Shown here: piece by piece, positions 1 through 64,000 of the stretch
How positions within the stretch are numbered: position 1 is the stretch's first letter
Layout: every line of letters begins with the position of its first letter
From: an uncultured Methanobacteriaceae archaeon
GTDB taxonomy: Archaea > Methanobacteriota > Methanobacteria > Methanobacteriales > Methanobacteriaceae
Length of the DNA stretch: 64,000 nucleotides
Direction of reading: 5' to 3'
Assembly (NCBI GenBank): GCA_963703015.1
Contig: OY969779.1
Coordinates: forward strand, 2,122,328-2,186,327
Notes under the pieces: model-generated
Seen by the model: only the letters and a program-made list of their open reading frames with translations
Told to the model about the DNA's origin: nothing
The model's database searches: none
Position numbers and translations under genes: made by a program

Positions 1-167
1 GGAATAGATTCTGGTATGTAACCTTGTGGGTCGTCTATAAATTCTGGAAGATCATCTGGAAATTCATGCATACCCACAATTGAAGCAGCAAAACCCCTTT
101 TTGCAATGTTGTTAATGATCCTAAGACCATACTCCCCTGAACTTACGATATAAATTTTGATATCCAT
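1..167 (-). CDS. DUF166-like protein, N-terminal part (runs off the left edge)
   Basis: Hand translation from ATG at 167: MDIKIYIVSSGEYGLRIINNIAKRGFAASIVGMHEFPDDLPEFIDDPQGYIPESI. The LPEFIDDP motif resembles the archaeal DUF166 family as I recall it. Not in the ORF track because it is truncated. Confidence 0.55.
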   Translation of the reverse strand, partial: MDIKIYIVSSGEYGLRIINNIAKRGFAASIVGMHEFPDDLPEFIDDPQGYIPESI

Positions 168-347
168 TTTTATCAGACCAACCACAAAACCTTTTTTTTG
201 TATCCTTTTAAAGATTCATGAATAATATCAAATCATCTAATCCATTTTTTTGTATCTGGGATAATATAATGGTAGTTATCTAAAAAAAAAATAGTTGAAA
301 TTAATTTTATTTATTTAACAAATTATGGGATGAACTTTGTACTTGGA

Positions 348-1628
348 TCACTTGCCCATGGTTCGTTCAATCATCCTACTCATTGAATGGAGTATGATGC
401 CAGTAAATGCAATGAAGGTACCTGCAAGTGTGAGAAGTGCAGCTAAAGTGGTCGGTGCAAGGGAGCTTGTTTCATGATTCAAGTATGATCCAAAGAAGAT
501 CAAACCTGCAAACAAACCTATAATGATCATGGCGATCCCCGGAAATGTGAAGTAGTAAAGTGGTCTGTTAAACTCTATATCCTGGAGCACCTTGACCAGT
601 ACTCCAATACCATGGGTTAATGGATGTTTTTTTGAACCATTTACATCATACCTAACACCTATAGGTACTTCTTTTATTCTGAAACCTGCATTTGAGGCTT
701 CAATTATCATTTCACTCTCAATACCGTAACCTGATTCTCTAAATTTAAATGCGGGAATTGTGTAAGCAGCAAATGCTCTAAATCCACTTTGACTGTCTGT
801 TATATCACTTCGGGCATTGAAGTTGGTTGCAACATCAAGCACGTTTTGACCAACCCTTCTGTAGGCTGGTGTGTCTTCATCATCACCATTAAGGTATCTG
901 CTACCATTAACTATGTCTGCCTCTCCATTTAGGATGGGCTGTACTAATTTTGGTATGTCTGTAACACTGTGCTGACCATCAGCATCCAAGGTTATCAGGA
1001 TCTCAGAGCCTTTGGCAGCTTTAAATCCAGTTTCAAGTGCTTTACCCTTTCCTTGATTGGCATGGTGTTTTACTATCTCTGCACCTGCAAGCACTGCAAT
1101 TTCTTCTGTTCTATCATCACTACCATCATCTATAACAATGACTCTGTCCACGTACATCCGTGTCTTTAAAACCACACTTCCAATTGAAACCTGTTCGTTG
1201 TAGGCAGGAATTATGGCAGTTAGCTGTTGGGATATTTCTTCCTTTTTCTTCTGGGATGTGTACTTGTAAATTGCCATTTGTAGATTGGCATTAAGTTCAC
1301 TGGTTTTAATTGGTTTAATCATGTATGCATATGGCTCTGTTAATCTGGCCCTTCTTAAAATTTCCTCGTCGAAGTAGGCAGTTATGTATATAATGGGTGT
1401 GTCCATTTTTGTATGAATTAACTCAGCAGCTTCAATACCATCCATATCTCCCTGAAGAACGATATCCATGAGTATGATGTCAGGTTTTTTTTGAAGAGCC
1501 ATATTCACAGCTTCTTTACCTGTGACTGCAATTCCAACAACTTCAAATCCAAGCTGTTTCAGTTGTTTTTTAAGCCCAACTGCAACTACACCCTCATCGT
1601 CCACCACTAAAACTTTAATTTTGTCCAT
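348..1628 (-). CDS. Response-regulator receiver domain fused to a GT2 (DPM1-like) glycosyltransferase with C-terminal TM helices
   Basis: N-terminus has VLVVDDE...DIILMDI...IIYITA...KP (REC). It is followed by IIPAYNE, DDGS, N.GKG, DADGQH and GSR (GT2), then two hydrophobic helices. Confidence 0.85.
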   Translation of the reverse strand: MDKIKVLVVDDEGVVAVGLKKQLKQLGFEVVGIAVTGKEAVNMALQKKPDIILMDIVLQGDMDGIEAAELIHTKMDTPIIYITAYFDEEILRRARLTEPYAYMIKPIKTSELNANLQMAIYKYTSQKKKEEISQQLTAIIPAYNEQVSIGSVVLKTRMYVDRVIVIDDGSDDRTEEIAVLAGAEIVKHHANQGKGKALETGFKAAKGSEILITLDADGQHSVTDIPKLVQPILNGEADIVNGSRYLNGDDEDTPAYRRVGQNVLDVATNFNARSDITDSQSGFRAFAAYTIPAFKFRESGYGIESEMIIEASNAGFRIKEVPIGVRYDVNGSKKHPLTHGIGVLVKVLQDIEFNRPLYYFTFPGIAMIIIGLFAGLIFFGSYLNHETSSLAPTTLAALLTLAGTFIAFTGIILHSMSRMIERTMGK

Positions 1629-1883
1629 TAACTGTCCCCTAAACCCTTTAGATCAGATTAAACCTAATTTTATCTATTGTTAAATGATATAATAAAGTTA
1701 ATTAGTCTAAAAAAGCAGCCTGTTCTTTGCCACCAATCACCGTAATATTTAAACTCTTATTTATTATGTTATTTATTATATATAGATGCATCGGCCTTGT
1801 TTAGACTCTATCGTTAACTAGAATCCTTTATTATTACTTATTCTAAATAGAAGTAATAAAGATGGGAAATATTTAAACCCTGT

Positions 1884-3101
1884 TTAATTCGGGTTTAAAA
1901 AATCCAACTGATCCTTGATGATGTCTTTAATGGAGTAACTATACTTGGCCCCAATATCCCTTATTTTAGTGTTATCACAGAGACTTATGGGTACCTCGGA
2001 AGGTCTGAACCTGTCTAGATCAAACTCTATAGCAACCTTGCCATTATCTGTAAATACATAGATACCACCATCATGGGATGTGTACTCCAGATCTTCTTCA
2101 AGCAGTCCCGTGTCAACAGCAGTCTTTTCAAATTTAACACCAAAAACAGGGTCGGTGTTTGTAGCTGTAGGATCCTTCATCACCTTTTCGCCCTTGAATG
2201 TTTCAATTTTTTCGATGTTGTAACCTTTAGTTTCAAGACTCAAGAGTATATAACTCAACACACTGTTGGTTCGCATTGCACCCTGGTTGTAAACATCTCC
2301 TGACACACCATGGGATCCAAGCTGCATGTAACCTAAAACCACATCCTTAACATGTGACCAGTCCTTAAGTGCATTCACATTACCTATCTTAATAGAACCT
2401 GTTTTTCCAGATTTCAGCTGGGCTACCTGTTCAGTTACAACTGCAGTGACGAACATGGAACCCCTTCCAGCACCCTCATGATTGAACGCCCTGGAAACAA
2501 TTGTATCCATACCAAAGGAGTTATGATAATTTCTCATCATATATTCACAGTACACCTTGGATGTTGCATAGGGTGACATGGGTCTCAATGGATTGGACTC
2601 TTTAATTGGAAGTTCCGGTATGGAAACAGGTTCTGGAAAAACAACCCCATACTTCGATTTAAGTTTTTCATACTGTTCCTCTGAACTTATAACCAGACCA
2701 TATTCATCACTCGAACCTGCAAACACAATTTTAGGATTTAAATCCTTGATACGAATAGCTTCAAGCAGATTAGCAGTTCCTGTGGTATTGATCTCATGGG
2801 TCTTTAGAGGATCTTTGAAGGATGCAGGTATGAATGACTGGGCAGCTAGATGAAAAACAAAATCTGGTTGTGAACTGTCCAAGGCACTTGCAAGGGATGT
2901 AATATCTGTTAGATCACCTTCAATAATTTTTAGATCCTCTTCTATACCCTGATTTACTAAGTTTTGAGAGTACAATCCTTGGGTTCCCCTTTGGATGAGT
3001 CCATATACATTGGCACTATTTTTTATGAGTTCATCTGCAAGGTAGGATCCAACAAATCCATCAGCTCCTGTAATCAGTATATTCTTATCTTTCCAATCCA
3101 T
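1884..3101 (-). CDS. gmd: GDP-mannose 4,6-dehydratase-like NDP-sugar dehydratase
   Basis: Motifs ITGADGFVG, HLAAQS, GSSDEYG, SPYATSK, RAFNHEG, DWSHVKD and DRFRPSEV. Start moved to ATG 3101 (MDWKDK), which has a GGTGA RBS; the ORF track starts at 3137. Confidence 0.8.
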   Translation of the reverse strand: MDWKDKNILITGADGFVGSYLADELIKNSANVYGLIQRGTQGLYSQNLVNQGIEEDLKIIEGDLTDITSLASALDSSQPDFVFHLAAQSFIPASFKDPLKTHEINTTGTANLLEAIRIKDLNPKIVFAGSSDEYGLVISSEEQYEKLKSKYGVVFPEPVSIPELPIKESNPLRPMSPYATSKVYCEYMMRNYHNSFGMDTIVSRAFNHEGAGRGSMFVTAVVTEQVAQLKSGKTGSIKIGNVNALKDWSHVKDVVLGYMQLGSHGVSGDVYNQGAMRTNSVLSYILLSLETKGYNIEKIETFKGEKVMKDPTATNTDPVFGVKFEKTAVDTGLLEEDLEYTSHDGGIYVFTDNGKVAIEFDLDRFRPSEVPISLCDNTKIRDIGAKYSYSIKDIIKDQLDFLNPN

Positions 3102-3290
3102 TAAATCACCAGTTCTCTTATTTAGGTTCGTCATCAACCAGTTTAAACATTTGTTTTATTAAAATCAAGCTGAATAGTAAAAATCTATGGTTAAATATAT
3201 ATCTTCATAATTTAATAGAGTTTTAAAGTGTTTATAACTTTCACAATAAAATCTTTTTTATATAAAATTATGTAGGGGAAGTAAAATAAA

Positions 3291-4625
3291 ATGGTTCAAG
3301 ATGATGTTCAAGATTACCTAGAACAGGGATCTAAATTCTATGAACTGGGTAGTCTTAAACAGGCAATGACCTATTACCAAAAGGCTTTGGACTATCTTAA
3401 ATATACAGAAGATAAAAAGACCGAAGCAGACACCCTCCTTGAAATTGGTAACATCTACATAGAACAGGATGATATAAAAAACGCCCAGAACTACTACGAA
3501 AAATCTTTAAACACCTACAAAATTGCAGAAGACTCCATTGGAGAAGGTTACGCCTTAACTGGTATCGGACTCATACACGAAAAACAGCAAAGATATGCAG
3601 ATGCAAGAAACAACTACTTAGAAGCATCAGCACATTTTGAATCCAGATCAGATCGAGAGAGAAAGGCCGCGGTAATATCACTTATTGCAGGAACTTACGA
3701 AGCACAAGGTGCATGGGAAGATGCCATAATGGAGTACAGAAGATCAGCATCTGTCTACCGCAAAGTAGGAAACACTGCTCAAGAGAAAACCATCAACGAA
3801 AAGATCGAAAACCTCTCGATTGAAAGGGGTAAACAGAAAACATCTAGAAACGAAAAGATCATGGCGGTGGCCTATGTTTTTGCATTGATACTTGCAGAAG
3901 TCACTGTGACCTATATAAACAAAGAAACAGGGCTAGTTATTGAGGCATTAATTCTATTGGCCCTACTTGTTAACTCATCATTTAATGTATCCTACAACTA
4001 TGGGGTGATGCTCAGATCCATGATGGCACTGCCAATGATAAGAATCATAGGGCTTTCAATACCACTCATGCAGATCCAACCACTATATTGGTTCCCAATC
4101 ATTGCGGTACCCCTATTTGCAGCGGCCTACACTATAATGAAAAATCAGGGCCTGACAAGACAGCACATAGGACTCATATGGGGAAATAAGAAGGTACAAT
4201 TTTTAATTGCATTGACCGGAATATTTTTAGGAACCATTGAGTACATCATACTCCAACCCAAACCACTCATAGCAGTTTTAGATCCTATAAATCTAATCAC
4301 AGCATCCATCATACTCATTATTTCAACTGGACTTGCTGAAGAATTACTCTTCAGGGGTATCATACAAAAGAATGCTGAAAATGTGTTTGGTATCTTTCTG
4401 GGATTACTCTACACTTCCATACTTTTCACAGCCCTTCACATAGGTTGGAATAACCTTTACGATTTAATATTCGTTTTCTCAGTGGCAATGTTCTATGGAT
4501 ATGCTTTCCAAAAAACCAGAAGCATTGTTGGTGTGACACTTTCCCACGGAATATCCAACTCATTCCTCTTTCTCATAGTTCCATTCTACGCTCCACTACT
4601 ATTCCACTACATTCCAATGATCTGA
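3291..4625 (+). CDS. TPR-repeat domain fused to a CPBP/Abi (CAAX type II) intramembrane protease
   Basis: The N-terminal ~175 aa are TPR-like helices (ALDY..., IGNIY, IGLIH). The C-terminus is multi-TM with AEELLFRG, FTALH and HGISN. Confidence 0.85.
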   Translation: MVQDDVQDYLEQGSKFYELGSLKQAMTYYQKALDYLKYTEDKKTEADTLLEIGNIYIEQDDIKNAQNYYEKSLNTYKIAEDSIGEGYALTGIGLIHEKQQRYADARNNYLEASAHFESRSDRERKAAVISLIAGTYEAQGAWEDAIMEYRRSASVYRKVGNTAQEKTINEKIENLSIERGKQKTSRNEKIMAVAYVFALILAEVTVTYINKETGLVIEALILLALLVNSSFNVSYNYGVMLRSMMALPMIRIIGLSIPLMQIQPLYWFPIIAVPLFAAAYTIMKNQGLTRQHIGLIWGNKKVQFLIALTGIFLGTIEYIILQPKPLIAVLDPINLITASIILIISTGLAEELLFRGIIQKNAENVFGIFLGLLYTSILFTALHIGWNNLYDLIFVFSVAMFYGYAFQKTRSIVGVTLSHGISNSFLFLIVPFYAPLLFHYIPMI

Positions 4626-4770
4626 GTGTTGGAACAACTGAGGGATGGCTATAGGGATTTGAATAGATTTACAAAAAAAATAACATTAAACTCAAATCTA
4701 ACTAATATTTCTATAAAGATATATACCCATACTAGAAATAACCTTTTTTTTCAATAAAAAAATTTAATTT

Positions 4771-5385
4771 TTAAAGGTAATATGTCTTGTTTATCTGTGT
4801 TTTGTTTGTGGAGTTTACATTCCACCATAGATAACTGGATTCAACAGCTATACGAGTGCCTTGTGGCAAGAATCTATAAGTACCTTCAAAATCTGTCATG
4901 GGTCCGTTTATCTTGAAGTATCCAATGAAATCTGTTCCATTATTTGTGAAGTTACTGTAACCTGTCCATGCAGCACACTTCATATCAAAATGACCTGTAA
5001 CAGGGGTCTGGAACATGGCAGATTTAAAGTCCTTATTAACAAGATCCTTAATGGTATTTGGTGTTACATTAATGGAGTCAACAGTCCCATTTCCTGTTAG
5101 ACCACTACTTGTATAACAGAGAGGATCTTCATATTGATCTGCTCCCTTCATATCCACATTGAAGTTGAAGTGCTCCCCTTTACCATAAACATTGTAGGTG
5201 CCTCCAAGCGATCCTCCATTATGAGTGTCGTTGGGTATGGATGCGTATCCTGTGTAATTGTAGTTCATATAATTAAAGGCGTAGCTCATGAGACTGTCCC
5301 TTGTGACATATGCAGTAGCTGATCCTATGACTATGATTAGGAGTATTATTATGCCTATTTTGGATTTGTTGTTCACTGGAATCAC
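4771..5385 (-). CDS. Membrane-anchored or secreted hypothetical protein
   Basis: 204 aa ORF: basic N-terminus, one hydrophobic helix, then an N/T/G-rich beta-type domain with many N-x-S/T sequons. Confidence 0.65.
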   Translation of the reverse strand: MIPVNNKSKIGIIILLIIVIGSATAYVTRDSLMSYAFNYMNYNYTGYASIPNDTHNGGSLGGTYNVYGKGEHFNFNVDMKGADQYEDPLCYTSSGLTGNGTVDSINVTPNTIKDLVNKDFKSAMFQTPVTGHFDMKCAAWTGYSNFTNNGTDFIGYFKINGPMTDFEGTYRFLPQGTRIAVESSYLWWNVNSTNKTQINKTYYL

Positions 5386-5436
5386 TCAATTTGTTTTACG
5401 AACTAAAAATAAAAAAAGAAAAAATTTTGTTTTGCA

Positions 5437-6081
5437 TTATTGTGCAACTATGTTACACAGTGTTGCGGGTGTTACAAATACCATGGTAACTTTACCATTT
5501 CCATCAACTGTAAACACTTCTTCTTCAAATACAGGTTCTAATGAAGATCCGTTCCCTGATATGGTTGCAGGGTTTGTGTTTATTAAAATTGTGCTGTCTG
5601 TTATGTTTGCTGGTAACTGGTTAACTGGTAAATTCTGTACTGTTACGTTGTATTTGAGGTCATCATTTTGTGGTTGTAGGTTTTTGGACCATCCCTGCAT
5701 GACAAGATTCATGGCACTGCTTTTTGAAGCTAAAGTCTGGTTAAATAAACCTTTCCAGGCTAAAACTCTGATTGTGGTTCCTGCTGGTAATGGATCATTA
5801 CCATAACCTGCTAAACCACTCAGGTCCATTGTTACATTGCCATTTGGTTTGATGTAGCCATCAACGTAGAAATTTTGTACAGTACCATTTTTCAGTGTCA
5901 TATTTTCAAGGACTGCATCGAAATGGAACCAAGTTGTACCGTTGTTAATGAAAGCTAATTTGGTTGATGATTGATTTACAGTGGAGTTGGATTTGCTTGT
6001 ACATCCGCTTACAGCAACTGCTATGAGTACTAATATGACCAAAAGAATTATTGCATTTTTACTGTTTTTCATTATATACAA
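5437..6081 (-). CDS. Putative lipoprotein
   Basis: Signal peptide ending in the lipobox-like AVSGC, followed by an N/T-rich domain. The true start may be MKNSKN. Confidence 0.7.
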   Translation of the reverse strand: MYIMKNSKNAIILLVILVLIAVAVSGCTSKSNSTVNQSSTKLAFINNGTTWFHFDAVLENMTLKNGTVQNFYVDGYIKPNGNVTMDLSGLAGYGNDPLPAGTTIRVLAWKGLFNQTLASKSSAMNLVMQGWSKNLQPQNDDLKYNVTVQNLPVNQLPANITDSTILINTNPATISGNGSSLEPVFEEEVFTVDGNGKVTMVFVTPATLCNIVAQ

Positions 6082-6085
6082 GCCC

Positions 6086-6319
6086 CTAAAGTACTGTTAC
6101 CACCTTATATGCCACAATTGCTACAAATACGAGTAGTAATGGTACGATGGCAATATTAGATCCCTTAACAAAAGATTTGAATGTTGTATTCTCAGTTTCA
6201 GAACTTAATATCTCTTTAAGTGCCAGTAAACCTATTAATGCAATTACTGCAATAATACTGTAAGCCATAACCTCAGTAGTAGTTGACGTAGTAGTGGTTG
6301 CGGTTACTGTAGATATCAT
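6086..6319 (-). CDS. Small membrane protein with a Thr-rich N-terminus and two TM helices
   Basis: MISTVTATTTTSTTTEVMAY followed by two hydrophobic helices. Its start is preceded by an AT-rich promoter-like region and its stop lies 4 nt before the next gene. Confidence 0.7.
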   Translation of the reverse strand: MISTVTATTTTSTTTEVMAYSIIAVIALIGLLALKEILSSETENTTFKSFVKGSNIAIVPLLLVFVAIVAYKVVTVL

Positions 6320-6551
6320 GTTATTATGATCTAACTATTATGTTATATATGATTTTCTATATCTGGCCGTAAAAATTTGTATTTTTCAATATGAAGTTAT
6401 TTTTTTGGATAGTTTTTTAAATCATTTGAAACCAATACTCTGTTTTCTTCACATCTAACAAAAAAAGTTATAAACTCATTTTCTAGCATTTTCCATGTTC
6501 AGGTTTCCATGTTAAATTTATAATTTTTACATGAGTTCGGATGAATCTTTA

Positions 6552-7985
6552 TCATGTCATATTCACGTACAAATGTAGTGACCTGTAAACATTGGTTGTA
6601 TCTGGCAACTTATAGAGTAAGAACTGGATATTCTTGTAACCTGCTGAACTTGCAGTGAAACTGTAGGGTATTTGGGTTTGATTACCACTTGTTAGGGTTA
6701 TGTTCTGCTGACTCATCACAGTACCATTGGAACTTACTACCAATTCATAGTTAGTTGTCTGATACTCGTGGTTTACAACACCAATTATTACAGAACCATT
6801 TTGGCCAATTGTCAAGTTGGTTGGATAATTACTGGCATTACCATTGGGTCCTAAAATATAAAATTCTGTGAATGTTTCTCCTTGTTTGGGTTTTAAGACT
6901 ATGTAAACCGTTGTGGATATGGCCAATAAAACGGTTATAATTAATATGACTGAAAGAATTTTACTTGTTCTTGATTCACCTTTAAATTGTTCCTTAATTG
7001 AACTACCAAAACCACCAAAATTCACATAGAACTTTTCACCCTCAGGAACTCTTCTACGTCTGATAAACGCTATTAATAACATTATCAAAGTGAATGCTGA
7101 AAGAGATATAAGTATGGGGGTTAAACGAATTCCCCACGGGGTGTAGTTTAAAATTAATCCAATTAATGGTGTTACCGCAATGCTTAGACCAAAACTCAAT
7201 GCTAAACGTTCAATACCCTCCAAATCATCTTTTTTCGGAAACAACGCAGCAATTAACGAATATCCTGGTATAAATAATATGAGTAAAAGTCCAAGAATGG
7301 TTCTTACAGATGTATCATTCAACTTTGGGGTAACAATGAAAACAATTGTGAGGACAGTTGCTAATAATATTAACAATAAATCCTTTGAAACAAATTTAGG
7401 ATAAATATTTTTCGTTTTTTCTGTTTCCAAATCTGATTTTGGTTTATTTTTTTCTGAATTTTCTTTCCCTCTGTTTTTAGTTATAAACTGATCTTTGTTG
7501 CTATGTTCCTTAGATTCACCATATAACTCGGGTTTGATTGTATTTTTAACTTCATTCACTCTCGAATATACATATTTATTTTCATCACGGACTCTTCTCC
7601 TTCGAATAAGGGCAATGATTGTAAGAGTAATTGTAATCAATCCTAATAATTCTAAAATTAAGTTCAAATTGCTTTTTAGGAAATAATAATAAGTGTTCGG
7701 TATGAAATTTGATAAAACAAATACAATAGCAATACCTATCAATGGAAATCCAAAACTTAACGCTAACCTTTCAAAGAGATCTAGATCATTTTTTCGAGGA
7801 TATAAAACTGCAACCAATGAATATCCTGAAAGGAAAAGAATGAGTAAAATCAGTAGTACCGTCCTCAATGCATAATTCAATAAATTTGGGTATAAAATAG
7901 CCACAAATGCTGTCAATGTCATGATTAATATAATGACCAAATCTAAACTTTGAAACTTCATTTTCATTACAGAACACCATTTCAA
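6552..7985 (-). CDS. DUF1616-family membrane protein with a duplicated N-terminal TM module
   Basis: Two copies of GYSL.A.L.P.K.DL...ERLALSFG...IRRRRV, then FTEFYILG...A..YP and a soluble C-terminal domain. The start is probably a downstream ATG. Confidence 0.8.
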   Translation of the reverse strand: MKWCSVMKMKFQSLDLVIILIMTLTAFVAILYPNLLNYALRTVLLILLILFLSGYSLVAVLYPRKNDLDLFERLALSFGFPLIGIAIVFVLSNFIPNTYYYFLKSNLNLILELLGLITITLTIIALIRRRRVRDENKYVYSRVNEVKNTIKPELYGESKEHSNKDQFITKNRGKENSEKNKPKSDLETEKTKNIYPKFVSKDLLLILLATVLTIVFIVTPKLNDTSVRTILGLLLILFIPGYSLIAALFPKKDDLEGIERLALSFGLSIAVTPLIGLILNYTPWGIRLTPILISLSAFTLIMLLIAFIRRRRVPEGEKFYVNFGGFGSSIKEQFKGESRTSKILSVILIITVLLAISTTVYIVLKPKQGETFTEFYILGPNGNASNYPTNLTIGQNGSVIIGVVNHEYQTTNYELVVSSNGTVMSQQNITLTSGNQTQIPYSFTASSAGYKNIQFLLYKLPDTTNVYRSLHLYVNMT

Positions 7986-8213
7986 CTATCTATAATAATC
8001 AATAAATTCGAAAATACAATTAAGACTTCTTTTCATTCCAATACTTAATTATTATTCTCTAAAAGATATACTTAAATTTAATCAATGGTATTAGTTAGTT
8101 TACTAAACTTTCAAATAAATTACTTTATTTACAAACTAAATGAAACTGTCTATGGTATAAATTTAGCGTTATTTCTTTGGAAAGTTTTTAAATAAACTCA
8201 AAATTTTTAAATA

Positions 8214-9140
8214 TTGAAAATTTATATTATTAACATGGGCTTTGATCATCGTGAAGATTTAAAGTATAACTATGAGGCGTTTGGGCTAAAAATTTCGTCT
8301 GAAATATATTTACCTGAATTATTACCTGTTCAGAAAACTAAATCTGATATCTCAATACATATTGGTGCAGTGGAACTTCCACTTATATCAATCCATGAGG
8401 GTATAAGCTTTAAAATAACAGAAAACGAAATTTATAGATTTTGGGATCATATTGGGAAATTCAAAATTACCGCGTATAGCATCTTGGTAGAACCTAATCT
8501 TTCTGTAGATCAAAATGTCCTTAAAAACTTTATATTGGGAACAGTATTTGCTACATTATTACGTTTAAGAGGAAATTTTGTGTTACATTCAAGTTGTGTA
8601 AATATCAATAATGCTGCGGTAGCGTTTTCTGGTTTTAAAGGTTATGGCAAATCTACTACAGCTATGGCTTTTTATTTAAGAGGATTTCCTTTAGTTGCTG
8701 ATGATTACATTGCAATAGAGTTTGATAAACACAACAACCCTCTTGTAATGCCGGGATTTCCTAGTTTAAGACTTTCATCAGATTCTAAACAAAATTTAGG
8801 TTTGTCATTAGATGATCATTTGGAAATGGAATTTTTGGAGAAACAATATGTATCAGCAAAAAAAAAATTTTCAAACAGAAAAATACCATTAAATAAAATA
8901 TATATCCTTGATAGGAAAGAAAAGCTGAATATAACTAAATTAAATCCACACGAATCATTCATAGAACTTGTTAAAAACACTTTTGGAATTTATACATTTT
9001 CTAAATCAGAACTTGCTGAAAACTTTTTTCAATGTGAAAACATTGTCAAAACAGTGAAAATTTCCAAGTTAGAAATTCCAGATTGTATTGAAAAAGTTCC
9101 AGAAACAATTCAAAGGATAAATAATGATATTACAAACTGA
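8214..9140 (+). CDS. HPr-kinase-like P-loop kinase (lasso-peptide-associated tailoring kinase)
   Basis: Motifs LHSSCV, Walker A GFKGYGKST and LVADD. It sits directly upstream of the PqqD and B2 genes. ATG 8235 is an alternative start. Confidence 0.8.
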   Translation: MKIYIINMGFDHREDLKYNYEAFGLKISSEIYLPELLPVQKTKSDISIHIGAVELPLISIHEGISFKITENEIYRFWDHIGKFKITAYSILVEPNLSVDQNVLKNFILGTVFATLLRLRGNFVLHSSCVNINNAAVAFSGFKGYGKSTTAMAFYLRGFPLVADDYIAIEFDKHNNPLVMPGFPSLRLSSDSKQNLGLSLDDHLEMEFLEKQYVSAKKKFSNRKIPLNKIYILDRKEKLNITKLNPHESFIELVKNTFGIYTFSKSELAENFFQCENIVKTVKISKLEIPDCIEKVPETIQRINNDITN

Positions 9141-9204
9141 TAAAATTATTCCACAAAAATTTGTAAATTCAAAAATATTTCTATAAATTATTTTTTCTAC
9201 TAGG

Positions 9205-9495
9205 GTGGTTATAATGAATGTGATTTCAGACAATACAATGGTTATGTTAAATGAAAATGTTGTTTCATGTGAACTTGATGGGGAAGTAGCAATATTAAAT
9301 ATGAATAATGGTGTTTACTATGGATTGAATCCAATAGGGGCCGTAATATGGGAATTAATAGAAAATTCTGTGAATGTAGCTCAAATCATAGCATTGGTAC
9401 TAACGGAGTATGATGTTGAAAAGGATCTTTGTCGTAGGGATATTTTTGAACTACTTGAAGAACTTTTAAAGAATGGATTGGTAAAGATCAAATGA
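9205..9495 (+). CDS. PqqD-family RiPP recognition element (lasso B1-type)
   Basis: 96 aa with ELDGEVAILN....YYGLNPIGAVIWELI...EYDV....C..D...LL..L...GLV. Overlaps the B2 start (ATGA). Confidence 0.9.
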   Translation: MVIMNVISDNTMVMLNENVVSCELDGEVAILNMNNGVYYGLNPIGAVIWELIENSVNVAQIIALVLTEYDVEKDLCRRDIFELLEELLKNGLVKIK

Positions 9496-9899
9496 CTTAC
9501 ATTCGAAATTTCTTTTATCTGAATAGTTCAGATAAACATTTGATATTAAAAACTTTTACCTACAGCTACATCATTCGAATATTAATGTGGTTTCTCCCCT
9601 TTCGATATATTCTAAAAATATCTGAATACATGGGACAAAAGAAAAAAATTAGCTCGGTAGTGAATATCAAAAAGATAATATGGGCTATAAACTGCACTGA
9701 TAATTTTGTATTAAAATCTACTTGTCTTACTAAAGCAATAACTGCTCAAATATTATTAAATCAAAATGATTATTTATCTATCGTGAAGATTGGAGTTTCT
9801 AAAAATACAAAATTTGAAGCTCATGCATGGGTTGAAGTTGATGGCCAAGTTGTATTGGGAAATTCAAAAAAGCAATTTGTATCTATAGTAGATTTATAA
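9492..9899 (+). CDS. Lasso peptide B2 leader peptidase (transglutaminase-like)
   Basis: 135 aa with the catalytic-type motifs STCLTKA and KIGV...FEAHAWVEVDGQVVLG. Translationally coupled to the PqqD gene. Confidence 0.88.
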   Translation: MTYIRNFFYLNSSDKHLILKTFTYSYIIRILMWFLPFRYILKISEYMGQKKKISSVVNIKKIIWAINCTDNFVLKSTCLTKAITAQILLNQNDYLSIVKIGVSKNTKFEAHAWVEVDGQVVLGNSKKQFVSIVDL

Positions 9900-10742
9900 G
9901 ATACTCCTCAAAAAATAGAAAAAAATAGTATCAATGTATTGCTCTTTTTCTTGGACATTTGCCATTAGTTTGAATGGTGAATAATTTTTTACTTGAACCG
10001 GTAATTTAAAAATAGCTTTTATAATGCTTAGATTTGTTTTTGTTGAGATTATGATTTTGTTTTTTGAATTTTTTATAGTTGATATTGTTCTATCTATGTT
10101 TCCTCCGATTTCAGTGTTTGTTGGTGGTGTTGTTTCTGTTGTGGTTGGTATTGTTCCGTCTATGTTTCCTCCGATTTCAGTGTTTGTTGGTGGTGTTGTT
10201 TCTGTTGTGGTTGGTATTGTTCCGTCTATGTTTCCTCCGATTTCAGTGTTTGTTGGTGGTGTTGTTTCTGTTGTGGTTGGTATTGTTCCGTCTATGTTTC
10301 CTCCGATTTCAGTGTTTGTTGGTGGTGTTGTTTCTGTTGTGGTTGGTATTGTTCCGTCTATGTTTCCTCCGATTTCAGTGTTTGTTGGTGGTGTTGTTTC
10401 TGTTGTGGTTGGTATTGTTCCGTCTATGTTTCCTCCGATTTCAGTGTTTGTTGGTGGTGTTGTTTCTGTTGTGGTTGGTATTGTTCCGTCTATGTTTCCT
10501 CCGATTTCAGTGTTTGTTGGTGTTGTTTCTGTTGTGGTTGGTATTGTTCCGTCTATGTTTCCTCCGATTTCAGTGTTTGTTGGTGGTGTTTCTGTTGTGG
10601 TTGGTATTGTTCCGTCTATGTTTCCTCCGATTTCAATAGGGTTTGTGGCTTCTGCAATGTCACAGGAAATGATAAGGGTCATACTTAAAAATAATATTGA
10701 GAATATAATTCCTTTGTAAATGTTAGCGTTGTCTTGTTTCAA
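9894..10742 (-). CDS. Secreted Thr/Pro-rich tandem-repeat protein
   Basis: Signal-peptide-like N-terminus, then repeats of TNTEIGGNIDGTIPTTTETTPP and a basic C-terminal tail. Upstream GGAGG RBS and TTG start. Confidence 0.7.
   Translation of the reverse strand: MKQDNANIYKGIIFSILFLSMTLIISCDIAEATNPIEIGGNIDGTIPTTTETPPTNTEIGGNIDGTIPTTTETTPTNTEIGGNIDGTIPTTTETTPPTNTEIGGNIDGTIPTTTETTPPTNTEIGGNIDGTIPTTTETTPPTNTEIGGNIDGTIPTTTETTPPTNTEIGGNIDGTIPTTTETTPPTNTEIGGNIDGTIPTTTETTPPTNTEIGGNIDRTISTIKNSKNKIIISTKTNLSIIKAIFKLPVQVKNYSPFKLMANVQEKEQYIDTIFFYFLRSIL
10091..10634. repeat. Coding tandem repeat: 66-bp unit, eight units (six of 66 bp, two of 63 bp) plus a partial ninth
   Basis: The motif tttcctccgatttc occurs 9 times at 66/63-bp spacing, with essentially identical units. 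Confidence 0.95.
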
Positions 10743-11045
10743 CTTATATCCTCCTATTTCTTCTTAATTTAACTACTGTATTTTACAAAGCCACAAACAT
10801 TAATATTTTTTCGATTTTTTCGTGATTTACGTCACAAAAATAATAGTAGTTTAGTACCTTAATAAATGTTTTTTTAGGCATTAAAGATGTTTTGGAAGAA
10901 ATAATAGTGATTATGTAAAAAATATTCAGTTTTAACAGTTTAAACGTTAATAATTGACTTTAAAAATAAAACATCACTATAATAATATGTTCATGAAAGT
11001 AAATATTTTAAGAAACTATCTAAAAAAGAAAAGAAAAGAAAGAAA

Positions 11046-14000
11046 TCAACTCACAGTTATACTAATCTGTGATGAATTACCACTACTTACAGGTTCGTAC
11101 TCATTTTCTGCGGTTTTTGTTGCATTTAATGTATAAGTGGTATGCCCGTATGATGTTTTAAGTAGTGTGAATGTTAATGTGGCAGTTTCATTTATGTTTA
11201 AATTTCCAATGTTCCAAATCCCTGTGGATGATGTATAGTTGCCTTTATTAGGTGTTGAGGATACAATTGTCAGTCCACTCGGTATTAAATCAGTTATTTG
11301 AACTCCTGTAGCGTTTTGTAATCCATTATTTGTAACATTGACTGTTACATTGAAGTTGGTGTTACGTTTTGGGCTAGTGGTGCTTGGTGTTTGAGTTACA
11401 GTAATAACAGGAGTAATTGTGTTTCCATTACTGTCGAACCATATTGTTTTATTGGATAATATATTGAGGTCTTGAGTTCCATTCCATAAAATTTTATATG
11501 TTGTTCCATTATCTCCTTTATTTATCCTGACAGTTGAATCGATATTTTCATCATTTTTCCATTGCATATTTCCATAAATAAACGCAAATTTACCGTCTTT
11601 TGTTATTATAACGCTGAAGGTATCTAATTGGGAGGGATTTGTGTTTTGTGTAAATGATGGTAAATGATCCCATGTAATTGTAATATTGTTGTCGTTAACG
11701 AGATATGTGATGTTTCCAAGATTAGTTACATCTAAATCTGCCCAGAATGGTGCTATATATGCTATACTGCTTGGGGGGGCTGCGTTGTAATATGGTCCGG
11801 GTACAGGTGAACCGAAAGATACCAATCCATTCACACTTATGTATACCGTAGTATAAGTTTGACCATAGAAAGTTACTGGAAATGGTAATGTAATTGCAGT
11901 AGTGGTTCCGTCATCACTATTTATTGTTCCGCTGGTTGTACCTTCGTTTGTGAATGAATTTGTTTTATTTATTATACCATTTAAGACAAGATTTACACTT
12001 TGAGCATCATTTTGGGTATTCCAATCAAATTCATTTTCCGCTGTTTTTGAAGCCGTGTTTACGAAGTTTCCAATGTTTATTACTTTAGCTATAATAGTTA
12101 ATGTGCCTGTATCTCCATTTAAGATGTTTTGAATGGTCCATATTCCATTACTAAATGTTCCATAGTTAGTATCGGATGAAACATACTGTAAACCAGCTGG
12201 CAATAAGTCAGTTATATTCACTCCTGTAGCAATATCTGGCCCATTATTGGTAGTGTTTATAATAATTGTAATTGTGTCACCAGTAGAAGGTTTAGTATTG
12301 TTTATTGTTTGTGTTACGGCGATGTCTGCTGCGTCTGGTATGTTTATGGTGTTTGTTTGTGCGTTGTTGTTGTAGTTCCAGTCTATGAAGTTGGGTGTTA
12401 GTGGTGCTGTGAGTGCTGCTGTGTTTGTTATTGTTCCTGTTGCCGTGATTTGTGCGTTTATTATTAGTGTTTGTGTTATGCCGTTGTTGAGGTTTCCAAT
12501 TGTCCACATTCCTGTGGTGGGGTTGTATGCTCCGTTGGAGTTGTCCGATATGTATGTTAGTCCGTTTGGCAGTAAATCTTTGATTGTTACTCCTGTGCTG
12601 TTGTCTGGTCCGTTGTTTTTTGCGGTAATGGTGATAGTGACGTTGTTATTGTATTTGGTTGTTCCTGTTATGGTTTGGTTTACCTGGATATCTCCACTGG
12701 GTCTTACTGTTGTTGTAGCATTTTGTGTTGGTTGTGTTGTGTAAATTGGTGATATTACTGTTGCATTGTTGGTTAAATTTGCTGTTTGAGTTCCTGTAGC
12801 CAACGATCTGAGGAACACATTCATAAATGCTGTTCCACCCGGTGTTGAATCAATTCCTTTTGGCATGTAAGGTATTGTCCAGAGTATTGCTGTTACTTTT
12901 CCATTACTATCTGTAATGAGTGTTGTATTCCCATTGCCCCTAGTATCACAACCAATGTACTGATAGCCATCTGCAATTATATATTTAACAACTACATTGG
13001 TTGCATCGTCATAGCTGTCTGTGCTGCCTTTGTTTCTTACATCTACTACGTAAGTTGGGGTATTACTTGCATCAAAAGATCCATTAGCTGATATTGCCCA
13101 TAGGTATTGTGTTACTGTTATGTTGGTTTGGGGTGTGTATGTTTTTCCGGGTGGTATTATTATGGTGGTTTGTGCGTTGTTGTTGTAGTTCCAGTCTATG
13201 AAGTTGGGTGTTAGTGGTGCTGTGAGTGCTGCTGTGTTTTTGATTATGTTTGTTGTTGTGATTTGGGCTGTGATTATTAGTGTTTGTGTTATGCCGTTGT
13301 TGAGGTTTCCGATGGTCCACATTCCTGTGGTGGGGTTGTATGCTCCGTTGGAGTTGTCTGATATGTATGTTAGTCCGTTTGGTAATAGGTCTTTGATTGT
13401 TACTCCAGTACTGTTGTCTGGGCCGTTGTTTTTTACGGTTATGTTGATTTTTACTTGGCTGTTAAGGTTGGTTGTTCCTGTTATGGTTTGGTTTACTTGG
13501 ATATCTCCGCTGGGTCTTACGATGATTGATGTGCTGGTTTGGTTGTTTGTGTTGTTTATGTCATCTTGGTCGACGCTTTTGAGTGTGGCAGTGTTGGTTA
13601 AGTTGGGTGTGTTAGTTCCTGTTGTTAGTGTTTTGAGGAATACATTCATGAATGCTGTTCCGCCAGGTGTTGATTCATATGCTTTTGGCATGTAGGGGAT
13701 TGTCCAAAGTATTGCTGTTACTTTTCCGTTACTGTCTTTTATGAGTGTTGTGTATCCGTTTCCTCTGGTGTCTGCTGCACTGTATTGGAATCCATTTCCT
13801 ATGTCGTATTCTATTACGACATTAGTAGCATCATCAAGTGTGCCCATATTTCTTACATCTACAACAAATGCTGGCACATTACTTGCATCAAAGGATCCTG
13901 CGGATGGTGTGAACCATAGGTATTGGTTGACTTTTATGTCTACAGCTTTTGGTACGTTTATACTTGTTTTTTGTGCGTTGTTATCTATTTGTGGGTCTGT

Positions 14001-14396
14001 TTCTGTTTGTGCTGTTTTGGTGGCGTTGTTTTTGATTATTCCGGTACTTGTTACGTTTGTTATTATGTTCAGTGTTTTTGCTACGCCGTCGTTGATTGTT
14101 CCAATTGTCCATATTCCGGTTGTGGGGTTGTATGCTCCGTTTGAATCGTCTGATATGTATGTTAAGCCTTTTGGTATTTTTGTAGTGATTTGAACGCCAG
14201 TTGCAGCGTCCGGTCCTTTATTTGTTACAGTTGTGGCGTATTTGATTGTTGATCCGTAATGTGGTGCTGTATTATTCACGGTTTGATTAACCTGAATGTC
14301 TGCACTAGCCGCACTAACTGCACCACTTAATAAAACTGCAAAAAATAAACTAAAAATCAAAAATATAAACTTGCTATCTATAAACTTCTTACTCAA
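11046..14396 (-). CDS. Adhesin-like surface protein: multiple DUF11 (Ig-like) domains, a NIDO-like domain and a terminal DUF11
   Basis: Signal peptide and repeated N.GPD.ATGV.I.D.LP.GL.Y...W.IG.L modules. LPFPVTFYGQTY...VNGLVSF...IAPFWADLD is the NIDO-like signature. Confidence 0.88.
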   Translation of the reverse strand: MSKKFIDSKFIFLIFSLFFAVLLSGAVSAASADIQVNQTVNNTAPHYGSTIKYATTVTNKGPDAATGVQITTKIPKGLTYISDDSNGAYNPTTGIWTIGTINDGVAKTLNIITNVTSTGIIKNNATKTAQTETDPQIDNNAQKTSINVPKAVDIKVNQYLWFTPSAGSFDASNVPAFVVDVRNMGTLDDATNVVIEYDIGNGFQYSAADTRGNGYTTLIKDSNGKVTAILWTIPYMPKAYESTPGGTAFMNVFLKTLTTGTNTPNLTNTATLKSVDQDDINNTNNQTSTSIIVRPSGDIQVNQTITGTTNLNSQVKINITVKNNGPDNSTGVTIKDLLPNGLTYISDNSNGAYNPTTGMWTIGNLNNGITQTLIITAQITTTNIIKNTAALTAPLTPNFIDWNYNNNAQTTIIIPPGKTYTPQTNITVTQYLWAISANGSFDASNTPTYVVDVRNKGSTDSYDDATNVVVKYIIADGYQYIGCDTRGNGNTTLITDSNGKVTAILWTIPYMPKGIDSTPGGTAFMNVFLRSLATGTQTANLTNNATVISPIYTTQPTQNATTTVRPSGDIQVNQTITGTTKYNNNVTITITAKNNGPDNSTGVTIKDLLPNGLTYISDNSNGAYNPTTGMWTIGNLNNGITQTLIINAQITATGTITNTAALTAPLTPNFIDWNYNNNAQTNTINIPDAADIAVTQTINNTKPSTGDTITIIINTTNNGPDIATGVNITDLLPAGLQYVSSDTNYGTFSNGIWTIQNILNGDTGTLTIIAKVINIGNFVNTASKTAENEFDWNTQNDAQSVNLVLNGIINKTNSFTNEGTTSGTINSDDGTTTAITLPFPVTFYGQTYTTVYISVNGLVSFGSPVPGPYYNAAPPSSIAYIAPFWADLDVTNLGNITYLVNDNNITITWDHLPSFTQNTNPSQLDTFSVIITKDGKFAFIYGNMQWKNDENIDSTVRINKGDNGTTYKILWNGTQDLNILSNKTIWFDSNGNTITPVITVTQTPSTTSPKRNTNFNVTVNVTNNGLQNATGVQITDLIPSGLTIVSSTPNKGNYTSSTGIWNIGNLNINETATLTFTLLKTSYGHTTYTLNATKTAENEYEPVSSGNSSQISITVS
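12296..14384. repeat. Copy 1 of a 2089-bp near-identical direct repeat (copy 2 at 15613..17701)
   Basis: Constant 3317-bp offset at both ends. Identical shadow ORFs occur at 12292/15609 and 13741/17058. Confidence 0.92.
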
Positions 14397-14746
14397 ACTT
14401 TCCCCCTCACCTTCATTCTTTTTAATATTTTATTTCGTTACAATCCCAAAAAAATCAATTTTTTATAGAAATTCTAGAGAATTTTCTATGTAATCGTTAA
14501 TACTAATACTTCTAAAATAATCTTTATAAATGTTTTGTTTATATTTTGATTTTTGTGATGATATGCACTTTATGGAAAATTAGTAGTGAATATAATCACA
14601 AACTCAAATCAAACTCAAATATTTCATGTGAAATTAACCTTCATAATTTTTAAATACAAAATTAAATTGTAATAATTTTCTAAAAAACAGATAATAGAAT
14701 CAAATATTGAATAAAATAAAAAAAAGGAAAAAAAACAAAGATAAAT

Positions 14747-17710
14747 TTAGAGGGGATTTGGAATTCCATTACTATCAAACCAAATATTTGAGGGTAATGA
14801 ACTCAAATCTTGAGTGCCATCCCAAAAATCATGGTAAGTACTGCTGTCGCCTTTATTTATCCTAGCATAGGTTAAATATTCATCATTCGTCCACTGAACA
14901 TCATTATAAATAAAAGCAAATTCACCATATGCATTCATTATTAAACTTACTGTATTCACAACGTCACTAGTACAGTTTGTATGGCAAGGTATACTGTCCC
15001 AAGTAATCATTGCCTGATCATCACTTACAGAATAACTAATATTACCCAAATAAGTTGTATCAAAATCTGCCCAAAATGGTGCTAAATATGCCACATTTGA
15101 TGGTGGTAATGTGCTGAACTGTCCTGTTACAGGAGCATTGAATGATACTAATCCATTAACATTTATATAGATGGTATTATAAGTTTGACCATATAAAGTT
15201 ACGTTGAAAGGTAATGTTATTTTACTTGTACTTCCATCATTATCATCAGTTGCGCCATCAGATGTTCCATCACTCGTGAAAGCCATTTTATTTATAGTTT
15301 CTAATATATTCAAACCATTACTAGTCACATCATTAGAGTTATTCCAATCATATTCATTATCACGAATTGTTATTGGATTTGTGAAACTGATAACATTCAC
15401 CAGTTTAGCTATCAATGTTAAAGTTGTGCTATCTCCATTTAGTAAGTCTTGAATGATCCACGTATTATCGTTGTATGTACCATAACTTGTTTCTGATGAT
15501 ATATATTGCAAGCCTTGAGGTAATAAATCAGATATATTTAGGTTTGTAGCAATGTCCGGGCCATTGTTAACTACATTCAAAACTATTTCAACATCTTCTG
15601 AATCGCCGTCAATATTGTTTATTGTTTGTGTTACGGCGATGTCTGCTGCGTCTGGTATGTTTATGGTGTTTGTTTGTGCGTTGTTGTTGTAGTTCCAGTC
15701 TATGAAGTTGGGTGTTAGTGGTGCTGTGAGTGCTGCTGTGTTTGTTATTGTTCCTGTTGCCGTGATTTGTGCGTTTATTATTAGTGTTTGTGTTATGCCG
15801 TTGTTGAGGTTTCCAATTGTCCACATTCCTGTGGTGGGGTTGTATGCTCCGTTGGAGTTGTCCGATATGTATGTTAGTCCGTTTGGCAGTAAATCTTTGA
15901 TTGTTACTCCTGTGCTGTTGTCTGGTCCGTTGTTTTTTGCGGTAATGGTGATAGTGACGTTGTTATTGTATTTGGTTGTTCCTGTTATGGTTTGGTTTAC
16001 CTGGATATCTCCACTGGGTCTTACTGTTGTTGTAGCATTTTGTGTTGGTTGTGTTGTGTAAATTGGTGATATTACTGTTGCATTGTTGGTTAAATTTGCT
16101 GTTTGAGTTCCTGTAGCCAACGATCTGAGGAACACATTCATAAATGCTGTTCCGCCAAGTGTTGATTCATATGCTTTTGGCATGTAAGGTATTGTCCAGA
16201 GTATTGCTGTTACTTTTCCATTACTATCTGTAATGAGTGTTGTATTCCCATTGCCCCTAGTATCACAACCAATGTATTGGAATTCGTTTCCAATATCGTA
16301 TTCTATTATTACATTGGTTGCATCGTCATAGTCGTCTGTGCTGCCTTTGTTTCTTACATCTACTACGTATGTTGGCGTATTACTTGCATCAAAAGATCCA
16401 TTTACTGTTGTGGTCCATAGGTATTGTGTTACTGTTATGTTGGTTTGGGGTGTGTATGTTTTTCCGGGTGGTATTATTATGGTGGTTTGTGCGTTGTTGT
16501 TGTAGTTCCAGTCTATGAAGTTGGGTGTTAGTGGTGCTGTGAGTGCTGCTGTGTTTTTGATTATGTTTGTTGTTGTGATTTGGGCTGTGATTATGAGTGT
16601 TTGTGTTATGCCGTTGTTGAGGTTTCCGATGGTCCATATTCCTGTGGTGGGGTTGTATGCTCCGTTGGAGTTGTCTGATATGTATGTTAGTCCGTTTGGT
16701 AATAGGTCTTTGATTGTTACTCCAGTACTGTTGTCTGGGCCGTTGTTTTTTATAGTTATGTTGATTTTTACTTGGCTGTTAAGGTTGGTTGTTCCTGTTA
16801 TGGTTTGGTTTACTTGGATATCTCCGCTGGGTCTTACGATGATTGATGTGCTGGTTTGGTTGTTTGTGTTGTTTATGTCATCTTGGTCGACGCTTTTGAG
16901 TGTGGCAGTGTTGGTTAAGTTGGGTGTGTTAGTTCCTGTTGTTAGTGTTTTGAGGAATACATTCATGAATGCTGTTCCGCCAGGTGTTGATTCATATGCT
17001 TTTGGCATGTAGGGGATTGTCCAAAGTATTGCTGTTACTTTTCCGTTACTGTCTTTTATGAGTGTTGTGTATCCGTTTCCTCTGGTGTCTGCTGCACTGT
17101 ATTGGAATCCATTTCCTATGTCGTATTCTATTACGACATTAGTAGCATCATCAAGTGTGCCCATATTTCTTACATCTACAACAAATGCTGGCACATTACT
17201 TGCATCAAAGGATCCTGCGGATGGTGTGAACCATAGGTATTGGTTGACTTTTATGTCTACAGCTTTTGGTACGTTTATACTTGTTTTTTGTGCGTTGTTA
17301 TCTATTTGTGGGTCTGTTTCTGTTTGTGCTGTTTTGGTGGCGTTGTTTTTGATTATTCCGGTACTTGTTACGTTTGTTATTATGTTCAGTGTTTTTGCTA
17401 CGCCGTCGTTGATTGTTCCAATTGTCCATATTCCGGTTGTGGGGTTGTATGCTCCGTTTGAATCGTCTGATATGTATGTTAAGCCTTTTGGTATTTTTGT
17501 AGTGATTTGAACGCCAGTTGCAGCGTCCGGTCCTTTATTTGTTACAGTTGTGGCGTATTTGATTGTTGATCCGTAATGTGGTGCTGTATTATTCACGGTT
17601 TGATTAACCTGAATGTCTGCACTAGCCGCACTAACTGCACCACTTAATAAAACTGCAAAAAATAAACTAAAAATCAAGAATATAAACTTGCTATCTATAA
17701 ATTTATTCAT
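14747..17710 (-). CDS. Paralogous DUF11 + NIDO-like adhesin (tandem duplicate)
   Basis: N-terminal ~690 aa nearly identical to 11046..14396, with a diverged NIDO-like C-terminus. Start moved to ATG 17710 (MNKFIDSK, GGGGGA RBS); the ORF track starts at 17827. Confidence 0.88.
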   Translation of the reverse strand: MNKFIDSKFIFLIFSLFFAVLLSGAVSAASADIQVNQTVNNTAPHYGSTIKYATTVTNKGPDAATGVQITTKIPKGLTYISDDSNGAYNPTTGIWTIGTINDGVAKTLNIITNVTSTGIIKNNATKTAQTETDPQIDNNAQKTSINVPKAVDIKVNQYLWFTPSAGSFDASNVPAFVVDVRNMGTLDDATNVVIEYDIGNGFQYSAADTRGNGYTTLIKDSNGKVTAILWTIPYMPKAYESTPGGTAFMNVFLKTLTTGTNTPNLTNTATLKSVDQDDINNTNNQTSTSIIVRPSGDIQVNQTITGTTNLNSQVKINITIKNNGPDNSTGVTIKDLLPNGLTYISDNSNGAYNPTTGIWTIGNLNNGITQTLIITAQITTTNIIKNTAALTAPLTPNFIDWNYNNNAQTTIIIPPGKTYTPQTNITVTQYLWTTTVNGSFDASNTPTYVVDVRNKGSTDDYDDATNVIIEYDIGNEFQYIGCDTRGNGNTTLITDSNGKVTAILWTIPYMPKAYESTLGGTAFMNVFLRSLATGTQTANLTNNATVISPIYTTQPTQNATTTVRPSGDIQVNQTITGTTKYNNNVTITITAKNNGPDNSTGVTIKDLLPNGLTYISDNSNGAYNPTTGMWTIGNLNNGITQTLIINAQITATGTITNTAALTAPLTPNFIDWNYNNNAQTNTINIPDAADIAVTQTINNIDGDSEDVEIVLNVVNNGPDIATNLNISDLLPQGLQYISSETSYGTYNDNTWIIQDLLNGDSTTLTLIAKLVNVISFTNPITIRDNEYDWNNSNDVTSNGLNILETINKMAFTSDGTSDGATDDNDGSTSKITLPFNVTLYGQTYNTIYINVNGLVSFNAPVTGQFSTLPPSNVAYLAPFWADFDTTYLGNISYSVSDDQAMITWDSIPCHTNCTSDVVNTVSLIMNAYGEFAFIYNDVQWTNDEYLTYARINKGDSSTYHDFWDGTQDLSSLPSNIWFDSNGIPNPL
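15613..17701. repeat. Copy 2 of the 2089-bp direct repeat
   Basis: Matches 12296..14384 apart from a few substitutions and one divergent patch (16154..16415). Confidence 0.92.
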
Positions 17711-17830
17711 TATTAGTTCCCCCAAAACACTAACATATTCCGCAAAATTATTATTATCTATGAATTGGTAGCAAATATAAATATATAAAATTATGTATAA
17801 TCCAGAAATAAGCTTATGTTTATACAATTA

Positions 17831-17860
17831 TTTATAAATTCAATTAATATTTTTAGGAGA
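17831..17860 (+). promoter_or_regulatory. Candidate TATA box (TTTATAAA) and RBS (AGGAGA) for the cyclase-precursor block
   Basis: TTTATAAA at 17831-17838 and AGGAGA at 17855-17860, upstream of ATG 17871. The region is AT-rich, so specificity is weak. Confidence 0.35.
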
Positions 17861-17870
17861 ATATACGGTT

Positions 17871-19760
17871 ATGGGTGCAATAGTAGGAATTTTTAATCGT
17901 AATGGACACGAAGTAGATATAAATCACATTAAACGTATGAATAATTGTATTTCATATATTGGGAAGGATGGATCTGCAATTTTAAATAAAGGATCTATAG
18001 CATTTGGTCACCAAATGCTTCACACTACTAAAGAATCAATGAGTGAGAATCTTCCATTCTATGACAAAAGTTCAAGATTAATAATTACAGCGGATGCAAG
18101 GATAGATAATAGGGATGAACTTTCAAAGCATTTAAACATTGAAAACAATTATAAAGTGTCTGATAGTTTTTACATTCTCAAATCTTATCAAAAATGGGGA
18201 GAAAATTGTACCGATAAAATTATTGGGGATTTTGCTTTTGCTATATGGGATATAAATAATGATCAACTGTTTTGTGCAAGGGATCATGTTGGAGTAAAAC
18301 CATTTTATTATTACGTGGATGAAAAAATATTTTTATTTTCAACAGAAATAAAATCATTAATAACAAATCCGCTAGTAAATTATTCTTTAAATGAAAAAAA
18401 AGCGGCATATTATTTGTTAGGTTCCTATGATGACAGGGAAATAACATTTTATAACAATATTTCTCGTTTACCTGCAGCTAACAGATTAATAGTCACTGAT
18501 GATACGTTTGAATTGATTAAATATTGGAGTTTAGATTATAATAAAAAAATTAATTTAGATTCAGAAAATGAATACTTTACCAGTTTTCGAAAAATTTTTA
18601 ATAATGCTGTTAAAGTTCGCTTAAGAAGTGCTTTTCCAGTAGGGGCTATGCTTAGTGGGGGATTGGATTCTTCATCCATTGTTTGCACTGCTCGTAATAT
18701 GTTAATGAAAAACAACAATAGTTATCCATTAAAAACTTTTTCATTAATTTTTGATAACACTCCTGAAGGTGATGAAAGAGAATTTATAAATCATGTAATT
18801 AAAAAAGGATTTATTCAACCTATTTTTATTAATGCGGATAATTATAGCCCTGTATTTGATAATAATCCTATTTTGTGGAATAATGATGAACCAAATAGGG
18901 CATTTAACTTATATTATGATTATTTATTAGATGAAGCTGCAAACAAAAATTCTATAAGAATTTTACTTGATGGATTGGGTGGAGATTCAACAGTTTCACA
19001 TGGAAAGGGATTAGTAGTAGACTACTTAAATAATAATAATTTTAAAAAAGCATTTAATGAAATTAACTGCACATCAAAACGTTTACAACAAAACAAGACT
19101 AAATTATTTGTAAATGAACTTATACTTACTTGTCCAGATTCCTTTTTAATTAAATTTCTGAATAACAATATATTGAAAAATAATAGAAATATATTAAACC
19201 ACGATTTTCAAGAATATATCAACGAACATTATGAATTATTATCTAAAAATAAAATAGTGAATCTCTCAGATAAAGCTAAAGAATATCATTTTAACATGCT
19301 AAATTCTGGTTTGATTCAGCATACATTTGAAGAAATAAACAAAATAACGACCTATTTTAATGTTGAGCAGCGTTATCCATTTTATGATGTCAATTTGTTG
19401 GAATTTTGTTTGGCTGTTCCATCAGAAATAAAACGTAAATATGGATGGGATCGGTTTTTGATGAGACAAGCCATGAATGAAGTTTTGCCTAAAGAAATTC
19501 AATGGCGCGAAAATAAAAAAACAGGAATTAATAGCAACATTAAAAATTTTATATCTCATGATTCAAAATTTATTGACGCTGTGTTAAATGATAATGAAAT
19601 TATTCAAAAATATGTTGATATAGATTTACTTCAAAAACTTTGGGAGGATGTAAAGAAGAATCAAAGACCAAAGGAATTTTTTTTATTGTGGAATGGTATT
19701 TCCTTAGCTTTATGGTTGAACCAATCCAATTTAAATAGTAAAAAATTTAATATATCTTAA
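17871..19760 (+). CDS. Lasso cyclase (asparagine-synthetase-like macrolactam synthetase)
   Basis: AsnB fold: ADARIDNR, GDFAFAIWD, ARDHVGVKPFYY, ATP motif LSGGLDSS, LDGLGGD and RYPFYD. It begins MGAIVG, lacking the glutaminase Cys of AsnB (MCGI). The precursor gene is 32 nt downstream. Confidence 0.85.
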   Translation: MGAIVGIFNRNGHEVDINHIKRMNNCISYIGKDGSAILNKGSIAFGHQMLHTTKESMSENLPFYDKSSRLIITADARIDNRDELSKHLNIENNYKVSDSFYILKSYQKWGENCTDKIIGDFAFAIWDINNDQLFCARDHVGVKPFYYYVDEKIFLFSTEIKSLITNPLVNYSLNEKKAAYYLLGSYDDREITFYNNISRLPAANRLIVTDDTFELIKYWSLDYNKKINLDSENEYFTSFRKIFNNAVKVRLRSAFPVGAMLSGGLDSSSIVCTARNMLMKNNNSYPLKTFSLIFDNTPEGDEREFINHVIKKGFIQPIFINADNYSPVFDNNPILWNNDEPNRAFNLYYDYLLDEAANKNSIRILLDGLGGDSTVSHGKGLVVDYLNNNNFKKAFNEINCTSKRLQQNKTKLFVNELILTCPDSFLIKFLNNNILKNNRNILNHDFQEYINEHYELLSKNKIVNLSDKAKEYHFNMLNSGLIQHTFEEINKITTYFNVEQRYPFYDVNLLEFCLAVPSEIKRKYGWDRFLMRQAMNEVLPKEIQWRENKKTGINSNIKNFISHDSKFIDAVLNDNEIIQKYVDIDLLQKLWEDVKKNQRPKEFFLLWNGISLALWLNQSNLNSKKFNIS

Positions 19761-19792
19761 AAAGATTAAAATATTAATTGGGGTATGGATAT

Positions 19793-19918
19793 ATGCCAAA
19801 GAAAACTGAAAAAAAACAAGTATACAATAAACCTATATTAAAAAAATATGGAGATATCACTAAACTCACATTAGGACCTGATGGATTCGGTGGAGATAAA
19901 GATGGTGGTAGTGGGTAA
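19793..19918 (+). CDS. Lasso peptide precursor (41 aa): leader MPKKTEKKQVYNKPILKKYGDITKLTL, core GPDGFGGDKDGGSG
   Basis: Hand translated; not in the ORF track. Has Y-x-x-P-x-L-x-x-x-G leader motif, Thr at -2, Gly at +1 and Asp at +8. GGGGT RBS upstream. Lies between the cyclase and the ABC transporter. Confidence 0.88.
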   Translation: MPKKTEKKQVYNKPILKKYGDITKLTLGPDGFGGDKDGGSG

Positions 19919-20055
19919 GAATAAAAAATTGTTTAAATACTTCACTTCGAAGTTTTTTGAATAGTAGATTCATACTCAATATACTAATAAAAATTTATTT
20001 TAATGGGCATCGCTTTATTGAATTATTTGTTCGTACTTATTTTTTATAAATTGAT

Positions 20056-21873
20056 TTGTTGGTGAAAATGATCATAAATACATTTAAAAAAAGTCTAATG
20101 AATCAATACTTAACTAATCTTATAAAATTATTGAAAAAAAAAGTTTCATATTCTCTAATTTTGATGGTTTTAATAAGTTTAACAGAGGGATTTAGTTTAA
20201 TATTGTTAATCCCTTTACTTCAACTGATTGGTATAGATATGGGCTCGGGATCTGTAAACCAAATCGGGGGATATATTTCTATTTTTTTTAATGCTCTTGG
20301 ATTGAAACCTTCCTTGATTTTAGTTCTTATCATATATGTTTTGGTGATAAGTGTAATAGCTATTTTAAATAGAATGCAAAACGTCATCACAGCAGATATT
20401 CAATATCAATTTGCAGCCGATATGCGAATCAATTTGTATAAATCTATTACAAATTCCAATTGGCTTTTCTTCTCAAGGATGAAATCATCTAACTTTGCAC
20501 ATGCCTTGACTAACGAAATAGAAAGGGTGAGCATTGGAACTGGACAGTTCTTAACTTTATTAGCAAGCATAATGATTTTGTTAGTGTATATTATTTTTGC
20601 ACTTAAACTAGCTGGTTTAATTACTGGAGTTATATTCATTGTGGGAGTAATAATTTTGCTAATATTGAGAAAAAAGATTAATAGTTCCAGAACTAAAGGT
20701 GAACATGTTACAACCACTACACAAGATTTATACTCGTCTATAATTCAGCAATTAAATGGCATGAAAACAATTAAGAGTTTTGGCATGGAAGAAGAAAATA
20801 TTAAAATATTTTCTAAACAAACTGATCAAGTAGCACAAACTTACCTTGATACGATTCAAAGTTATGCTGATGTAAAATTACTATTTGACGTTGGAACTGT
20901 GGTCATACTTTCTATTATTGTGTGGCTTTTGATTGAAGTTGTGAACATATCCACTGTAACCCTACTTATTTTAATTTATTTATTTGTGAGAATGATCCCA
21001 CAATTTTCAATAATACAAAGAAGTTATCAATATTTTATAAGCATCCTACCTGCATATAATAATGTAATAACTCTTGAAAAAGAGTGCATCGAAAAAACAG
21101 ATATTAAAGGGCAAGTTAACGACAAAATAAAGTTAAATAACTCAATAACTTTTAATAATGTTTCATTTTCATATTCTAAATCAAATTATTTTTCAATGGA
21201 AAATTTAAACCTTAAAATAAACGCAGGCAAAACAATAGCAATAGTGGGACCTTCTGGTTCTGGAAAAACAACAATTGCAGACATGATTATGGGACTCATT
21301 TTTCCTGAGGAAGGTGAGTTGAAAGTTGATGATCTTACTTTATCTCCAGAACTACTTAGAATCTGGAGAAATCAAATTGGATATGTATCTCAAGAAACTT
21401 TTCTATTTAATGAAAGTATAAGATCTAATCTGATTCTAGCAAATCCCAATGCTACGGATGAAGAGATAATAGAATCTTTAAAATTAGCATCTGCATACCG
21501 ATTTGTTAATAATCTACATGAAGGTTTAGAAACTAATATTGGTGATTTAGGAGTTAAATTATCTGGTGGAGAAAGACAAAGATTAGCATTAGCTCGTGCC
21601 TTACTCAGAAAACCATCTATTTTAATATTAGATGAAGCTACAAGTAACTTAGATTCAGAAAATGAGACAAAAATTATGGAATCACTTGATGAGATTCATG
21701 GTGACATTACAATATTAATAATAGCACACAGGTTGTCCACAATTAAAAATGCCGATTATGTCTACTTAATTGATAAGGGTCGTATTTTGGAATATGGGAC
21801 TAAGGAAAAACTATTAAAAAATGATGAAGGACAATTCAAGTCCATTTATAATTCACAAGGTTTGTATGAATAA
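20056..21873 (+). CDS. ABC exporter, fused TMD-NBD (lasso D-type)
   Basis: N-terminal TM helices, then GPSGSGKT, LSGGERQR, ILILDEATS and IAHRL. No C39 peptidase domain. Confidence 0.92.
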   Translation: MLVKMIINTFKKSLMNQYLTNLIKLLKKKVSYSLILMVLISLTEGFSLILLIPLLQLIGIDMGSGSVNQIGGYISIFFNALGLKPSLILVLIIYVLVISVIAILNRMQNVITADIQYQFAADMRINLYKSITNSNWLFFSRMKSSNFAHALTNEIERVSIGTGQFLTLLASIMILLVYIIFALKLAGLITGVIFIVGVIILLILRKKINSSRTKGEHVTTTTQDLYSSIIQQLNGMKTIKSFGMEEENIKIFSKQTDQVAQTYLDTIQSYADVKLLFDVGTVVILSIIVWLLIEVVNISTVTLLILIYLFVRMIPQFSIIQRSYQYFISILPAYNNVITLEKECIEKTDIKGQVNDKIKLNNSITFNNVSFSYSKSNYFSMENLNLKINAGKTIAIVGPSGSGKTTIADMIMGLIFPEEGELKVDDLTLSPELLRIWRNQIGYVSQETFLFNESIRSNLILANPNATDEEIIESLKLASAYRFVNNLHEGLETNIGDLGVKLSGGERQRLALARALLRKPSILILDEATSNLDSENETKIMESLDEIHGDITILIIAHRLSTIKNADYVYLIDKGRILEYGTKEKLLKNDEGQFKSIYNSQGLYE

Positions 21874-21895
21874 ATTTTGATTTAAATTATGAGAA

Positions 21896-22312
21896 TTATA
21901 TCAAGTTACCACTGGCATTGATTTTCAAATCATATTTAATTATATTATGGCTGGTGTCCGGAAAATCTATATAAATTCTTGAAACTCCTTTAGCCGGAAT
22001 TGAAGGCGGGGTTAGATGGGGAGTATCGTTGGTAGCAATAACGTTTCCTTGAGTATCATAGGCTGTTGCAATTATTTTTACATTTAAAGCATCATTCGAA
22101 TTGTTATTAACTAGATATCCTCTTATATAATAATATTCAACTCCGTCTGTTCCATTGTAAGTTCCGGATGTAGTATTGTTTGAAAGATAAATTGAATCTT
22201 CTGAAAAGATTTTTTCTCCAAAAGTTCCATTGGGTGCTGTTTTGGTGGTACAACCAGAAATAGCAACTGAAACAATTAGTAAAAGTGTTACACAGATAAA
22301 TTTTTTAAACAT
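21896..22312 (-). CDS. Small lipoprotein (FxLYD-like Ig domain)
   Basis: Lipobox-like ISGC and YIRGYLVN...NVKIIATAYD..GNVI...L.P..IPA. Confidence 0.65.
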   Translation of the reverse strand: MFKKFICVTLLLIVSVAISGCTTKTAPNGTFGEKIFSEDSIYLSNNTTSGTYNGTDGVEYYYIRGYLVNNNSNDALNVKIIATAYDTQGNVIATNDTPHLTPPSIPAKGVSRIYIDFPDTSHNIIKYDLKINASGNLI

Positions 22313-22335
22313 TTAAGCACCGTTATGAAGTTTAA

Positions 22336-22365
22336 TTGATTATGAATTCCTTGATTATGAATTCC
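22336..22365. repeat. Perfect 15-bp tandem duplication (TTGATTATGAATTCC x2) in a divergent intergenic region
   Basis: Read directly at 22336-22350 and 22351-22365. Confidence 0.9.
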
Positions 22366-22423
22366 AAATTTAATTAAATTATTGTTGGAAAGATATATTT
22401 AATTATATTTCATAATTATAAAA

Positions 22424-23509
22424 ATGTTATATTTAAATAATAATAACTGTTCTAATTTTACTAATGAAGAAGAACTTCTATTATTATGTGCAAGAGAACA
22501 AATTAATAAAGATCATAGAATTAAACTAAGAAATCTTTTGGAAAACGATATAAATTGGGATTATTTACTTAAATTGGCAGCAAAACACAAAATTAAACCC
22601 CTTGTTTATAGTAGCTTAAAAACATTGGATAAAAATAAGATTCCAAAAGAAGTTTTCATAGAATTAGAATCCCATTTTATTAGAAACTTACAAAAAAATT
22701 TGATGTATTTAGGACATTTATATAACATCTTAAAATTATTCCATAATAATAAAATCAAATCTATTCCGTATAAAGGGCCGGTTTTAGCTTTAAATGCCTA
22801 TGGAAATTTAGGATTACGCGAATTTGTGGATCTGGATATATTTGTTCAAAAAAAGGACATAGTGCGCGCAAAAAACGTTCTTGTTTCAAATGGGTACATT
22901 AGTTATATCAAAAATTCAGGGTTTAAAGAAAATATTTATTACCAATTTCATAGGGACATGTTATTTTTTGATAGCAAACGTAATGTAAATATTGAAATTC
23001 AATGGAATTTCATTGGACAGTCATTCACATACAATGGGAATGTATTCAAAAATCCTAAAAACATCCATTCTACAAAATTAAACAATAAAGAAATTTTTAG
23101 TCTTTCATCAGAAGACATGCTTTTAATTTTATGTATTCATGCTTCAGGCCATTTATGGGAACAGATATCTTGGATATGTGATATTGTTGTATTCATTAAT
23201 GTCAACAAGATAAACTGGACTAGTCTCATTAAAAAAAGTAAAATATTAGGTTTTAATCGAATATTAAATATAAACCTTCTCTTATCAATGGAATTGTTTG
23301 ATTTGAAAATTCCAAACGAATTTTCAGAATTAATATCCAATGATGAATACTCTAAAAAATTGGTCTCAGATATTATAAAAATCCTTTTTCAAAGTGAAAG
23401 CTCAGGAAGAAGAAATTTTTACCTTTTTAAGATGCGTTACAAACTTAGGGAGAATCCCGTTCAAGGATTTAAAGATTTTATCAAAATAATAGTTTCAAAC
23501 TTGATATAG
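22424..23509 (+). CDS. Nucleotidyltransferase family protein (NTP_transf_5-like, lasso-cluster type)
   Basis: Motifs YKGPVLA..AYG..GLREFVDLDIFV, IEIQWN and EDMLLILCIHASGH.W...W.CD. Confidence 0.82.
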   Translation: MLYLNNNNCSNFTNEEELLLLCAREQINKDHRIKLRNLLENDINWDYLLKLAAKHKIKPLVYSSLKTLDKNKIPKEVFIELESHFIRNLQKNLMYLGHLYNILKLFHNNKIKSIPYKGPVLALNAYGNLGLREFVDLDIFVQKKDIVRAKNVLVSNGYISYIKNSGFKENIYYQFHRDMLFFDSKRNVNIEIQWNFIGQSFTYNGNVFKNPKNIHSTKLNNKEIFSLSSEDMLLILCIHASGHLWEQISWICDIVVFINVNKINWTSLIKKSKILGFNRILNINLLLSMELFDLKIPNEFSELISNDEYSKKLVSDIIKILFQSESSGRRNFYLFKMRYKLRENPVQGFKDFIKIIVSNLI

Positions 23510-23665
23510 ATACATAGTAACATAAATATTATTAAAACCTTTAATATAAATTTATAATAAATATTTGAAGATAAAACTATTTTATATTTTATTATTTGGT
23601 GAATGCCAAATTAAAGAATGTTTGATATTTTATTGGAGTTATCCTAATGAATTTGGAGAATTTAA

Positions 23666-24607
23666 ATGGAAAATGATAAAATATTGGTAACTGGTGGGGC
23701 CGGATTTATTGGAACAAATCTGGTGAATGAATTGAAAAATAGGGGACATGAAGTTGTTGCTGTTGATTTAGTAAATACTGATAATACAGATTATGTTCGA
23801 GCAGATGTAAAGAATTATAGACAACTTGAAAATGTTTTCGATTCCAACAAATTTGACTATGTGTACCACCTTGCTGCAGAATATGGTAGATGGAATGGTG
23901 AAGCATATTATGAAAATCTATGGCAAACCAACGTCGTAGGAACGAAACACATGCTTCGTTTACAAGAAAAATTAGGTTTTCGAATGATATTTTTTTCATC
24001 AGCTGAAGTATATGGGGATTACAATGGTGTCATGAGTGAAGATGTCATGGAAAAGAATTCAATTAAAGACACTTATCAAATGAATGATTATGCAATAAGT
24101 AAATGGGCTGGAGAACTTATGTGTATGAATTCTGCTACCATGTTCGATACTGAAACAGTTAGGGTGAGACCAGTCAATTGTTACGGTCCAGAAGAACATT
24201 ACACTCCTTATAGGGGATTTATTCCATTATTTATTTACCTGGCATTGTTTGGTAAACCATATAATGTGTACAAAGGGCATAAAAGAATAATAGATTACGT
24301 TGAGGATACCGTTAAAACATTTGCAAATATTTTGGATAATTTTAAACCGGGAGAATCGTATAATGTTGGCGGAAAACAAGAATGGGAAAGGGAAATAAAG
24401 GATTATTCTGATTTAATATTAGATGCTGTTGGAGTGGATGATTCAATAGTAACTTACCATGATGCAGAACCATTCACAACTCAAGTTAAAACAATAGATT
24501 TTTCCAAGTCAATTAAAGATTTAAAGCATGATCCGAAGGTAACTCCTGAAGAAGGAATAAAGAGGACAGTTGAATGGATGAAATGGTATTATAGGATTGG
24601 TGAATAA
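23666..24607 (+). CDS. NAD-dependent epimerase/dehydratase
   Basis: Motifs TGGAGFIG, HLAA, SSAEVYG and YAISK. Confidence 0.9.
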   Translation: MENDKILVTGGAGFIGTNLVNELKNRGHEVVAVDLVNTDNTDYVRADVKNYRQLENVFDSNKFDYVYHLAAEYGRWNGEAYYENLWQTNVVGTKHMLRLQEKLGFRMIFFSSAEVYGDYNGVMSEDVMEKNSIKDTYQMNDYAISKWAGELMCMNSATMFDTETVRVRPVNCYGPEEHYTPYRGFIPLFIYLALFGKPYNVYKGHKRIIDYVEDTVKTFANILDNFKPGESYNVGGKQEWEREIKDYSDLILDAVGVDDSIVTYHDAEPFTTQVKTIDFSKSIKDLKHDPKVTPEEGIKRTVEWMKWYYRIGE

Positions 24608-24609
24608 AT

Positions 24610-25602
24610 TTGAAGTTTTCAGATTACAGTGGAAAGACAATATTAGTTACTGGGGGTGCGGGTTGTGTTGGTAGTAACCTTTGTAAAACACTCTCCGAAT
24701 TGGATGCTGCTAACATATTAATATTTGACAACCTTTCATCTGCATACGAATGGAACATGCCTAAAGCAGATAACATAAAATTCGTGAAGGGAGATATATT
24801 AAACGATGAAGACCTGAAAAGAGTTTTTAAGGAAAAACCGGATTATGTGTTTCATTTAGCTGCTCATTTTGCTAACCAAAATTCTGTTGACAACCCTGAA
24901 AAGGATTTAATGGTTAATGGTATTGGTATTTTGAAAGTTTTAGAGTATGCTCAGTTAGTTAATGTTGATAGATTCGTATATTCCTCATCTGGCTGTGGAG
25001 TTTATGGTTTGGATTCAAAAATGCCTTTCAGAGAGCATGATATTTCAATTAATTTACACACACCTTATCAAGTCACGAAACTGTTAGGTGAGCTATACAC
25101 CAATTATTTCCATAATCTTTATGATCTGCCCGTTGTTAATGCTCGATTTTTCAATGTATTTGGTCCTGGTGAAGTTCCTGGAAAATATCGTAATGTAATT
25201 CCCAACTTTTTTTATTGGGCTATGAATGGGCAGCCATTACCCATAACTGGAGATGGTACTGAAACTAGAGATTGGACATTTGTTGAGGATATTGTTGAGG
25301 GTTTACTTTCGATGGGTGTGTTTGAGAACGCTATTGGTGAAGCAATAAATTTGGGTTCATCTCATGAAACTCGAGTTGGGGATATGGCTGAGATGGTAAA
25401 TCAGTTAACAAACAATAGATCTGGAATTAAATATACAGAAAGACGTGATTGGGATGCTAAAACATGTTTGTTGTCTTCCATTGACAAAGCATCTGATATT
25501 TTGGGGTATAAACCTGAAATCAAATTTGAAGAAGGTATGGAAAAAACTCATAAATGGTTTGTTGATAATTGGGAAAATATCAATAGGAGTGCTGAGTTTT
25601 GA
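24610..25602 (+). CDS. NAD-dependent epimerase/dehydratase
   Basis: Motifs TGGAGCVG, HLAA, YQVTK, RFFNVFGP and GDGTETRD. Confidence 0.9.
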   Translation: MKFSDYSGKTILVTGGAGCVGSNLCKTLSELDAANILIFDNLSSAYEWNMPKADNIKFVKGDILNDEDLKRVFKEKPDYVFHLAAHFANQNSVDNPEKDLMVNGIGILKVLEYAQLVNVDRFVYSSSGCGVYGLDSKMPFREHDISINLHTPYQVTKLLGELYTNYFHNLYDLPVVNARFFNVFGPGEVPGKYRNVIPNFFYWAMNGQPLPITGDGTETRDWTFVEDIVEGLLSMGVFENAIGEAINLGSSHETRVGDMAEMVNQLTNNRSGIKYTERRDWDAKTCLLSSIDKASDILGYKPEIKFEEGMEKTHKWFVDNWENINRSAEF

Positions 25603-26756
25603 AAATACTGGTTGTACAGGAATCAGATTGGATTAAACGCAACCCTCATCAACAACATCATCTTATGGAACGATTATCGATGAGGGGACATGATATTCGA
25701 GTAATTGATTATCCAATTGATTTCAAAGAAGAAAAGGGCTTGATCCATAGAAGGAAAGTCACAAAAGATTATAAAAAGATTCATACTGATGCCAATATAC
25801 AAGTGATAAGTCCAAGTATTTTGAAGATCCCATATTTGGTTTATCCTTCATTGTTATTTAGTCATAATCGTGAAATTCATCGTCAAATTAAAGAATATAA
25901 ACCAGATATAATAATCGGTTTTGGAATAATCAACACTTACTTGGCATCCAGAATAGCCAAAAAGGAAAAAATACCCTTCATTTACTATTGGATTGATGTT
26001 TTGCACATGCTTATTCCGGATAAGGGTTTTGAAAATATTGGGGAATATTTAGAAAGGTTGACAATTAAAAATTCAGATTTGGTTCTAACAATCAATCATA
26101 AATTGGAAGAAGTAGTAAAAAATTTAGGGGCCAAAAATACTGGTGTTATAGGTGCGGGAATTGATCTAGATAAATTCGATCATAATTTAGATGGATCAGA
26201 ACTTAGAAAAAATTTAGGTATAAAAGAAGATGAAAAAGTTTTATTTTTTATGGGTTTTTTATATCACTTTTCAGGACTTAAAGAAATTATATTGGAAATT
26301 TCAAATGTTGAGCATCTGAATTTCAAACTCTTAATAGTAGGTGATGGGGAGGCTTATTCAGATCTAAAAAAAACAATTGAAAAGTATAAACTAGAAGACA
26401 AAGTTTTCTTAGTAGGTCGTAAAGATTATAAAGAAATACCAAAGTATATAGCAGCTTCAGATATCTGTATTTTACCTGCTGATCCTAATGAAAGGATAAT
26501 GCAAGATATTGTTCCAATAAAATTATATGAATATATGGCCATGAGTAAACCTGTGATAACAACGAAACTCCCTGGAATTATGATGGAATTTGGTGAGGAA
26601 AATGGAATACACTATGTTGACAAACCTTCAGATGTTCTAGATAAGGTATATAATATTGATGTTAATGATGAAGGAAGAAAATCACACAAATTTGCTAAAA
26701 AAAATGATTGGATAAAGATCACGGATGAATTTGAAAAATCTTTAAAGATAAAATAA
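25599..26756 (+). CDS. GT4 glycosyltransferase
   Basis: GT-B fold with FMGFL, IVGDG and PIKLYEYMAMSKPVI. Confidence 0.85.
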   Translation: MKILVVQESDWIKRNPHQQHHLMERLSMRGHDIRVIDYPIDFKEEKGLIHRRKVTKDYKKIHTDANIQVISPSILKIPYLVYPSLLFSHNREIHRQIKEYKPDIIIGFGIINTYLASRIAKKEKIPFIYYWIDVLHMLIPDKGFENIGEYLERLTIKNSDLVLTINHKLEEVVKNLGAKNTGVIGAGIDLDKFDHNLDGSELRKNLGIKEDEKVLFFMGFLYHFSGLKEIILEISNVEHLNFKLLIVGDGEAYSDLKKTIEKYKLEDKVFLVGRKDYKEIPKYIAASDICILPADPNERIMQDIVPIKLYEYMAMSKPVITTKLPGIMMEFGEENGIHYVDKPSDVLDKVYNIDVNDEGRKSHKFAKKNDWIKITDEFEKSLKIK

Positions 26757-26769
26757 TGGGGAATTTTTA

Positions 26770-27823
26770 ATGGAAAAACTTCTAGTGGGTATCGTGGGAT
26801 GTGGATTGATTTCTAAATTAAGACATATTCCTTCTTATAAAAGTATTAAAAATGTGGAATTAGTTGCAGTGTGTGATTTAAATGAAGAATTAGCTAAAAG
26901 AACTGCTAAAGAATTTAATATACCTAGATATTATACTGATGCCAAAAAAATGTTTGAATATGAAAATTTGGATATTGTTGACATTTGTGTTCCTCCACAG
27001 ATACATGCACCTATAGCAATTGATGCTATGGAAAGTGGATCACATGTAATAATGGAAAAACCCATGGCAACAAAGGTTTCTGACTGTGAAGAAATGATCA
27101 GAACATCCAAAGATAATGAAGTAAAATTATCAATTGTGCACAATGATCTATTTCATCCTCCTTTTATAAAAGCTAAAGAAATGTATGAAAATGGTGAAAT
27201 TGGAGAATTTCGAGGAATGAAAATATTTTTGTCCACACCCAAACAAGATATGTTGGATCTGAAAGATTATTGGTATCATAAGCTTCCTGGAGGGGTTATT
27301 GGTGAAACAGGTCCCCACATATCGTATATGTCATTACAGTTTCTGAAAAATATACAAAATGTTGATGTATTTGCAAAGAATTTTTTAAATTATTCTTGGG
27401 CTCCTTATGACGACTTTAGAGTTGAAATTGAGGGACAAAATGGATTTAGTTCGGTTGCTTTATCTTATACAACTAATTACTGGGCTGCAACAGTAGATAT
27501 TATCGGATCTGATGCTTTGTTACAAATAGATCTAAATTCTATGACTATCATTAAGCATGATTTAAATGAGTTAAGTTATGTTCCTATTGCTAAACAGACT
27601 TTAGGATCGGTAGGTCAAAAATTGGGTAATACCATATCAAAAGCAGCTAATGTTGTGTCAGGAAGACAAAAAAATTGGCACTGAATTAGTAATCGAAAAG
27701 TATGTGGAAAGCATTTTAAATGGAACCCCACTTCCTGTAACTCCTGAAGAAGGTCTAGAAACTACAAAATTGATGGAGATAGTTGTAGCCACTTTTGAAG
27801 AAAAATATTTATCAAGTGAATAA
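26770..27823 (+). pseudogene. Gfo/Idh/MocA oxidoreductase interrupted by a +1 frameshift at an A7 tract (27668-27674)
   Basis: The ORF-track product 26770..27684 (GIVGCG, VAVCD, EKPMA) lacks the C-terminus. The +1 frame continues KIGTELVIEKYVESILNGTPLPVTPEEGLETTKLMEIVV...SE to TAA 27821-27823, 1 nt before the next ATG. Confidence 0.75.
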
Positions 27824-27824
27824 T

Positions 27825-29003
27825 ATGAAAATATTACAAGTTTCTAACTCTTTTAAACCAGCATGGGAGACAGGCGGCACAACTAGGGTTGTATACGATA
27901 TATCACATCAATTGGCTAATCTAGGACATGAGATAACTGTTTATACAACTGATAGGGGTCAAGAGCGTGTTAAAATTCAGAAAAATAGTTCAGTTGTTGT
28001 TGACAACTTTGTTGTGTATTATTTCAGAAATATCTCCAACTATTTAGCAATGAAATTGAATATTGTGACTCCATATTACTTATTTTTCGCAGCGAGAAAA
28101 CAAATAAAAAAATTTGATGTAATACACATCCATGAACATAGAACTTTTTTAGCGGTGGTAGTAGCATATTTTGCAAGAAGATATAATGTACCATATATGG
28201 TACAAGCACATGGTTCTGTAATGCCATTTTATCAAAAAACATTAATTAAAAAAATATTTGATAAGTTATGGGGCAACAATATTTTAAATGGTGCTTCCAA
28301 AGTCATTGCTTTAACTAAAATAGAATCTCAACAATATGAAAAAATGGGAATTGATGAGACGAGAATTGAAATTATTCCTAATGGGATAAATTTATTTGAA
28401 TATAAAAAATTACCAATCAAAGGTAAATTTAGAAAAAAATATGATATTAAAGATGATGAAAAAATTATTTTATATTTAGGAAGATTAAATCGGATAAAAG
28501 GGATAGATGTGCTATTAGAGGCTTTTTCTGATCTATTAATTGATACAAAAAATGTTAAACTTGTTATTGCAGGTCCTGATGATGGATTACTTAAACTTTT
28601 ATTGGAATTATCAATTAAATTAAAACTCGATGATAAAATTATATTTACTGGGCCCATTTATGATCTGAACAAAATTGAAGCTTATATAGACGCAAATGTC
28701 TATGTTTTACCTTCTGTTTATGAAACATTTCCCAATACTGTAATTGAATCATGTGCATGTGGTACTCCAGTGATCATAACGGATAGATGTGGTATTTCAA
28801 ATTTGATTAAAAATAATGTGGGATGTATAGTGACATTAGATAAAGAATCTTTGAGGCAGGCTTTAAAATGTATGTTGGAAAATGAACAATTTCATAATAA
28901 AATGGCTAATAATTGTAAAAATTTTGTAAATTCAGAATTTAATTTAAAAAATACTATGCATAAATTGGAAAGCATTTATTCCCTTAGTGATGAATTTGAT
29001 TAA
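27825..29003 (+). CDS. GT4 glycosyltransferase
   Basis: Motifs MKILQV, GG, HIH, HG, IPNG, YLGRL...KG and ETFPNTVIES.ACGTPVI. Start moved from TTG 27795 to ATG 27825. Confidence 0.88.
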   Translation: MKILQVSNSFKPAWETGGTTRVVYDISHQLANLGHEITVYTTDRGQERVKIQKNSSVVVDNFVVYYFRNISNYLAMKLNIVTPYYLFFAARKQIKKFDVIHIHEHRTFLAVVVAYFARRYNVPYMVQAHGSVMPFYQKTLIKKIFDKLWGNNILNGASKVIALTKIESQQYEKMGIDETRIEIIPNGINLFEYKKLPIKGKFRKKYDIKDDEKIILYLGRLNRIKGIDVLLEAFSDLLIDTKNVKLVIAGPDDGLLKLLLELSIKLKLDDKIIFTGPIYDLNKIEAYIDANVYVLPSVYETFPNTVIESCACGTPVIITDRCGISNLIKNNVGCIVTLDKESLRQALKCMLENEQFHNKMANNCKNFVNSEFNLKNTMHKLESIYSLSDEFD

Positions 29004-30153
29004 TGGGGTTACTAAATTGGTTGCAGAAACATCAAAACAAATTATTAAGGTAGCCTTTATAACAAATATTCCTACTCCTTATAGAAAGAAACAGTGGGAA
29101 TATTATTCAAAATGTAAAAATTTGGATATAACTGTTTTTTATTGTGCTAATACAGAAGATCGTCTTTGGAAGATTAATTCAGCTGAAGGTATTAAAGAAG
29201 TGTTTTTAAAAGGCTGGTCTTATAAATCGTATCATTTCAATATGGAAGTTTTAAAAGTAATTTCACAAGATTTTGATGTTTTTTTTGTCGGTGGTTACGG
29301 ATATCCTTCTTTGATAATGGCAATTTTAGGATTAAAAATACTAAAAAAACCATGGGTCATGATTATAGATGGAATGTCTCCTTTAAAATTGGTTAAAACT
29401 AATTTTATTTCTAATTTTTTTAAGAACTTTATTATTAATGGTGCAAGTGCATATTTTGCTAATGGTAAGGTTAGTAAAGAATATTTAACAAAATATGGAG
29501 TTTTACCCGAAAAAATTTTTAATCAATATCTGACCGTAGATGTTAACGAATTTATTAATAAAGGAATAAATGCTAAAGAAATTAAAAAAAATGTTAGAGA
29601 TGGATATGGGATACCCAACGATTCCATTGTTATTATGTATTCTGGACGCCTAATATATAAAAAAGGAGTTCAGGATTTACTTGCAGCTGTAAAAAAGCTT
29701 GAAGACAAAGAATATAATATCGTAGTATTAATAGTTGGGGGCGGCGATTTTAAGGAGGAATTAGAGAGGAAATCTCAATTATTGAAATTAAACATAATAT
29801 TCACAGGACATATTGATCCTGAAGAGTTATATAAATATTATTACACTTCAGATATTTTTATTCTTCCTACACATGATGATCCATGGGGATTAGTTGTAAA
29901 CGAGGCCATGGCGTGTGGCCTTCCAATTATAATAACAAAGAATGCAGGTTCTTCGATTGATTTAGTTGAAAATAATGGATATGTTGTCTCTGCACATAAT
30001 GTTCAATCTATAGCTTCAAATATTGAAGAGTTACTAGATAGCAAAACTCGTATTATTGCAGGGATTAACTCCAAAAAATTAATTTCAAATTGGACTTATA
30101 AAGAAAGTCTTAATAGTTTTTTAGAATTACTTAGATATTTGAAGCTTTTTTAG
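28987..30153 (+). CDS. GT4 glycosyltransferase
   Basis: Motifs YSGRL...KG, VGGG and DPWGLVVNEAMACGLP. Confidence 0.88.
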   Translation: MMNLINGVTKLVAETSKQIIKVAFITNIPTPYRKKQWEYYSKCKNLDITVFYCANTEDRLWKINSAEGIKEVFLKGWSYKSYHFNMEVLKVISQDFDVFFVGGYGYPSLIMAILGLKILKKPWVMIIDGMSPLKLVKTNFISNFFKNFIINGASAYFANGKVSKEYLTKYGVLPEKIFNQYLTVDVNEFINKGINAKEIKKNVRDGYGIPNDSIVIMYSGRLIYKKGVQDLLAAVKKLEDKEYNIVVLIVGGGDFKEELERKSQLLKLNIIFTGHIDPEELYKYYYTSDIFILPTHDDPWGLVVNEAMACGLPIIITKNAGSSIDLVENNGYVVSAHNVQSIASNIEELLDSKTRIIAGINSKKLISNWTYKESLNSFLELLRYLKLF

Positions 30154-30188
30154 AAAACAGATCATTATACAAAATTGTTAGGTGTAGT

Positions 30189-30992
30189 ATGGTTAAAAAT
30201 TATCGTAATAAATCAAATTTAGTAAGTATTATTGTTCCTGCTTATAAACCAGATAAGTATCTTAAACAATGCATTGAAAGTTTATTAGTACAAAATTACC
30301 CTTTTTTTGAAATAATTTTAGTCATAGAAGAATCTGATTTGGTTAGTAAGGAAATATTAAAAAATTATTCTAACTATAAAAATTTAAATGTAATTATTGA
30401 GAAAAAAAATTTAGGCCCGGCTCACACACGTAATATTGCTATTAGAAATTCTAATGGGAAATATATTTCTTTTTGTGATGTTGATGATTTATTTAGTCCA
30501 AAAAAAATTGAAAATCAGATTAAATTGATAAATGAAGAATATGGTTTGCTATATTCTGATTTTTTTTTAGTTAATGAAAATAATGAGATCATTGAAGAAA
30601 TTAAGACACCAGAATGGGATTTTAATAAGTGGATCAGATCAGGTTATATAGCATTTTCAACTGTTTTTGTAGAAAAAAGGTTGATTGAAAAAGTTAATTT
30701 AATGGATGAAGATCTGAATTCAAATGAGGATTTTGATTTATTGATCAAACTTTCAAAGATAACTAAATTTAAACGAGTTCCAAAAAGTTTAGCCTACCGA
30801 CGAATACATGATTCAAATCTTTCAAAAAATACCAAAACGCTGATTTCTAGATATCATATATACAACAAATATAATTATAAATATTTGGCAGTATATTCTG
30901 TTGTAGTGGGATTTATATATTCTAATATTTTTTATTTTTTAATTAAGTATTCTACATTCTACAAAATAATGAAAAAAGTATTGAATAAATAG
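30189..30992 (+). CDS. GT2 glycosyltransferase
   Basis: Motifs VSIIVPAY, GPAHTRN, DVDD and EDFDL. Confidence 0.88.
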   Translation: MVKNYRNKSNLVSIIVPAYKPDKYLKQCIESLLVQNYPFFEIILVIEESDLVSKEILKNYSNYKNLNVIIEKKNLGPAHTRNIAIRNSNGKYISFCDVDDLFSPKKIENQIKLINEEYGLLYSDFFLVNENNEIIEEIKTPEWDFNKWIRSGYIAFSTVFVEKRLIEKVNLMDEDLNSNEDFDLLIKLSKITKFKRVPKSLAYRRIHDSNLSKNTKTLISRYHIYNKYNYKYLAVYSVVVGFIYSNIFYFLIKYSTFYKIMKKVLNK

Positions 30993-32045
30993 TTAACTAA
31001 TGATTTTGTTGTATTCGATTAAGATATTTTTAGCTATATTCTGCCATGAAAAATTGTCAATGATATAATTTGATAAATCCGTTTTTTCGTTTAAATTCAT
31101 TCCTTTCTCAATCCCTTTCTTAATTGAATTAAGATTTTTTGGGTCACAGTAAATGACTTTATCTTTGAAATATTCTTTAGTGGATCCTCTATCGGTTATC
31201 ACTAAATTACAACCTGCTAAACTGGCTTCTAGCGCAGCTATTCCGGGTGTTTCAAGCCAAGATGGTAATACAAAACATTTAGCAGCATGATAAGCAGATC
31301 TTAACATTTCAGAATTATGTGGAATGTTGCCTAAAAAATTTACATTATTTCCAGCATTATTTTTACACATCATGTAATATTCAGGATCACTATTAGTATC
31401 TCCTATTAAAACTAATTTATGGGAACTATCATTAACAGCTTTAATTAAAGTCAGAACATTTTTTTTAGGTTCAATACGACCTACAAATAATATAAAATTT
31501 TCCATATTATATTTGTCAATGAAAATGTTTTTATCACCCTTTCGATAAAAACTTTCTACACCATTATGTATTACACTCATGTTGTTTTTAAATTTGAAAT
31601 TATTGGACAGGTGTTTAGCTTCTAATTTTGAATTAGGCATTATTATATTTGCATTGTTAAGATAATAATTAACTGGATTTAAAAGAGGTATACTATAACT
31701 TAGTTTCCTTTCAGAGATTTTTTGTAATTCTTTTGTTAAAACAAATATCTTCTGTGAAAATGTTTTTGAATCATTTATTTCTTTTTCAAAACTGTTCCAA
31801 TAAACTGGTGTTAATACTATTGGAATATTTAAATTTTTAATGTGTTTTATTAAATTTAAGTGTTCTATAGAATTTGAACCAAAAAGATGATAAATGTCAT
31901 AATCGGATATTTGATCTTCAAACTTATTGTAATATTTAACTTCTACCCCTAACTTCTCTAAGTACTTCTTAGTCTGTGACATTTGCACTTCTTGGCCGCC
32001 ATGATTTTGAAGAGTTAAACTATGTGTATCAAAAAGCACTTTCAT
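30993..32045 (-). CDS. GT4 glycosyltransferase
   Basis: Motifs GG.EVQ, FVGRIE..KN and ETPGIAALEA...G. Confidence 0.88.
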   Translation of the reverse strand: MKVLFDTHSLTLQNHGGQEVQMSQTKKYLEKLGVEVKYYNKFEDQISDYDIYHLFGSNSIEHLNLIKHIKNLNIPIVLTPVYWNSFEKEINDSKTFSQKIFVLTKELQKISERKLSYSIPLLNPVNYYLNNANIIMPNSKLEAKHLSNNFKFKNNMSVIHNGVESFYRKGDKNIFIDKYNMENFILFVGRIEPKKNVLTLIKAVNDSSHKLVLIGDTNSDPEYYMMCKNNAGNNVNFLGNIPHNSEMLRSAYHAAKCFVLPSWLETPGIAALEASLAGCNLVITDRGSTKEYFKDKVIYCDPKNLNSIKKGIEKGMNLNEKTDLSNYIIDNFSWQNIAKNILIEYNKIIS

Positions 32046-32113
32046 AAATATCCCTATACCTTTAAATATTAGTAAGTAAAAATTATTTTACAGATTTATA
32101 AAGGTTTTTACAA

Positions 32114-34264
32114 ATGTTACAATTTTTATCGATTAATAAATTGGAATTAAAGAAATTTTTAGGCTTAGTACTATTAATTCAGATAATTATATTAGGTTTA
32201 GTGGGCATGGACCTATTAGGATTTCCTATTCCTATCTTAAGAGAGTTTTTTGGTTTTATATACTTATTAATAATCCCTGGACTTTTATTGTTGAGAATTT
32301 TTAATATAAATGAAACTTCTATTCCTGAACATTTATTATATTCTGTTGGATTGAGTTTATCTACACTAATGTTTTTGGGATTATTGTTAAATCAATTATT
32401 TAGTCATTTTCATCCATTGGATTCAACATTTCTATTACTTACACTTACAATATTGGTTTTAGGCTTATCACTAATCTGTTATTTAAAGGAAAGGAATAGT
32501 CTTAATACTTATCAAAAACCTTATAAAATGAATATTGAAATCTTTAAAAATCCAATTAGCTTAATTTTAATTTTATTACCTTTTATATCAATACTCAGTA
32601 CTTACTTAATGAATTATTATAATCAAAATTTACTTTCTTTATTTTTAATTTGTTTAATTTGTTTAATTGTAATTTATATTACTCTAAAAAGTTCTATTCC
32701 AAATTACATATATTATTTAGCCATTTTTTCAATTTCAATATCTCTTCTGTATAATACTACATTAATTACAAATTATATATGGGGCGGAGACATTCAATAT
32801 GAATATTATCTTTCTAATTTAGTCTTGAAAAACTCTTTTTGGGATCAATCAACTCCTATTGGTATTAATGGGATGTTAAGCATTGTAATGTTGGCCCCAA
32901 TATTTTCAAAAGTAATGAATTTAAATTTGATATGGGTTTTCAAACTTGTTTATCCAACAGTTTTTTCATTATTACCTGTAGCATTATTTAGTATTTACAA
33001 AAAACAGTTTGGAAACAAGACTGCTTTTCTTTCAACATTCTTCTTTATGTCTTTTGTAGTTTTTTATGTTGAAATGATGCAATTAGCAAGACAGCAAATT
33101 GCAGAATTGTTTTTGGTACTTTTAATACTTTTGATGTTGAATAGTGAGTTAAATAATGTGAAAAGATCTTTACTATTTGTAATATTTGGTTTGTCTATTA
33201 TCATTTCTCATTATGGATTATCATATTTATTTGTAATTTTTTTAGGCCTAGTCACATTAATATCAATTTTTGTAAACAGAAACAATTTTAACAAATATTT
33301 TTCAAATTTAACTAAAAATGAATTAACGAATTTTAGTGTCACTTTCATAATTTTGTTCATAGTTTCCGCGTTAACGTGGTATTTATATGTTTCAAGTGCT
33401 TCAAATTTCAATGCTCTCTTACAAGTTTCTAATAACGTAATAATTAATTTGACCGATCTTTTTAATCCAGTAACTTCACAAGGATCAGATCTTATTTTAA
33501 CACAAAGTACATCATTGCTACATAAATCTTCTAAATATATACAATTAATTGCACAAATATTAATAACTATTGGTATTTTAGTAACAATTTTCACATCAAA
33601 GAAAAATAATATCAATAGTAATTATTTGAAATTTTCAATGGCTGCTTTTTTTATATTAGTTTTGAGCATAGTACTCCCATTTTTTGCTAGTGCATTGAAC
33701 GTAACACGTATTTATCATATTGCCCTAATATTCTTAGCCCCATTTTTAATAGTTGGTGTAAAACAGATCTTTAATTTTATAATTACTCATTTTAAGAGAT
33801 TATCTGATTATAGAATATTCAAAAATCCTTTTATAATTTTATCTTTGTTTGTAGTAATATTTTTCCTTTTCAATAATGGTTTCATTTATCAAGTTACTCA
33901 AGATCAACCTACGTCATTTTCTTTTAATAAAAATATAGATACTCCCGAATTCCAGCAGGAGGATGTTTTGGGAGCGGATTGGATATTATATCACCAATAC
34001 AACAAAACAATCTATGCTGATGATGGTCGATATCAAATTTTTGGTGGATTAGGATTACCTTTTAATTTCAAAGACATTTTAGATGTATCTCCGAATAGTT
34101 TAATTTATTTAGGTACTTATAACACAAAAAACCAAATGATTGGAATTTTAATATTTAATAGTACAATTCCTAAAAAAATATATACTCCTGTAAATATTGT
34201 TACCAATAGTAAATCACAGTTATATGACAATGGGGGATCGGAAATATTCTACAATTCATTTTGA
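32114..34264 (+). CDS. DUF2206-family polytopic membrane protein
   Basis: Many TM helices with G.DI..EYY, LARQ.IAE, SHY, R.Y and the C-terminal IYDNG motif. Paralog of 60179..62359. Confidence 0.75.
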   Translation: MLQFLSINKLELKKFLGLVLLIQIIILGLVGMDLLGFPIPILREFFGFIYLLIIPGLLLLRIFNINETSIPEHLLYSVGLSLSTLMFLGLLLNQLFSHFHPLDSTFLLLTLTILVLGLSLICYLKERNSLNTYQKPYKMNIEIFKNPISLILILLPFISILSTYLMNYYNQNLLSLFLICLICLIVIYITLKSSIPNYIYYLAIFSISISLLYNTTLITNYIWGGDIQYEYYLSNLVLKNSFWDQSTPIGINGMLSIVMLAPIFSKVMNLNLIWVFKLVYPTVFSLLPVALFSIYKKQFGNKTAFLSTFFFMSFVVFYVEMMQLARQQIAELFLVLLILLMLNSELNNVKRSLLFVIFGLSIIISHYGLSYLFVIFLGLVTLISIFVNRNNFNKYFSNLTKNELTNFSVTFIILFIVSALTWYLYVSSASNFNALLQVSNNVIINLTDLFNPVTSQGSDLILTQSTSLLHKSSKYIQLIAQILITIGILVTIFTSKKNNINSNYLKFSMAAFFILVLSIVLPFFASALNVTRIYHIALIFLAPFLIVGVKQIFNFIITHFKRLSDYRIFKNPFIILSLFVVIFFLFNNGFIYQVTQDQPTSFSFNKNIDTPEFQQEDVLGADWILYHQYNKTIYADDGRYQIFGGLGLPFNFKDILDVSPNSLIYLGTYNTKNQMIGILIFNSTIPKKIYTPVNIVTNSKSQLYDNGGSEIFYNSF

Positions 34265-35761
34265 TTTTTTTTCAATATTTAAACGACTCCATTTGGAATA
34301 GAAAACCCAGAATAAAATTATTATTGAAATAATAAATAGTATTATCCTAAAAATAAGTGAGTAATTAAGTAAGGTAATTACTGTTTGTAGAGTTATAACT
34401 ACCCAAATTATTAAAACTTCTTTTGATAATATTAAATTTTTTGGAACAACGTCTTTCCATAAATAGAATGGAACAAAAATTAAAGTATTGAAAACATAAG
34501 CTACAATGTAACCTAAAGAGAGTGCTAATGCTCCTAAATCTTTAAGAAGTATGACAGTACTAATTAGAAATATCGCCCAAATTATGTTATCTAAAAACCC
34601 CCACCACATAAGGTTTTTTACAACTAATTTACGCGTGATTCCATCTCTATACGAAGTTATACAGCTCACAAACATCATTAATGCGATTACTTGGATAAAA
34701 ATGTTGGAATTGTAACCACTTCCATAAACAAAACTTATTATTTCTGGGAATGCTATAATTGGTAATGCAAATATTATTACAATAACCCAACTTGAGAATA
34801 CATTAATTGTTTCAAGTTTCTCATTTTTTTCATTTACATTTCCTGCAAGCATTGGTAAAAGTACGTTACCTATCACTGCTGGTAAAAAGTATAATACCGA
34901 TCTCCATTGGTCTGCAGCTGTGAAAATTCCTAATTGACCATACCCTCCAGGGGTATTAATAATAATTATATTTGCAATCCAAATAATTGGCCCTACCATC
35001 ACACTTGATAACATTGTTGGGAAAGATAATTTCCAGATAATATTTTTTTCTTTCCATGATTTTAGATAGTTGATTTTTATTTTAAAGCTTTTTATTAAGG
35101 TATTTACAGTGATTTTATATAAAATTAGATTGATTATGCTGTTGATAACCATTGCAGTGACGGCACCAATTAATCCGAAGAAATATACTCCTGTCACTGT
35201 TAATGAAGCTGATATTATTCCTTGAAAGAATGCTATGCGGGCAAGATCTTTAAATGCTCCAAAACCTGCAATAGAACCTGATTGTATTCCTACTATTGTG
35301 TTGAATATTAAAAGTAACGATGCTATTCGTAATATTGGGGTTAAGTTTGGTGCATTTAATGTATTTGTTGAAAGCCATGGTGCTATTGCAAATAAAATAG
35401 CAAACATTATAATCCCTGATATTATTCCGAATAGGTTTGTAAGCCCCATGATTCTACCAGTACGTTCAGGATCTGATTTATGGTATTGTGCTATATATTT
35501 CGTGGCTGTTATTCCCAATCCTAATCCTGCAAATGTTGAAAAAAGGATTACAGTACTGTTAATCATTCCCAGCTGCCCATAACCAAATGTACCTAAAATA
35601 CGGGCCGCAATTATTGTCGCAATCAAAGGAAATCCCGAAGAAGCTAAAGCACTAATAAGATTCCAAAAAATGCCATATACTAACTTACCTCTCATTCCAT
35701 CGTGGTTATCCCCTACAATGTTTCGTATCAATCCTTTCAATGATGTTTTTATTTTGCTCAT
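34256..35761 (-). CDS. Oligosaccharide flippase (Wzx/MATE-like)
   Basis: Motifs ARILG...YG and G...T..IA, about 12-14 TM helices, and G.F.AA.QW. Confidence 0.85.
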   Translation of the reverse strand: MSKIKTSLKGLIRNIVGDNHDGMRGKLVYGIFWNLISALASSGFPLIATIIAARILGTFGYGQLGMINSTVILFSTFAGLGLGITATKYIAQYHKSDPERTGRIMGLTNLFGIISGIIMFAILFAIAPWLSTNTLNAPNLTPILRIASLLLIFNTIVGIQSGSIAGFGAFKDLARIAFFQGIISASLTVTGVYFFGLIGAVTAMVINSIINLILYKITVNTLIKSFKIKINYLKSWKEKNIIWKLSFPTMLSSVMVGPIIWIANIIIINTPGGYGQLGIFTAADQWRSVLYFLPAVIGNVLLPMLAGNVNEKNEKLETINVFSSWVIVIIFALPIIAFPEIISFVYGSGYNSNIFIQVIALMMFVSCITSYRDGITRKLVVKNLMWWGFLDNIIWAIFLISTVILLKDLGALALSLGYIVAYVFNTLIFVPFYLWKDVVPKNLILSKEVLIIWVVITLQTVITLLNYSLIFRIILFIISIIILFWVFYSKWSRLNIEKKSK

Positions 35762-36307
35762 ACTAACCCAAAAAATTTAATTTATCCTACAGGAATATTT
35801 CATTTTTTATATCTACTATTTAATTAAATCTTCATCAAGCATTATAAAACTTTATAAATTTCAGAATTTGAAAAAAAGTTCAAAAAATAACTATTCATCC
35901 ATTTAAGTTTTTATAATCAATTTAAATTATATAAACAAACATTTCTTTGTATCACGAAACTTCAATAAATCAATATAGAAATGAATAATTAAAATAACCG
36001 AGCCTTGTATTTTATATAGTTTGTAATTTATCAATCATTGCACGAAATACCTGATCGAGGATGCCCTAAATTATGCAGGGGGGGGGGTGTTTAAAAAAAT
36101 TACGTTAAACAGTTCTATAAAATCTTTCAAAAAAAATAATTTAAGATCACCTAATACGGATTCAGGATCTACTTCTGCACATGGATGTGAAAACTGCTAT
36201 AACACCCAACACCACAGAAGGTAATAATAACTTGTATACTGGATAGGATTCGGGATAATTTTAGGGATTAAACTGGGCAGATCCAATGTAAACTATTGTT
36301 ATATCTC

Positions 36308-37330
36308 CTAAATTGGCCTGTCTAATGATAAGAAAGGTAAAAATTCTAAGTAGTGTTTTTTAAGGAGTTCAGGATGCTCATTCCAGTAAGTTCTGTCACT
36401 TTCATCTAATCTGAGGCCAGCTATATAATAAGCAAGTATTTGTGTGCCGATTTTATTAATTATTGTACTTACGAAGTATTTTCGGAGTGATTTAAATCTC
36501 CAGTAACAATATGCATTTTTTTCCACATTAAAACCCAGCTTTTCACCTAGATTACGCAAATTCTTAACTACACTGTCACCACTCAACTTATTTCCATAGA
36601 TATTCACAAAAATAGTATCATCATTATTTTTTATACGAATTTTCCTGTTTGCACCGTAACATCTATCTTTAAGATATGCTATGATTTCTCTTCCGACTTC
36701 AGGAGGGATAAATATATGATGCTTCACAGTGTTTTCACTACTTGTTAAATCCATGGTCAAAACTTCGGATAATACATCATCCTCAAATAGAAAGAGATCA
36801 TCAACATCTTCCAAATCAATTCCTATTATTGAACAGGCACTTAACAATTGATTTATTGTTAAATTTCTGATTTCTTGCTGACTTATTCCTGACAAAGCAG
36901 CCAAATGAATGAGTGCCCTTTCCCTTGGTGGAGAAACAGTTATCATTTGACAAATTTCTTCACAGGTTACATAGTCATCGAAACTCTTAGATATGACATC
37001 GTCGGTAAATAATTTCGTATTATTAATTACACTCAGATCAAAAGCTTTGTAAAATGAGCAGACAGCATAAAAATATAACTTCACAGTTGAATTAGATAGT
37101 TTCTTGGTTAGTAAATAGTCTTTAAATTTTGGTAGATATTTATAGATTGTACGATTCCTTGGTATAATATGTTGTTCTTCCTCTTTTGCTTTATCAATTA
37201 ATTCCGAAGGTTTTTTATTGGTTAATTCAACAAAATATTTCAAAGCAATTTTATAACTTTTTTGAGTGCCTGAAGAAATATTTTTTATTTCGAACCATTT
37301 TTCCATAAGATCTTCATCTTCACTATTCAT
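36308..37330 (-). mobile_element. Tyrosine-recombinase/integrase-family protein with degenerate catalytic motifs
   Basis: T...Y...L..F SAM-like N-terminus, RERALI...A.SG, KSLRKYF (HxLR position), AGL (GH position) and RTY. Confidence 0.7.
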
Positions 37331-37537
37331 GGTTATTATTATGTCATTAATTTGTATTAATAATTTTTCAAAGAATATTATCCATTGATTTTAAAACAAA
37401 AAAATTTTGGATAAAAAATGATAATTAAACAATTACATAAAAATGGTAAACACTCTTGAATTGGAAATCCAAAAATAGTTCAAAGGTCTATGCCACAAGA
37501 GTTGTTGTAGCACACCTAGAGCTTTGGAAAATCACGG

Positions 37538-38605
37538 TTATACTACTACTTTACCGGGGCCCACTGCATAATACTGTCCACCATTACCAATTAATGTGTT
37601 ATTTAAGAGGATATTATAATCAGATGGCTCTTTGGTGGTCAATGCTATTCCTACAACCCTATTATTTGTAATATAATTATTTTGTATTGTATTTCCAGTT
37701 CCCACTATATCTACGCCTGCCACATTATTGCTAAAATTATTATTTTGGATTAAACTGTTACTTATTGCAGCCCATACTCCATTAAAACCATTAATTACCG
37801 TATTGTTTTTTATAATGAAGCCTGTGGACAATCCCTTTCCCAAATCTTCCACTGCTATACTATCTCGACTGTTTATTACGGTGTTGTTTAATATTTTAAA
37901 GTTAGTACTTCCAGTAACTGTATATATGCCAGTTCCAGTATGTACCAATGGGTCCCTAGGGTTATTTAGGTTATAATTTCCTGTTATAATGTTGTTTTGT
38001 ATCGTAATATTTGTACTTGGGGCATCGTACAATATCCCAAATTCAGCTCCTGATAAAACATTATTTTGAACTGTGGAATTGTATAATGGCCCTTCAAATG
38101 CTATGTTATTTCCATAGAATGGATTTGTGCCCATTAGTGTGTTTGAGGTTATTATGGTATTCCTATTTGTTCCAGTGGCCATAATTCCGTTTAAATTAGA
38201 AGTAATTATATTTTCTATTATTTTAACGCCGTTTGTATTGGACAGTACTACTGGGTAATCTCCATTGAACTTGAATCCTTTTACAGTACATCCTGTGTAG
38301 GCTATGTTTATTTGTTTGAGATTAACTGTACCATTTGCCACTAATGTGATGTTTTTAAATAGTTTAAGGTTCTCTGAGTAATTTCCAGAATTAACAATGA
38401 TGGTAGATCCTGCAGGTGCTGAATTAATTGCTGCTTGAATGTTTTGCCCTGGATTAACGATGATACTTGATGATTCAATTGTCAATGTGTTAGATGTATT
38501 AGGGTATGTATAACCAATTAAAACAACTAATGCACATAAAATGATTAGTATTCCGGTTAAAATTTTATTATTTTGCATATAAACTCCTCTAAATTTATGC
38601 AACAA
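37538..38605 (-). CDS. Secreted right-handed beta-helix (NosD/pectin-lyase-like) protein
   Basis: N-terminal TM, IQAAINSA..G.TI.V..G.Y.ENL, and Asn-ladder repeats (I.NN.I..N..G). Confidence 0.8.
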   Translation of the reverse strand: MLHKFRGVYMQNNKILTGILIILCALVVLIGYTYPNTSNTLTIESSSIIVNPGQNIQAAINSAPAGSTIIVNSGNYSENLKLFKNITLVANGTVNLKQINIAYTGCTVKGFKFNGDYPVVLSNTNGVKIIENIITSNLNGIMATGTNRNTIITSNTLMGTNPFYGNNIAFEGPLYNSTVQNNVLSGAEFGILYDAPSTNITIQNNIITGNYNLNNPRDPLVHTGTGIYTVTGSTNFKILNNTVINSRDSIAVEDLGKGLSTGFIIKNNTVINGFNGVWAAISNSLIQNNNFSNNVAGVDIVGTGNTIQNNYITNNRVVGIALTTKEPSDYNILLNNTLIGNGGQYYAVGPGKVVV

Positions 38606-38638
38606 AAAAAATTACAAAAATTATGACCTATTAAAATT

Positions 38639-39079
38639 CTAATCTTTTCTTTTTTGTTTATCCCGGTCTTCAGAGGCTACTTTGATCATTTGGGCAATCT
38701 TCGAAATATCCGCGTAAACCTCTTTCAGGTTTGTTTTTTCATTATCTATGGAAGCATCCCTGTATTCAATGGTTCCTTCAGGGGAAAAATCGTCTTCAGA
38801 GACCACCATTCCAAATTGTCTTCCAATTTCAGGTTCGATCACATCGTCAAGTGGATTTTCAAGTCTTTCTTTAACGTCTATGTTTAAGCCGTCCATGAAT
38901 TTATCTATCTCAGATTCTACGAATCCCATCACAATTATCTCTGTTGGATCAAATACATTGATTGCTGTGTACATTCGAGTTTTTGCTCCGAATCCAACTG
39001 TATGATACCACGCCGTTCTAAAATCTTCATAGGTTTTTCCAGGTTTAAGCTTCCTTGTTACAATAGCCACTGTCATCAT
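38639..39079 (-). CDS. Conserved-looking hypothetical protein (possible dimeric alpha/beta barrel)
   Basis: 146 aa with natural composition. The R.LKPGKTYEDFR.AW start resembles ABM-like ferredoxin folds; the family call is tentative. Confidence 0.6.
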   Translation of the reverse strand: MMTVAIVTRKLKPGKTYEDFRTAWYHTVGFGAKTRMYTAINVFDPTEIIVMGFVESEIDKFMDGLNIDVKERLENPLDDVIEPEIGRQFGMVVSEDDFSPEGTIEYRDASIDNEKTNLKEVYADISKIAQMIKVASEDRDKQKRKD

Positions 39080-39626
39080 AGTTTCAAACCATTCCCTAAA
39101 TTTTTTTCAATAAAAACTGTTCATATAATAATTATGTTCAATTTAATTAATATATTATTGAAACAGATATTCTAGTTAAACAATCATCTGGCACCCCTCC
39201 TATTTTGGACAGACTTTTTTTCAGCCAATATTGAATAAATACCAATATTGTATGGGATGGTATTGGCAATGGATGTAACTCCATCACCCTTTGTCACATC
39301 AGTAACTAAAAATGCACAATTGACACAGAATATTCTAGGTTTACTCGTAAAGGTTACGTTATTTTTAGTGTCCCTTAAAGTAAAATAGGGTAAGTTGAAA
39401 CTCCACAACCTGTGATTGATTAAAGTAACTGAAGTTTGAACATTTGGAACTGTCAAACTAAAAAAGAGCTAACATAATTCATGGATTAATATTTAAACAA
39501 ACACGGATTATAGGTGGAGAAGAATTTTTGATCCCAATTTATAAATTAAAAATAAGTGAATTTGTTTAAGAAAAATAAGTATGGGGAGTTTTTTTAGTTT
39601 CTCCCACTGTATAGTTTGCCCCTTTT

Positions 39627-40469
39627 TTAGTCGTAGTTGGTCAGGTTTTCCTGTGAGATGGTTTCTTGTTTACTCAAGTTTTCATAGTACTTGTCAACGT
39701 TTGAAGCCACGTTACTTTTATCCAGGTTTAAAGCACCTTCGTTGTAGAGTGTCTGAAGTTCGGTTGCATGGGCTAATTCGTACTTCCAGTATGGACTGTT
39801 GATGAATATTTGCATGAGTCCATAGCTTGTGTAAACATAGGCCGGAATAATACCATATGTTTTGGTCATGATCTCGAAGTACAATGGGAATCCACATCCA
39901 GGATCAAGGAGTGGATTATCAGTCCTAACAGTTCCGTGCCAGACCATTGGTAATGGCCCTGTTTGGTTGTGCTGTTTGGCAAGCTGATTTACATGGGCCA
40001 TCATTTCATCATAGGTGTTGTAAATTGTTCCATCTGACATGTATTTATACCTGCCGTCTGGAATACCGAAAATAGCAACTTTAAGTGAATCCATAATGTC
40101 TATTTGGCTCATGCTCTTTGAACCGCCACCTTGTGTATCTATGAATGCTACTTCAATGATGTAAACATTGCCAGATTTATGGCTGGTTGTGTCATTAGCA
40201 ACTTCTGAAAAACTTCTGTAATTCGAACTTCCTGCAAAGTGCAGAACCATTGCACATGGAGAACCCCTTTGAAGTGCGTATGTACCCAGGAGATTAGCAT
40301 GTGGATGTCCGGGGAACATGTCAGGATTAGCAATTTTTACAAATGATAATCGTCCTACGGGTTCTATAGGTCCGTTTGAAACAGTTACATAGGAATATCC
40401 TACTATGATTGCTATAAGTCCCAGCGCTATGACTGCAGCCCAAATTTTTTTACTCATGATAATTGTCAC
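39627..40469 (-). CDS. Membrane-anchored hypothetical protein
   Basis: 280 aa: N-terminal TM followed by a soluble domain, with a GGTGA-type RBS upstream. Confidence 0.7.
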   Translation of the reverse strand: MTIIMSKKIWAAVIALGLIAIIVGYSYVTVSNGPIEPVGRLSFVKIANPDMFPGHPHANLLGTYALQRGSPCAMVLHFAGSSNYRSFSEVANDTTSHKSGNVYIIEVAFIDTQGGGSKSMSQIDIMDSLKVAIFGIPDGRYKYMSDGTIYNTYDEMMAHVNQLAKQHNQTGPLPMVWHGTVRTDNPLLDPGCGFPLYFEIMTKTYGIIPAYVYTSYGLMQIFINSPYWKYELAHATELQTLYNEGALNLDKSNVASNVDKYYENLSKQETISQENLTNYD

Positions 40470-40566
40470 CTAATAATTTTTACAAATGATATAAATTCTT
40501 CTTTGTACCCCAATAGGTGCCCCTTTAATTATACTTAAAAAATATCGTTTTTATTATCTTAATTAA

Positions 40567-41586
40567 TTATACAAATGAATAAATGTTCCATGATAGGAAG
40601 AAGGCTGTTCCATTACCCTTCAAATCCCTTGTGAGTCCCATGAGTAACACCTTATCGTTGGTGTTTCCTGGAACACTGTACACTGTTTTATTATCCATTT
40701 TTTGAATGTTCAACACATCGTAGGATTGAAGATCAATGTTGTCTGAAGGATGTATTATGGTTATTTCATGCACATCTGTGTTGGTACCTATAATTCCCAG
40801 ACTGACCCTTATAATGATGAGTATTATTATTATAAAACTAGGTTTTATTAAATCTTTGGCTTTAAATGGCTTTTTAATGAAGTAAATACCTAGAAGTGTG
40901 GCAAGACCCACCAATGCTGGAGTGGAAAATAGACCTCCATCAAGAACACCGATGAGAGATACTGTAACAGCAAATGCAAGTAATACTTGATACAACAGCC
41001 TCTTTTCATTGGCAACAGCTATTATTCCTCCAATGTATATTAGGGGATAAGTAACGAACACAACCAGGGCCAATGGCATGGTGTATGGTATGAGGGCCAC
41101 TCCGGCATTTATTCCGGCATTGATATGAATTCCAAGGCTGTTTATCACCAATCCAAGCATGGATTTAAAGACGTGGCTGTGTGTTAATGCTGTTGAACTG
41201 TATGAGTTGGTGTTGTAAGCAATGAATGTATTAAATGGTGATACTCCCAACTTAAACCTTATTAAAAGTTCTATCAACATTCCAACTAGGTATGTGAAAA
41301 CCAGCAAAATAATGGTAATTTTAAGGTATTTTTTAGGTTCAAATTTGAAAATAGGGCCCAAAGCTGAAATTTTCGACCCAAAAGTACCATTTACTTTGAA
41401 GAGTGGATATAGGATGAGTAGACTTCCCATTACAGTGAAAAGTATGATTGATTTTCCCTGTGAGGATCCCTCGAGGAAATGGTAGGTGAGCATCAAGATT
41501 ACATTGTCTAGATAGTTGGTTGATGCCAACAAAACTGCGAAGAGGATCATAAAAATCCCCACTATGTTCAATTTGTTTAATTTCAA
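40567..41586 (-). CDS. Polytopic membrane hypothetical protein
   Basis: 339 aa with 7-8 hydrophobic segments. Confidence 0.7.
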   Translation of the reverse strand: MKLNKLNIVGIFMILFAVLLASTNYLDNVILMLTYHFLEGSSQGKSIILFTVMGSLLILYPLFKVNGTFGSKISALGPIFKFEPKKYLKITIILLVFTYLVGMLIELLIRFKLGVSPFNTFIAYNTNSYSSTALTHSHVFKSMLGLVINSLGIHINAGINAGVALIPYTMPLALVVFVTYPLIYIGGIIAVANEKRLLYQVLLAFAVTVSLIGVLDGGLFSTPALVGLATLLGIYFIKKPFKAKDLIKPSFIIIILIIIRVSLGIIGTNTDVHEITIIHPSDNIDLQSYDVLNIQKMDNKTVYSVPGNTNDKVLLMGLTRDLKGNGTAFFLSWNIYSFV

Positions 41587-41706
41587 AATATTTCACCTGT
41601 ATTGTATAATAAGAAAATTATTTGGGTGGATAAACCCTAATTTAGAGTTATCCCCACATTTCCAGATTTTTTTATTTATTATGTTGTTCATTGTTTAAAG
41701 AGTTAG

Positions 41707-42555
41707 TTAGATCAAGCCATATGAATAGCTTAAAATCAGAGTCAAAGCACCAACAATCCAACAATAGTATGCGAAGATCTTGAGACTAGTTGATTTTATA
41801 AGTCGAATTAAGAGGCCAATGGACAGGTATCCAAAAATAACCACGGCAAGGTATGCTGCCACCATGGTAATTGGACTGTTTTGTGACAGTGCCCCAATAT
41901 TCTTGATCTCAAATATAACTGCAGCTGCAATAACTGGCAAAGCAATTAAAAACGCAAATCTTGCGGCACATTCTCGTTCAAGACCCAAGAATAGTCCTGC
42001 ACTAATGGAAGTTCCTGACCTTGAAATTCCCGGAAACAAGGCAAGTGATTCAAAAACTCCAATTAAAAATGCATTTCTAAATGAAAGCTGTTTAATTGTA
42101 TCTTCGCCCTTCCTTGCATAATTGGTACTGTAGAGAATGAATCCATTGATAATGAGAAATACTCCCACTGCAACAACACTTCCAAATAAAATTTCAAACT
42201 GTTTATTAAACAAACCACCAACAATGGCAGCAGGTATGGTGCTCATAAGCATGAGCCATGCAAGCCTCTTGTAAACATCATCTTTAAGGCCTTCTTTGAA
42301 CTTTTTTTGGAATATATCTATGATACTTGCTATAAATGCTCTGATAATTTTGATCAGGTCTCTGTAGAAGAAACCAACAATAGCTGTGAGTGTTCCAAGG
42401 TGAAGTAATGTATTAAATGCAAGAGCATCGGATTGGGATGGAAATGTGACTCCCAATATGTGGGTTACCAAAATAACCTGCCCAGCACTGGCCACTGGCA
42501 AAAATTCAGCCAAACCCTGAACAATACCTAAAATTATTGCCTGTATAAGATCCAT
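41707..42555 (-). CDS. uppP: Undecaprenyl-diphosphate phosphatase (BacA family)
   Basis: Motifs LGIVQGLAEFLPV, LHLGT, ALFPGISRSG.SI and ARFAFL. Confidence 0.92.
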   Translation of the reverse strand: MDLIQAIILGIVQGLAEFLPVASAGQVILVTHILGVTFPSQSDALAFNTLLHLGTLTAIVGFFYRDLIKIIRAFIASIIDIFQKKFKEGLKDDVYKRLAWLMLMSTIPAAIVGGLFNKQFEILFGSVVAVGVFLIINGFILYSTNYARKGEDTIKQLSFRNAFLIGVFESLALFPGISRSGTSISAGLFLGLERECAARFAFLIALPVIAAAVIFEIKNIGALSQNSPITMVAAYLAVVIFGYLSIGLLIRLIKSTSLKIFAYYCWIVGALTLILSYSYGLI

Positions 42556-42960
42556 TTATTTTTCACCTTCAAAGTATGTATTTTAAATGAATAATATTGA
42601 CTCATAATAATGTCTTAAATTTAAGTTTACTATTTTTCAACTAAATTTGAATAAACCTATTAATATTAATTATGGTTAAGTTTTGTTAGTAAAACATGAT
42701 GGATAATGTTTAGTTACTTAAATCTATTATTTGGTCTTCATATTGGTTTAATATTTGATTTTAGCTGTTTTCTCATGGTTTGGAAATTTTTTGTGTTTTT
42801 TCATGATCATACTAATTTTTGTTCTGTTTAATAATTGGTATGTTTAAGAATAGTTATTAAACAGAACCTTTATAAGTAAGATAGTTCTATAGTATAACTA
42901 TGGGTTGGGTCGAGTTTTAAAAATTGATGGATCAACTCAAATTAAAAAAATGGTGATACT

Positions 42961-43290
42961 ATGTGTGACGAAAAACATTATGGACCAATGGATAAAGAAA
43001 GCAGGTACAAAATGCATCATTATATGAAGCATCATGCCATGCGAAGCAGAATGAATGGTAATGAGAACAAAATGATCTTCATGAAGAAAGTATTAGAACA
43101 GCTTTCAGATGCAGATAAAAAGAAACTGCTACAAAAAAAGATGGACATGAAAATTTCCATGGAAGAACAGAAAGCAGACATTATGAATGAAAAAAAGAAG
43201 ATCATAGCTGCAAAGTTAGATATGAAGACTTCAATGTCTGAACAGAAACTTGAAATGCTCAAAATGATCCGTGACATGCTCAAAGATTAA
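42961..43290 (+). CDS. Small Met/His/Lys-rich coiled-coil protein
   Basis: 109 aa with 17 Met, an HH.M.HH motif and a GGTGA RBS. Followed by a hairpin. Confidence 0.7.
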   Translation: MCDEKHYGPMDKESRYKMHHYMKHHAMRSRMNGNENKMIFMKKVLEQLSDADKKKLLQKKMDMKISMEEQKADIMNEKKKIIAAKLDMKTSMSEQKLEMLKMIRDMLKD

Positions 43291-43321
43291 TCTGAGCCAA
43301 ATAAAAAAAATTACCTCCAAA

Positions 43322-43345
43322 TTGGGAACTGGAAACAGTTCCCAA
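43322..43345 (+). terminator. Perfect 10-bp stem with GAAA tetraloop downstream of 42961..43290
   Basis: TTGGGAACTG-GAAA-CAGTTCCCAA read directly. Confidence 0.55.
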
Positions 43346-43738
43346 ATCATTCATAAACAAAACCACTTTCAAAAAATTTTAATAAAACAACAATTATCAT
43401 CTAATTTTAAGAAATAACAGTTATTAGTGCTGTAAATACCTAGGTAAAAGTAAAAAGGGACCTTCTAAAAATGTTTAACAGATATATTTGATATTCTTAA
43501 GTTAATTATCTAAAAAAAATATTCACTGGATTTATTTCTTATAAAATCCCAAGCAAAATATAAATATTATTTAGATTGGATAACTAATTAAGTTAAAGCA
43601 TAATTACTATGCTTGTATCCAACTACAAAATTATAGAAACTAAAGCATTGTTTATTGATTATCTTTATAAAACCCAAACATATTCAAGGGGTTTATTTAT
43701 ACTTATAAGTTGGAAAGAGACTAAAATGGTGAATATTC

Positions 43739-44182
43739 ATGGATGAGGAACGATTAAACCAAATTGCAGATGAAATGTATCTACTTTTTCCACTCTTTAG
43801 AAAAAAACTTTTCAAACACAAAAATAGGTTAAAACAAAGCAGCATACCCCATTCCTACTTCCATATATTAAAGGTCTTAAAGAAAAAAGGACCATTACCC
43901 ATGTCTGAAATTGGGAGAAGAGTTTGCATATCCAAATCAAACATGACTTCAGTGATTGATAGGCTGGTTGAAAATGGACTGGCAGAGAGGATGCCAGATC
44001 AAAATGATAGAAGGGTCATTAATATAGCCCTAACAAATAAGGGCAATGAATTAATTGGAGAGTGGCATGTACATTCTAACAAGGAAATAAAGGCTAAATT
44101 ATCCTCAATATCCGACGAAGATCTCGAAACCTTCTACGAATCAATAATAAATATCAGAACCATACTCAACAAAATGGATTGA
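43739..44182 (+). CDS. MarR-family transcriptional regulator
   Basis: Motifs MSEIG...ISKSNMTSVIDRLVENGL.ER..D..DRR...I.LT.KG. Confidence 0.92.
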   Translation: MDEERLNQIADEMYLLFPLFRKKLFKHKNRLKQSSIPHSYFHILKVLKKKGPLPMSEIGRRVCISKSNMTSVIDRLVENGLAERMPDQNDRRVINIALTNKGNELIGEWHVHSNKEIKAKLSSISDEDLETFYESIINIRTILNKMD

Positions 44183-44296
44183 TCCTAAAAAGAGTGATTA
44201 TACTTTAGATCATCAACTAACCTTTTTTTATTTTGACTTGCAACATGAAATAACTCATTCTAGCAAACCTTTAAATCAATGGTTTTATCAATCCCG

Positions 44297-46780
44297 TTAC
44301 TTTGCTGTGGTGAACTTTAGATTATATGCTGGCATTGAATTATTTTTCAAGTCTCTTATGGTTCCAGTGTGTATAACTAGGATATATTTGGTTCCTTTAG
44401 CGAGTGTAGCATGTGAAATTGTTAAAACATTGGATTTTATTTTTGGTTTGATGGATACAGATCTTCCTTTACTGGTTTTAAGTTCGATTGTAATTTTTTT
44501 TCCAAATTTAATTGGCATACGGTAGGTTAATTGGATGATTTTTTTGTTTGATACATTGATTGCATTGTTGGAAAGGTTAACAGATCTTACAGCTGAGTAT
44601 ACAGAAACAGATCTAGGTGTTTTTTGAGAATCAAGAACTGTACTAATCTTTGCATATCCTGGATTTACAGCTTTAAACCAGGTTGTTGCAGTTCCATTAA
44701 CTGTTTTTATATTTGATGATATTGTTCCTAGTGTACTGCAGAAACATATGGCAAAACCATTCTTAACATGTCCCAACTTAGACACATCTGCACCATTACT
44801 ATCATGATTTAAATCAGCAATAACACAAGAACTGGTTCCGGCAATTTGAGATTTAGCAGTGGTTAACTTTAGGATCAACCATCTAGAATAGTTGATTGCT
44901 CCATAAATCTTCTGTGGTTTGAGGTTTGAACCCCACCAGTTGAACTGGGCATTTAATAATAATCCTTCATTTGATGGTTGGTAAAGTTGATAAGTGTTTC
45001 CAACAACACTGTTAAAATTAAAGACAGCAGCAAGGGCACTGCTAAATGAAGCTCCATAAAGGTTGTTGTAAATTAAATTTTGGTACACATTGTTGTAGTT
45101 ACCAGTTATTGTGAGTCCTGCATCCGTATTATTCTTCATTGAGTTTCCATTGATTACACACCATGATCCAGTAGCAGTAAGTCCAGTGCCATAGTTGTAG
45201 TTAAGGGTGTTGCATGAGAAGTTTGAATAGGAAATGCCACTGTTTATACCGTTGTTATTGTAACACACATTGTTGGAATTGATGTTGTTGTGATCAGCAT
45301 CAGATGCACTTTGCAGACAGATTCCCAGATCGTTACCAGAGATACTGTTGGATGTCAAACTGTTGTAGATTCCTATGGATAATATTCCACAGTATTTATT
45401 ATTATTGATCACATTAGAACAGATTGAAACATGATCTGCAGTGTTTATAAACCCGTTTTCTATGTTGCCGTTTATATTGTTGTGGTCAAATTGGGTGTAG
45501 GGGCTTGCGCTGTTTATTCCGTTTTTGTTGCAGGTTATGTTGTTATAACTTACCACATTGTTATCGGCTGTTGAAGCATTTTGAAGGTAAATTCCCAGAT
45601 TATTCCCAGATATCTGGTTTGATTTTATTAGGTTGAACAGTCCTATGCATAACACACCACTTCCACCATTGTTACTTATCTGGTTACAAATTATACTCGA
45701 ATGATCAGCAGTCACAATCATTCCATTGTTAGAGTTGTATGAAACTTCGTTGTTTGAGTAAATTGTGTTTTGACTTGCACTATTTAAACCCGCCTGGTTA
45801 TGACTGAGGATATTTCCATTCACAAGGTTGTAATTATTGTCACAAATTCCTGTAAGAGTAATTCCACAGTTACCATTGTATGAGGCAGTGTTATCAAGAA
45901 TTTTATTGCATTTGCCGGTTATATCAATACCACTCACAGCATTGTAGATAGCAATATTATTTGAAATTGTGCTGTCATCCAATCTTATCCAGAAACCATT
46001 TTTATTTCCAGTAACTGTGTTACCATTTAGGAGGTAGTTTGTTGCAGTATTAGTTCCAATCTGCTGTACAGCTATTCCATCTTCAGCTCCTGAAACAGTG
46101 TTACCAACGATTCTTAAATAACGTGAATTATCTGTTGCGTAAATTCCTGCACCATTTAAACCATTGCAAGTCACTGTGTTCCCTTCAACTGAATTGTACT
46201 CACTCTCGTCGTTGAAAAGAATTCCATTTAAAAAATTTGATATTATGTTACCTGAAACATTGTTGTAACTACAGAGACCATATTCAAAACTGATACCATT
46301 ACCCACTGCGGGATCGGTCCCTGTTATTTGATTGTAAAGCACCTTTGAATTTGACATGTCCCCATAAAACTGAATACCAACAAGGGATGCTCCTATAATT
46401 TTATTTCCAGAAATAAGGCAGTTTTGGGCGTTGTTAATCACGATGCAATAGTTGGATTTAGTCAGATCAAAATTCTGTATGGATGACCCTGAACCTTCAG
46501 AATTCACGGTAAAAACAGCTGAACTCGTATTTTTTGCTTCAATAATTACATTGCCACTTGATTTGATGTTAACTTTTTTATTGATATAAACACTCTCTTT
46601 GTAGGTGGAGCTTGTTTTATTATCGCCGTAAACAACCACAGTATCTCCATTTGAAGCTTTATCCACTGCAGATTGAATGCTGTCTCCTGGATGAACAGAG
46701 ATGTTTGCAGCTGAAACTGATTGTACACAGACTATTGACGTAACGATCAGGAACATGTACAAAAATATTTTTTTATTCAT
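44297..46780 (-). CDS. Surface protein: beta-helix repeats, a Big_1-like domain and a C-terminal SbsA/Big_5-like Ig domain
   Basis: Signal peptide, SIQ.AVD.A..GD, NN..S.N repeats, NWWG.N, and C-terminal L..GTKY.L....G.I.DL..N. Confidence 0.82.
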   Translation of the reverse strand: MNKKIFLYMFLIVTSIVCVQSVSAANISVHPGDSIQSAVDKASNGDTVVVYGDNKTSSTYKESVYINKKVNIKSSGNVIIEAKNTSSAVFTVNSEGSGSSIQNFDLTKSNYCIVINNAQNCLISGNKIIGASLVGIQFYGDMSNSKVLYNQITGTDPAVGNGISFEYGLCSYNNVSGNIISNFLNGILFNDESEYNSVEGNTVTCNGLNGAGIYATDNSRYLRIVGNTVSGAEDGIAVQQIGTNTATNYLLNGNTVTGNKNGFWIRLDDSTISNNIAIYNAVSGIDITGKCNKILDNTASYNGNCGITLTGICDNNYNLVNGNILSHNQAGLNSASQNTIYSNNEVSYNSNNGMIVTADHSSIICNQISNNGGSGVLCIGLFNLIKSNQISGNNLGIYLQNASTADNNVVSYNNITCNKNGINSASPYTQFDHNNINGNIENGFINTADHVSICSNVINNNKYCGILSIGIYNSLTSNSISGNDLGICLQSASDADHNNINSNNVCYNNNGINSGISYSNFSCNTLNYNYGTGLTATGSWCVINGNSMKNNTDAGLTITGNYNNVYQNLIYNNLYGASFSSALAAVFNFNSVVGNTYQLYQPSNEGLLLNAQFNWWGSNLKPQKIYGAINYSRWLILKLTTAKSQIAGTSSCVIADLNHDSNGADVSKLGHVKNGFAICFCSTLGTISSNIKTVNGTATTWFKAVNPGYAKISTVLDSQKTPRSVSVYSAVRSVNLSNNAINVSNKKIIQLTYRMPIKFGKKITIELKTSKGRSVSIKPKIKSNVLTISHATLAKGTKYILVIHTGTIRDLKNNSMPAYNLKFTTAK

Positions 46781-47066
46781 TGGTTCACCATATACACAAT
46801 TACTTAGTAAATTGGTATGTTATTTCACTTTTATATAATATTTATATTCAAATTTGTGCCGATTTTCACAGATCATCACATATCTGGGGTTATTTGACTA
46901 TTTAAAGACAAGTATTAGGTTAAGTATAAGCAAAATTAAAGCCTATTTGAATGTAAAATAACCATATATCTCTTAAGCGCAGGTTTAAAAACTAATGTTT
47001 AAAAAAGGGATGTTCAAGAATCAAAAAAAATAGTCATGGAAACAGTATGAATTATCCTGAAAAGAT

Positions 47067-50000
47067 TTACTTTAAAACAATAAATTTGTTGGAGTTTGAG
47101 CTCCCAAGGTAGATATTGTTGGACATGTACTTGGCTGTTAAGGTGTAGGTTCCTCTATGGAGTTTGGTAGTGTAGTAAAATGATGCCACACCATATTTAT
47201 TGGTTTTTCCAGAACCAACATATTTACCAGACACATAGAATCTCACAGATGCATTAGCTAGTTTGGTGCTGGTGTGAATATTGGTTAATGTGGCAGTTAA
47301 CTTTACTCTGTAGTTTTTTTTGCCATATACTTTGTATGTTAATATTTTTGTAGGTATTTTTTGAACAGTGAGGATTGTGCTGTAACTTGAACCTGAGTAA
47401 AGATTATCATTTTTATATTCTGCCCTTAAACTGTAGGATCCAGCAACATTTTTTACTAGGTAACTATAACTTGCAATTCCCGAAGCATTGGTCAATCCAC
47501 TTCCAACTAATTTACCATTAACATAGAAATATACTGTTCTACTTGAAACAACGAGGTTATTAGCGGTGTTTAGGAGTGTTGCTGATAATTTTAGCTTGTC
47601 TCCATAGTAGCTTTTCATGGATTTGAATATCAACTTGGATGAAACAAGATAAACTGTCCAACTTTTAGAATCTGAAGAAGAGCTGTAATCAACACCATCA
47701 GTATACTGTGCAGATAAAATATAGGATCCTGGGCTGTTAATGGCACATATCAATGTTCCAATACCTTCACTGTCAGTTGTAGTTGTTCCTAAGAGCTTGC
47801 CATTCACAAAGAAACTGATCAACTTATCTGAAATGCAGTTTCCATCTTCATCATATAATGAAGCCTTCAAACAGGTGTTGGCACAAGTATAGCTGGATAA
47901 TGGTGTAAGAGATAGTACTGTTTTTTCTGGGATGATCTCTAAAAGAGTTGTGGCCTCTGTTTTATTGAAATCATCATCACCCAGAAACTTAACCATTAAA
48001 TTATAATTAATATTTACAGTTTGTGAAACTTTGTAAACCCATGTTGCAACGCCATTCACATCTGTCTGGGCATCTCCAACTTCAACACCTTCAACATAGA
48101 AACATACAGTTTTACCGGAAATTGGTTTATTGGTATTATCCCTTAAAGTTGCGACCAGATTCAAATTGCTTCCACAATGTCCTGTAACAGTATCAACACT
48201 GATGGTTGATGGAATAAGTTTAACAATCAAGTTGTTTGAATTTTGAGACGAACAATAATTACCATCCTCAAAAAACTGAGCCAACACAACATAGGAATCA
48301 TCATTCTCAGATGGTGCTAAATTCCCACCACCGGGAGAAACTAAATTAACAGTCAAAACAGCAGCACCATCCTCATCTGTCAATGCACTGCCAAGTGATA
48401 CTCCATTAACTGAGAAATAAATTGGTTTTTTATCAAGACCTAAACCATTTTTATCTTCCAATCTTGCGGTTAAGTTAACATCAGTTCCTTTGTATCCTGT
48501 AATTGGATTCACTGTAATTTTTGTTGGCATTAAAGTGATATTGAGGGTGTTAGTTCCATTCGATCCAACATAAAAGCCATCAGAACTGAAAATTCCCATG
48601 ATAGTGTAAATACCGCTAATCTGTGTTAGGGCGTAATTGTAATTTCCTTTTCCGTCTGGGCCGGTTACATCTGTTCCGACTGGTGTTCCGTTTATGTAGA
48701 AGTTTATTGTTTTTCCTGTTACGGGGTTTCCATTGGTGTCTTTTAGTGTGGCTGTGAGGTTTATTCTATCTCCTTTGTAGCCTGTTACAGGGTTAATGGT
48801 GATTGTGGTTGATTTAAGATTAACCTGAAGAGAACTTGTTGAATTAGATGTTAAATAATTATTATCCTGTAAAAAAATGGCCATAATGGTGTAATTACCA
48901 CTGGATTGGCTTAAAGTATAAAACAAATTTGCAGTACCATTAGAATCTGTAGAAGCTGATCCAATGGATGTCCCATTAATATAAAAAACAACAGTCTTTC
49001 CAGCGACTGGACTTCCATTACTGTCATGGAGTGTTGCTGTGAATTTAACACCATCTCCAATGTACCCAGAAACTGGTTGGAGCGTGATATTGGTGCCAAT
49101 CATAATTTTTGAAACAATTAAAGCTGCTGTTCCATTACAGGCCGGAAAAACACCATCTCCTAAAAATTGTGCAACAACAGGGTAGCTACCAGGATCCTGA
49201 CTCAATGTGTAAGAAAGGGTAGCAACACCGCTACTATTTGTCATGGCAGTACCAACCAAAGTTCCGTCAACCAAAAATCTGATGGTTTTACCATTTACAG
49301 GCTGATTATTACCATCTTTAAGTGTTGCAACAAGATTTACAAGCTCTCCTTTATGTCCATTAATGGGATTCACATTCAAGGAAGATCCACTTAAAACAGT
49401 AACTATGCTTGACACATTTTGATCGTCAACATTGGCAGATATAATGGAAGAACCATTGCTGCTACCAGTAAAATTGGTGGTAGCAGTACCATTAACTGTC
49501 ATTAAAAGAATATTACTTAAAAATCCAAGAGAATCACAGCTGAAATTTACAATAAGTCCATCAGGAACAAAAATACCAGCATAAAGCAAGTCAGTATCTT
49601 CACCTGCACTGTTCCAGGTTAGATCAGCAGTGATATTTGAAACACAACCAATAATAATTTTATTTGAACTTGAAACGAGCTTTAAAACAATCCAGGGGTT
49701 CACATTAAACAATCCATAAATTTTAGATGGTGAACTGTTTGAACCCCACCAGTTGTTAGTGGCATTTAATGTTCCAGATGTATCTGGACTGTACAACTGG
49801 TAGGTATTTCCAACCACACTGTTGAAATTGAAAGTGGCAGCATTGTGATTGCTGAAAGAAGCACCATAAAGATTATTTTCTAACCTATTTGTGGTTACAA
49901 CATTATTAATGCCATTAATTGTCAGCCCGGCCTCTTTGTTGTAACACATGGAATTTCCAACCACATAACAGTTGGATCCTGTGATTGTGAGGCCTGTTTG

Positions 50001-51323
50001 ATTGTTGTAATTTAATGTGTTGTTGTAAAAATTGGTGGCATTGCAACCACTATTTATTCCGTTGTTGTTGTAGTTTAGAGTATTGTTAACAATCAAATTA
50101 TAATCTGCAGCACCAAAACTCTGTAGAACAATACCTATAGAACTATTATTAACTACATTGGAATCAACAACATTGTATGTGCCAATGAGTAAAATTCCTC
50201 CATCATCATTGTATAAAAAAGTATTTTTGCCCACTTTCACATGGTTCGCTGTTACTATGGCTCCATACATTTTATTATTTGAAAACCAGTTTCCAGTGAT
50301 GTTTGAGTAGTTGCTTGCGGAATTTATCCCTGCCTGATTGTAACTTAAATTGTTACCATCAACTACGTTGTAATCTGTATCAGAATAGTTTGCTAAGGTT
50401 ATTCCACAGTTGCCGTTGTTGGATGCTGTGTTGTTTAGGATTTGGTTGTTTCGTCCTGTTATGTCTAGTCCACTTACTAGGTTTGCAGTGGCTGTGTTGT
50501 TGGATATGGTACTGTTACTTAAGCAGATCCAGAAACCATTTTTATTGTTGGTTAGGGTGTTGCCACTTATGTTGAACTTTGTCGGGGTATTGGTCCCCAT
50601 CTGTTGTACTGCTATTCCGTCTTCAGCTCCTGTTACTGTGTTCCCTGTGATGATCATGCCCCGTGCATTGTCTGTTGTGTAAATTCCAGCTCCTGTGTAA
50701 CCTGTACAGCTTACTCTGTTGTTGGATACCGTGTTGTTTTCACTGTTATCATTGAATATGATTCCATTTAAGAAATTACTTATTGTGTTACCTGTCAGGG
50801 TGTTGCTGGTCACATTTCCGTATTCAAAGCTAATTCCATTCCCACCATCTGGATTAACACCAGTTATGGTGTTCCCAATTACCTGAGAGTTGTAAACATT
50901 ACCATAAAACTGTATTCCAACAAGTGATGCACCGGATATCACGTTGTTTTTTATGGTGCAGCTGTTGGCATTGTTAATCATGATACAGTAACTGCTGTTA
51001 GTCAATGCAAAGTTTTGAATAGAAGAGCCAGAACCACCAGAATTCACAACAAAAACAGCAGAACTAGAATCTTTAGATTTAATAGTTACGTTACCCGAGG
51101 CTTTAATCGATATTTTTTTATTGATGGATACACTCTCATTGTAGGAATATGATTTGTTGTTATTATCATAAACAGTAATACTATCTCCATCTGATGCTCC
51201 ATTAACAGCATTTTGAATGCTTTCACCAGGATGTACTGTGATGTTTGCAGCACTGATAGTTTGGATAGAAAACAGTAACATGCACATCAAGAACACATAA
51301 ACGATCAGTTTTTTTAACAACAT
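47067..51323 (-). CDS. Large adhesin-like protein: beta-helix plus about 7 Ig-like (Big_3-type) repeats
   Basis: N-terminus paralogous to 44297..46780. Repeats of L.ATL.D..G.P..GK.I.F.V.G...G.A.T...G.A. Confidence 0.85.
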   Translation of the reverse strand: MLLKKLIVYVFLMCMLLFSIQTISAANITVHPGESIQNAVNGASDGDSITVYDNNNKSYSYNESVSINKKISIKASGNVTIKSKDSSSAVFVVNSGGSGSSIQNFALTNSSYCIMINNANSCTIKNNVISGASLVGIQFYGNVYNSQVIGNTITGVNPDGGNGISFEYGNVTSNTLTGNTISNFLNGIIFNDNSENNTVSNNRVSCTGYTGAGIYTTDNARGMIITGNTVTGAEDGIAVQQMGTNTPTKFNISGNTLTNNKNGFWICLSNSTISNNTATANLVSGLDITGRNNQILNNTASNNGNCGITLANYSDTDYNVVDGNNLSYNQAGINSASNYSNITGNWFSNNKMYGAIVTANHVKVGKNTFLYNDDGGILLIGTYNVVDSNVVNNSSIGIVLQSFGAADYNLIVNNTLNYNNNGINSGCNATNFYNNTLNYNNQTGLTITGSNCYVVGNSMCYNKEAGLTINGINNVVTTNRLENNLYGASFSNHNAATFNFNSVVGNTYQLYSPDTSGTLNATNNWWGSNSSPSKIYGLFNVNPWIVLKLVSSSNKIIIGCVSNITADLTWNSAGEDTDLLYAGIFVPDGLIVNFSCDSLGFLSNILLMTVNGTATTNFTGSSNGSSIISANVDDQNVSSIVTVLSGSSLNVNPINGHKGELVNLVATLKDGNNQPVNGKTIRFLVDGTLVGTAMTNSSGVATLSYTLSQDPGSYPVVAQFLGDGVFPACNGTAALIVSKIMIGTNITLQPVSGYIGDGVKFTATLHDSNGSPVAGKTVVFYINGTSIGSASTDSNGTANLFYTLSQSSGNYTIMAIFLQDNNYLTSNSTSSLQVNLKSTTITINPVTGYKGDRINLTATLKDTNGNPVTGKTINFYINGTPVGTDVTGPDGKGNYNYALTQISGIYTIMGIFSSDGFYVGSNGTNTLNITLMPTKITVNPITGYKGTDVNLTARLEDKNGLGLDKKPIYFSVNGVSLGSALTDEDGAAVLTVNLVSPGGGNLAPSENDDSYVVLAQFFEDGNYCSSQNSNNLIVKLIPSTISVDTVTGHCGSNLNLVATLRDNTNKPISGKTVCFYVEGVEVGDAQTDVNGVATWVYKVSQTVNINYNLMVKFLGDDDFNKTEATTLLEIIPEKTVLSLTPLSSYTCANTCLKASLYDEDGNCISDKLISFFVNGKLLGTTTTDSEGIGTLICAINSPGSYILSAQYTDGVDYSSSSDSKSWTVYLVSSKLIFKSMKSYYGDKLKLSATLLNTANNLVVSSRTVYFYVNGKLVGSGLTNASGIASYSYLVKNVAGSYSLRAEYKNDNLYSGSSYSTILTVQKIPTKILTYKVYGKKNYRVKLTATLTNIHTSTKLANASVRFYVSGKYVGSGKTNKYGVASFYYTTKLHRGTYTLTAKYMSNNIYLGSSNSNKFIVLK

Positions 51324-51588
51324 ACCCCACCAAACCTAAATCATGTAATCAGGTTTGTATACTCACTTTAATATAATAGTTTCACCAACTTTTGTGCTAA
51401 AAATCACAATAAGAGCACTGTCAAATCAATAAATCCAATTTGGACAAATAGTAATATGGCCATAATAGGATTAGAACCCGGAAAAAACCACACTAAAATT
51501 TTAAAAAATAAGATAATGGCCTAAAAAAATCAGCAGAAAAGTAGGAAGCACAGATATGAATACTTTTTAAAATTTAGAATGAAAATCA

Positions 51589-52317
51589 CTATCTAAGCTT
51601 CAAGAATCTTAAAAACCTATCCTCCATGATGTTTAAAAAAAGCCCAATTTTCCCTGTTCTCCAAATACCGCAGCTAGTATCAATGGTTGAGTAGTCTTGA
51701 CCATGCTTATTCACAATATTTTTAAGGGTAATGTAATAACTCCGAGAAAAGGATTCTGTCCTAGAAGCATGATAAATACTAATGGGAACTACATAAACAG
51801 CTTTTCCAAGTTTTTTAGAGTCTAAACAATAATCAGCACCATATAAGTGCCAGTCAGGACATGTTTTTTCATCAAATTCCAGTTTTTTAAACACGGATCT
51901 ATCAACTACAAAGAGACATTCATCAACTGTTTGAACCTCCATTGGATAATCAAGATTCATACCAACATCTTCTGGAGGATATCCATCCTTAATATTACTG
52001 TACATAACATATTTTCCATTGTTTTCTGTGTAACCTGCAACACCTGCAACACCCAGATTTTCGAGTTTCTCAACAACTGCTTCTAGATCCTTGAGGCAGT
52101 CAGGATATGAGAGGTCAACATCTTGATGAACAAAGAAAAGATAATCGTTACCTGCCTTTTTTGCTCCGAAATTCAATGCTTGAGCTGCTGATTCATATTT
52201 TCCATCACAATTATCTACTAATATGAGTTCATATTCCATGTTTTGCTGTTTTAAACTGTTTAACAAATTAGTTTCAAGTATGGTTCTGTTGTTGTACACA
52301 GTTATTATGCTCATCAT
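51589..52317 (-). CDS. GT-A glycosyltransferase (Glyco_tranf_2_5-like)
   Basis: Motifs SII..YNN, SAAQALN.G, FVHQDV, TVDEC and WHLYGAD.C. Confidence 0.8.
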   Translation of the reverse strand: MMSIITVYNNRTILETNLLNSLKQQNMEYELILVDNCDGKYESAAQALNFGAKKAGNDYLFFVHQDVDLSYPDCLKDLEAVVEKLENLGVAGVAGYTENNGKYVMYSNIKDGYPPEDVGMNLDYPMEVQTVDECLFVVDRSVFKKLEFDEKTCPDWHLYGADYCLDSKKLGKAVYVVPISIYHASRTESFSRSYYITLKNIVNKHGQDYSTIDTSCGIWRTGKIGLFLNIMEDRFLRFLKLR

Positions 52318-52368
52318 TACAAACTAGCTCCAGATTAGATATCCATTTTTAATTTAGAAATACCATTT

Positions 52369-53328
52369 TTACAGATACTTGTCTGTAAACAGAATCCATA
52401 CAACGAAGAGAATGACCAGAATTGGCAGGCTAAGTAGAAACATTGCAATGGTGATGTAACAGGTTCTAGTTGCAATGTATGGGAGGGTGTTGTAAATAAC
52501 ATCTTCTTCCTGGTCAAAATTGGTTCTAAAACCATACAACAGGGTGAAAAACATGGTTAAACCAAAAAATACCACGAAAACACCCAATAGATATACAACA
52601 GGAAGATGGTAAACAGGCAACATGAAGCTGTTTGGCAGTAGGTAGTAAATGCTTCCAAGTAAAAAGATGAAACCAACCAACAATGACACATATTCAATCA
52701 TGTTCGCTGTCTTTTTTCCTGTTCTAACTGCAAATGTTCTGCAATCAAAGGACAAATCCAGATCATATTCTATGATGGTGTGCTTAATTTCATGGGCAAA
52801 GTATATCATAAACAAACCTAAAAGCAGCAGATCTGTTCCTAAATTGAAATAATTAAATTCACTAAGCAAAACCATGGATGGAATCACAAAGAAACCAAGG
52901 GATGCTATGGCAGGACCCAAAAGACTTTCTTTGAGTCGTATACTGAAATTGCTGTAGAAAAGGAACAGTAAAATTAGTACTAAGACGAGTGCTACTGGTG
53001 TGTTTGAACTGTAAATGAGAACTGAAAAAAACAATGAAACCAGGGACAAAACAACTATACTGACCCAGAGAAACTTCTTGGAAATCACTCCCTGTGTAAC
53101 TGGATTCTTAGATTTAGGATCCTTAGCTGCATCTCCCACAGCGTTACACATGAATCCTGCAGCAAATGCAAATACCAATGGAAGAATGTATAAAAGCGAC
53201 CATGGGCTGCTTATGAAACCATTGTACATTAAAATTGCAAAGAATGGAATCATGGTGATGAAGTAACCACCATATTTAAGAGATCTTGTTGTTCTGTAAG
53301 CGTAGATAAATGATTTTATACCGTTCAT
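52369..53328 (-). CDS. UbiA-family prenyltransferase
   Basis: Polytopic membrane protein with Asp-rich motif NAVGDAAKD..SKNP..G, LFYS...IRLK, and a second motif EYDLD...RTFAV..G. Confidence 0.78.
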   Translation of the reverse strand: MNGIKSFIYAYRTTRSLKYGGYFITMIPFFAILMYNGFISSPWSLLYILPLVFAFAAGFMCNAVGDAAKDPKSKNPVTQGVISKKFLWVSIVVLSLVSLFFSVLIYSSNTPVALVLVLILLFLFYSNFSIRLKESLLGPAIASLGFFVIPSMVLLSEFNYFNLGTDLLLLGLFMIYFAHEIKHTIIEYDLDLSFDCRTFAVRTGKKTANMIEYVSLLVGFIFLLGSIYYLLPNSFMLPVYHLPVVYLLGVFVVFFGLTMFFTLLYGFRTNFDQEEDVIYNTLPYIATRTCYITIAMFLLSLPILVILFVVWILFTDKYL

Positions 53329-53335
53329 TTTTATT

Positions 53336-54244
53336 TCATCCTTCTTTTCTTTTGATAAAGAGCAATAAAAGACTAATTATTATGAATGGACCCATTGTAG
53401 TTGTTCCAATGAGCAGATATTCTTCATGACCCAATAAAATGGCAGATAATCCATATATTACAAAGAACATCACATATATTCCAATCACAGCTAAATCTAA
53501 ACCTGAATAATCATCTTCTGTAGAATCTTCCTTCTGTAAAGATTCTATTAATCTGAAGATTAAAGTGGCAGAGAATGCTATTAAGAACCATCCGACAAAA
53601 TTACTTAATGGAATTCCATAATAGGGACCTCCACCTATCCAGATCCAACCTTGGGTTGTCACAACCACGGGATCTATGATCATGTCAAGATTGGCAGCAA
53701 CCAACCCACTTATCACGGCCAATAAAACAGTAATTGTCAAGGCATAAACAAAATGGTCCCTCTTGAAGTTTGGTTTTTTGGAACCTGATTTGATAACGAT
53801 GTCTGAAACTGTGTAGGAAATATATAGGATTACCATCCATGAGATCACGGTTGTTAGGGGAACAACTCCAAAAATGAATGGCGTTAATATTGGATTGTAG
53901 TAGTAATGTCCGAATATGGTGCCATATGTAACCCCAATAATTTCTGGTACAGATCCGAATATTAGTGCCAGTAGGTAGAATATTCCTGTTTTAACTCTGC
54001 CCTTTGTAATTGTGGAGTGGATCATTACCAGTCCAAAGGCTGTGTATATCCATAAAGAACCTAAAAATTCTGTAATTAGATTTTTATATCCAATTAAACC
54101 CGTGATGTAGCATATAAATGTAATTAGAAGGAGTATTAGATAGATGGGAAAAATAATTTTCCTAAGTTTAGGATCCCTACCCATTAAAATTGAAACTATG
54201 GCAATTGCAACAATAATGAGTCCTGTATAAAGAATGCTGATCAT
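53336..54244 (-). CDS. CruF-like (carotenoid biosynthesis / isoprenoid hydratase family) membrane protein
   Basis: Motifs E..GV..G..FG.YYY, GVVPL....SW, D...DPV...G.W.W...GPYYGIPLSNF.GWF. Confidence 0.8.
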   Translation of the reverse strand: MISILYTGLIIVAIAIVSILMGRDPKLRKIIFPIYLILLLITFICYITGLIGYKNLITEFLGSLWIYTAFGLVMIHSTITKGRVKTGIFYLLALIFGSVPEIIGVTYGTIFGHYYYNPILTPFIFGVVPLTTVISWMVILYISYTVSDIVIKSGSKKPNFKRDHFVYALTITVLLAVISGLVAANLDMIIDPVVVTTQGWIWIGGGPYYGIPLSNFVGWFLIAFSATLIFRLIESLQKEDSTEDDYSGLDLAVIGIYVMFFVIYGLSAILLGHEEYLLIGTTTMGPFIIISLLLLFIKRKEG

Positions 54245-54323
54245 TTTTACAACCTAGGGTAATTTTTTTTATACAACTATTTGATCTGCAGTTAATAATT
54301 TATATAATTTTCAAAACTACAGT

Positions 54324-55757
54324 TTAAGCCCTTAATTTTCTGATAATATCCATATCTACCTCGTCAATACCTCGAACAATATATAGAACAATGAAGTACA
54401 CAACTATCCCTACAAACACCAATAAAAATAGGTTTAAATTGATGAAATAAACTAGAAACAAGCTCATAACAATGGTTGAAATTATTATGCGGGACAAATC
54501 CTTAAAAACCACCTTCAATGAAACACCATAACCTAACCTGTAAGACACATATATTATATAGCTGACCAGCACAATTTCGGTGATTAAAGTGGCAACACTA
54601 GCACCAACATAGCTGTATGATGGAATCAGGATTAAATTCACCACAATATTGATTATTAAGCAGATTATGGATATCTTGGTTATTATGATCTGTTTGTTGA
54701 TGGATTGTAGCAGTTGAATGTAGGCTGCTCCTGCAAATGTGAAAACTACGGTCCATACCAGAATTTGGAGTGCAATGATGGAAGGTTCATATCCTGAACC
54801 ATAAAGAAGGAGTATTATTTGCTTTGAAAGTATGGATGTACCAACTCCAAGGGGAATGCCTATAATGAGCATGTACTTAAAATATCTTTCATAGAGCAGC
54901 TTCAAATTGTGACCTGAAGAATCAGAGTAAAGTCTGGACATCACAGGATAAACTGCCATATTTATGGCATTTGGAAGCAGAAGTGCTATGTACATCAACC
55001 TGTAAGCTGCACTGTACCATCCAACAGCCTCTGTACTCTTGAGTATGGATAATATTATGGTATCAACGTAGGTGTAGAGCATTCCACTGATCTGTATGAG
55101 TCCAAATGACCAAGCTTCATTAATGGTTGGAATCCAAAAATTTAGGTCAAACTCAAGTTCATTTTCAGAAAAACCTCTGAAATATATTAATGTACTATAG
55201 ATCAGCACCACAATACTTGTAATAACATAAACAACTGCAAAGTACACTATGCTGAGTCCAAGGTATATTCCAAGTACTGTACCAGAAAGTAGCACCATGC
55301 TGTTCATGATATTTGCAAGTGAAAGATATTCCATTCTTTCATTTGCCTGGAAAATTGCATTTAAAAATGTATAAAAAGAACTAATAATAACAGACAACGT
55401 AATTAGATAAATTGTAATGGATTCTGTCCAGTTGTATCCAATGATGTTTACTGTTGAAACAACGAGAAAAAAGGTAACAAATGACAATATAAATTTCATT
55501 AAAAGGCCGTTTAGAACGTATTTGCCTGTGAGAGATTTTTTACGTGCAAGATCCCTGACCATGAGGGTGCTTATTCCCATGTCTGCAAATATTCCAAATA
55601 TGGCTCCAATTGAAAGTGCCAGTGATATAATCCCAAACCCATTGGCTCCCAGATAACGGGCAGTGTAAACCAAAGTAAAAAAAGCCAATATATACGTTAA
55701 AATTTGTGAAAAGAAGACCAAACCAACATTTTTACTGATCTTTTGGATTGTATTCAT
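54324..55757 (-). CDS. Oligosaccharide flippase (Wzx)
   Basis: Motifs ARYLG..GFG, D.G, D..ILS......VG.YSAAYR and IP.YSYVGA. Confidence 0.9.
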
Positions 55758-56168
55758 TTATAATACCTTTTTTTAATAGATTTCTGGAACTTCCAAACAC
55801 ACTAATTTTTTTTAATGAGACATATCCCTGTTTGGACCATTTTATTTTCCATAAGAAATTTAAAACAACTGTGCTTGATCCCGGATATTAATCATCAAAT
55901 TTGTTCAAATTGTTACTATCAATATTTTAATTGGACGCCCAGAGATAAATATTTTTTTATGAGTAATAGGATGTAAGAGACAACATTAAAATGATAAAGA
56001 ATATTTATTAATCATTATCAACAATAATATGTTAGTCGTTAAAAATTTCAAAAATAATTTCATATCAAAATAAGAATTTTATACATTTCAATCAAACCAT
56101 AAAACTTTTATATTTTCATTGTACCAAAAAAATTAGAAATTTTTTAATAAAAAAAATCTGGGGGAAGT

Positions 56169-57281
56169 TTGATCATGAATATACTGATGATAAATTACCT
56201 TGAAACAACTTCTCCCGGGGGTATCAGTAAAACAGTGATGGAACTGGCTCAAAACATTTCTAAAAAAAATGAAGTAACAGTTCTTCAACCGAATCCTTCC
56301 AAACTATCCCCTGAGGAATCAATAAATGGATTTAAAATCATTCGAGTTTCATCCTCCATTGATAACACCAAATATCTCTACGGTCTAAACTTCGAAATCT
56401 ACAGGTACCTAAAGAAACATTTCATGGAACTAAATCCCGACGTAGTTCATGTTCATGGTTACCATCATTTAATGCCCATAGAATCTATTCATACAATTAA
56501 AAACATCAACCCACATGTACCTGTCATATTCTCACCACACCTAGACATTGTAAGGGGCAGATTTGTAGGAAAGTATCTCTGGAACATTTACAATATATTT
56601 GCCAGGACAGTATTCACGAAATCTGCCGGGATCATATCGTGTTCAAAATTTGAATCTGAAAATATCTCAGAGATTGGGGTTGATCAAGCTAAAATAACCA
56701 TCATACCCCATGGTGTGGATTTAATTGAACCCAAAAACGATAAAAATCCAGGAGAAACAATTAAACTCCTATACACCGGCCATTTGATACCCAGAAAGGG
56801 TATTGATCACATACTTGAAGGATTAAACTGTCTGATAATGGATAAAGATGTTAAAAATGTTGCTTTGACGGTTGTTGGTGATGGTCCAGAAAAACAGAAG
56901 TTAATTAAAATGGCTGAAAACATGGGAATACAGGACTACGTCGAGTGGAAATCATTTTTATCTAATGAAGAGCTCATAAAAACAGTTAAGAGTGCTGATA
57001 TTTACATGCTGCTTTCTAGATCAGAAGCCTACGGAATTGCTGTTGCAGAAGCTCTTGCACTTGGAACTCCTTGCATAGTGACCAATAGAACTGCTTTAAA
57101 GGAGTTTTCAAATGAAAATGGATGTTACACAGTGGAATATCCTCCGGATCCTGAAGAAGTGGCAGAAACCATAATAAAAGTTTACAACTCTAATAATGGG
57201 GTGGGACCCCTATCAAGCAAGATCAGGACATGGGGCCAAGTTGCTGAAGATTATGAGGTAATTTACCGGTCTGTAATTTAG
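56169..57281 (+). CDS. GT4 glycosyltransferase
   Basis: Motifs PGG, HVHG, IPHG, GHL..RKG and EAYGIAVAEALALG. Confidence 0.88.
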   Translation: MIMNILMINYLETTSPGGISKTVMELAQNISKKNEVTVLQPNPSKLSPEESINGFKIIRVSSSIDNTKYLYGLNFEIYRYLKKHFMELNPDVVHVHGYHHLMPIESIHTIKNINPHVPVIFSPHLDIVRGRFVGKYLWNIYNIFARTVFTKSAGIISCSKFESENISEIGVDQAKITIIPHGVDLIEPKNDKNPGETIKLLYTGHLIPRKGIDHILEGLNCLIMDKDVKNVALTVVGDGPEKQKLIKMAENMGIQDYVEWKSFLSNEELIKTVKSADIYMLLSRSEAYGIAVAEALALGTPCIVTNRTALKEFSNENGCYTVEYPPDPEEVAETIIKVYNSNNGVGPLSSKIRTWGQVAEDYEVIYRSVI

Positions 57282-57319
57282 ATTCTCAAGAAACTAACTG
57301 ATAATATTGTAATTATTTA

Positions 57320-58912
57320 TTGGAAGGAATCATGATGATGGAATACAAGAGGATAATCAATTTACTCTGGATAATACCGGGAATAGTTGCATTTTTCCTG
57401 GCTTTAATCCCTACTGTTGCAAATTCATGGCCACTGACCCTTGATATATACACGCATATTCACATTGCTCAAGTTTACAGCCAATATGGAATCACATTAG
57501 TTGATCCACTCACAAACCCTCCTACAGGAACACCTATAGCTTACCCTCCTCTGTTTAGTTTGATATTAACGTTTTTAACAGGTATTTTTAAGATAGACTA
57601 CTTCACCATAGCCAGGGTGTTACAACCTGTCCTTGCTTTGCTTGCTGTTTCATCCATCGCCTACACAGCAAAAAAATTTTATGGAAATTATGCCGGGATA
57701 TCTGCAGGATTTCTCATAATCTCAAGTTTTCTATTTGTGAGATTCATATCTCCACTACCAGAAACCCTTGCAATGATATTTGTGCCTCTGACAATCTATT
57801 TCTATTACAAATCAGCAGTTTCCAAAGAGTATAAATACGCAATTTTATCCAGCTTCCTGTTTTTAGTAGTTATATTAACGCACCAAGCAACAACTTTAAT
57901 ACTGTTTACAACTGTGACAGCAATTACAATTGTCACAGCCCTAATTAACAGGGACAAAATTTATATATACATCTACCCCTTGTTTCTTTCAATACCCTTA
58001 ATAATAGGGATTTTACTTTCATTAGCTGCCTTGGTTGTAGCACCAAGCTTCGTATCCAAAATTTTAAGCTACGGAGTAACAGCTGTCACAGGTTACACAT
58101 CCACACTACCAATCAGTGATCCAATCAGTGTTTACAAATACCTGGTTTACTTGGGTGTGGTACTCATATTTGCAATAGCAGGAGCAACAGTTGCCCTTAA
58201 AAGACGTGAAACAAGGGATATATTCATTTTGGTATGGATAGTGGCGGTTTTCTTGATGAGCAATTCCTACTGGTTTGGAGTGAATGTCTACACCATAAGA
58301 GTACTTGTACACCTTCTGATTCCACTATCAATACTTGGAGGGCTTGGTTTAAGTTACATCTACTTGGATTACAAAAAAACAGAATTCACAAGTATCAGGA
58401 TCAGAACTGCACTACTTATAGTGGTATTCATTGTGGCCACCCTGTTTGGATATGTAACTGTATCAGATCCCCAGATAAACCAACTCCCGAAATACAATGC
58501 ACAGCCCTACAATCAAACATACTTAATAATACCACAACTTACACCACCAACCAACTCAGAAGTGGAATTAGCTGATTGGTTCAAACAAAACGCAGATAAA
58601 AATTCATCTGTAGTTTCTAACAACTATGCAGTTAATTTGTTTTTACAATCTGAAACTGACCAACCAATAGCAGGTGTTCAATCATCAGAACATGTTATTG
58701 AATGGGGATTTGGACCTGATGAACTCAAACAAAAGAATATAGGTTACTACGTGTTTGATAAAAGACTTAATTACACATCTAACTCCACTGAAAAAATCAT
58801 AAGTGAAGGTAGCTTCATCTTCTACAACAACCACAACAACATCAGCTCGCTACTACCGTCAAGCTCTCAACTCGTTTATCAAAACCAGAATTTCATGGTA
58901 TTCAAGATATAA
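57320..58912 (+). CDS. GT-C-like polytopic membrane protein (STT3/PTPS-related type)
   Basis: D.Y.H motif in the first loop, YPPLF, about 12 TM helices and a soluble C-terminal domain. Confidence 0.65.
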   Translation: MEGIMMMEYKRIINLLWIIPGIVAFFLALIPTVANSWPLTLDIYTHIHIAQVYSQYGITLVDPLTNPPTGTPIAYPPLFSLILTFLTGIFKIDYFTIARVLQPVLALLAVSSIAYTAKKFYGNYAGISAGFLIISSFLFVRFISPLPETLAMIFVPLTIYFYYKSAVSKEYKYAILSSFLFLVVILTHQATTLILFTTVTAITIVTALINRDKIYIYIYPLFLSIPLIIGILLSLAALVVAPSFVSKILSYGVTAVTGYTSTLPISDPISVYKYLVYLGVVLIFAIAGATVALKRRETRDIFILVWIVAVFLMSNSYWFGVNVYTIRVLVHLLIPLSILGGLGLSYIYLDYKKTEFTSIRIRTALLIVVFIVATLFGYVTVSDPQINQLPKYNAQPYNQTYLIIPQLTPPTNSEVELADWFKQNADKNSSVVSNNYAVNLFLQSETDQPIAGVQSSEHVIEWGFGPDELKQKNIGYYVFDKRLNYTSNSTEKIISEGSFIFYNNHNNISSLLPSSSQLVYQNQNFMVFKI

Positions 58913-58968
58913 ATTGATTATAATGGTTATTAATAGGTTTATAATTGAATTTATAAAGATTTAAAGGA

Positions 58969-60162
58969 ATGTTGAACATGAAAATAGCTTTAGTTGCACC
59001 CATGGATCCGAAAACAGGGATAAGTAATTACACAGAGACCCTGGCCATCGAACTTTTAAAGCTTGGCCAAAAAGTGGATATTGTGGCACCTGAAAACTCA
59101 AAAAATACACAACTCACCAAGATGGATGGCGTGAACCACACACTCCCAGAAGATTACAAGGTTTCCAACCATGATGTAACCCATTTTCAGCTTGCAAACT
59201 CTCCACTTCACGAATTTCAACTTCATTTAATTCAGGATCATAAAAAAGACCTAACCTTAAACTCGAACATCATCACAACAGTTCATGATGCGAGAAATTT
59301 TGATGTATTCAACTTCAAATGTTCTAAATGCATATTATTTGGACTACAACTTCCTGAATCAAAATTGATCTATCCCTACGATGTGGTTGACAGGGGTTTT
59401 CAAAGAATAAGTAATCTTCTCCTGTTTCACAACACAAGTGCCATTGATGAATATAAAACCCGTTACAACCTCGATCAATCAATATTTAGGCGGGTACTTC
59501 ATCCAGCCTATAGAATACCGGGCATAGACAGCTCTTGGAAACTAGAGGGTGGTAGTATCAAAACTTTGGTTGCACCGGGATACATATCGCCCTACAAAGG
59601 TCAGGATATTTTAATTAAAGCAGTTAAAAGCTTAGATATGAATTTTAAACTGATATTTGTTGGGAAGATTTTGGATGATGACTATGGTAGGTATCTCCGT
59701 AACTTGGTAACTGAAAATCAATTGGAAAAAAAGGTGGAGTTCAAGGGATTTGTATCAGAAGAGGAATTTATCAAAACAATAGACAATGCCGAGGCAGTAC
59801 TGGTACCTAGACTCACGAGTCCATGGCTCAAGAATAAATCAGTTTTCAAGTTGAGGAAACTCATGGGTTTAAATGTATTAATTAATCAATCCACCAGCGG
59901 AGTTTTAACCAAGGCTTTGGCATCTGGAAAACCAGTAATATGTTCAAAAAATCAGGGATTTGCAGATTACATAAATGAAGATAATGGTATAATGTGTACC
60001 AATACAGCTGAGAGTTGGGCTCAAGCAATGAAATATATCCTGAAAACTCCAAATAAAACAAAGGAAATGTCTGTTAAATCCAGACAATTTGCTGAGGAGG
60101 AGTTGAGCCCTAAAAAAATTGCAGAAGAACACCTTAAATTCTACGGTATAAATCTAAAATAA
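58969..60162 (+). CDS. GT4 glycosyltransferase
   Basis: Motifs GI..YT..L, T.HD, GYI.PYKG and SGVL..ALA.GKPVI. Confidence 0.82.
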   Translation: MLNMKIALVAPMDPKTGISNYTETLAIELLKLGQKVDIVAPENSKNTQLTKMDGVNHTLPEDYKVSNHDVTHFQLANSPLHEFQLHLIQDHKKDLTLNSNIITTVHDARNFDVFNFKCSKCILFGLQLPESKLIYPYDVVDRGFQRISNLLLFHNTSAIDEYKTRYNLDQSIFRRVLHPAYRIPGIDSSWKLEGGSIKTLVAPGYISPYKGQDILIKAVKSLDMNFKLIFVGKILDDDYGRYLRNLVTENQLEKKVEFKGFVSEEEFIKTIDNAEAVLVPRLTSPWLKNKSVFKLRKLMGLNVLINQSTSGVLTKALASGKPVICSKNQGFADYINEDNGIMCTNTAESWAQAMKYILKTPNKTKEMSVKSRQFAEEELSPKKIAEEHLKFYGINLK

Positions 60163-60178
60163 AAAAACAGGTTAAATC

Positions 60179-62359
60179 ATGAAATTATTAAATCCCCTTA
60201 AAATGAATGATTGGAATATTCGATATCTCATTATCACTGTTGTGCTGTTCCAGATTTTGCTTTGGACTTCCATAATAGCGGATTTTTACGGAATTGACAT
60301 CCCACTTTTGAGGGGAGTTTCAGCATTAATAGCTCTATTTTTCCTCAATGGTATATTAATCCTCAGAATTCTCCGAATTCATGAACTTGACAGTATCAGA
60401 AATCTGCTTTATGCATTTGGTTTGAGTACTGCATCTATAATGTTCTTTGGAATGCTGGTTGATTTTGCATATCCATTGATGGGCATAACCCAACCAATAT
60501 CAACTGATCCTCTGTTGATCACATTTACAATATTTACAGGGTTTCTCTGTTATTTGAGTTACAGAAGGGATAAAAATTACAACCAACCTGAAATAATAGA
60601 TACAAAGGGTTACTCAACACCCCTCCTAATATTTATGCTGCTCCCATTTACAGGAATATTTGGAGCCTACTTAATGAACACATATGGAAGTAATGCTCTT
60701 CTCATAATCATGTTCTTTTTAATAGCAATTGTACCATTTTTAGTGGCCTACAACAAGTTCATCCCTAAAAAGATGTATCCATTTGCGATATTTTCCATTG
60801 CATTGACACTCCTCTTTTCAACATCACTCATCTCATCCTACATAGTTGGATGGGACATAAACCTGGAGTACTACTTCACCAACTTGGTTGTTACCAACTC
60901 ATACTGGAATTCATCAGTGCCAGATCTTTTAAATGCAATGTTAAGTCTGGTTATAATAGTTCCAATTTTCTCCAAAATTTCAGGTTTGTCTGTTGTAACC
61001 ATATTCAAGGTTGTATATCCATTCCTGTTTGTATTGGTACCAATTGGACTTTACTCAATATTTTCTAGGCAGACCAACAAAAAAATAGCCTTCTTTGCAT
61101 GTTTCCTTTTTGTAACAATATTCATGTTCTTTTTGGAGATGCCCTACCTCGCAAGACAGGAAATTGGGGAACTATTCTTTGTGCTCATGATAATGCTCAT
61201 GATAGAGGATGGTGTATCAGATAAAAACATCTTGATAATGACCATGATCTTCATACCTGCCCTGTTAGTGTCTCATTATTCCATGGACTACATCTACATA
61301 TTTCTGGTAGTAACTGCCTACTTGATAATTTTACTTAGAAATATGAATTTGGCCAAAAAATATCCAATTCTGGCCAAATGGCCATTTATCAGCTTTTTCT
61401 TTAAGAGAACAGATCAATATGAAAAACCCAAGATGAGGTACAAACTCCAGATACTACTTTTATTGAGTGTCACAGTTGTTTACTACCTGTTTGTTTCAAG
61501 TTCTGTGCTTTTCCACTTAACAGTTACCACAATAAACAACCTCATCACTCTAAGCTACCTTTTCCTGTTTAATCCACGTGCTCTTATGGCTGTAGGTATT
61601 GTTACCAGTGAAAAATCTTTTTTAAGAAGCATTGCCCTGGTGATGCACCTTTTGATAGAATTTTTGATATTTGTGGGAATTGTTTCGTTGTTGTACAGGC
61701 GTACAAAAATGAAATTCAACGAAAATTTCGGCTTGTTTTCGGTTATGAGCTTTTTACTTTTGATATTGGTACTTGTTGTACCATTCCTTGCAGGTGCACT
61801 CAACCCTGAAAGATTCTATCAAATAGCCCTGATATTTTTGTCTGTTTTCTTTGTTGTGGGATGGTTACAGTTTTTCAACTTCCTAAACAAAAAATTAGGA
61901 TCAAGATGGTCCAAAGAATCAGTTAAACAGTCATCATTTAAACTCATGGCCCTGTTTCTGGCTGTTTCACTACTGTTTAATGGGGGAGTTGTGTACGAAC
62001 TTCTGCATGATAAACCTGCTTCATTGGTCCTTCACAGTTCAATGGACGGACCTAAGTTTAACACCCTTGAAGTTACTGGTGCAGAGTGGATAACTCAATA
62101 CAGGGACAACGATAATGTTTATGCAGATTCGTACAGATTTTTACTCCTAAATGGCTTCATACCATACGATAAAACTAAACCAGTGAGTTATTCGCCAAAT
62201 GGTGGATCTTACATGTTTTTAGGTACATACAATCTATTAACTGGAGAGTTTGGTATACCTACTCCTGGTCAAACCACCCTAACCTATTACAGCATAGCCA
62301 ACCTGACGAATCAGGCCAGTAGCATATACGACAATGGTGGATCAAAAATATTCCTTTAG
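60179..62359 (+). CDS. DUF2206-family polytopic membrane protein
   Basis: Motifs GWDI..EYY, LARQEIGE, SHYS, ERFY and IYDNG. Paralog of 32114..34264. Confidence 0.78.
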   Translation: MKLLNPLKMNDWNIRYLIITVVLFQILLWTSIIADFYGIDIPLLRGVSALIALFFLNGILILRILRIHELDSIRNLLYAFGLSTASIMFFGMLVDFAYPLMGITQPISTDPLLITFTIFTGFLCYLSYRRDKNYNQPEIIDTKGYSTPLLIFMLLPFTGIFGAYLMNTYGSNALLIIMFFLIAIVPFLVAYNKFIPKKMYPFAIFSIALTLLFSTSLISSYIVGWDINLEYYFTNLVVTNSYWNSSVPDLLNAMLSLVIIVPIFSKISGLSVVTIFKVVYPFLFVLVPIGLYSIFSRQTNKKIAFFACFLFVTIFMFFLEMPYLARQEIGELFFVLMIMLMIEDGVSDKNILIMTMIFIPALLVSHYSMDYIYIFLVVTAYLIILLRNMNLAKKYPILAKWPFISFFFKRTDQYEKPKMRYKLQILLLLSVTVVYYLFVSSSVLFHLTVTTINNLITLSYLFLFNPRALMAVGIVTSEKSFLRSIALVMHLLIEFLIFVGIVSLLYRRTKMKFNENFGLFSVMSFLLLILVLVVPFLAGALNPERFYQIALIFLSVFFVVGWLQFFNFLNKKLGSRWSKESVKQSSFKLMALFLAVSLLFNGGVVYELLHDKPASLVLHSSMDGPKFNTLEVTGAEWITQYRDNDNVYADSYRFLLLNGFIPYDKTKPVSYSPNGGSYMFLGTYNLLTGEFGIPTPGQTTLTYYSIANLTNQASSIYDNGGSKIFL

Positions 62360-62424
62360 AAACAAAAAATAGGGTAAAATCTAAAACCAATTACAGGGTT
62401 TATTATCTAAAAAAAACATGGGAT

Positions 62425-63489
62425 TTAGATCAATAACATAATTCCATCCCATGTACCATTTAGAAATGATCTGAGTTTGGTTTGATCTCTACGTACAAAT
62501 GTGAGTGAAAATAGTATTTTCCAGAAGAAGTAAAGGAAGTAATATAAGCTTGAAGTGAAACATTCCCACAGATTTTCGTTGAGTTTCATGAAGAGGAACC
62601 TGTTTCTGATCATGTAGTAAATGCTCAGTGCACCAGCATCTGAACCATAACATTTGTGCCAAATTTTTGAATTATGGGTATAAATGGTTTTAAACCCTGC
62701 TTTTTTACCTCTCATACACCAGTCTATCTCTTCCCAGTAGGTGAAGTAGTCTGGATTAAAGAAACCAACGGTTTCTCCAAGTTTTTGACTCACGAGCATG
62801 CATGAACCTTCAACATAGTCCACGATCCTATCATTGTTGTACTGCCCATTATCCGTTTCATCCTTAGCAACAGGATGGGGTTCTGAGGTGTTTAGGTTGA
62901 TGTTTCCACCAGCAAAACTCATGAGATTTGAAACTTCATTGGAGTTGTAGTAATAAATTTTTGGACCTGCAAATCCCACATCTTTAAATTTGGAAACAGA
63001 ATTTATCATATTTATAAGAAATTGGGGATCAACTACGGTGTCATTGTTTAATAGCAAATAATAATCTGGTTTTAGTTTATTGGATGCGAATTTAAGTGCA
63101 ATATTGTTACCACCTGTAAAACCATAGTTAGAATCGTTTTTGATCATGATGATGTTTTCGAGTCTGCTGTTGTTTATAAAATTGGTTGGGTCAAGCTCAA
63201 CAGATTCTAAATCTTTTAAATCAATTTCAAACACATTTTTAACTCTATTTTGGGGATGGTTTTTGTTCTTGATTCTTTGATAATAATTTCTGATCTGTTC
63301 GATGGAATCATCATGGGAGGCATTATCAACCAATATCATATGGTAATTAGGATAATCTAAACCATTAATAGATTCCAAACATTCTATGGTGTCCTGCCAT
63401 CCATTCCAATTCAGTACAATGAATGCAACTCTTGGATAGGTTGGATTTTCATTTAGAAATTTGCCCATACTATTATTATTTCCCTTCAC
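62425..63489 (-). CDS. GT2 glycosyltransferase (rhamnosyltransferase-like)
   Basis: Motifs IVLNWNG, DNAS, N.GF.GGNN, LLNND, G.CML and Y.EE.D.C.R. Confidence 0.88.
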   Translation of the reverse strand: MKGNNNSMGKFLNENPTYPRVAFIVLNWNGWQDTIECLESINGLDYPNYHMILVDNASHDDSIEQIRNYYQRIKNKNHPQNRVKNVFEIDLKDLESVELDPTNFINNSRLENIIMIKNDSNYGFTGGNNIALKFASNKLKPDYYLLLNNDTVVDPQFLINMINSVSKFKDVGFAGPKIYYYNSNEVSNLMSFAGGNINLNTSEPHPVAKDETDNGQYNNDRIVDYVEGSCMLVSQKLGETVGFFNPDYFTYWEEIDWCMRGKKAGFKTIYTHNSKIWHKCYGSDAGALSIYYMIRNRFLFMKLNENLWECFTSSLYYFLYFFWKILFSLTFVRRDQTKLRSFLNGTWDGIMLLI

Positions 63490-64000
63490 TCCGTTAATAT
63501 TTTTTTACAAAAATAATTTCTAAACCCATCAATCCTCCCAACTAAAAACAGACACATGTCAAATTTAAAATGGAGGGATGTGCTTTTCTAACAAAAATAT
63601 TGGGTTTGAATTGAAAGTAAATAGATGATACTATCTAAATATTTAATTTTTGTTTAACTTTTTTTAAATATTGTAGAGAATTCATACATTTTCACAAAAA
63701 AATTTGCCTATTAATCGATATGTGCTAGTTTTCACAAAAACAATATTTGGAATTTTTCAAGATTTCTGAAGTGGATATTATTAGTTTAAAGTAGGATACC
63801 ATGGATAAACTACCATTAAAATATGTTTTAGGGGATATATTTTTACTAATATTGTTCATTTTTTTTTAATTCTCTATGATTGTTGTTTGATTATCTTATT
63901 GTCTTGCTATTTGGTGGAGTATTCTACAAAAATTGAGGTTCTTTTATACTTCGTTAAACTACTATTGTTTTTCGATATAATACGGTTTAAACAGCCTATT

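Follow-up and report, generated by a model that had tools for sequence, protein, structure and literature searches.

The genome of a Methanobacteriaceae methanogen, a Methanobacterium-like archaeon, carries an intact lasso-type gene set, and we consider it likely, from the sequence data, that this cluster is maintained by selection and specifies a lasso-type ribosomal peptide of the kinase-plus-nucleotidyltransferase subtype. The original prediction had proposed a complete pathway of this kind (the paeninodin/pseudomycoidin kind) in a methanogen; gene families, motifs and the cyclase tree agree with it, and all seven genes that it named were found in place, with matches to the expected families.

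Gene families and layout of the locus

Positions refer to the window, the whole stretch of 64,000 nucleotides analysed. The lasso genes (K, B1, B2, C, A, D and N) and their neighbours are as follows:

6552-7985, minus strand: DUF1616 multi-pass membrane protein (PF07760, 368 bits), divergent from the kinase gene
8214-9140, plus strand: HprK-like tailoring kinase, K (PF07475, TIGR04355); likely true start ATG 8235
9205-9495, plus strand: PqqD-like leader-recognition element (RRE), B1 (PF05402, NF033536)
9492-9899, plus strand: transglutaminase-like leader peptidase, B2 (PF13471, NF033537)
9894-10742, minus strand: ORF made up of about eight tandem repeats of 66 nt; the encoded repeat protein is rich in Thr and Pro and has a hydrophobic segment at its N-terminus
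11046-14396, minus strand: DUF11-repeat secreted surface protein, copy a, 1116 aa (PF01345, 454 bits)
14747-17827, minus strand: DUF11-repeat surface protein, copy b (PF01345, 352 bits); likely start near 17710
17871-19760, plus strand: lasso cyclase, C, an Asn-synthetase-like macrolactam synthetase (NF033535, motifs, tree)
19793-19918, plus strand: precursor, A, 41 aa, of which 27 form the leader and 14 the core GPDGFGGDKDGGSG (NF033521, leader motif)
20056-21873, plus strand: ABC exporter, D, a fused permease-ATPase (PF00664 and PF00005 only)
21896-22312, minus strand: small lipoprotein, 138 aa (NF038353 (FxLYD), 23.2 bits, cut-off 23)
22424-23509, plus strand: PsmN-like nucleotidyltransferase, N (PF14907)

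All seven lasso ORFs are intact, but their span (8214-23509) is non-contiguous: a K-B1-B2 block is followed by a C-A-D-N block, with about 8 kb of opposite-strand genes in between. Three minus-strand genes, for the repeat protein and the two DUF11 proteins, separate B2 from the cyclase, and that for the lipoprotein separates the exporter from the nucleotidyltransferase. The two blocks may not be co-regulated, given the 8 kb of opposite-strand genes separating them. The split layout is kept in locus L003, the cyclase of which is 57% identical, and prevails in the family loci generally.

The cyclase matched the NCBIfam model NF033535 with 644 bits (cut-off 525) and scored below the cut-off of the AsnB equivalog model TIGR01536 (253 bits, cut-off 267). 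It has GATase_7 and Asn_synthase domains and an SGGLDSS motif, and its N-terminus reads MGAIVG, with Gly2 in place of the glutaminase Cys2, in keeping with the AsnB-like cyclase without an N-terminal Cys that had been predicted; the AsnB paralogue of the same genome starts MCAIAG. The cyclase phylogeny, proposed earlier as a check, placed it in a clade with 100/100 support containing bacterial cyclases with lasso neighbours, apart from the AsnB paralogue of the genome and the AsnB-like genes of glycan contexts; the grouping with AsnB or glycan amidotransferases that was to count against the prediction was not observed. The closest bacterial cyclases found were cyanobacterial (39%) and planctomycete (34%), not from Firmicutes.

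B1, called earlier as an RRE, matched PF05402 (PqqD) with 64 bits (cut-off 23.4) and just missed the lasso-specific PqqD model of the Bacillus type, NF033536 (76 bits, cut-off 80). B1 and B2 share 4 nt at their junction. B2 scored 59 bits with PF13471 and 73.8 bits with NF033537 (cut-off 33), and the Cys/His motifs expected of this peptidase were recovered, with Cys78 and His111 invariant in an alignment of 13 sequences, in which the third catalytic residue was not confidently alignable. The kinase scored 28.3 bits with PF07475 (HPr_kinase_C), below the cut-off of 33.3, and 33 bits with TIGR04355; it is 27-29% identical (29-31% with tblastn) to kinases encoded beside bacterial lasso cyclases. 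Its assignment as a kinase is consistent with H118, K139, D156 and D157, which were invariant or nearly so in the alignment of archaeal and bacterial lasso-locus kinases and conform to the His-Lys-Asp-Asp motif described for HprK-like lasso kinases (PMC9266682). The nucleotidyltransferase call was borne out by a PF14907 score of 187.5 bits (cut-off 31.2). The exporter, correctly anticipated to have no peptidase domain, contained only ABC_membrane and ABC_tran in the Pfam search, with no C39 domain, and is 48-65% identical to the exporters of related lasso loci.

In most loci with a captured exporter, a lipoprotein gene lies just beyond it on the opposite strand, a feature that looks new. The lipoprotein has an invariant ISGC lipobox-like motif, and its predicted model is an Ig-like beta-sandwich (pLDDT 80) with weak, generic fold matches. 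The DUF1616 gene is the sole full-length copy in the genome; in most related loci it is a direct neighbour of the lasso genes, in some genera it lies 20-85 kb away, and its presence here probably reflects regional synteny and not membership of the cluster core. We are unsure whether the ORF at 9894-10742 is a real gene: it had no family match in Pfam or NCBIfam and no homologue in the syntenic locus L003.

Precursor and predicted product

The precursor, divided into the leader MPKKTEKKQVYNKPILKKYGDITKLTL and the core GPDGFGGDKDGGSG, scored 20 bits with the lasso leader model NF033521 (cut-off 19). The canonical leader of the original prediction is present, with a Y-x-x-P-x-L motif (YNKPIL), a Gly and Thr(-2), and the core has Gly1 and Asp8. 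G1, D8 and a Ser in the penultimate position are retained in the orthologous precursors of L058, L003 and L059, and Asp3 can be excluded as the ring residue because the core of the closest relative has D3N, with G1, D8 and S13 kept. Each of the 31 precursors recovered for the family has an acidic residue at position 7-9 of the core (position 8 in 24 of them), and 10 of the 31 cores are 14 aa long. In characterised lasso kinases, the substrate is the C-terminal Ser. No C-terminal Ser is available as a phosphate acceptor in the core of the window, which ends in GGSG with Ser13 penultimate, as in L058, L003 and L059; Ser13 is the sole Ser/Thr/Tyr of the core. Across the family, a Ser lies at or adjoining the C-terminus in 21 of the 31 precursors, with a C-terminal Ser in only 12. 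Such very short cores with a penultimate instead of a C-terminal Ser look new.

Gene identity, conserved motifs and purifying selection were the only properties observed directly; by analogy, the chemical steps might run as follows. Once the 41-aa precursor had been synthesised, the HprK-like kinase would phosphorylate Ser13 on the linear precursor, the substrate form also used by PadeK (PMC9266682). B1 would bind the YNKPIL...G...T leader and hand it to B2 for cleavage after Thr(-2)-Leu(-1), and the cyclase would activate the Asp8 side chain with ATP and link it to the Gly1 amine, giving an 8-residue ring and a 6-residue tail (KDGGSG). The PF14907 enzyme could then modify the phospho-Ser with a hexose or a nucleotide-linked group, and the ABC pump would export the product. 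PsmN is required for the addition of a hexose to the phosphate in pseudomycoidin, in which the sugar may lock the thread (PMC6993621). As the KDGGSG tail has no bulky residue, a phospho-glycosyl group would be the likely plug keeping it threaded, in line with the proposal made for pseudomycoidin. We predict that GPDGFGGDKDGGSG matures into a Gly1-Asp8 macrolactam (calculated [M+H]+ 1204.49; phosphorylation series +79.97), putatively phosphorylated and probably glycosylated on Ser13. Threading is uncertain, as the core has only 14 aa and its 6-residue, Gly-rich tail may be unable to hold a thread.

Distribution, genomic context and alternative explanations

The rarity and novelty initially supposed for the system did not hold: of 301 Methanobacteriaceae species genomes, 51 (about one sixth) had a match to the cyclase family above its curated cut-off, at a looser threshold (E<=1e-30) the family was present in 13 of 27 genera, and homologues from M. 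formicicum, M. spitsbergense and several Methanobacterium sp. already bear the NCBI label "lasso peptide isopeptide bond-forming cyclase". A citing passage in a 2020 paper (PMC7533575) has Tietz et al. 2017 listing Euryarchaeota among under-explored lasso sources. No description or isolation of an archaeal lasso product was found in the literature searched. The locus of the window falls into a divergent subclade with L058, L003 and L059, in which the precursor follows the cyclase, K-B1-B2 is the first block and the core ends in SG or SE. Comparison with an 85%-identical relative gave dN/dS values of 0.12-0.29 (C 0.19, A 0.12, D 0.13, N 0.26). Cyclase pseudogenes were found in the relatives G193, G166, G218, G116 and G199; their occurrence in several same-genus genomes shows that the lasso trait is dispensable.

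A DUF11 surface-protein gene lies inside or beside 30 of 32 family loci, often directly upstream of the precursor. Copy a has seven DUF11 domains, a NIDO-like region and a signal-peptide-like N-terminus, and shares 69% identity with the only L003 copy; copy b is its tandem duplicate, with a 2,090-nt stretch 98.2% identical. The embedding of this gene in or beside lasso loci, and its tandem duplication in the window, look new. A cell-envelope role seems likelier than an antibiotic one, because the cluster sits among surface-protein, membrane-protein and glycan genes. To our knowledge, lasso peptides of the kinase/nucleotidyltransferase subclass have no known biological role, and paeninodin and pseudomycoidin show no antibacterial activity. 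The embedded surface-protein gene and the glycan-gene neighbours point to an envelope-related role, with a parallel in the paeninodin-like lasso clusters of Bacilli, which are located within capsule loci (PMC13381572). We put forward tentatively, as a rather unlikely extension, that the Methanobacteriaceae pathway is functionally coupled to the cell surface, its short, acidic, phospho-glycosylated and non-antibiotic peptide being made together with the DUF11 adhesin-like protein, which in most loci is encoded immediately before the precursor. The peptide would then act on this protein or on an envelope glycan, as a ligand, a cap, a Ca2+/metal-binding cofactor or an adhesion-state signal, and this would be the first function for lasso peptides of this type and the first archaeal lasso biology. 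Together with about 50 related loci in cultivable species of Methanobacterium, the locus forms a tractable set for studies of peptide function: product masses are calculable for a 14-aa core, and the very short cores test minimal lasso size and the phospho-sugar as a plug.

Several other explanations were weighed. A glutamine-dependent asparagine synthetase, or a glycan amidotransferase, with the other genes as chance neighbours, is a highly improbable identity for the AsnB-like gene and is effectively refuted: its two domains and the nearby glycan genes would fit, but it has an MGAIVG start without the Cys nucleophile, its scores (TIGR01536 below, NF033535 well above cut-off) and its tree position are those of a lasso cyclase, and the true AsnB-like paralogues of glycan contexts (L063-L066) are only 24-27% identical to it and lack B1, B2, K and A. 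An unlikely explanation is that the cluster is cryptic or decaying, surface-gene insertion and duplication having uncoupled K-B1-B2 from C-A-D-N so that no mature peptide is made. The 8-kb split, the cyclase pseudogenes of relatives and the failure to detect native pseudomycoidin in its own producer favour it; the intact ORFs, their low dN/dS, the conservation of the split layout in L003 and across the family, and the AGGAG located 10 nt upstream of the cyclase ATG, with a TATA-like box also upstream, argue against it.

More plausible, though still the less likely outcome, is a branched-cyclic, unthreaded Gly1-Asp8 macrolactam in place of a threaded lasso. It would account for the lack of a bulky plug residue in the tail and for the frequency of 14-aa cores in the family, but Ser13 could carry a phospho-glycosyl plug (PMC6993621) and solved lasso peptide structures go as low as 14 aa (PMC12214591). 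Quite unlikely, in our view, is a kinase and nucleotidyltransferase acting on neighbouring surface proteins or glycans, with the peptide an unmodified macrolactam. The core does lack the canonical C-terminal Ser, the same-strand genes after N encode an epimerase (PF01370) and a glycosyltransferase (GT1), and LppN was inactive without an additional partner (PMC13381572). Nevertheless, homologues of K and N accompany lasso cyclases in the cyanobacterial/planctomycete loci L002 and L004, which have no DUF11 or glycan genes, and 21 of the 31 family precursors retain a C-terminal or penultimate Ser. We retain an intact, selected lasso-type pathway with peptide tailoring as the favoured reading.

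Comparison with known systems

The original match to paeninodin/pseudomycoidin clusters of Firmicutes holds for the gene set, but not for the position of the Ser or the affiliation of the closest cyclases. The pseudomycoidin cluster of Bacillus pseudomycoides (psmC-A-K-B1-B2-N-D; PMC6993621) resembles the window at the level of gene type, with the same seven types, and both tails lack a good plug, a phospho-hexose having been proposed as the lock (PMC6993621). Pseudomycoidin starts with Ala1 and has an expected [M+H]+ of 2618, whereas the 14-aa core of the window, from an archaeal host, starts with Gly1, has an 8-residue ring and a penultimate Ser, and would give about 1204; here, the genes form two blocks split by DUF11 genes, with a conserved lipoprotein gene beside the exporter. 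The paeninodin cluster of Paenibacillus dendritiformis (kinases PadeK/ThcoK; PMC9266682) shares the HprK-like kinase with His-Lys-Asp-Asp, the B protein divided in two and a leader that combines YxxPxL with Thr(-2). It differs in lacking a nucleotidyltransferase and in the strictly C-terminal Ser of paeninodin, whereas the window has a penultimate Ser and N, and a B1 slightly below the cut-off for Bacillus-type lasso PqqD.

The linear polyphosphorylated peptide (LPP) clusters of Bacillota (lppA-K-B-S-D-N; PMC13381572) have a kinase, an RRE, an exporter and a nucleotidyltransferase in common with the window and, like it, lie within cell-envelope glycan loci. They encode a SipW-like signal peptidase and lack a cyclase and B2, whereas the window has both, with a lasso-type leader, and Pfam and NCBIfam searches gave no signal-peptidase match for any of the cluster's ORFs; identity with an LPP cluster was rejected on these grounds. 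The annotated but uncharacterised Methanobacterium loci (M. formicicum, M. spitsbergense, sp. BAmetb5 and sp. MZD130B) have cyclases 41-45% identical to that of the window, the same gene set, a DUF11 neighbour and short Gly-rich cores; the window differs from them in belonging to the divergent subclade described above, with its gene order and core ending, and in having a duplicated DUF11 gene.

Cyclase identity and lasso gene set

The genome carrying the window (G000:C1:2122328-2186327) is complete, with a size of 2.72 Mb and a GC content of 34.8%. All seven genes named in the original prediction were found, at the positions claimed, by ORF listing and HMM scans.

Lasso genes of the window, from ORF listing and HMM scans
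8214-9140, + strand, HprK-like kinase
9205-9495, + strand, PqqD-type B1
9492-9899, + strand, B2 peptidase
17871-19760, + strand, cyclase
19793-19918, + strand, precursor, 41 codons
20056-21873, + strand, ABC exporter without a peptidase domain
22424-23509, + strand, PF14907 nucleotidyltransferase

The strongest single result is the match of the cyclase to the NCBIfam model NF033535 (“lasso peptide isopeptide bond-forming cyclase”), with 644 bits for a cut-off of 525; the AsnB equivalog TIGR01536 scored 253, below its cut-off of 267. The cyclase begins with MGAIVG and thus lacks an N-terminal Cys, as had been predicted, in contrast to the MCAIAG start of the AsnB paralogue in this genome. The SGG[LMI]DS motif was present in every cyclase compared, with Cys2 replaced by Ser or Gly. 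A sequence search of the PDB with the cyclase returned AsnB-type enzymes only, and no lasso cyclase, and was therefore uninformative for this assignment. Maximum likelihood estimation was performed on Methanobacteriaceae and bacterial cyclases, the AsnB paralogue and the AsnB-like genes L007, L009 and L010. All the Methanobacteriaceae cyclases, including that of the window, fell into a single clade (100/100 support) with four bacterial cyclases from lasso neighbourhoods (cyanobacterium L002, planctomycete L004, a second cyanobacterium, L005, and Hyphomicrobiales L008). The AsnB paralogue and the three AsnB-like genes, which have no lasso context, lay outside this clade. This phylogeny, originally proposed as a refutation test, therefore groups the window's cyclase with lasso cyclases, apart from AsnB. 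Loci L063-L066, lower-scoring family matches (24-27% identity) used as a negative control for lasso context, lie among glycosyltransferase and epimerase genes, without B1, B2, kinase or precursor genes.

The predicted resemblance to the paeninodin/pseudomycoidin clusters of Firmicutes held only in part: the top-scoring model for B1 was the Bacillus-type lasso PqqD, but the nearest bacterial cyclases found were cyanobacterial (39%) and planctomycete (34%). Kinase residues His118, Lys139 (P-loop), Asp156 and Asp157 were invariant or nearly so among 13 archaeal and bacterial lasso-linked kinases, and such a His-Lys-Asp-Asp motif has been described for lasso-tailoring kinases (PMC9266682). Cys78 and His111 were invariant in the B2 alignment, in which the third residue of the triad could not be placed. 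The assignment of the cluster to a lasso pathway is supported, and we regard it as very likely.

Every lasso ORF in the window is intact. Relative to L058, the closest relative (cyclase 85% identical), dN/dS was 0.19 for the cyclase, 0.12 for the precursor, 0.13 for the exporter, 0.26 for the nucleotidyltransferase and 0.29 for a neighbouring lipoprotein gene. The cyclase ATG is preceded by AGGAG 10 nt upstream, with a TATA-like box farther upstream. A promoter/terminator scan of positions 7900-23700, with a bacterial-type model that is wrong for an archaeon, gave counts no higher than those for shuffled controls, and an Rfam scan of the whole window gave zero matches.

Precursor and predicted product

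The precursor consists of the leader MPKKTEKKQVYNKPILKKYGDITKLTL and the core GPDGFGGDKDGGSG. Motif search and inspection of intergenic regions in related loci supplied thirty more precursors (n=31 in total); cores were numbered from a cleavage set after Thr(-2)-x. An Asp or Glu occupied core position 7-9 in 31/31 precursors (position 8 in 24/31), and the first core residue was Gly or Ala in 24/31. The core of L058, GPNGFGGDKDSGSG, retains Gly1, Asp8 and Ser13, indicating that Asp3 is dispensable. We infer a macrolactam closed between Gly1 and Asp8, with KDGGSG as its tail and an [M+H]+ of 1204.49. The core is 14 aa long in 10 of the 31 precursors, as short as the smallest solved lasso structures, which span 14-33 aa (PMC12214591). 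A distinct precursor subtype was observed in genus group g13 (L049, L050, L051 and L054), in which the leader ...KP.L.THD.V..LT. precedes the core AVSVGSAD..., whose last residue is Tyr, Phe or Ser; these loci have two kinase paralogues each, and B1 lies apart from B2.

Ser13 is the sole hydroxyl residue of the window's core. The analogy to PadeK and PsmK suggests that Ser13 would be phosphorylated by the kinase while the precursor is still linear; the PF14907 enzyme would then attach a hexose to this phosphate (PMC9266682; PMC6993621). The C-terminal Ser of kinase-type precursors has been described as “extremely conserved” (PMC9266682), whereas Ser is penultimate in the window's subclade (SG, SG, SG, SE) and C-terminal in only 12/31 family cores.

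Because bulky residues are absent from the tail, a thread would most plausibly be held by a phospho-sugar plug, the mechanism put forward for pseudomycoidin (PMC6993621); an unthreaded branched-cyclic peptide is a real alternative. A linear polyphosphorylated peptide (LPP) cluster, of the type known from Bacillota, was rejected: the window's cluster encodes a cyclase and a B2 peptidase and lacks a SipW-like peptidase.

Locus layout and neighbouring genes

Related genomes supplied 32 true lasso loci for comparison. In 30 of these loci (within the series L038-L057 and L060-L075), a large gene for a DUF11-repeat surface protein lay within or directly beside the lasso genes. The precursor gene was located 50-270 nt downstream of the DUF11 gene, on the same strand, in at least 20 loci, often with a kinase gene next, and this arrangement was maintained despite the otherwise shuffled order of the kinase, B1, B2, cyclase and exporter genes. 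DUF11 genes number only about 16 in the window's genome; when lasso-linked DUF11 proteins were compared with this genome, the window's pair was the best match in 13 of 23 cases. The DUF11 neighbour is not obligatory, as the compact loci L067 and L068 have no such gene. A NIDO-like domain was considered as a hallmark of these proteins and rejected, being found in 1/21; the DUF11 repeat was the only common element.

The window's layout, in which DUF11 genes separate kinase-B1-B2 from cyclase-precursor-exporter-nucleotidyltransferase, is a minority one. It is common to L003, with a cyclase only 57% identical, and the split is therefore inherited, with no recent disruption. The two DUF11 genes (11046-14396 and 14747-17827, minus strand) share 2,090 nt at 98.2% identity, with diverged ends; the second copy lacks the last DUF11 domain, and syntenic L003 has a single copy. 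This tandem duplication is the only recent part of the layout.

A 138-aa lipoprotein gene (21896-22312) lies on the opposite strand, directly past the exporter, in most related loci in which the exporter was captured. Its product has an invariant ISGC motif and is FxLYD-like. The structure model was confident, with an Ig-like beta-sandwich; fold matches were weak and generic (DUF1425, IrmA and the Wzt carbohydrate-binding domain; TM about 0.45-0.5). An accessory role in export, or a role in immunity, is a candidate function of this protein. The ORF at 9894-10742 (minus strand) contains about eight 66-nt tandem repeats, with ...TNTEIGGNIDGTIPTTTETTPP... units and a hydrophobic N-terminus. It matched no family and lacks a counterpart in L003, and the opposite strand is open as well; its status as a real gene is uncertain. 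The DUF1616 membrane-protein gene (6552-7985), the genome's only full-length copy, is divergent from the adjacent kinase gene. DUF1616 was present in 64 of the 66 family genomes with a lasso-cyclase match at E≤1e-60, and adjoins most lasso loci; its candidacy as a dedicated lasso partner is weakened, as several genera have it 20-85 kb from the lasso genes and 36 genomes have it but no lasso cyclase.

The lasso enzyme genes have a GC content of 26-29%, 6-8 points under the genome mean, versus 37-38% for the embedded DUF11 genes. For positions 17871-23509, dS relative to L058 was 0.31-0.47 for lasso genes, well under the 1.09 of the adjacent epimerase gene. Given this low dS and low GC, the lasso block may have been exchanged between lineages more recently. 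The cyclase tree is out of step with genus labels, and this discordance points to exchange among family members or to old allelic lineages. The lasso trait has been lost repeatedly within Methanobacteriaceae, and several genomes of the same genus hold cyclase pseudogenes. Internal stops or fragmentation were seen in the cyclase genes of the related genomes G193, G166, G218, G116, G199, G098 and G087.

Distribution and relation to known systems

NF033535 scored over its cut-off in 51 of 301 Methanobacteriaceae species genomes; at E≤1e-30, it matched 71 genomes of this family, from 13 of its 27 genera, with no matches in the other sampled families of the phylum. The best 120 database homologues of the cyclase were 41-85% identical to it; all organism-named entries among them were from Methanobacterium or Methanobacteriaceae, and many are already called lasso cyclases by NCBI. 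With these frequencies and annotations, the system is not rare, and a claim of exceptional novelty is unsupported. The cyclase of G075, from the same genus-level group as the window's genome, is labelled Methanobacterium spitsbergense by NCBI. Locus L001 (contig CAWIYT010000353.1) is labelled Nitrososphaerales, yet has DUF11, cyclase, kinase and DUF1616 genes, with a cyclase sister (100/99) to one from a Methanobacteriaceae genome; mis-binning of a contig from this family is the probable explanation.

As cited in a 2020 paper (PMC7533575), Tietz et al. (2017) flagged Euryarchaeota as an under-explored source of lasso peptides. Literature searches (archaeal lasso; lasso and Methanobacterium; lasso and DUF11) yielded no account of an archaeal product or of these loci. 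With homologues already annotated and an archaeal product undescribed in the literature searched, the find is, at gene level, an uncharacterised example of a known system. It is the genomic context that looks new. A possible coupling of the lasso pathway to DUF11 surface proteins in the Methanobacteriaceae offers a lead that can be tested, though it is speculative.

The nucleotidyltransferase gene is followed by epimerase and glycosyltransferase genes on the same strand in the window, L058, L059 and L003. Popov et al. reported paeninodin-like lasso clusters and related LPP clusters embedded in the capsule loci of Bacilli, and suggested that the nucleotidyltransferase requires a partner whose gene lies beyond the core cluster (PMC13381572). 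Paeninodin and pseudomycoidin have no antibacterial activity. Together with the capsule-locus parallel, this inactivity favours, by analogy, an envelope-linked role for the window's putative lasso peptide.

What the first reader, a model, noticed from the sequence alone, without database searches (positions are those of the whole stretch)
19793..19918. Unannotated 41-aa precursor with textbook leader and a very short Gly-rich core
Seen: MPKKTEKKQVYNKPILKKYGDITKLTL-GPDGFGGDKDGGSG, with Y-x-x-P-x-L and G in the leader, Thr at -2, Gly1 and Asp8 (core at 19874..19915). It is below the ORF-track cutoff. Inference: a Gly1-Asp8 macrolactam with a 6-residue tail KDGGSG. A 14-aa core is shorter than the characterised lasso peptides I recall (about 15-26 aa), and 7 of 14 residues are Gly with no bulky plug in the tail. 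The product may therefore be an unthreaded branched-cyclic peptide, a minimal lasso, or one locked by tailoring. Hand-calculated monoisotopic mass of the cyclised core is about 1203.48 Da.
Basis: partly seen in the sequence, partly recalled or inferred. Interest (0 to 1): 0.9.

Follow-up and report, generated by a model that had tools for sequence, protein, structure and literature searches.

The report
Archaeal lasso-peptide precursor, short Gly-rich core
This 41-codon gene is the genuine precursor of a lasso peptide in a methanogen, and its 14-residue glycine-rich core is typical of a large uncharacterised archaeal lasso family, so it is a good test case, not a record-breaker.

Summary
The ORF at 19793-19918 (+) exists exactly as described. 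It is a real lasso-peptide precursor.

- **Position.** It starts 32 nt after the genome's only lasso cyclase (NCBIfam NF033535, 644 bits, cut-off 525).
- **Motif.** It carries the full leader motif Y-17/P-14/L-12/G-8/T-2. That motif occurs 3 times in the whole 2.72-Mb genome, and only here is it followed by a plausible core.
- **Conservation.** Two other lineages have the peptide with G1, G4-F-G-G-D8, G12-S-G14 and the 14-residue length unchanged. D3 and D10 vary, so D8 is the ring acceptor.
- **Pathway.** It is complete but split: kinase, B1 and B2 at 8214-9899; cyclase, precursor and ABC exporter at 17871-21873; then a lipoprotein and a PF14907 nucleotidyltransferase.
- **Closest known.** Pseudomycoidin (kinase plus nucleotidyltransferase). 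Here, though, the only Ser is penultimate, not C-terminal.

The claim that a 14-aa core is shorter than any characterised lasso peptide is wrong: huascopeptin has 13. Among 36 Methanobacteriaceae precursors, cores are 13-23 aa and 8 have 14 or fewer. Whether the product is threaded cannot be decided by computation. A modified Ser13 is the only candidate plug.

Unexpectedly, a DUF11 surface-protein gene accompanies these clusters family-wide.

Verdict: new member of a known kind, moderate interest.

The parts
19793..19918 (+). Lasso precursor gene (A). Leader 19793-19873 (27 aa), core 19874-19915 (GPDGFGGDKDGGSG), stop 19916-19918.
   Evidence: Searches give the sequence. NF033521 scores 20 bits against a cut-off of 19. 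It is the only full motif-plus-core match in the genome. Orthologues are in L044 and L005/L047. Against L044 there are 8 synonymous and 5 non-synonymous codon changes, and none of the non-synonymous ones falls on a motif position.
17871..19760 (+). Lasso cyclase (C): an AsnB-like macrolactam synthetase.
   Evidence: NF033535 scores 644.4 bits against a cut-off of 525. Pfam finds Asn_synthase plus GATase domains. The N-terminus is MGAIV, so it lacks the Cys2 nucleophile of true AsnB. The SGGxDS PP-loop (S262-S267) is conserved in 42 homologues. It is the only copy in the genome.
20056..21873 (+). ABC exporter (D). The true start is probably the ATG at 20069, which follows GGTGA.
   Evidence: Pfam finds ABC_membrane plus ABC_tran. 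Homologues of 49-88% identity lie in most family clusters.
21896..22312 (-). 138-aa lipoprotein (lipobox ISGC) with an FxLYD-like domain, conserved next to D.
   Evidence: Sequence. NF038353 scores 23.2 bits against a cut-off of 23. The order 'D> Lipo<' recurs in about 25 of 41 loci.
22424..23509 (+). PF14907 nucleotidyltransferase (N), PsmN-like tailoring enzyme.
   Evidence: PF14907 scores 187.5 bits. D136-x-D138 is at least 95% conserved in 20 homologues; the catalytic PsmN residues are D134/D136.
8214..9140 (+). HPr-kinase-like tailoring kinase (K).
   Evidence: Hpr_kinase_C scores 28.3 bits, below its cut-off of 33.3. HprK-related TIGR04355/04352 give weak hits. PDB HprK gives E = 0.007. 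H125, GxGK146S and D163-D164 are at least 95% conserved in 38 homologues, matching the His-Lys-Asp-Asp motif of lasso kinases.
9205..9495 (+). B1: PqqD-like leader-recognition element (RRE).
   Evidence: PF05402 scores 64.4 bits. NF033536 scores 76 bits, just under its cut-off of 80. It is the only PqqD match in the genome (E <= 1).
9492..9899 (+). B2: transglutaminase-like leader peptidase.
   Evidence: PF13471 scores 59 bits. NF033537 scores 73.8 bits against a cut-off of 33. C78 and H111 are conserved. It is the only copy in the genome.
11046..17827 (-). Two tandem DUF11-repeat surface-protein genes (11046-14396 and 14747-17827) lying between B2 and C. They are conserved neighbours of the cluster, not a foreign insertion.
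   Evidence: PF01345 scores 352-454 bits, and one copy has a NIDO domain. A DUF11 gene is present in 37 of 41 family loci, against about 0.135 expected.

Best explanation
The ORF is the precursor gene (A) of a complete lasso-peptide pathway in a Methanobacteriaceae archaeon. The pathway carries two tailoring enzymes, a kinase and a nucleotidyltransferase.

Inferred by homology with characterised bacterial systems:
1. B1 (PqqD-type RRE) binds the YxxPxL leader.
2. The HprK-like kinase phosphorylates the only hydroxyl residue of the core, Ser13, on the linear precursor.
3. B2 (Cys/His peptidase) cuts after Leu-1, using Thr-2 as its recognition residue.
4. The cyclase adenylates the Asp8 side chain and joins it to the Gly1 amine. 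This gives an 8-residue macrolactam with the tail KDGGSG (1203.479 Da unmodified).
5. The PF14907 enzyme adds a further group, a hexose by analogy with PsmN, onto the phosphate.
6. The ABC transporter exports the product.

Shown here: gene identities, intact catalytic motifs, and conservation of the peptide.

Inferred: every chemical step, and the topology.

Empirical minima for lasso peptides are a loop of at least 3 and a tail of at least 2 residues. A threaded form could therefore only have K9-D10-G11(-G12) as the loop. That places Ser13 directly under the ring, so a modified Ser13 is the only possible plug. Without that modification I expect the peptide to unthread to a branched cycle, as unmodified pseudomycoidin does.
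For: - Cyclase above the NCBIfam cut-off, and no Cys2.
- Precursor above the lasso_leader_L3 cut-off.
- Single-copy B1, B2 and C in the genome, so the two half-clusters must work together.
- Catalytic residues conserved in K (H-K-D-D), N (DxD), B2 (C, H) and C (SGGxDS).
- The motif-plus-core combination is unique in the genome.
- Three orthologous precursors keep G1, GFGGD8 and GSG14, and the same stop position. Residues 2-3 and 9-11 vary.
- Against L044, 8 synonymous and 5 non-synonymous codon changes, with motif residues untouched.
- Of 35 family precursors, 28 hit the NCBIfam lasso_cyano model.
- The same gene set (K, B1, B2, C, A, D, Lipo, N) recurs in most of 40 related loci.
- Pseudomycoidin precedent: K phosphorylates the precursor, N adds hexose to the phospho-Ser, the plug-less product unthreads, and the authors propose a phosphoglycosyl lock.
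- All 9 family cores whose tails lack F/W/Y/H/R carry a Ser in the last two positions, against 16 of 27 of the others (one-sided Fisher p = 0.022; sequences are not independent).
Against: - No transcript, peptide or mass data.
- The Ser is penultimate (GSG). Characterised lasso kinases act on a strictly C-terminal Ser.
- The kinase's Pfam and NCBIfam scores are below their cut-offs.
- The lasso_leader_L3 score is only 1 bit above its cut-off.
- K, B1 and B2 lie 8 kb from C-A-D, across opposite-strand genes.
- K is present even in family clusters whose cores lack a terminal Ser, so its target may differ.
- The tail contains no conventional plug.
Confidence: 0.85

Rival explanations
1. The precursor is genuine, but the mature product is an unthreaded branched-cyclic (lariat) peptide. 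The tail is too short and too small to be trapped. Phosphorylation serves solubility, export or activity, not topology.
For: The tail KDGGSG has no F/W/Y/H/R. Steric locks are usually bulky aromatic residues. Wild-type pseudomycoidin purified without K/N modification is a branched cycle, and only an L21F mutant stays threaded.
Against: A loop of 3 and a tail of 2-3 satisfy the empirical minima. The invariant GSG end, and the link between plug-less tails and a terminal Ser, suggest the Ser has a structural role. Lasso cyclases fold the substrate before ring closure (established knowledge).
Confidence: 0.35
2. The ring or the cleavage site differs from Gly1-Asp8. Examples would be cleavage one residue away, or an isopeptide to Asp10 or Asp3.
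For: The core holds three Asp residues. Some family members begin with K, Q or N after the T-x position, so the cleavage register is not proven.
Against: D3 and D10 are replaced by N or Q in orthologues, while D8 is invariant. In 24 of 36 family cores the first acidic residue within positions 7-9 is at position 8. Known lasso rings are 7-9 residues.
Confidence: 0.05
3. The cluster is a silent or decaying relic. The split arrangement uncouples A-C-D from K-B1-B2, and no product is made.
For: An 8-kb separation by three opposite-strand genes. No expression data.
Against: All reading frames and catalytic motifs are intact. The same split order is kept in an orthologue whose cyclase is only 57% identical. 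Substitutions in the peptide gene avoid every motif residue.
Confidence: 0.08
4. A chance small ORF that happens to resemble a lasso leader.
For: It is short, and the HMM score is marginal (20 bits against 19).
Against: There are 3 motif matches in the genome, and only this one has a core. It lies 32 nt after the only cyclase. It is conserved in three lineages with the same stop position. Precursors lie beside the cyclase in 35 other loci.
Confidence: 0.01

Closest known systems
Pseudomycoidin (Bacillus pseudomycoides psm cluster: PsmA, C, K, B1, B2, N, D)
   Same: Same gene set, including an HprK-like kinase and an 'uncharacterised nucleotidyltransferase' with a catalytic DxD (PsmN D134/D136; D136/D138 here). 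The tail has no effective plug. The kinase acts on the linear precursor. The authors proposed a phospho-hexose lock on the tail end.
   Different: Pseudomycoidin has an A1-D9 ring, is far larger (unmodified m/z 2618, against 1203.5 Da here) and its modified Ser is the last residue. Here the ring is G1-D8, the core is 14 aa, the Ser is penultimate (GSG), the host is an archaeon, the cluster is split, and it carries DUF11 and lipoprotein genes.
Paeninodin / ThcoK-SyanK type phosphorylated lasso peptides
   Same: An HprK-like kinase with a His-Lys-Asp-Asp motif, a split B1/B2, and an ABC exporter.
   Different: A C-terminal Ser is described as extremely conserved in those precursors. Here the Ser is followed by Gly. 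In the archaeal family only 17 of 36 cores end in Ser.
Huascopeptin (13 aa, G1-D7) and chaxapeptin (15 aa): the smallest characterised class II lasso peptides
   Same: Comparable total size. Huascopeptin has a 6-residue tail, by subtraction from the lengths.
   Different: From my own knowledge, those peptides have aromatic tail plugs and no tailoring, and xanthomonin II is a further small (14-aa, 7-residue-ring) example. An 8-residue ring with an all-small 6-residue tail has no characterised precedent that I could find.
Cyanobacterial-type lasso systems (NCBIfam NF033535 cyclase, NF033528 precursors), uncharacterised
   Same: The cyclase passes this model's cut-off. Of 35 archaeal precursors, 28 hit lasso_cyano. 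Cyanobacterial and planctomycete relatives have B1-C-A-K-N.
   Different: The bacterial loci fetched show no DUF11 or lipoprotein partner within 6 kb.

Membership tests
Lasso peptide precursor (RiPP class) | Leader with YxxPxL...G...T at -17/-14/-12/-8/-2 | tested here: met
   Y, P, G and T are invariant in 35 family precursors. NF033521 scores 20 bits against a cut-off of 19.
Lasso peptide precursor (RiPP class) | Core residue 1 small (Gly) and Asp/Glu at position 7, 8 or 9 | tested here: met
   G1 and D8, both invariant in three orthologues.
Lasso peptide precursor (RiPP class) | Encoded with a lasso cyclase, a B1/RRE and a B2 peptidase | tested here: met
   C is adjacent (NF033535, 644 bits against 525). 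B1 and B2 are 8 kb upstream and are the only copies in the genome.
Lasso peptide precursor (RiPP class) | Macrolactam formed, with the tail threaded through the ring | not testable with these tools
   Needs MS/MS, carboxypeptidase or thermal assays, ion mobility or NMR.
Kinase-tailored (paeninodin/pseudomycoidin-type) lasso peptides | HprK-like kinase with His-Lys-Asp-Asp in the cluster | tested here: met
   H125, K146 and D163-D164 are at least 95% conserved in 38 homologues. HMM scores are below their cut-offs.
Kinase-tailored (paeninodin/pseudomycoidin-type) lasso peptides | Ser as the very last residue of the precursor | tested here: not met
   The core ends GSG in all three orthologues. 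I therefore file it as 'works like', not as a member.
Kinase-tailored (paeninodin/pseudomycoidin-type) lasso peptides | PsmN-type nucleotidyltransferase with a catalytic DxD | tested here: met
   PF14907 scores 187 bits. D136/D138 are conserved, against PsmN D134/D136.
Kinase-tailored (paeninodin/pseudomycoidin-type) lasso peptides | Phosphate (with or without hexose) actually installed on the Ser | not testable with these tools
   Predicted masses: +79.966 gives 1283.446 Da, and a further +162.053 gives 1445.498 Da.

The most novel reading that the evidence does not exclude
This would be a minimal archaeal lasso: an 8-residue ring, a 3-residue loop and a 2-3-residue tail. Its thread would be held by a phospho-glycosyl group on penultimate Ser13, not by a bulky side chain. 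That is the 'third locking strategy' proposed but never shown for pseudomycoidin. The peptide would also work together with the DUF11 surface protein and the lipoprotein that accompany these clusters across Methanobacteriaceae, for example as a ligand, modulator or phosphodiester-linked decoration of the cell surface, not as a secreted antibiotic.
Probability: 0.15. Interest if true: 0.8.

Novelty: new member of a known kind. Interest (0 to 1): 0.45.

Why it matters
I found no experimentally characterised archaeal lasso peptide in the held literature. Yet 61 of 201 sampled Methanobacteriaceae genomes carry the cyclase.

This precursor is one of the simplest members: 14 residues, one hydroxyl group and no conventional plug. 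It is therefore a clean substrate for three questions:
- Can phosphorylation or glycosylation lock a lasso?
- Can lasso kinases act on a non-terminal Ser?
- What does a lasso peptide do in a methanogen?

The family-wide pairing of the precursor with a DUF11 surface-protein gene hints at a role tied to the cell surface. If confirmed, that would widen the known biology of lasso peptides.

Tried and rejected
- **More members of the GFGGD...GSG subfamily.** The JGI metagenome scan with the three-sequence alignment confirmed nothing. The back-translated core pattern found nothing there. In 314 family genomes it matched only G000 and G099. The 5.8-billion-protein search gave one relative, P0004.
- **DUF11 block as a recent insertion that split the cluster.** Rejected. 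The same order occurs in an orthologue whose cyclase is 57% identical. A DUF11 gene neighbours the cyclase or precursor in 37 of 41 loci.
- **In-frame stops in related cyclases as pseudogenes.** Rejected for the five checked: two showed only read-through of the natural stop at the C-terminal end of the alignment, and three showed no stop in a tblastn alignment that ended short of the C-terminus.
- **Terminator after A.** The consensus scan found none. A 5-bp hairpin plus T6 is not significant (z = -1.3).
- **PDB sequence searches.** K gave only weak HprK hits. N gave nothing useful.
- **Papers.** The paeninodin JBC paper and the RODEO paper are not held. Kinase tolerance to a C-terminal extension could therefore not be looked up.

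Full report
**Observation**

Window 19793-19918 (+) is an ATG-initiated 41-codon ORF. It encodes MPKKTEKKQVYNKPILKKYGDITKLTL-GPDGFGGDKDGGSG. A G-rich ribosome-binding-like GGGGT lies 8 nt upstream.

- The leader has Y-17, P-14, L-12, G-8 and T-2.
- The core has G1 and D8, and 7 of its 14 residues are Gly.
- The cyclised mass is 1203.479 Da.

The strict leader motif occurs 3 times in the six-frame translation of the whole 2.72-Mb genome. Only this copy is followed by a 12-30-residue core with an acidic residue at positions 7-9.

**Surroundings**

The ORF begins 32 nt after the stop of a 629-aa AsnB-like protein (17871-19760).
- That protein scores 644 bits on NCBIfam NF033535, 'lasso peptide isopeptide bond-forming cyclase' (cut-off 525).
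- It starts MGAIV, so it lacks the Cys2 nucleophile of real asparagine synthases.
- It keeps the SGGxDS PP-loop.

Downstream lie three more genes:
- an ABC exporter (20056/20069-21873);
- a 138-aa lipoprotein on the minus strand (21896-22312);
- a PF14907 nucleotidyltransferase (22424-23509).

The leader peptidase and its recognition partner are not adjacent. A search of the whole genome found a single B2 (PF13471; window 9492-9899) and a single PqqD-type B1 (window 9205-9495). They follow an HPr-kinase-like gene at 8214-9140. Because C, B1 and B2 are all single-copy, the two halves must form one system.

Between the halves lie three minus-strand genes: a Thr/Pro-repeat protein and two tandem DUF11-repeat surface proteins.

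**Conservation of the peptide**

Two further lineages carry the gene in the same place.
- A Methanobacteriaceae MAG of the same genus (L005 = G099; cyclase 57% identical) encodes MSEENEKKQYKKPQLEKYGDISVITM-GMQGFGGDYNQGSG.
- Logan assemblies (L044-L046; cyclase 85% identical) encode MPKKTEKKQEYYKPSLKKYGDITKLTL-GPNGFGGDKDSGSG.

Across the three sequences:
- G1, G4-F5-G6-G7-D8, G12-S13-G14, the 14-residue length and the stop position are invariant.
- D3 becomes N or Q, and D10 becomes N.
- Residues 9-11 vary.

D8 is therefore the acceptor. Between the window and L044 there are 8 synonymous and 5 non-synonymous codon changes, and no non-synonymous change touches a motif residue.

This core type is rare. 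It matches 2 of 314 family genomes and none of the JGI metagenome contigs.

**The family**

The cyclase is present in 61 of 201 sampled Methanobacteriaceae genomes, in 12 of 27 genera. I fetched 20 kb around 40 of these cyclases. I then located homologues of each window gene, and precursors by the leader motif.

This gave 36 precursors, including the window's own.
- Y, P, G and T of the leader are invariant in the 35 that were aligned.
- Of those 35, 28 hit the NCBIfam lasso_cyano model.
- Cores are 13-23 aa, with a median of 16, and 8 have 14 or fewer.
- They are about 25% Gly.
- All have D/E at positions 7-9, most often at 8 (24 of 36).
- 17 end in Ser, and 8 more have Ser only at the penultimate position.

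The window's peptide is therefore typical of its family, not an outlier.

Huascopeptin has 13 aa, and solved structures span 14-33 aa.

**Tailoring enzymes**

The kinase family keeps H125, the GxGK146S P-loop and D163-D164 in 38 homologues. That is the His-Lys-Asp-Asp motif shown to be essential in lasso-peptide kinases.

The PF14907 protein keeps D136-x-D138. The catalytic pair of PsmN is D134/D136.

In pseudomycoidin:
- PsmK phosphorylates the precursor's terminal Ser.
- PsmN adds one or two hexoses to the phosphate.
- The unmodified peptide lacks a plug and is isolated unthreaded.
- The authors suggested that the phospho-hexose could be a lock.

The present peptide fits that logic even more starkly. 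Its tail, KDGGSG, has one hydroxyl group and no bulky residue. Empirical minima are a loop of at least 3 and a tail of at least 2 residues. The only threaded geometry then places Ser13 immediately below the ring.

In the family, all 9 cores whose tails lack F/W/Y/H/R have Ser in the last two positions, against 16 of 27 of the rest (one-sided Fisher p = 0.022). The sequences are phylogenetically non-independent, so this is only a hint.

The clear difference from the bacterial precedent is the position of the Ser. It is penultimate here, whereas a C-terminal Ser is described as extremely conserved in kinase-associated precursors. For that reason I do not file the peptide as a member of the paeninodin/pseudomycoidin family, only as working like it.

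**Relatives outside archaea**

Cyanobacterial and planctomycete loci with cyclases 32-39% identical show two layouts. Two have B1-C-A-K-N, and a third, a cyanobacterial locus, has K-B1-B2-C. None has a DUF11 gene within 6 kb. This is consistent with the archaeal system belonging to the 'cyanobacterial-type' lasso lineage of NCBIfam.

**An unexpected regularity**

A DUF11-repeat surface-protein gene lies in 37 of the 41 loci. About 0.135 would be expected from the 16 DUF11 genes in this genome.

The commonest order is C> A< DUF11<. In 23 loci the precursor begins 25-259 nt after the DUF11 stop codon on the same strand, convergent with the cyclase. I checked this by direct ORF reading in L058.

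The window's lineage has the precursor behind the cyclase instead, with the DUF11 genes divergent from C. The 138-aa lipoprotein is likewise a constant partner of the exporter.

The 8-kb 'interruption' is therefore a conserved part of the neighbourhood, not an insertion. An earlier, unchecked note from another genome reported a kinase/PF14907-tailored RiPP coupled to a giant DUF11 surface protease. That is a lead, not evidence.

**What remains unknown**

- Whether the gene is expressed.
- Whether Ser13 is modified.
- Whether the product is threaded.
- What the product does.

I found no characterised archaeal lasso peptide in the held literature. Euryarchaeotal sequences are already included in genome-mined lasso sets.

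**Verdict**

This is a new member of a known kind. It has moderate interest as a minimal test case for tailoring-locked lassos, and as an entry point to an uncharacterised archaeal lasso family linked to surface proteins.

Noticed in passing
window 11046-17827 (-); loci L047-L086: A DUF11-repeat surface-protein gene accompanies the lasso cyclase or precursor in 37 of 41 Methanobacteriaceae loci. In 23 loci the precursor starts 25-259 nt after the DUF11 stop on the same strand, convergent with the cyclase. This points to co-transcription and a functional link.
   Followed up: partly
window 21896-22312 (-): A 138-aa lipoprotein (lipobox ISGC, FxLYD-like domain at the NCBIfam cut-off) sits opposite-strand next to the ABC exporter in about 25 of 41 loci. 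It could be an immunity or export accessory protein.
   Followed up: partly
loci L048, L049, L052, L054, L062, L067, L068, L072, L086: Some family clusters carry a second HprK-like kinase paralogue on the DUF11/precursor strand, between C and A (order C> K< A< DUF11<).
   Followed up: no
L064, L071, L084: A subgroup of predicted cores has an RGD or KGD triplet ending at the ring-closing Asp8 (GTSGSRGDGG..., GTSGKRGDGT..., GASGTKGDGT...), with the leader ending LTW.
   Followed up: no
window 9894-10742 (-): A 282-aa predicted secreted protein made of about nine near-identical 22-23-aa repeats (EIGGNIDGTIPTTTETTPPTNT). Its stop codon abuts the B2 stop. It has no family hit.
   Followed up: no
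L003 (CAWIYT010000353.1): A 9-kb contig binned as Nitrososphaerales carries a cyclase 45% identical and a kinase 49% identical to the window's, plus a weak DUF11 hit. This is either mis-binning of a Methanobacteriaceae contig or lateral transfer.
   Followed up: no
window 14747-17827 (-), residues 884-937: One DUF11 paralogue has a NIDO (nidogen-like) domain near its C-terminus. tblastn matches from the other family loci do not reach this region, except in the closest orthologue.
   Followed up: partly
L050, L081: Two precursors have longer cores with two Cys (GVEKPGAEDGGFGCSGGPGCQ and NVENVGAEDGTFGCSAPHCPPKN). They may be disulfide-containing lasso peptides. No B1 or B2 lies within 10 kb.
   Followed up: no

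Follow-up and report, generated by a model that had tools for sequence, protein, structure and literature searches.

Paeninodin (pade) of Paenibacillus dendritiformis is a kinase-tailored lasso peptide, made with a split B protein and an ABC exporter and phosphorylated on its C-terminal Ser (PMC6993621, PMC7533575); the pade cluster lacks a nucleotidyltransferase (NTase) gene (PMC6993621), and a glycan neighbourhood is not reported for it. The pseudomycoidin cluster of Bacillus pseudomycoides, psmCAKB1B2ND, encodes the NTase PsmN (Zyubko et al. 2019, PMC6993621). Hexose attachment to phosphoserine depends on PsmN; its D134A/D136A variant is inactive, and the enzyme adds the hexose in E. coli with no dedicated sugar genes present (PMC6993621). 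Loci for polysaccharide biosynthesis enclose the linear polyphosphorylated peptide (LPP) clusters, and likewise the pba lasso cluster beside them in Paenibacillus alginolyticus (Nat Commun 2026, PMC13381572). When expressed heterologously, LppN showed no activity; the authors of that study suspect that the NTase needs a partner from outside the cluster, and suggest that sugar genes nearby may act on the peptide (PMC13381572). Lasso clusters of rumen Firmicutes contain kinases (85%), nucleotidyltransferases (30%) and glycosyltransferases (36%; GT2, EpsH), and those of Butyrivibrio include N, HprK, GT2 and EpsH (Sabino et al. 2020, PMC7533575). Davasins are glycosylated by a dedicated iterative glycosyltransferase, IgtG, which uses the Ser hydroxyl of the mature lasso itself as acceptor; a kinase/NTase route is not involved (PMC11912497).

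We analyzed a window of 64,000 nucleotides from an uncultured Methanobacteriaceae archaeon, in which a first-pass annotation had placed a lasso block beside an NTase gene and had pointed, correctly, to the kinase-plus-nucleotidyltransferase precedent of pseudomycoidin (PMC6993621). The block is real, and K, B1, B2, C, A and D were all found (Table 1). The predicted gene set, with matches to curated models over or at their cut-offs, is a complete lasso cluster of the paeninodin/pseudomycoidin type, though it is split by three opposite-strand surface-protein genes (9894-17827, ~8 kb), and the NTase gene, N, is its last member. In the precursor, YNKPIL...T-L followed by G1...D8 fits the pattern of a YxxPxL...T-x leader, Gly1 and Asp/Glu at 7-9; a Gly1-Asp8 ring is predicted, and the sole Ser is penultimate. 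Homologous precursors in the loci of 34 relatives have the leader YxKPxL...T in common, and their cores are hypervariable, with Ser terminal or near-terminal in most and terminal in about half. The annotation had also alluded to an EPS-type HprK-related kinase, an assignment that failed: K scored 29.4 and 33.5 bits against the models for HprK-related kinases A/B (TIGR04352/TIGR04355), whose cut-offs are 200. The best NCBIfam matches of D were the HepA family, MsbA and PglK, each under its cut-off. The lipoprotein gene, single-copy in the genome, lies between D and N on the opposite strand and occupies the same position in 35/39 relatives. A minus-strand DUF11 gene is found in or next to the lasso block in 31/39 relatives, and the whole genome contains 13 DUF11-like genes.

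Table 1. Features of the lasso-peptide locus, the junction and the glycan cluster (positions in the window)
Feature	Position	Strand	Evidence
K, HprK-like serine kinase	8214-9140	+	Pfam Hpr_kinase_C, E 1.4e-6; orthologues in relatives' lasso blocks
B1, PqqD-type leader-binding chaperone (RRE)	9205-9495	+	NF033536 lasso_PqqD_Bac, 76 bits, just under cut-off 80
B2, transglutaminase-like leader peptidase	9492-9899	+	PF13471; NF033537 lasso_biosyn_B2, 73.8 bits (cut-off 33)
Repeat protein, surface-protein gene	9894-10742	-	One of the three genes splitting the lasso cluster
Two DUF11 adhesin-like proteins	11046-14396, 14747-17827	-	PF01345 DUF11, 5-7 repeats
C, lasso macrolactam cyclase (AsnB-like)	17871-19760	+	NF033535, 644 bits (cut-off 525); Pfam Asn_synthase and GATase_7
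A, precursor peptide (leader MPKKTEKKQVYNKPILKKYGDITKLTL, core GPDGFGGDKDGGSG)	19793-19918	+	NF033521 lasso leader, 20 bits (cut-off 19)
D, MsbA/HepA-like ABC exporter	20056-21873	+	ABC_membrane and ABC_tran
Small lipoprotein, 138 aa	21896-22312	-	Lipobox-like AISGC; FxLYD domain, NF038353, 23.2 bits (cut-off 23)
N, PsmN-type nucleotidyltransferase (most likely)	22424-23509	+	Pfam PF14907 NTP_transf_5, 187.5 bits
Spacer between N and glycan cluster, 156 nt, AT-rich	23510-23665		TATA-like boxes TTTAATATAA and TTTATAATAA; GGAG ahead of next ATG
Epi1, NDP-sugar epimerase/dehydratase	23666-24607	+	PF01370/PF16363
Epi2, NDP-sugar epimerase/dehydratase	24610-25602	+	PF01370/PF16363
GT4	25599-26756	+	Pfam
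Gfo/Idh/MocA sugar oxidoreductase, short at C-terminus	26770-27684	+	Pfam
GT4	27795-29003	+	Pfam
GT4	28987-30153	+	Pfam
GT2	30189-30992	+	Pfam
GT4	30993-32045	-	Pfam Glycos_transf_1
DUF2206 polytopic membrane protein	32114-34264	+	Pfam DUF2206
Wzx-type flippase	34256-35761	-	Pfam Polysacc_synt

N is present in a single copy in the genome. Across 22 homologues, K117-G118-P119 is invariant; in the DxD motif, D138 is invariant and D136 nearly so. The AF2 model of N (pLDDT 89.7) was compared with the PDB by Foldseek; LnuA (E 8.8e-4) and ANT(2'')-Ia entries, including 5cfs and 4xje, were the best matches, and FKRP was a weak structural match. Entries 5cfs and 4xje are those that PMC6993621 cites for PsmN. 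N resembles PsmN in carrying PF14907 and DxD and in sharing its best PDB matches, a likeness of family, motif and fold to the published description of PsmN. The features by which we recognize a PsmN-type NTase, namely PF14907 with DxD, an ANT(2'')-like fold, and an HprK-like kinase and a precursor with a C-terminal Ser (here penultimate) encoded alongside, are all present. The most likely role of N is that of a tailoring enzyme of the PsmN type, which would act on a phosphoserine lasso peptide.

The locus has in common with the pseudomycoidin system the cyclase, precursor, HprK-like kinase, split B1/B2, ABC exporter and an NTase with an ANT(2'')-like fold and the DxD that is essential in PsmN, as well as a Ser at or near the C-terminus of the precursor. 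It differs in its archaeal host, in the ~8 kb of opposite-strand adhesin-like genes that split the cluster, in the opposite-strand lipoprotein gene between D and N, in the penultimate position of the Ser, and in that N abuts a 12-kb surface-glycan cluster. The LPP and pba clusters share the module of K, RRE, MsbA-like D and NTP-transferase, but the LPP clusters are bacterial and have a signal-peptidase-like protease and no cyclase, whereas the archaeal locus has a cyclase and B2 instead. We rejected assignment of the locus as an LPP cluster; a Pfam scan detected no S24/S26 peptidase domain among the ORFs of 348-42555. In the rumen Firmicutes, lasso genes likewise occur with HPr kinase, nucleotidyltransferase and glycosyltransferases; these hosts are bacteria, however, one or two glycosyltransferases were counted as cluster members rather than a whole Wzx-type glycan cluster, and the study did not include a family-wide conservation analysis (PMC7533575). 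Davasins share with our precursor a Ser as glycosylation site, which is here predicted.

The annotation had described N as followed, after about 150 nt, by same-strand epimerases, an oxidoreductase and four glycosyltransferases. This matches exactly: the gap is 156 nt, and the seven same-strand genes after it encode two epimerase/dehydratases, one Gfo/Idh/MocA oxidoreductase and four glycosyltransferases. Epi1 and Epi2 reached no NCBIfam equivalog threshold, and the genes of 25599-30992 had only sub-threshold NCBIfam similarities to EPS, teichuronic-acid and UDP-GlcNAc 3-dehydrogenase models. The cluster runs past 30992, to 35761, and brings together in one locus NDP-sugar-modifying enzymes, several glycosyltransferases and a Wzx flippase, as in a Wzx/Wzy-type surface glycan cluster. 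No priming phosphoglycosyltransferase was seen in the glycan cluster; that the DUF2206 protein is the polymerase or ligase is a guess.

Next, we considered the junction across Methanobacteriaceae. At least two sugar genes lay within 6 kb after N in 33/37 related loci from 10 genera, a clearly positive outcome for the suggested check of lasso and glycosyltransferase synteny across methanogens; these loci are not independent observations. The adjacency of N to sugar genes is far beyond chance, since just 3.1% of random 6-kb windows from the archaeon's own genome contained at least two sugar-type genes by the same detection method. At the three positions after N (115 genes), at least 80% of genes matched sugar-enzyme families, among them 32 Epimerase, 27 GT1/GT4, 19 GT2, 6 Alg13-like, 6 Alg14-like and 3 NTP_transferase. 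The same-strand gap ranged from 29 to 582 nt (median about 200 nt) and was never an overlap; no locus shows translational coupling between N and the sugar genes. The junction is kept through at least five different internal orders of the lasso genes, and in one genus N heads the glycan cluster even though the lasso block is 37-42 kb away. Because this position at the cluster head is conserved, we read D, the lipoprotein and N as a module functionally tied to the glycan cluster. Presence of N and of the cyclase coincides in most of 201 genomes (58 and 61 genomes, respectively); seven genomes have an intact N and no detected lasso cyclase. Lasso blocks without glycan genes, which the annotation had named as grounds for abandoning its idea, do occur, but only as seven secondary minimal C-A loci, from which N and the exporter D are missing as well. 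Relatives without lasso genes keep Epi1-led clusters without N (Epi1 75-81% identical), and several genera retain the upstream genes GT2-RR, GMD, TPR-CAAX, x204, x214 and DUF1616.

The same arrangement was found in other lineages. In all five Acidobacteriota loci with lasso genes, a glycosyltransferase and/or a DegT sugar aminotransferase lies at most two genes after N, and Wzy/Wza/Wzc genes are present at four of the five. D-N followed by sugar genes also occurs on two metagenomic contigs. Across bacteria, genes for PF14907 homologues are found alongside those for HprK-like kinases and PqqD chaperones in peptide systems, and many N homologues sit in kinase/PqqD/radical-SAM cassettes without sugar genes.

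We examined the trees of D and N. The D tree tracks genus, with the smallest number of changes possible (8). The N tree does not (17 changes vs a minimum of 10), which makes simple vertical descent of N doubtful, and N evolves faster than D and differently (mean pairwise distance 0.61 vs 0.41). Gene content downstream of N is hypervariable among relatives, and N distance did not correlate with cassette dissimilarity when D distance was controlled (partial r 0.08, p 0.14). A post hoc label, Epi1-type vs other, required 6 changes on the N tree and 9 on the D tree and was the sole label that tracked N better.

We propose that B1 would bind the precursor, B2 cut it and C cyclise it (Gly1-Asp8), and that K would phosphorylate its single near-C-terminal Ser. 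N, with a nucleotide-activated donor, would then turn the phosphoserine into a phosphodiester-linked sugar, and the product would exit via D. The NDP-sugar could be supplied by the neighbouring epimerases/dehydratases, and neighbouring glycosyltransferases may extend the sugar. Our data show the gene identities, the catalytic motif and fold of N, and a conserved junction that recurs in other lineages. The acceptor (phospho-Ser), the donor and the use of the neighbouring cluster's products are inferred, and the gene arrangement suggests a peptide decorated with sugar through the neighbouring pathway, as the annotation had supposed; its interpretation is supported in part. That N is a PsmN-type enzyme of a kinase-dependent lasso pathway and is functionally tied to the neighbouring glycan pathway has, in our judgement, an even chance of being correct. 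A biochemical link is favoured by a junction that is conserved, outlives rearrangement and recurs in independent lineages (Acidobacteriota, metagenomic contigs and Firmicutes), and by the absence of a glycan cluster from the seven C-A loci without D or N. It is disfavoured by the autonomy of the glycan cluster in lasso-less relatives, by hypervariable cassette content with no robust co-variation with N, by a gap that is never tight (TATA-like boxes here, median about 200 nt in relatives), by the ability of PsmN to work in E. coli without dedicated sugar genes, and by the many N homologues in cassettes without them.

These same observations bear on a rather unlikely alternative, in which a single insertion in a Methanobacteriaceae ancestor placed the lasso cluster next to a hypervariable surface-glycan locus, and its position has merely been inherited. 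N would then have no biochemical tie to its neighbours and would tailor the peptide with a common housekeeping NDP-hexose or nucleotide, and the conserved flank would be like those of O-antigen loci. The syntenic wider region with its upstream genes, the exact genus congruence of the D tree, the relatives whose glycan cluster lacks lasso genes, the variable cassette content that does not co-vary with N, the separate promoter-like spacer and the independence of PsmN in E. coli are all consistent with this. By contrast, inheritance of position does not readily accommodate the recurrence of the adjacency in Acidobacteriota, two metagenomic contigs and published Firmicutes clusters, the many local rearrangements that leave the junction intact, the retention of the glycan cluster by N when split from the lasso block, or the N tree, which is not congruent with genus.

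Two further readings give N other chemistry. In one, which we consider improbable, the joint action of K and N would yield an activated Ser-phosphate, for instance a peptidyl-NDP, for phosphodiester attachment to a neighbouring glycan or lipid-linked precursor; the lasso peptide would decorate a cell-surface polymer rather than be secreted free, and the conserved lipoprotein and DUF11 adhesin-like genes would belong to the same surface module. NTase-fold chemistry normally moves NMP onto an acceptor (the closest folds being LnuA, ANT(2'') and, weakly, FKRP), N heads the glycan cluster even where the lasso block lies elsewhere, the locus has conserved genes for surface proteins (DUF11, lipoprotein), D is as similar to exporters of lipid-linked glycans or polysaccharides as to peptide exporters, and LppN is suspected to need an outside partner (PMC13381572). 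Pseudomycoidin, however, is a free peptide with only one or two hexoses (PMC6993621), the cores are hypervariable as in diffusible lasso peptides, and in relatives the glycan cluster works in the absence of lasso genes. It is less probable still that N, possibly together with D and the lipoprotein, belongs functionally to the glycan pathway, for instance by nucleotidylylating or phospho-modifying a sugar, rather than tailoring a peptide. The few genomes with an intact N and no detected cyclase, the faster and different evolution of N relative to D, and closest folds that modify sugar-like small molecules would fit such a role, but the company of HprK-like kinases and PqqD kept by bacterial PF14907 homologues in peptide systems, some without sugar genes, the coincidence of N and cyclase in most of the genomes, the absence of N from the glycan clusters of lasso-less genomes and PsmN genetics (PMC6993621) all argue against it.

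The conserved junction points to where a partner or donor for PsmN/LppN-type nucleotidyltransferases may be encoded and provides a concrete gene set for co-expression. If the link is positional only, what is left is an archaeal paeninodin-type cluster beside a variable glycan locus. If surface attachment were true, the cell-surface polysaccharide of Methanobacteriaceae, itself hypervariable, would carry hypervariable lasso peptides; a surface or biofilm role rather than an antibiotic one, as the annotation had offered, is speculation. If the favoured pathway, in which N tailors the peptide with the help of its glycan neighbours, is true, it would be the first indication in Archaea of a tailored lasso peptide, possibly one linked to surface glycan, and would bear on the means by which methanogens of the gut and of sediments make or vary their surface.

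The gene arrangement reported in the first-pass annotation was confirmed as written. N, the PF14907 nucleotidyltransferase (NTase) gene, is followed by two epimerase genes, one oxidoreductase gene, and four glycosyltransferase (GT) genes, all on the plus strand, giving eight genes in the interval. The glycan cluster, which begins with the epimerase/dehydratase gene Epi1, runs on past these genes, and an integrase-like ORF just beyond its flippase gene may mark a cassette boundary. The lasso-peptide gene set upstream of N is complete. N, the kinase gene K, the leader peptidase gene B2, and the lipoprotein gene are each present as a single copy in the genome (one contig, 2.72 Mb). No sugar gene of the glycan cluster matched an NCBIfam equivalog above its cut-off, and the sugar therefore cannot be named.

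Genes of the lasso block, N, and the adjoining glycan cluster (window positions)
Feature	Position	Strand	Remarks
K, HprK-like kinase	8214-9140		
B1, PqqD-type chaperone	9205-9495		NF033536, 76 bits (cut-off 80)
B2, leader peptidase	9492-9899		NF033537, 73.8 bits (cut-off 33)
Three surface-protein genes, two for DUF11 proteins	9894-17827	-	opposite strand, splitting the lasso set
C, lasso cyclase	17871-19760		NF033535, 644 bits (cut-off 525)
Precursor, 41 aa	19793-19918		...YNKPILKKYGDITKLTL/GPDGFGGDKDGGSG; lasso leader model 20 bits (cut-off 19)
D, MsbA/HepA-like ABC exporter	20056-21873		
Lipoprotein, 138 aa	21896-22312	-	FxLYD domain; between D and N
N, uncharacterised nucleotidyltransferase	22424-23509	+	PF14907, 187.5 bits
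Spacer between N and Epi1, 156 nt	23510-23665		TATA-like boxes
Epi1, NAD-dependent epimerase/dehydratase	23666-24607	+	
Second NAD-dependent epimerase/dehydratase	24610-25602	+	
GT4	25599-26756	+	
Gfo/Idh/MocA oxidoreductase, 304 aa (short)	26770-27684	+	110-nt gap to next gene
GT4	27795-29003	+	
GT4	28987-30153	+	
GT2	30189-30992	+	
GT4	30993-32045	-	beyond the eight-gene interval
DUF2206 membrane protein	32114-34264		beyond the eight-gene interval
Wzx-type flippase	34256-35761	-	end of glycan cluster
340-aa ORF	36308-37330	-	sub-threshold phage-integrase similarities (N-terminal SAM-like and catalytic domains)

We are fairly confident that N is a tailoring enzyme of a kinase-dependent lasso pathway, of the same type as PsmN, the NTase of the pseudomycoidin cluster. 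The source organism belongs to Methanobacterium, and the closest named homologs of N come from Methanobacterium sp. ERen5, at 56% identity, and from M. paludis, at 42%. In 22 N homologs, K117-G118-P119 and D138 are invariant and D136 is nearly so, corresponding to the NTase GS/DxD signature. A sequence search of solved structures with the N profile found no relative. When the AlphaFold model of N (pLDDT 89.7, pTM 0.90) was used in a fold search, the best matches were the small-molecule nucleotidyltransferases LnuA (E 8.8e-4) and ANT(2'')-Ia; among the matches were 5cfs and 4xje, the entries cited for PsmN, and FKRP matched only weakly. In pseudomycoidin, attachment of one or two hexoses to the phosphoserine requires PsmN, and its DxD motif is essential (PMC6993621). 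Precursors homologous to that of the window (34 loci) keep the leader motif YxKPxL..HG....T, and their cores are hypervariable and rich in Gly and Asp. About half of them end in Ser and many others have Ser within the last three residues, which fits tailoring by K and N at that residue. N-containing open frames of 546 and 516 aa, versus about 360-410 aa elsewhere, were present in L045 (G085) and at G208:C34:105819-106565, and may represent N with an additional domain.

N homologs were detected in 58 of 201 sampled Methanobacteriaceae genomes (11 of 27 genera) and in no other family of the phylum, and the lasso cyclase model matched 61 genomes, mostly those with N. We annotated 20-40 kb around N in 39 relatives against the proteins of the window. 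Thirty-seven of the loci extended 6 kb or more past N; 33 of them, from 10 genera, had at least two sugar-type genes within 6 kb after N, and 36 had at least one. By the same detection method, 3.1% of random 6-kb windows of the genome under study reached two. The synteny of lasso genes with GT clusters across methanogens, which the first-pass annotation had proposed to check, thus holds in these 33 loci. The three positions after N (115 genes) included, by Pfam, 32 epimerase/dehydratases, 27 GT1/GT4, and 19 GT2 enzymes, six Alg13-like and six Alg14-like proteins, and three sugar-1-phosphate nucleotidyltransferases.

K, B1, B2, C, and the DUF11 gene occur in at least five internal orders, varying between genera. 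The unit that runs from D through the opposite-strand lipoprotein gene and N to the glycan cluster is nearly constant among relatives; in four genomes N precedes D, and the glycan cluster then comes after the lipoprotein gene. In the genus g25 (L082-L084 and L067 of G024; L066 and L085-L087 of G060), N still heads a glycan cluster despite a lasso block that is inverted and 37-42 kb away, and extra sugar genes (GMD-like, epimerase, and GT4) sit between D and the lipoprotein gene. Seven secondary lasso loci (L072 of G077, L073 of G093, L074 of G081, L075 of G148, L079 of G124, L081 of G150, and L088 of G159) consist only of C and a precursor gene, in some cases with K, beside a DUF11 gene. They have neither B1/B2 nor D nor N, and none of the seven adjoins a glycan cluster. 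Presumably, they use the main cluster in trans, or need no B enzymes, as reported for pseudomycoidin. Lasso blocks free of glycan genes, which the first-pass annotation had named as evidence against its proposal, were therefore found only where N and D are also missing.

Other neighbors are retained as well. In 35 of the 39 relatives the lipoprotein gene (34-66% identity) separates the exporter gene from N, on the opposite strand, and it belongs to the locus as constantly as the lasso genes do; possible roles of its product are immunity, binding, or partnership in export. In 31 of the 39 (L032-L091), an opposite-strand DUF11 adhesin-like gene (11046-17827 in the window) sits within the lasso block or next to it, indicating that the splitting of the cluster is a conserved, family-wide feature and not a recent insertion. 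The secondary cyclase-precursor loci also have a DUF11 gene alongside, and the genome under study has only 13 DUF11-like genes. At L187 of G116, from the same genus, K and the cyclase gene persist only as fragments, one cyclase piece carrying a stop, at the conserved upstream flank (GT2-RR, GMD, TPR-CAAX, x204, x214, and DUF1616); the lasso cluster there is decaying.

We built trees of N and D from 33-41 loci. The D tree agreed fully with genus boundaries, at the minimum of 8 changes and with a median terminal branch of 0.19. The N tree disagreed with them, requiring 17 changes where 10 would be the minimum; its median terminal branch was 0.42, genera were intermixed at strong support, and N was about 1.5 times more divergent than D. 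N thus evolves faster than, and differently from, the gene two positions away, suggesting that a boundary in recombination or in rate separates N from the lipoprotein gene. Because of this difference in genus congruence, we considered that N might travel with the variable glycan cassette. This was not upheld: multi-state cassette labels needed 16 changes on the N tree against 15 on the D tree, and a partial Mantel test (r 0.08, p 0.14) did not reach significance. Such tracking was favored solely by a binary label chosen post hoc (Epi1-type or other), with 6 changes on the N tree (reached by 0 of 500 shuffles) and 9 on the D tree (106 of 500).

More distant N homologs are bacterial. In an Acidobacteriota clade (L096-L100, identified by similarity, with Pfam annotation of L092, the same place as L096, and of a related JGI metagenome contig, L093), the genes run B1-B2-C-precursor-K-N; no match to B2 or the precursor was obtained in L098, and L100 starts inside C at a contig end. 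Directly after N lies a GT2 gene in L096 and a GT4-like gene in L093, and a DegT sugar aminotransferase gene lies right after N in L096, L097, L099, and L100; neither GT nor DegT was detected at that place in L098. Further on, L097, L100, and L093 carry Wzy, Wza, and Wzc genes, L099 reaches Wzy at its end, and L096 and L098 showed none of the three. Of two further metagenomic contigs, one carries K-D-N followed by deacetylase, acetyltransferase, Wzz, BY-kinase-like ATPase, and GT4 genes, and the other D-N followed by epimerase, PIG-L, and GlcNAc 2-epimerase genes, with GT2, PqqD, and AsnB-like genes further on. Other N homologs stand alone or in kinase/PqqD/radical-SAM cassettes (SCM-type or N-K-PqqD-rSAM) without sugar genes, indicating that N works chiefly alongside HprK-like kinases in peptide systems; the lasso-linked homologs are those that adjoin sugar genes.

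When the genome collection was scanned with an N profile headed by a sequence from Acidobacteriota, there were 460 hits; the 80 loci returned were all bacterial and nearly all labeled Acidobacteriota. Most were not lasso-linked, being N-K-PqqD-radical SAM sets or N alone by a hybrid histidine kinase and pentose-phosphate genes, and we used the scan as a contrast, not as support for the junction. A recurrent operon among Acidobacteriota (L102, L106, L107, L114, L115, L122, L123, L127-L131, L162, and others) combines N, an HprK-like kinase, PqqD, a radical SAM/SPASM enzyme, and a CBM96 and PQQ-like beta-propeller protein; a PAS/GAF hybrid histidine kinase lies upstream of these genes, and lasso genes are absent. 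The operon is apparently a different kinase/NTase-tailored peptide system.

The main alternative to a biochemical link is that N merely inherited its position beside a hypervariable glycan locus. Counted against the link, besides the tree and Mantel results above and the decaying cluster at L187, are the following. Relatives devoid of lasso genes also have glycan clusters headed by Epi1 (75-81% identity), and N is missing from them; the glycan cluster stands by itself, with the lasso module as an accessory. The genes downstream of N differ greatly between loci. Among relatives N is separated from the next same-strand gene by 29-582 nt (median about 200 nt) and in no case overlaps it, unlike the genes within the glycan cluster, which overlap or lie 2-13 nt apart, and the window's spacer contains TATA-like boxes, which were spotted by eye and are not decisive in AT-rich DNA. 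Moreover, PsmN has no need of dedicated sugar genes in E. coli (PMC6993621). We regard simple inheritance of position as rather unlikely. Given the comparative support from several lineages, we consider it plausible, with the balance about even, that N takes its donor from the neighboring glycan pathway or passes its product to it. The bolder reading, covalent attachment of the lasso peptide to a surface glycan, appears quite improbable.

A literature search found nothing tying methanogen lasso clusters to glycans. Published work on bacteria is in line with the results above. Lasso clusters of rumen Firmicutes co-occur with kinases (85%), GTs (36%), and NTases (30%), and those of Butyrivibrio contain N, HprK, GT2, and EpsH (PMC7533575). 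In Paenibacillus alginolyticus, clusters for linear polyphosphorylated peptides (LPP) are co-upregulated with an eps gene, and deletion of their NTase gene, lppN, made no difference in a heterologous host, suggesting a partner outside the LPP cluster (PMC13381572). The arrangement described here is an archaeal member of the pattern already noted in Firmicutes, and its value is that it names concrete candidate partners for enzymes of the N and PsmN type.

Follow-up and report, generated by a model that had tools for sequence, protein, structure and literature searches.

The window analysed here is a stretch of 64,000 nucleotides from an uncultured Methanobacteriaceae archaeon (GenBank assembly GCA_963703015.1, contig OY969779.1). 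Open reading frame listing and Pfam searches place four genes in the same orientation on its minus strand, in the order Wzx flippase (54324..55757), CruF-like protein of family PF04240 (53336..54244), UbiA-family protein (52369..53328) and GT2 glycosyltransferase (51589..52317). The intergenic gaps are 79 nt (flippase/CruF-like), exactly 7 nt (CruF-like/UbiA) and 51 nt (UbiA/GT2), and the coordinates and domain matches bear out the co-oriented genes, short gaps and 7-nt junction described in a first-pass annotation. The CruF-like stop codon, as read from the sequence, is overlapped by AAGGATGA, a Shine-Dalgarno-like stretch. Oligo-T terminators are known in archaea, and the T-rich stretch 3' of the GT2 stop (51470..51588, minus strand), with its several T5–T7 runs, is likely a terminator of this form that ends the operon. 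An AT-rich intergenic region of 411 nt (55758..56168) separates the flippase operon from a divergently transcribed GT4 operon, a layout that is also present in Methanobacterium lacus and other loci.

The divergent operon begins with a GT4 glycosyltransferase gene (56169..57281, plus strand; PF00534 4e-31, PF13439). This gene is kept beside the CruF-like/UbiA pair (hereafter the module) in genus g1 and within about 5 kb of it in g10; g1, g4, g7 and g10 denote Methanobacteriaceae genera that carry the module. The gene that follows (57320..58912, plus strand) encodes a 530-aa polytopic membrane protein, possibly a GT-C-type glycosyltransferase or polymerase. It has no Pfam match at the default threshold, a weak PMT_2 (GT-C) match under the cut-off (E 0.014, 16 bits, residues 76–216) and no match in a PDB sequence search; its g10 counterpart weakly matches DUF6541. 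Of 301 Methanobacteriales genomes, 148 have members of this protein family, and the host genome has three copies. A second GT4 gene (58969..60162, plus strand; PF00534 4e-20) and a gene for a DUF2206 polytopic membrane protein (60179..62359, plus strand; PF09971 8.6e-58) come next, the former kept in g1 loci and the latter in the same position there. The cluster edge is marked by another GT2 gene (62425..63489, minus strand; PF00535 5.5e-15, PF13641), a homolog of which lies 3' of the operon-type GT2 in g4 loci. Downstream of the operon, a beta-helix/Big-domain surface protein is encoded (47067..51323, minus strand; PF16640, PF02369, PF13229, NosD); it has homologs at this position in M. lacus and other g1 loci and might, speculatively, be the glycan acceptor. 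No obvious initiating phosphoglycosyltransferase gene was found among the Pfam matches of the cluster, and the Pfam matches of the operon's neighbours include no adjacent DprE1/E2-like or phosphatase genes. The host region is best explained as an accessory operon within a cell-surface glycan locus of a Methanobacterium, with a translationally coupled pair of CruF-like (PF04240) and divergent UbiA-superfamily genes as its functional core.

The first operon gene encodes a protein of 477 aa that matches PF01943 Polysacc_synt (2e-43; 149 bits over residues 9–276) and PF13440, with MatE and MurJ matches spanning the remainder, and is therefore a Wzx/MOP-family flippase; against the NCBIfam Wzx_EPS model it scores 69 bits, under the cut-off. 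Flippase orthologs adjoin the module in full-length g1 and g4 loci and lie 6–8 kb off in some g10 loci. The last operon gene encodes a soluble GT2-type glycosyltransferase of 242 aa (PF13712 Glyco_tranf_2_5 7e-16, PF00535 9e-9). The g1, g4 and g7 loci have its ortholog next after UbiA, and in g10 the module is followed by a different GT2 (PF00535), seen again in six loci.

The CruF-like protein is a polytopic membrane protein of 302 aa with a PF04240 Caroten_synth domain (2e-30, 106.7 bits). TIGR03460 (CruF) is its best NCBIfam match at 68 bits, under a cut-off of 154.7; with 43 of 300 and 42 of 400 bits for the other CruF carotenoid hydratase models (NF041333, NF045693), it lies far below every curated cut-off. 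The protein has the family-invariant residues E101, D187, D191, N215 and W219, common to haloarchaeal CruF and retained in every full-length module copy of Methanobacteriaceae; the UbiA-adjoining copy of a second euryarchaeal lineage carries D187N and other changes at invariant sites. An AlphaFold2 model of high confidence (pLDDT 92) found no protein of the same fold among solved structures in a structure search, the best and weak match being a lipid-binding Insig homolog (E 0.035, TM 0.33/0.49; not significant). The tree puts the module copies and haloarchaeal CruF on separate major branches, and the genome's other, stand-alone PF04240 paralog is nearer to proven CruF than the module copies are. 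By its domain and conserved residues, the protein is a candidate hydratase of isoprenoid C=C bonds.

The first-pass annotation had noted that no phytoene synthase or desaturase lies in the window, and this holds for the whole 2.72-Mb, 99.9%-complete genome. PF00494 (SQS_PSY) has no match in it, and a CrtI-class desaturase is absent, the best TIGR02734 match reaching 30 bits (cut-off 238) and covering the N-terminal dinucleotide-binding part only. The full carotenoid pathway that would have spoken against the annotation's idea is thus not encoded, and the CruF-like protein cannot act on a carotenoid.

The UbiA-family protein (319 aa) belongs to its superfamily by PF01040 (55.3 bits, cut-off 34.2), and Foldseek comparison of its AlphaFold2 model gives the nine-helix UbiA fold, with TM-scores of 0.6–0.7 to 4tq3, 7bpu and 8j8j. 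The top score is that to 8j8j, a mycobacterial membrane phosphoribosyltransferase (0.64/0.70), but values for the DGGGP synthase structures 7bpu and 6m31 (about 0.6–0.66) and for AfUbiA are nearly equal, so that the fold does not discriminate among UbiA types. The two motifs, N62xxxD66xxxD70 and E180..H183-T184..E187..D191, each keep two acidic residues and each lack one canonical Asp (NAxxD in place of NDxxD in the first, Thr184 in place of the first Asp in the second), and the chemistry of the protein could therefore differ. It is not the ordinary DGGGP synthase: PRK12884, its best NCBIfam match, gives 35.6 bits against a cut-off of 269, and the genome carries the genuine enzyme at another position (1834075–1834920, 318.9 bits), which disposes of the concern that the UbiA might be an ordinary DGGGP synthase. 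Nor does it match the curated models of LyeJ/CrtEb lycopene elongase (no PRK12875 or PRK13105 match; orthologs at 22–33 bits, real LyeJ at 380–437) or of decaprenyl-phosphate phosphoribosyltransferase (no match at E<=0.01 to PRK12324 models; 18 bits in one relative). In the phylogenetic check proposed for the UbiA, the protein matched no functionally defined subfamily and had no firm deep placement in the tree. Relatives at E<=1e-30 form only 40 clusters among 1.84 billion representatives. The protein is a member of a small, very divergent subfamily that reaches no curated cut-off.

UbiA orthologs were found in 18 of 301 Methanobacteriales genomes, in 4 of 29 genera, and in roughly one in three of the genomes sampled from the host's own genus. 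Orthologous loci were examined from the four Methanobacteriaceae genera (17 loci) and from other euryarchaeal MAGs (four loci), and every one contains a conserved unit of one UbiA gene with one to three CruF-like genes, which flank the UbiA gene in 17 of 17 Methanobacteriaceae loci. The single CruF-like gene of the first-pass annotation is thus corrected to one to three per locus, the number varying through lineage-specific tandem duplication. In the four euryarchaeal MAG loci, which belong to another lineage, the paired genes overlap at their ends, and a fasciclin gene rather than a glycosyltransferase gene adjoins the module. One of these four contigs carries a bacterial label, and misbinning is probable. 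In a Bathyarchaeia MAG the pair is probably split over two contig ends, and a PF13712 gene lies ahead of the CruF-like gene. Wherever sequence beyond the module is available, Methanobacteriaceae loci have a GT2 gene directly 3' of it, constant across the four genera although the gene surroundings differ, and GT4, sugar-nucleotide and large membrane-protein genes lie around the module in the loci checked. Recurrence at each orthologous locus that was examined shows that the arrangement did not arise by chance; what is conserved of the proposed four-gene unit is the CruF-like/UbiA pair with the following GT2, the flippase being adjacent only in some genera. Linkage of the pair in four genera and beyond also removes the objection that it might not be conserved.

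PF04240 is present in 80 of the 301 Methanobacteriales genomes and is common in non-carotenogenic methanogens; most of its distant members (Patescibacteria, Actinomycetota and others) lack conserved neighbours. UbiA and PF04240 genes are also paired as LyeJ-CruF in haloarchaea and, in Methanosarcina-like genomes, as a different pair beside mevalonate-pathway genes, and this independent recurrence supports a general functional coupling of both families on isoprenoids.

Cyanobacterial CruF (carotenoid 1',2'-hydratase) and CruG (GT2 glycosyltransferase) make myxol glycosides, and the operon would follow the same logic, in which an isoprenoid end group is first hydrated and then glycosylated by a GT2-type enzyme. 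It differs in having a UbiA partner and no carotenoid substrate, and its CruF-like protein scores 42 bits with GCarotHydoxCruF, whose cut-off is 400. The DGGGP synthases have the fold of the operon UbiA and give its best though weak NCBIfam match, but the acidic motifs of the operon protein are altered. In bacterioruberin synthesis, prenylation is the task of LyeJ and hydration that of CruF (PMC9258230, citing Yang et al. 2015). As in haloarchaea, where LyeJ is a lycopene elongase/1,2-hydratase and CruF a C50 carotenoid 2'',3''-hydratase, an archaeal UbiA gene here adjoins a PF04240 gene; the PF04240 proteins have the E, D, D, N and W residues in common, and the second acidic motif of both UbiAs has another residue in place of its first Asp (Ala in LyeJ, Thr in the operon protein). 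The host, however, is without lycopene or any carotenoid pathway, PRK12875 does not match the operon UbiA, and the module comes with one to three CruF-like copies, a GT2, a flippase and a glycan locus. The LyeJ-CruF parallel drawn earlier needs correction in that, by scores and trees, the pair is not closely related to the haloarchaeal one. Surface polysaccharide and archaeal glycan clusters that depend on Wzx resemble the present locus in their MOP flippase, GT4 and GT2 enzymes, large membrane proteins and divergent layout. To our knowledge, such clusters normally have no UbiA or PF04240 genes, and the paralogous Methanobacteriales glycan clusters mostly lack them as well, the 530-aa family being found in 148 genomes and the module in only 18.

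The reading that we favour, tentatively, is that the module may prenylate a non-carotenoid isoprenoid lipid and hydrate a C=C bond in it, after which the lipid would be glycosylated and flipped. From the superfamily-level gene identities, the lack of carotenogenesis, the separate DGGGP synthase, the linkage, the glycan context and the invariant residues, all directly supported, we infer the chemical steps, donor, acceptor and product. The UbiA protein, through its two Mg2+-binding acidic motifs, would ionise a donor that bears a diphosphate, in all likelihood a short prenyl diphosphate, and pass the group to a membrane isoprenoid such as an unsaturated archaeol-type lipid or polyprenyl phosphate. 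The CruF-like protein would then use its conserved Glu/Asp pair to hydrate a trisubstituted C=C of an isoprenoid, which gives a tertiary alcohol, and the one to three paralogs may correspond to the number of double bonds hydrated. The adjacent GT2 would glycosylate the hydrated product, and the Wzx flippase would bring the glycosylated product, or a glycan assembled on it, to the outer face, where the divergent GT4s, the 530-aa protein and the DUF2206 protein could complete or attach a surface glycan. We know of no hydroxylated or extra-prenylated lipid reported from Methanobacterium. With the objections to it removed, and the linkage and glycan context conserved, the first-pass idea of a prenylated, hydrated, glycosylated and flipped non-carotenoid isoprenoid stands strengthened in general form, its chemistry and substrate being putative.

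An unlikely alternative is that the UbiA protein moves a phosphosugar (e.g., phosphoribose from PRPP) onto polyprenyl phosphate, that the product is moved outward and used by a GT-C-type enzyme (the 530-aa or DUF2206 protein) on a surface glycan or protein, and that the CruF-like protein assists as an accessory by handling the lipid carrier or changing its orientation. The decaprenyl-phosphate phosphoribosyltransferase Rv3806c and the GT-C arabinosyltransferases likewise combine a UbiA-fold enzyme with a cell-envelope glycan locus and large polytopic membrane proteins. The top TM-score to 8j8j, the constant glycan-gene surroundings of the module in those Methanobacteriaceae loci that were checked, the weak but positionally coherent PMT_2 match, the weak DUF6541 match in g10 and the lack of an obvious initiating enzyme are all consistent with such a role. 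Against it stand the near-equal TM-scores to other UbiA types, the failure of the curated models and the lack of adjacent DprE1/E2-like or phosphatase genes. We know of no CruF-like partner in the Rv3806c system, and a sugar-donor role leaves the invariable pairing with one to three proteins that retain the hydratase acidic residues unaccounted for.

It is about equally improbable that the pair works apart from the glycan genes and remodels the bulk membrane lipids (archaeol or tetraether), for instance by attaching hydroxyl groups or further isoprene groups in stress adaptation, its place in the glycan locus being due only to the variable, island-like nature of that region. The patchy distribution of the pair, its freedom from a glycosyltransferase operon in the other euryarchaeal lineage, the Methanosarcina-like pair and the frequency of PF04240 in methanogens would fit such remodelling. 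The GT2 that stays immediately 3' in four genera despite different surroundings, the PF13712 gene on the Bathyarchaeia contig, the short gaps to flippase and GT2, and a terminator-like stretch that comes only after the GT2 argue for a tie to glycan synthesis. Least probable, and indeed doubtful, is a non-enzymatic CruF-like partner (scaffold or substrate delivery) for a UbiA with a non-isoprenoid acceptor such as a sugar or aromatic head group, for although copy number varies, invariant sites are changed in the second euryarchaeal lineage and the best structural match is a lipid-binding protein, that match is not significant and the Glu/Asp residues of active CruF are retained in all full-length Methanobacteriaceae copies.

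If prenylation and hydration of a non-carotenoid isoprenoid are taken further, it is possible, though we hold it with low confidence, that pseudomurein-walled methanogens and a few other anaerobic archaea make an undescribed extra-prenylated, hydrated (tertiary-alcohol) and glycosylated archaeol- or polyprenyl-type lipid that anchors or carries a surface glycan; PF04240 proteins would then be general isoprenoid hydratases, with carotenoid use in haloarchaea and cyanobacteria a special case. Because cultured strains, including M. lacus, carry the module, its function is directly testable. The annotation "carotenoid biosynthesis protein" is attached to PF04240 everywhere, although the family is also present in many organisms not expected to make carotenoids, and the module is the first conserved, interpretable non-carotenoid context for the family, in which it has a dedicated UbiA partner together with a glycosyltransferase and a flippase. 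Once its product is identified, the chemistry known from the archaeal cell envelope would include a new lipid or glycan carrier and a widespread annotation would be corrected, and the module could show where the prenylation-plus-hydration logic of bacterioruberin came from.

Four co-oriented ORFs on the minus strand span window positions 51589–55757 and encode a Wzx/MOP flippase (54324–55757; PF01943, 2e-43), a CruF-like PF04240 'Caroten_synth' protein (53336–54244; PF04240, 2e-30), a UbiA-superfamily protein (52369–53328; PF01040, 55 bits) and a soluble family 2 glycosyltransferase, GT2 (51589–52317; PF13712, 7e-16). The intergenic gaps along the operon are 79, 7 and 51 nt. The CruF-like gene has a Shine-Dalgarno-like AAGGATGA overlapping its stop codon, and T-runs lie 3' of the GT2 gene. 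The ORF calls and Pfam matches agree with the first-pass annotation, which described co-oriented flippase, CruF-like, UbiA and GT genes with 7 nt between CruF-like and UbiA. The genes transcribed divergently from the flippase encode a GT4, a polytopic protein of 530 aa (57320–58912), another GT4 and a DUF2206 membrane protein; a GT2 on the opposite strand comes next. On its downstream side the operon is followed by two beta-helix/Big-domain surface proteins, with BacA beyond. The 530-aa protein belongs to no Pfam family; it matched PMT_2, a GT-C family, weakly but at a coherent position (E 0.014). Its family is present in 148 of 301 Methanobacteriales genomes, with three copies in the genome studied here. 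Thus, clusters of the GT4/530-aa/DUF2206 type are common in Methanobacteriales, with the CruF-like and UbiA genes as a rare extra in one of them. An ORF with weak, below-cut-off phage-integrase-family signals is located at 36308–37330, about 14 kb from the operon, and hints that the surface-protein and glycan region may be a variable island.

The first-pass annotation had proposed that these enzymes may prenylate, hydrate and glycosylate a non-carotenoid isoprenoid that is then flipped, and had named as contrary evidence either a full carotenoid pathway or an ordinary DGGGP synthase (the UbiA enzyme of archaeal membrane lipids) combined with an unconserved CruF-like/UbiA linkage. The genome is a single contig of 2.72 Mb, 99.9% complete, with Methanobacterium species as nearest relatives. 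It contains no member of the SQS_PSY family and no CrtI-class desaturase, the top CrtI match reaching 30 bits (cut-off 238) within the N-terminal dinucleotide-binding part only, which rules out a hidden carotenoid pathway. Six UbiA paralogs were found in the genome, and the one at 1834075–1834920 is its DGGGP synthase, with 318.9 bits to PRK12884. The same model is the top curated match of the module UbiA at 35.6 bits against a cut-off of 269, which rules out an ordinary DGGGP synthase. With no SQS_PSY or CrtI, a separate DGGGP synthase and the CruF-like/UbiA linkage kept, both objections therefore fail. A second, stand-alone PF04240 gene of 279 aa lies outside the window (C1:115342–116181; L001 1357–2196) with no isoprenoid genes near it, and is nearer the haloarchaeal CruF branch than the cluster copy. 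Listed together at C1:695113–697033 and C1:728638–730796, also outside the window, are two divergent UbiA paralogs in tandem, which match MenA/ChlG-like proteins weakly, and a further very divergent UbiA paralog adjoining a putative geranylgeranyl-reductase gene, judged from its translation alone.

Orthologs of the module UbiA occur in only 18 of 301 sampled Methanobacteriales genomes. Of the 29 genera, 4 have the gene; they belong to a single family, and even within the genus of the genome studied here its presence is patchy. Seventeen of the 18 ortholog loci were fetched and the window proteins were mapped onto them. One to three CruF-like genes flank UbiA in all 17 Methanobacteriaceae loci. 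GT2_5 then follows in the genera labelled g1, g4 and g7. Another GT2 (PF00535), recurring in six loci, follows instead in genus g10, where the one locus examined also contains a UDP-glucose dehydrogenase, an epimerase, GT4s and a 618-aa membrane protein. The flippase adjoins the module in full-length g1 and g4 loci and is some kilobases off in parts of g10. Methanobacterium lacus AL-21 (CP002551.1, about 851–868 kb) has the entire arrangement with two CruF-like genes, and Methanobacterium sp. SMA-27 also bears the module. A scan with the CruF-like alignment, using one genome per species, recovered 351 relatives; 79 loci were retained. An adjacent module-UbiA ortholog was present only in Methanobacteriaceae loci and in four loci of another euryarchaeal lineage, which have the order CruF-like, CruF-like, UbiA and fasciclin with overlapping gene ends; the bacterial label on one of these four contigs is probably due to misbinning. 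In a Bathyarchaeia MAG, a CruF-like gene sits together with a PF13712 GT at the end of one contig, and a UbiA ortholog (39% identity) ends another. The GT, upstream of the CruF-like gene (L064 4465–5817), is 450 aa long with a faint methyltransferase-like C-terminal part. The conserved unit therefore is one to three CruF-like genes and one UbiA, usually accompanied by a GT2.

When 1.84 billion representative proteins were searched with a profile built from the UbiA orthologs, only 40 clusters reached E<=1e-30, and 1433 reached E<=1e-3. The module UbiAs are a small subfamily, distant from the main body of the UbiA superfamily. Two metagenomic module-type UbiAs, P0087 (465 aa) and P0088 (595 aa), have C-terminal extensions of 150–275 aa with no domain in a Pfam search and may be fusion proteins. 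The invariant first motif of the subfamily is N62-x3-D66-x3-D70, in which the canonical second-position Asp is gone. Y125-S126...R131-x-K133-E134 are also invariant, as is the second motif, E180-x2-H183-T184-x2-(E/D)-x3-D191, in which Thr replaces the first Asp; LyeJ, the haloarchaeal lycopene elongase, has Ala at this position. Real LyeJ proteins scored 380–437 bits with PRK12875, whereas module UbiAs scored 29 bits or less. In a tree including haloarchaeal LyeJ and the paralogs from the same genome, the module UbiAs came out as a single, well-supported clade; its stem is long, and its deep position was not resolved. An AlphaFold2 model shows the UbiA fold (pLDDT 87). A fold search matched all UbiA structures to about the same degree, with TM 0.6–0.7 to AfUbiA, DGGGP synthase and the mycobacterial phosphoribosyltransferase, which does not discriminate function. 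A PDB sequence search gave no match for either the module UbiA or the CruF-like protein.

The best NCBIfam matches of the CruF-like protein are three CruF models, all far under cut-off (68/154.7, 43/300 and 42/400 bits). PF04240 invariant residues including E101, D187, D191, N215 and W219 are retained by every full-length Methanobacteriaceae copy, and these five are also found in haloarchaeal CruF. The UbiA-adjacent copy of the second euryarchaeal lineage (L066 6723–7679, L067 6753–7715, L068 1455–2417 and L069 6753–7715) has D187N, N215T and Y114R at family-invariant sites, which suggests a diverged or non-catalytic paralog. In a tree of 134 PF04240 sequences, the module copies group with the Bathyarchaeia copy and the second euryarchaeal lineage, whereas haloarchaeal CruF is in a different major branch with the stand-alone paralog and a Methanosarcina-like group; tandem duplications appear lineage-specific. 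With this placement and the UbiA tree unresolved at depth, the idea that the module is directly orthologous to haloarchaeal LyeJ-CruF and its ancestor is not supported. The AlphaFold2 model of the CruF-like protein is confident (pLDDT 92), and a fold search among solved structures gave no significant match, the best being the mycobacterial Insig homolog 4xu4 (E 0.035). Of 301 Methanobacteriales genomes, 80 have PF04240; the family is also present in Patescibacteria, Actinomycetota, Syntrophaceae and others, with heterogeneous gene neighbours. A survey of the neighbours of 91 distant PF04240 genes found no conserved partner; only three neighbours were phytoene synthases and two were UbiAs. Two Syntrophaceae MAG contigs (L072 and L075, about 1150–6750 in each) have five CruF-like paralogs in tandem without adjacent UbiA, an expansion of the family in a non-carotenogenic anaerobe. 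PF04240 is frequent in CPR/Patescibacteria (L074, L078, L081, L084, L090, L096, L097, L101, L102, L112, L115 and L122), which are not expected to produce carotenoids, with no common theme in the neighbours of these genes.

UbiA and PF04240 genes are also paired elsewhere. Haloarchaea and related genomes have a UbiA of the LyeJ type next to CruF or within about 3 kb of it. In two Methanosarcina-like genomes (3.2–3.6 Mb) from the Halobacteriota sample, at L160 5513–7349 and L161 4754–6509, a CruF-like gene directly adjoins a UbiA that is orthologous (E 1e-61) to the Methanobacteriaceae genome's paralog at 1723248–1724144. The L160 pair, the sole annotated locus of the two, adjoins mevalonate kinase, isopentenyl-phosphate kinase, IDI2 and RNase J. 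With the module, this makes three independent pairings, which speaks for cooperation of the two families on isoprenoid substrates.

The known logic of CruF plus CruG is one model for reading the module. The other, for its prenylation and hydration, is that of LyeJ plus CruF, as PMC9258230 cites it from Yang et al. (2015). The same logic is proposed for the module, but on a non-carotenoid lipid, and prenylation, hydration, glycosylation and export of such a lipid is the best-supported reading. UbiA would transfer a prenyl group, the CruF-like protein or proteins would hydrate an isoprenoid double bond, GT2 would glycosylate the product and Wzx would export it, to feed or anchor a surface glycan of the neighbouring genes. 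The main rival is a system of lipid-linked sugar donors, similar to decaprenyl-phosphoribose, that would supply a GT-C enzyme; it accounts for the glycan context but leaves the obligatory CruF-like partner unexplained and is without sequence support. Lipid remodelling with no connection to the glycan genes is possible, as is a role of the CruF-like proteins as non-catalytic partners. Full-text literature searches aimed at the module and at related terms found no description of it. The module is real, conserved and so far uncharacterised, and the cultured Methanobacterium lacus makes it directly testable.
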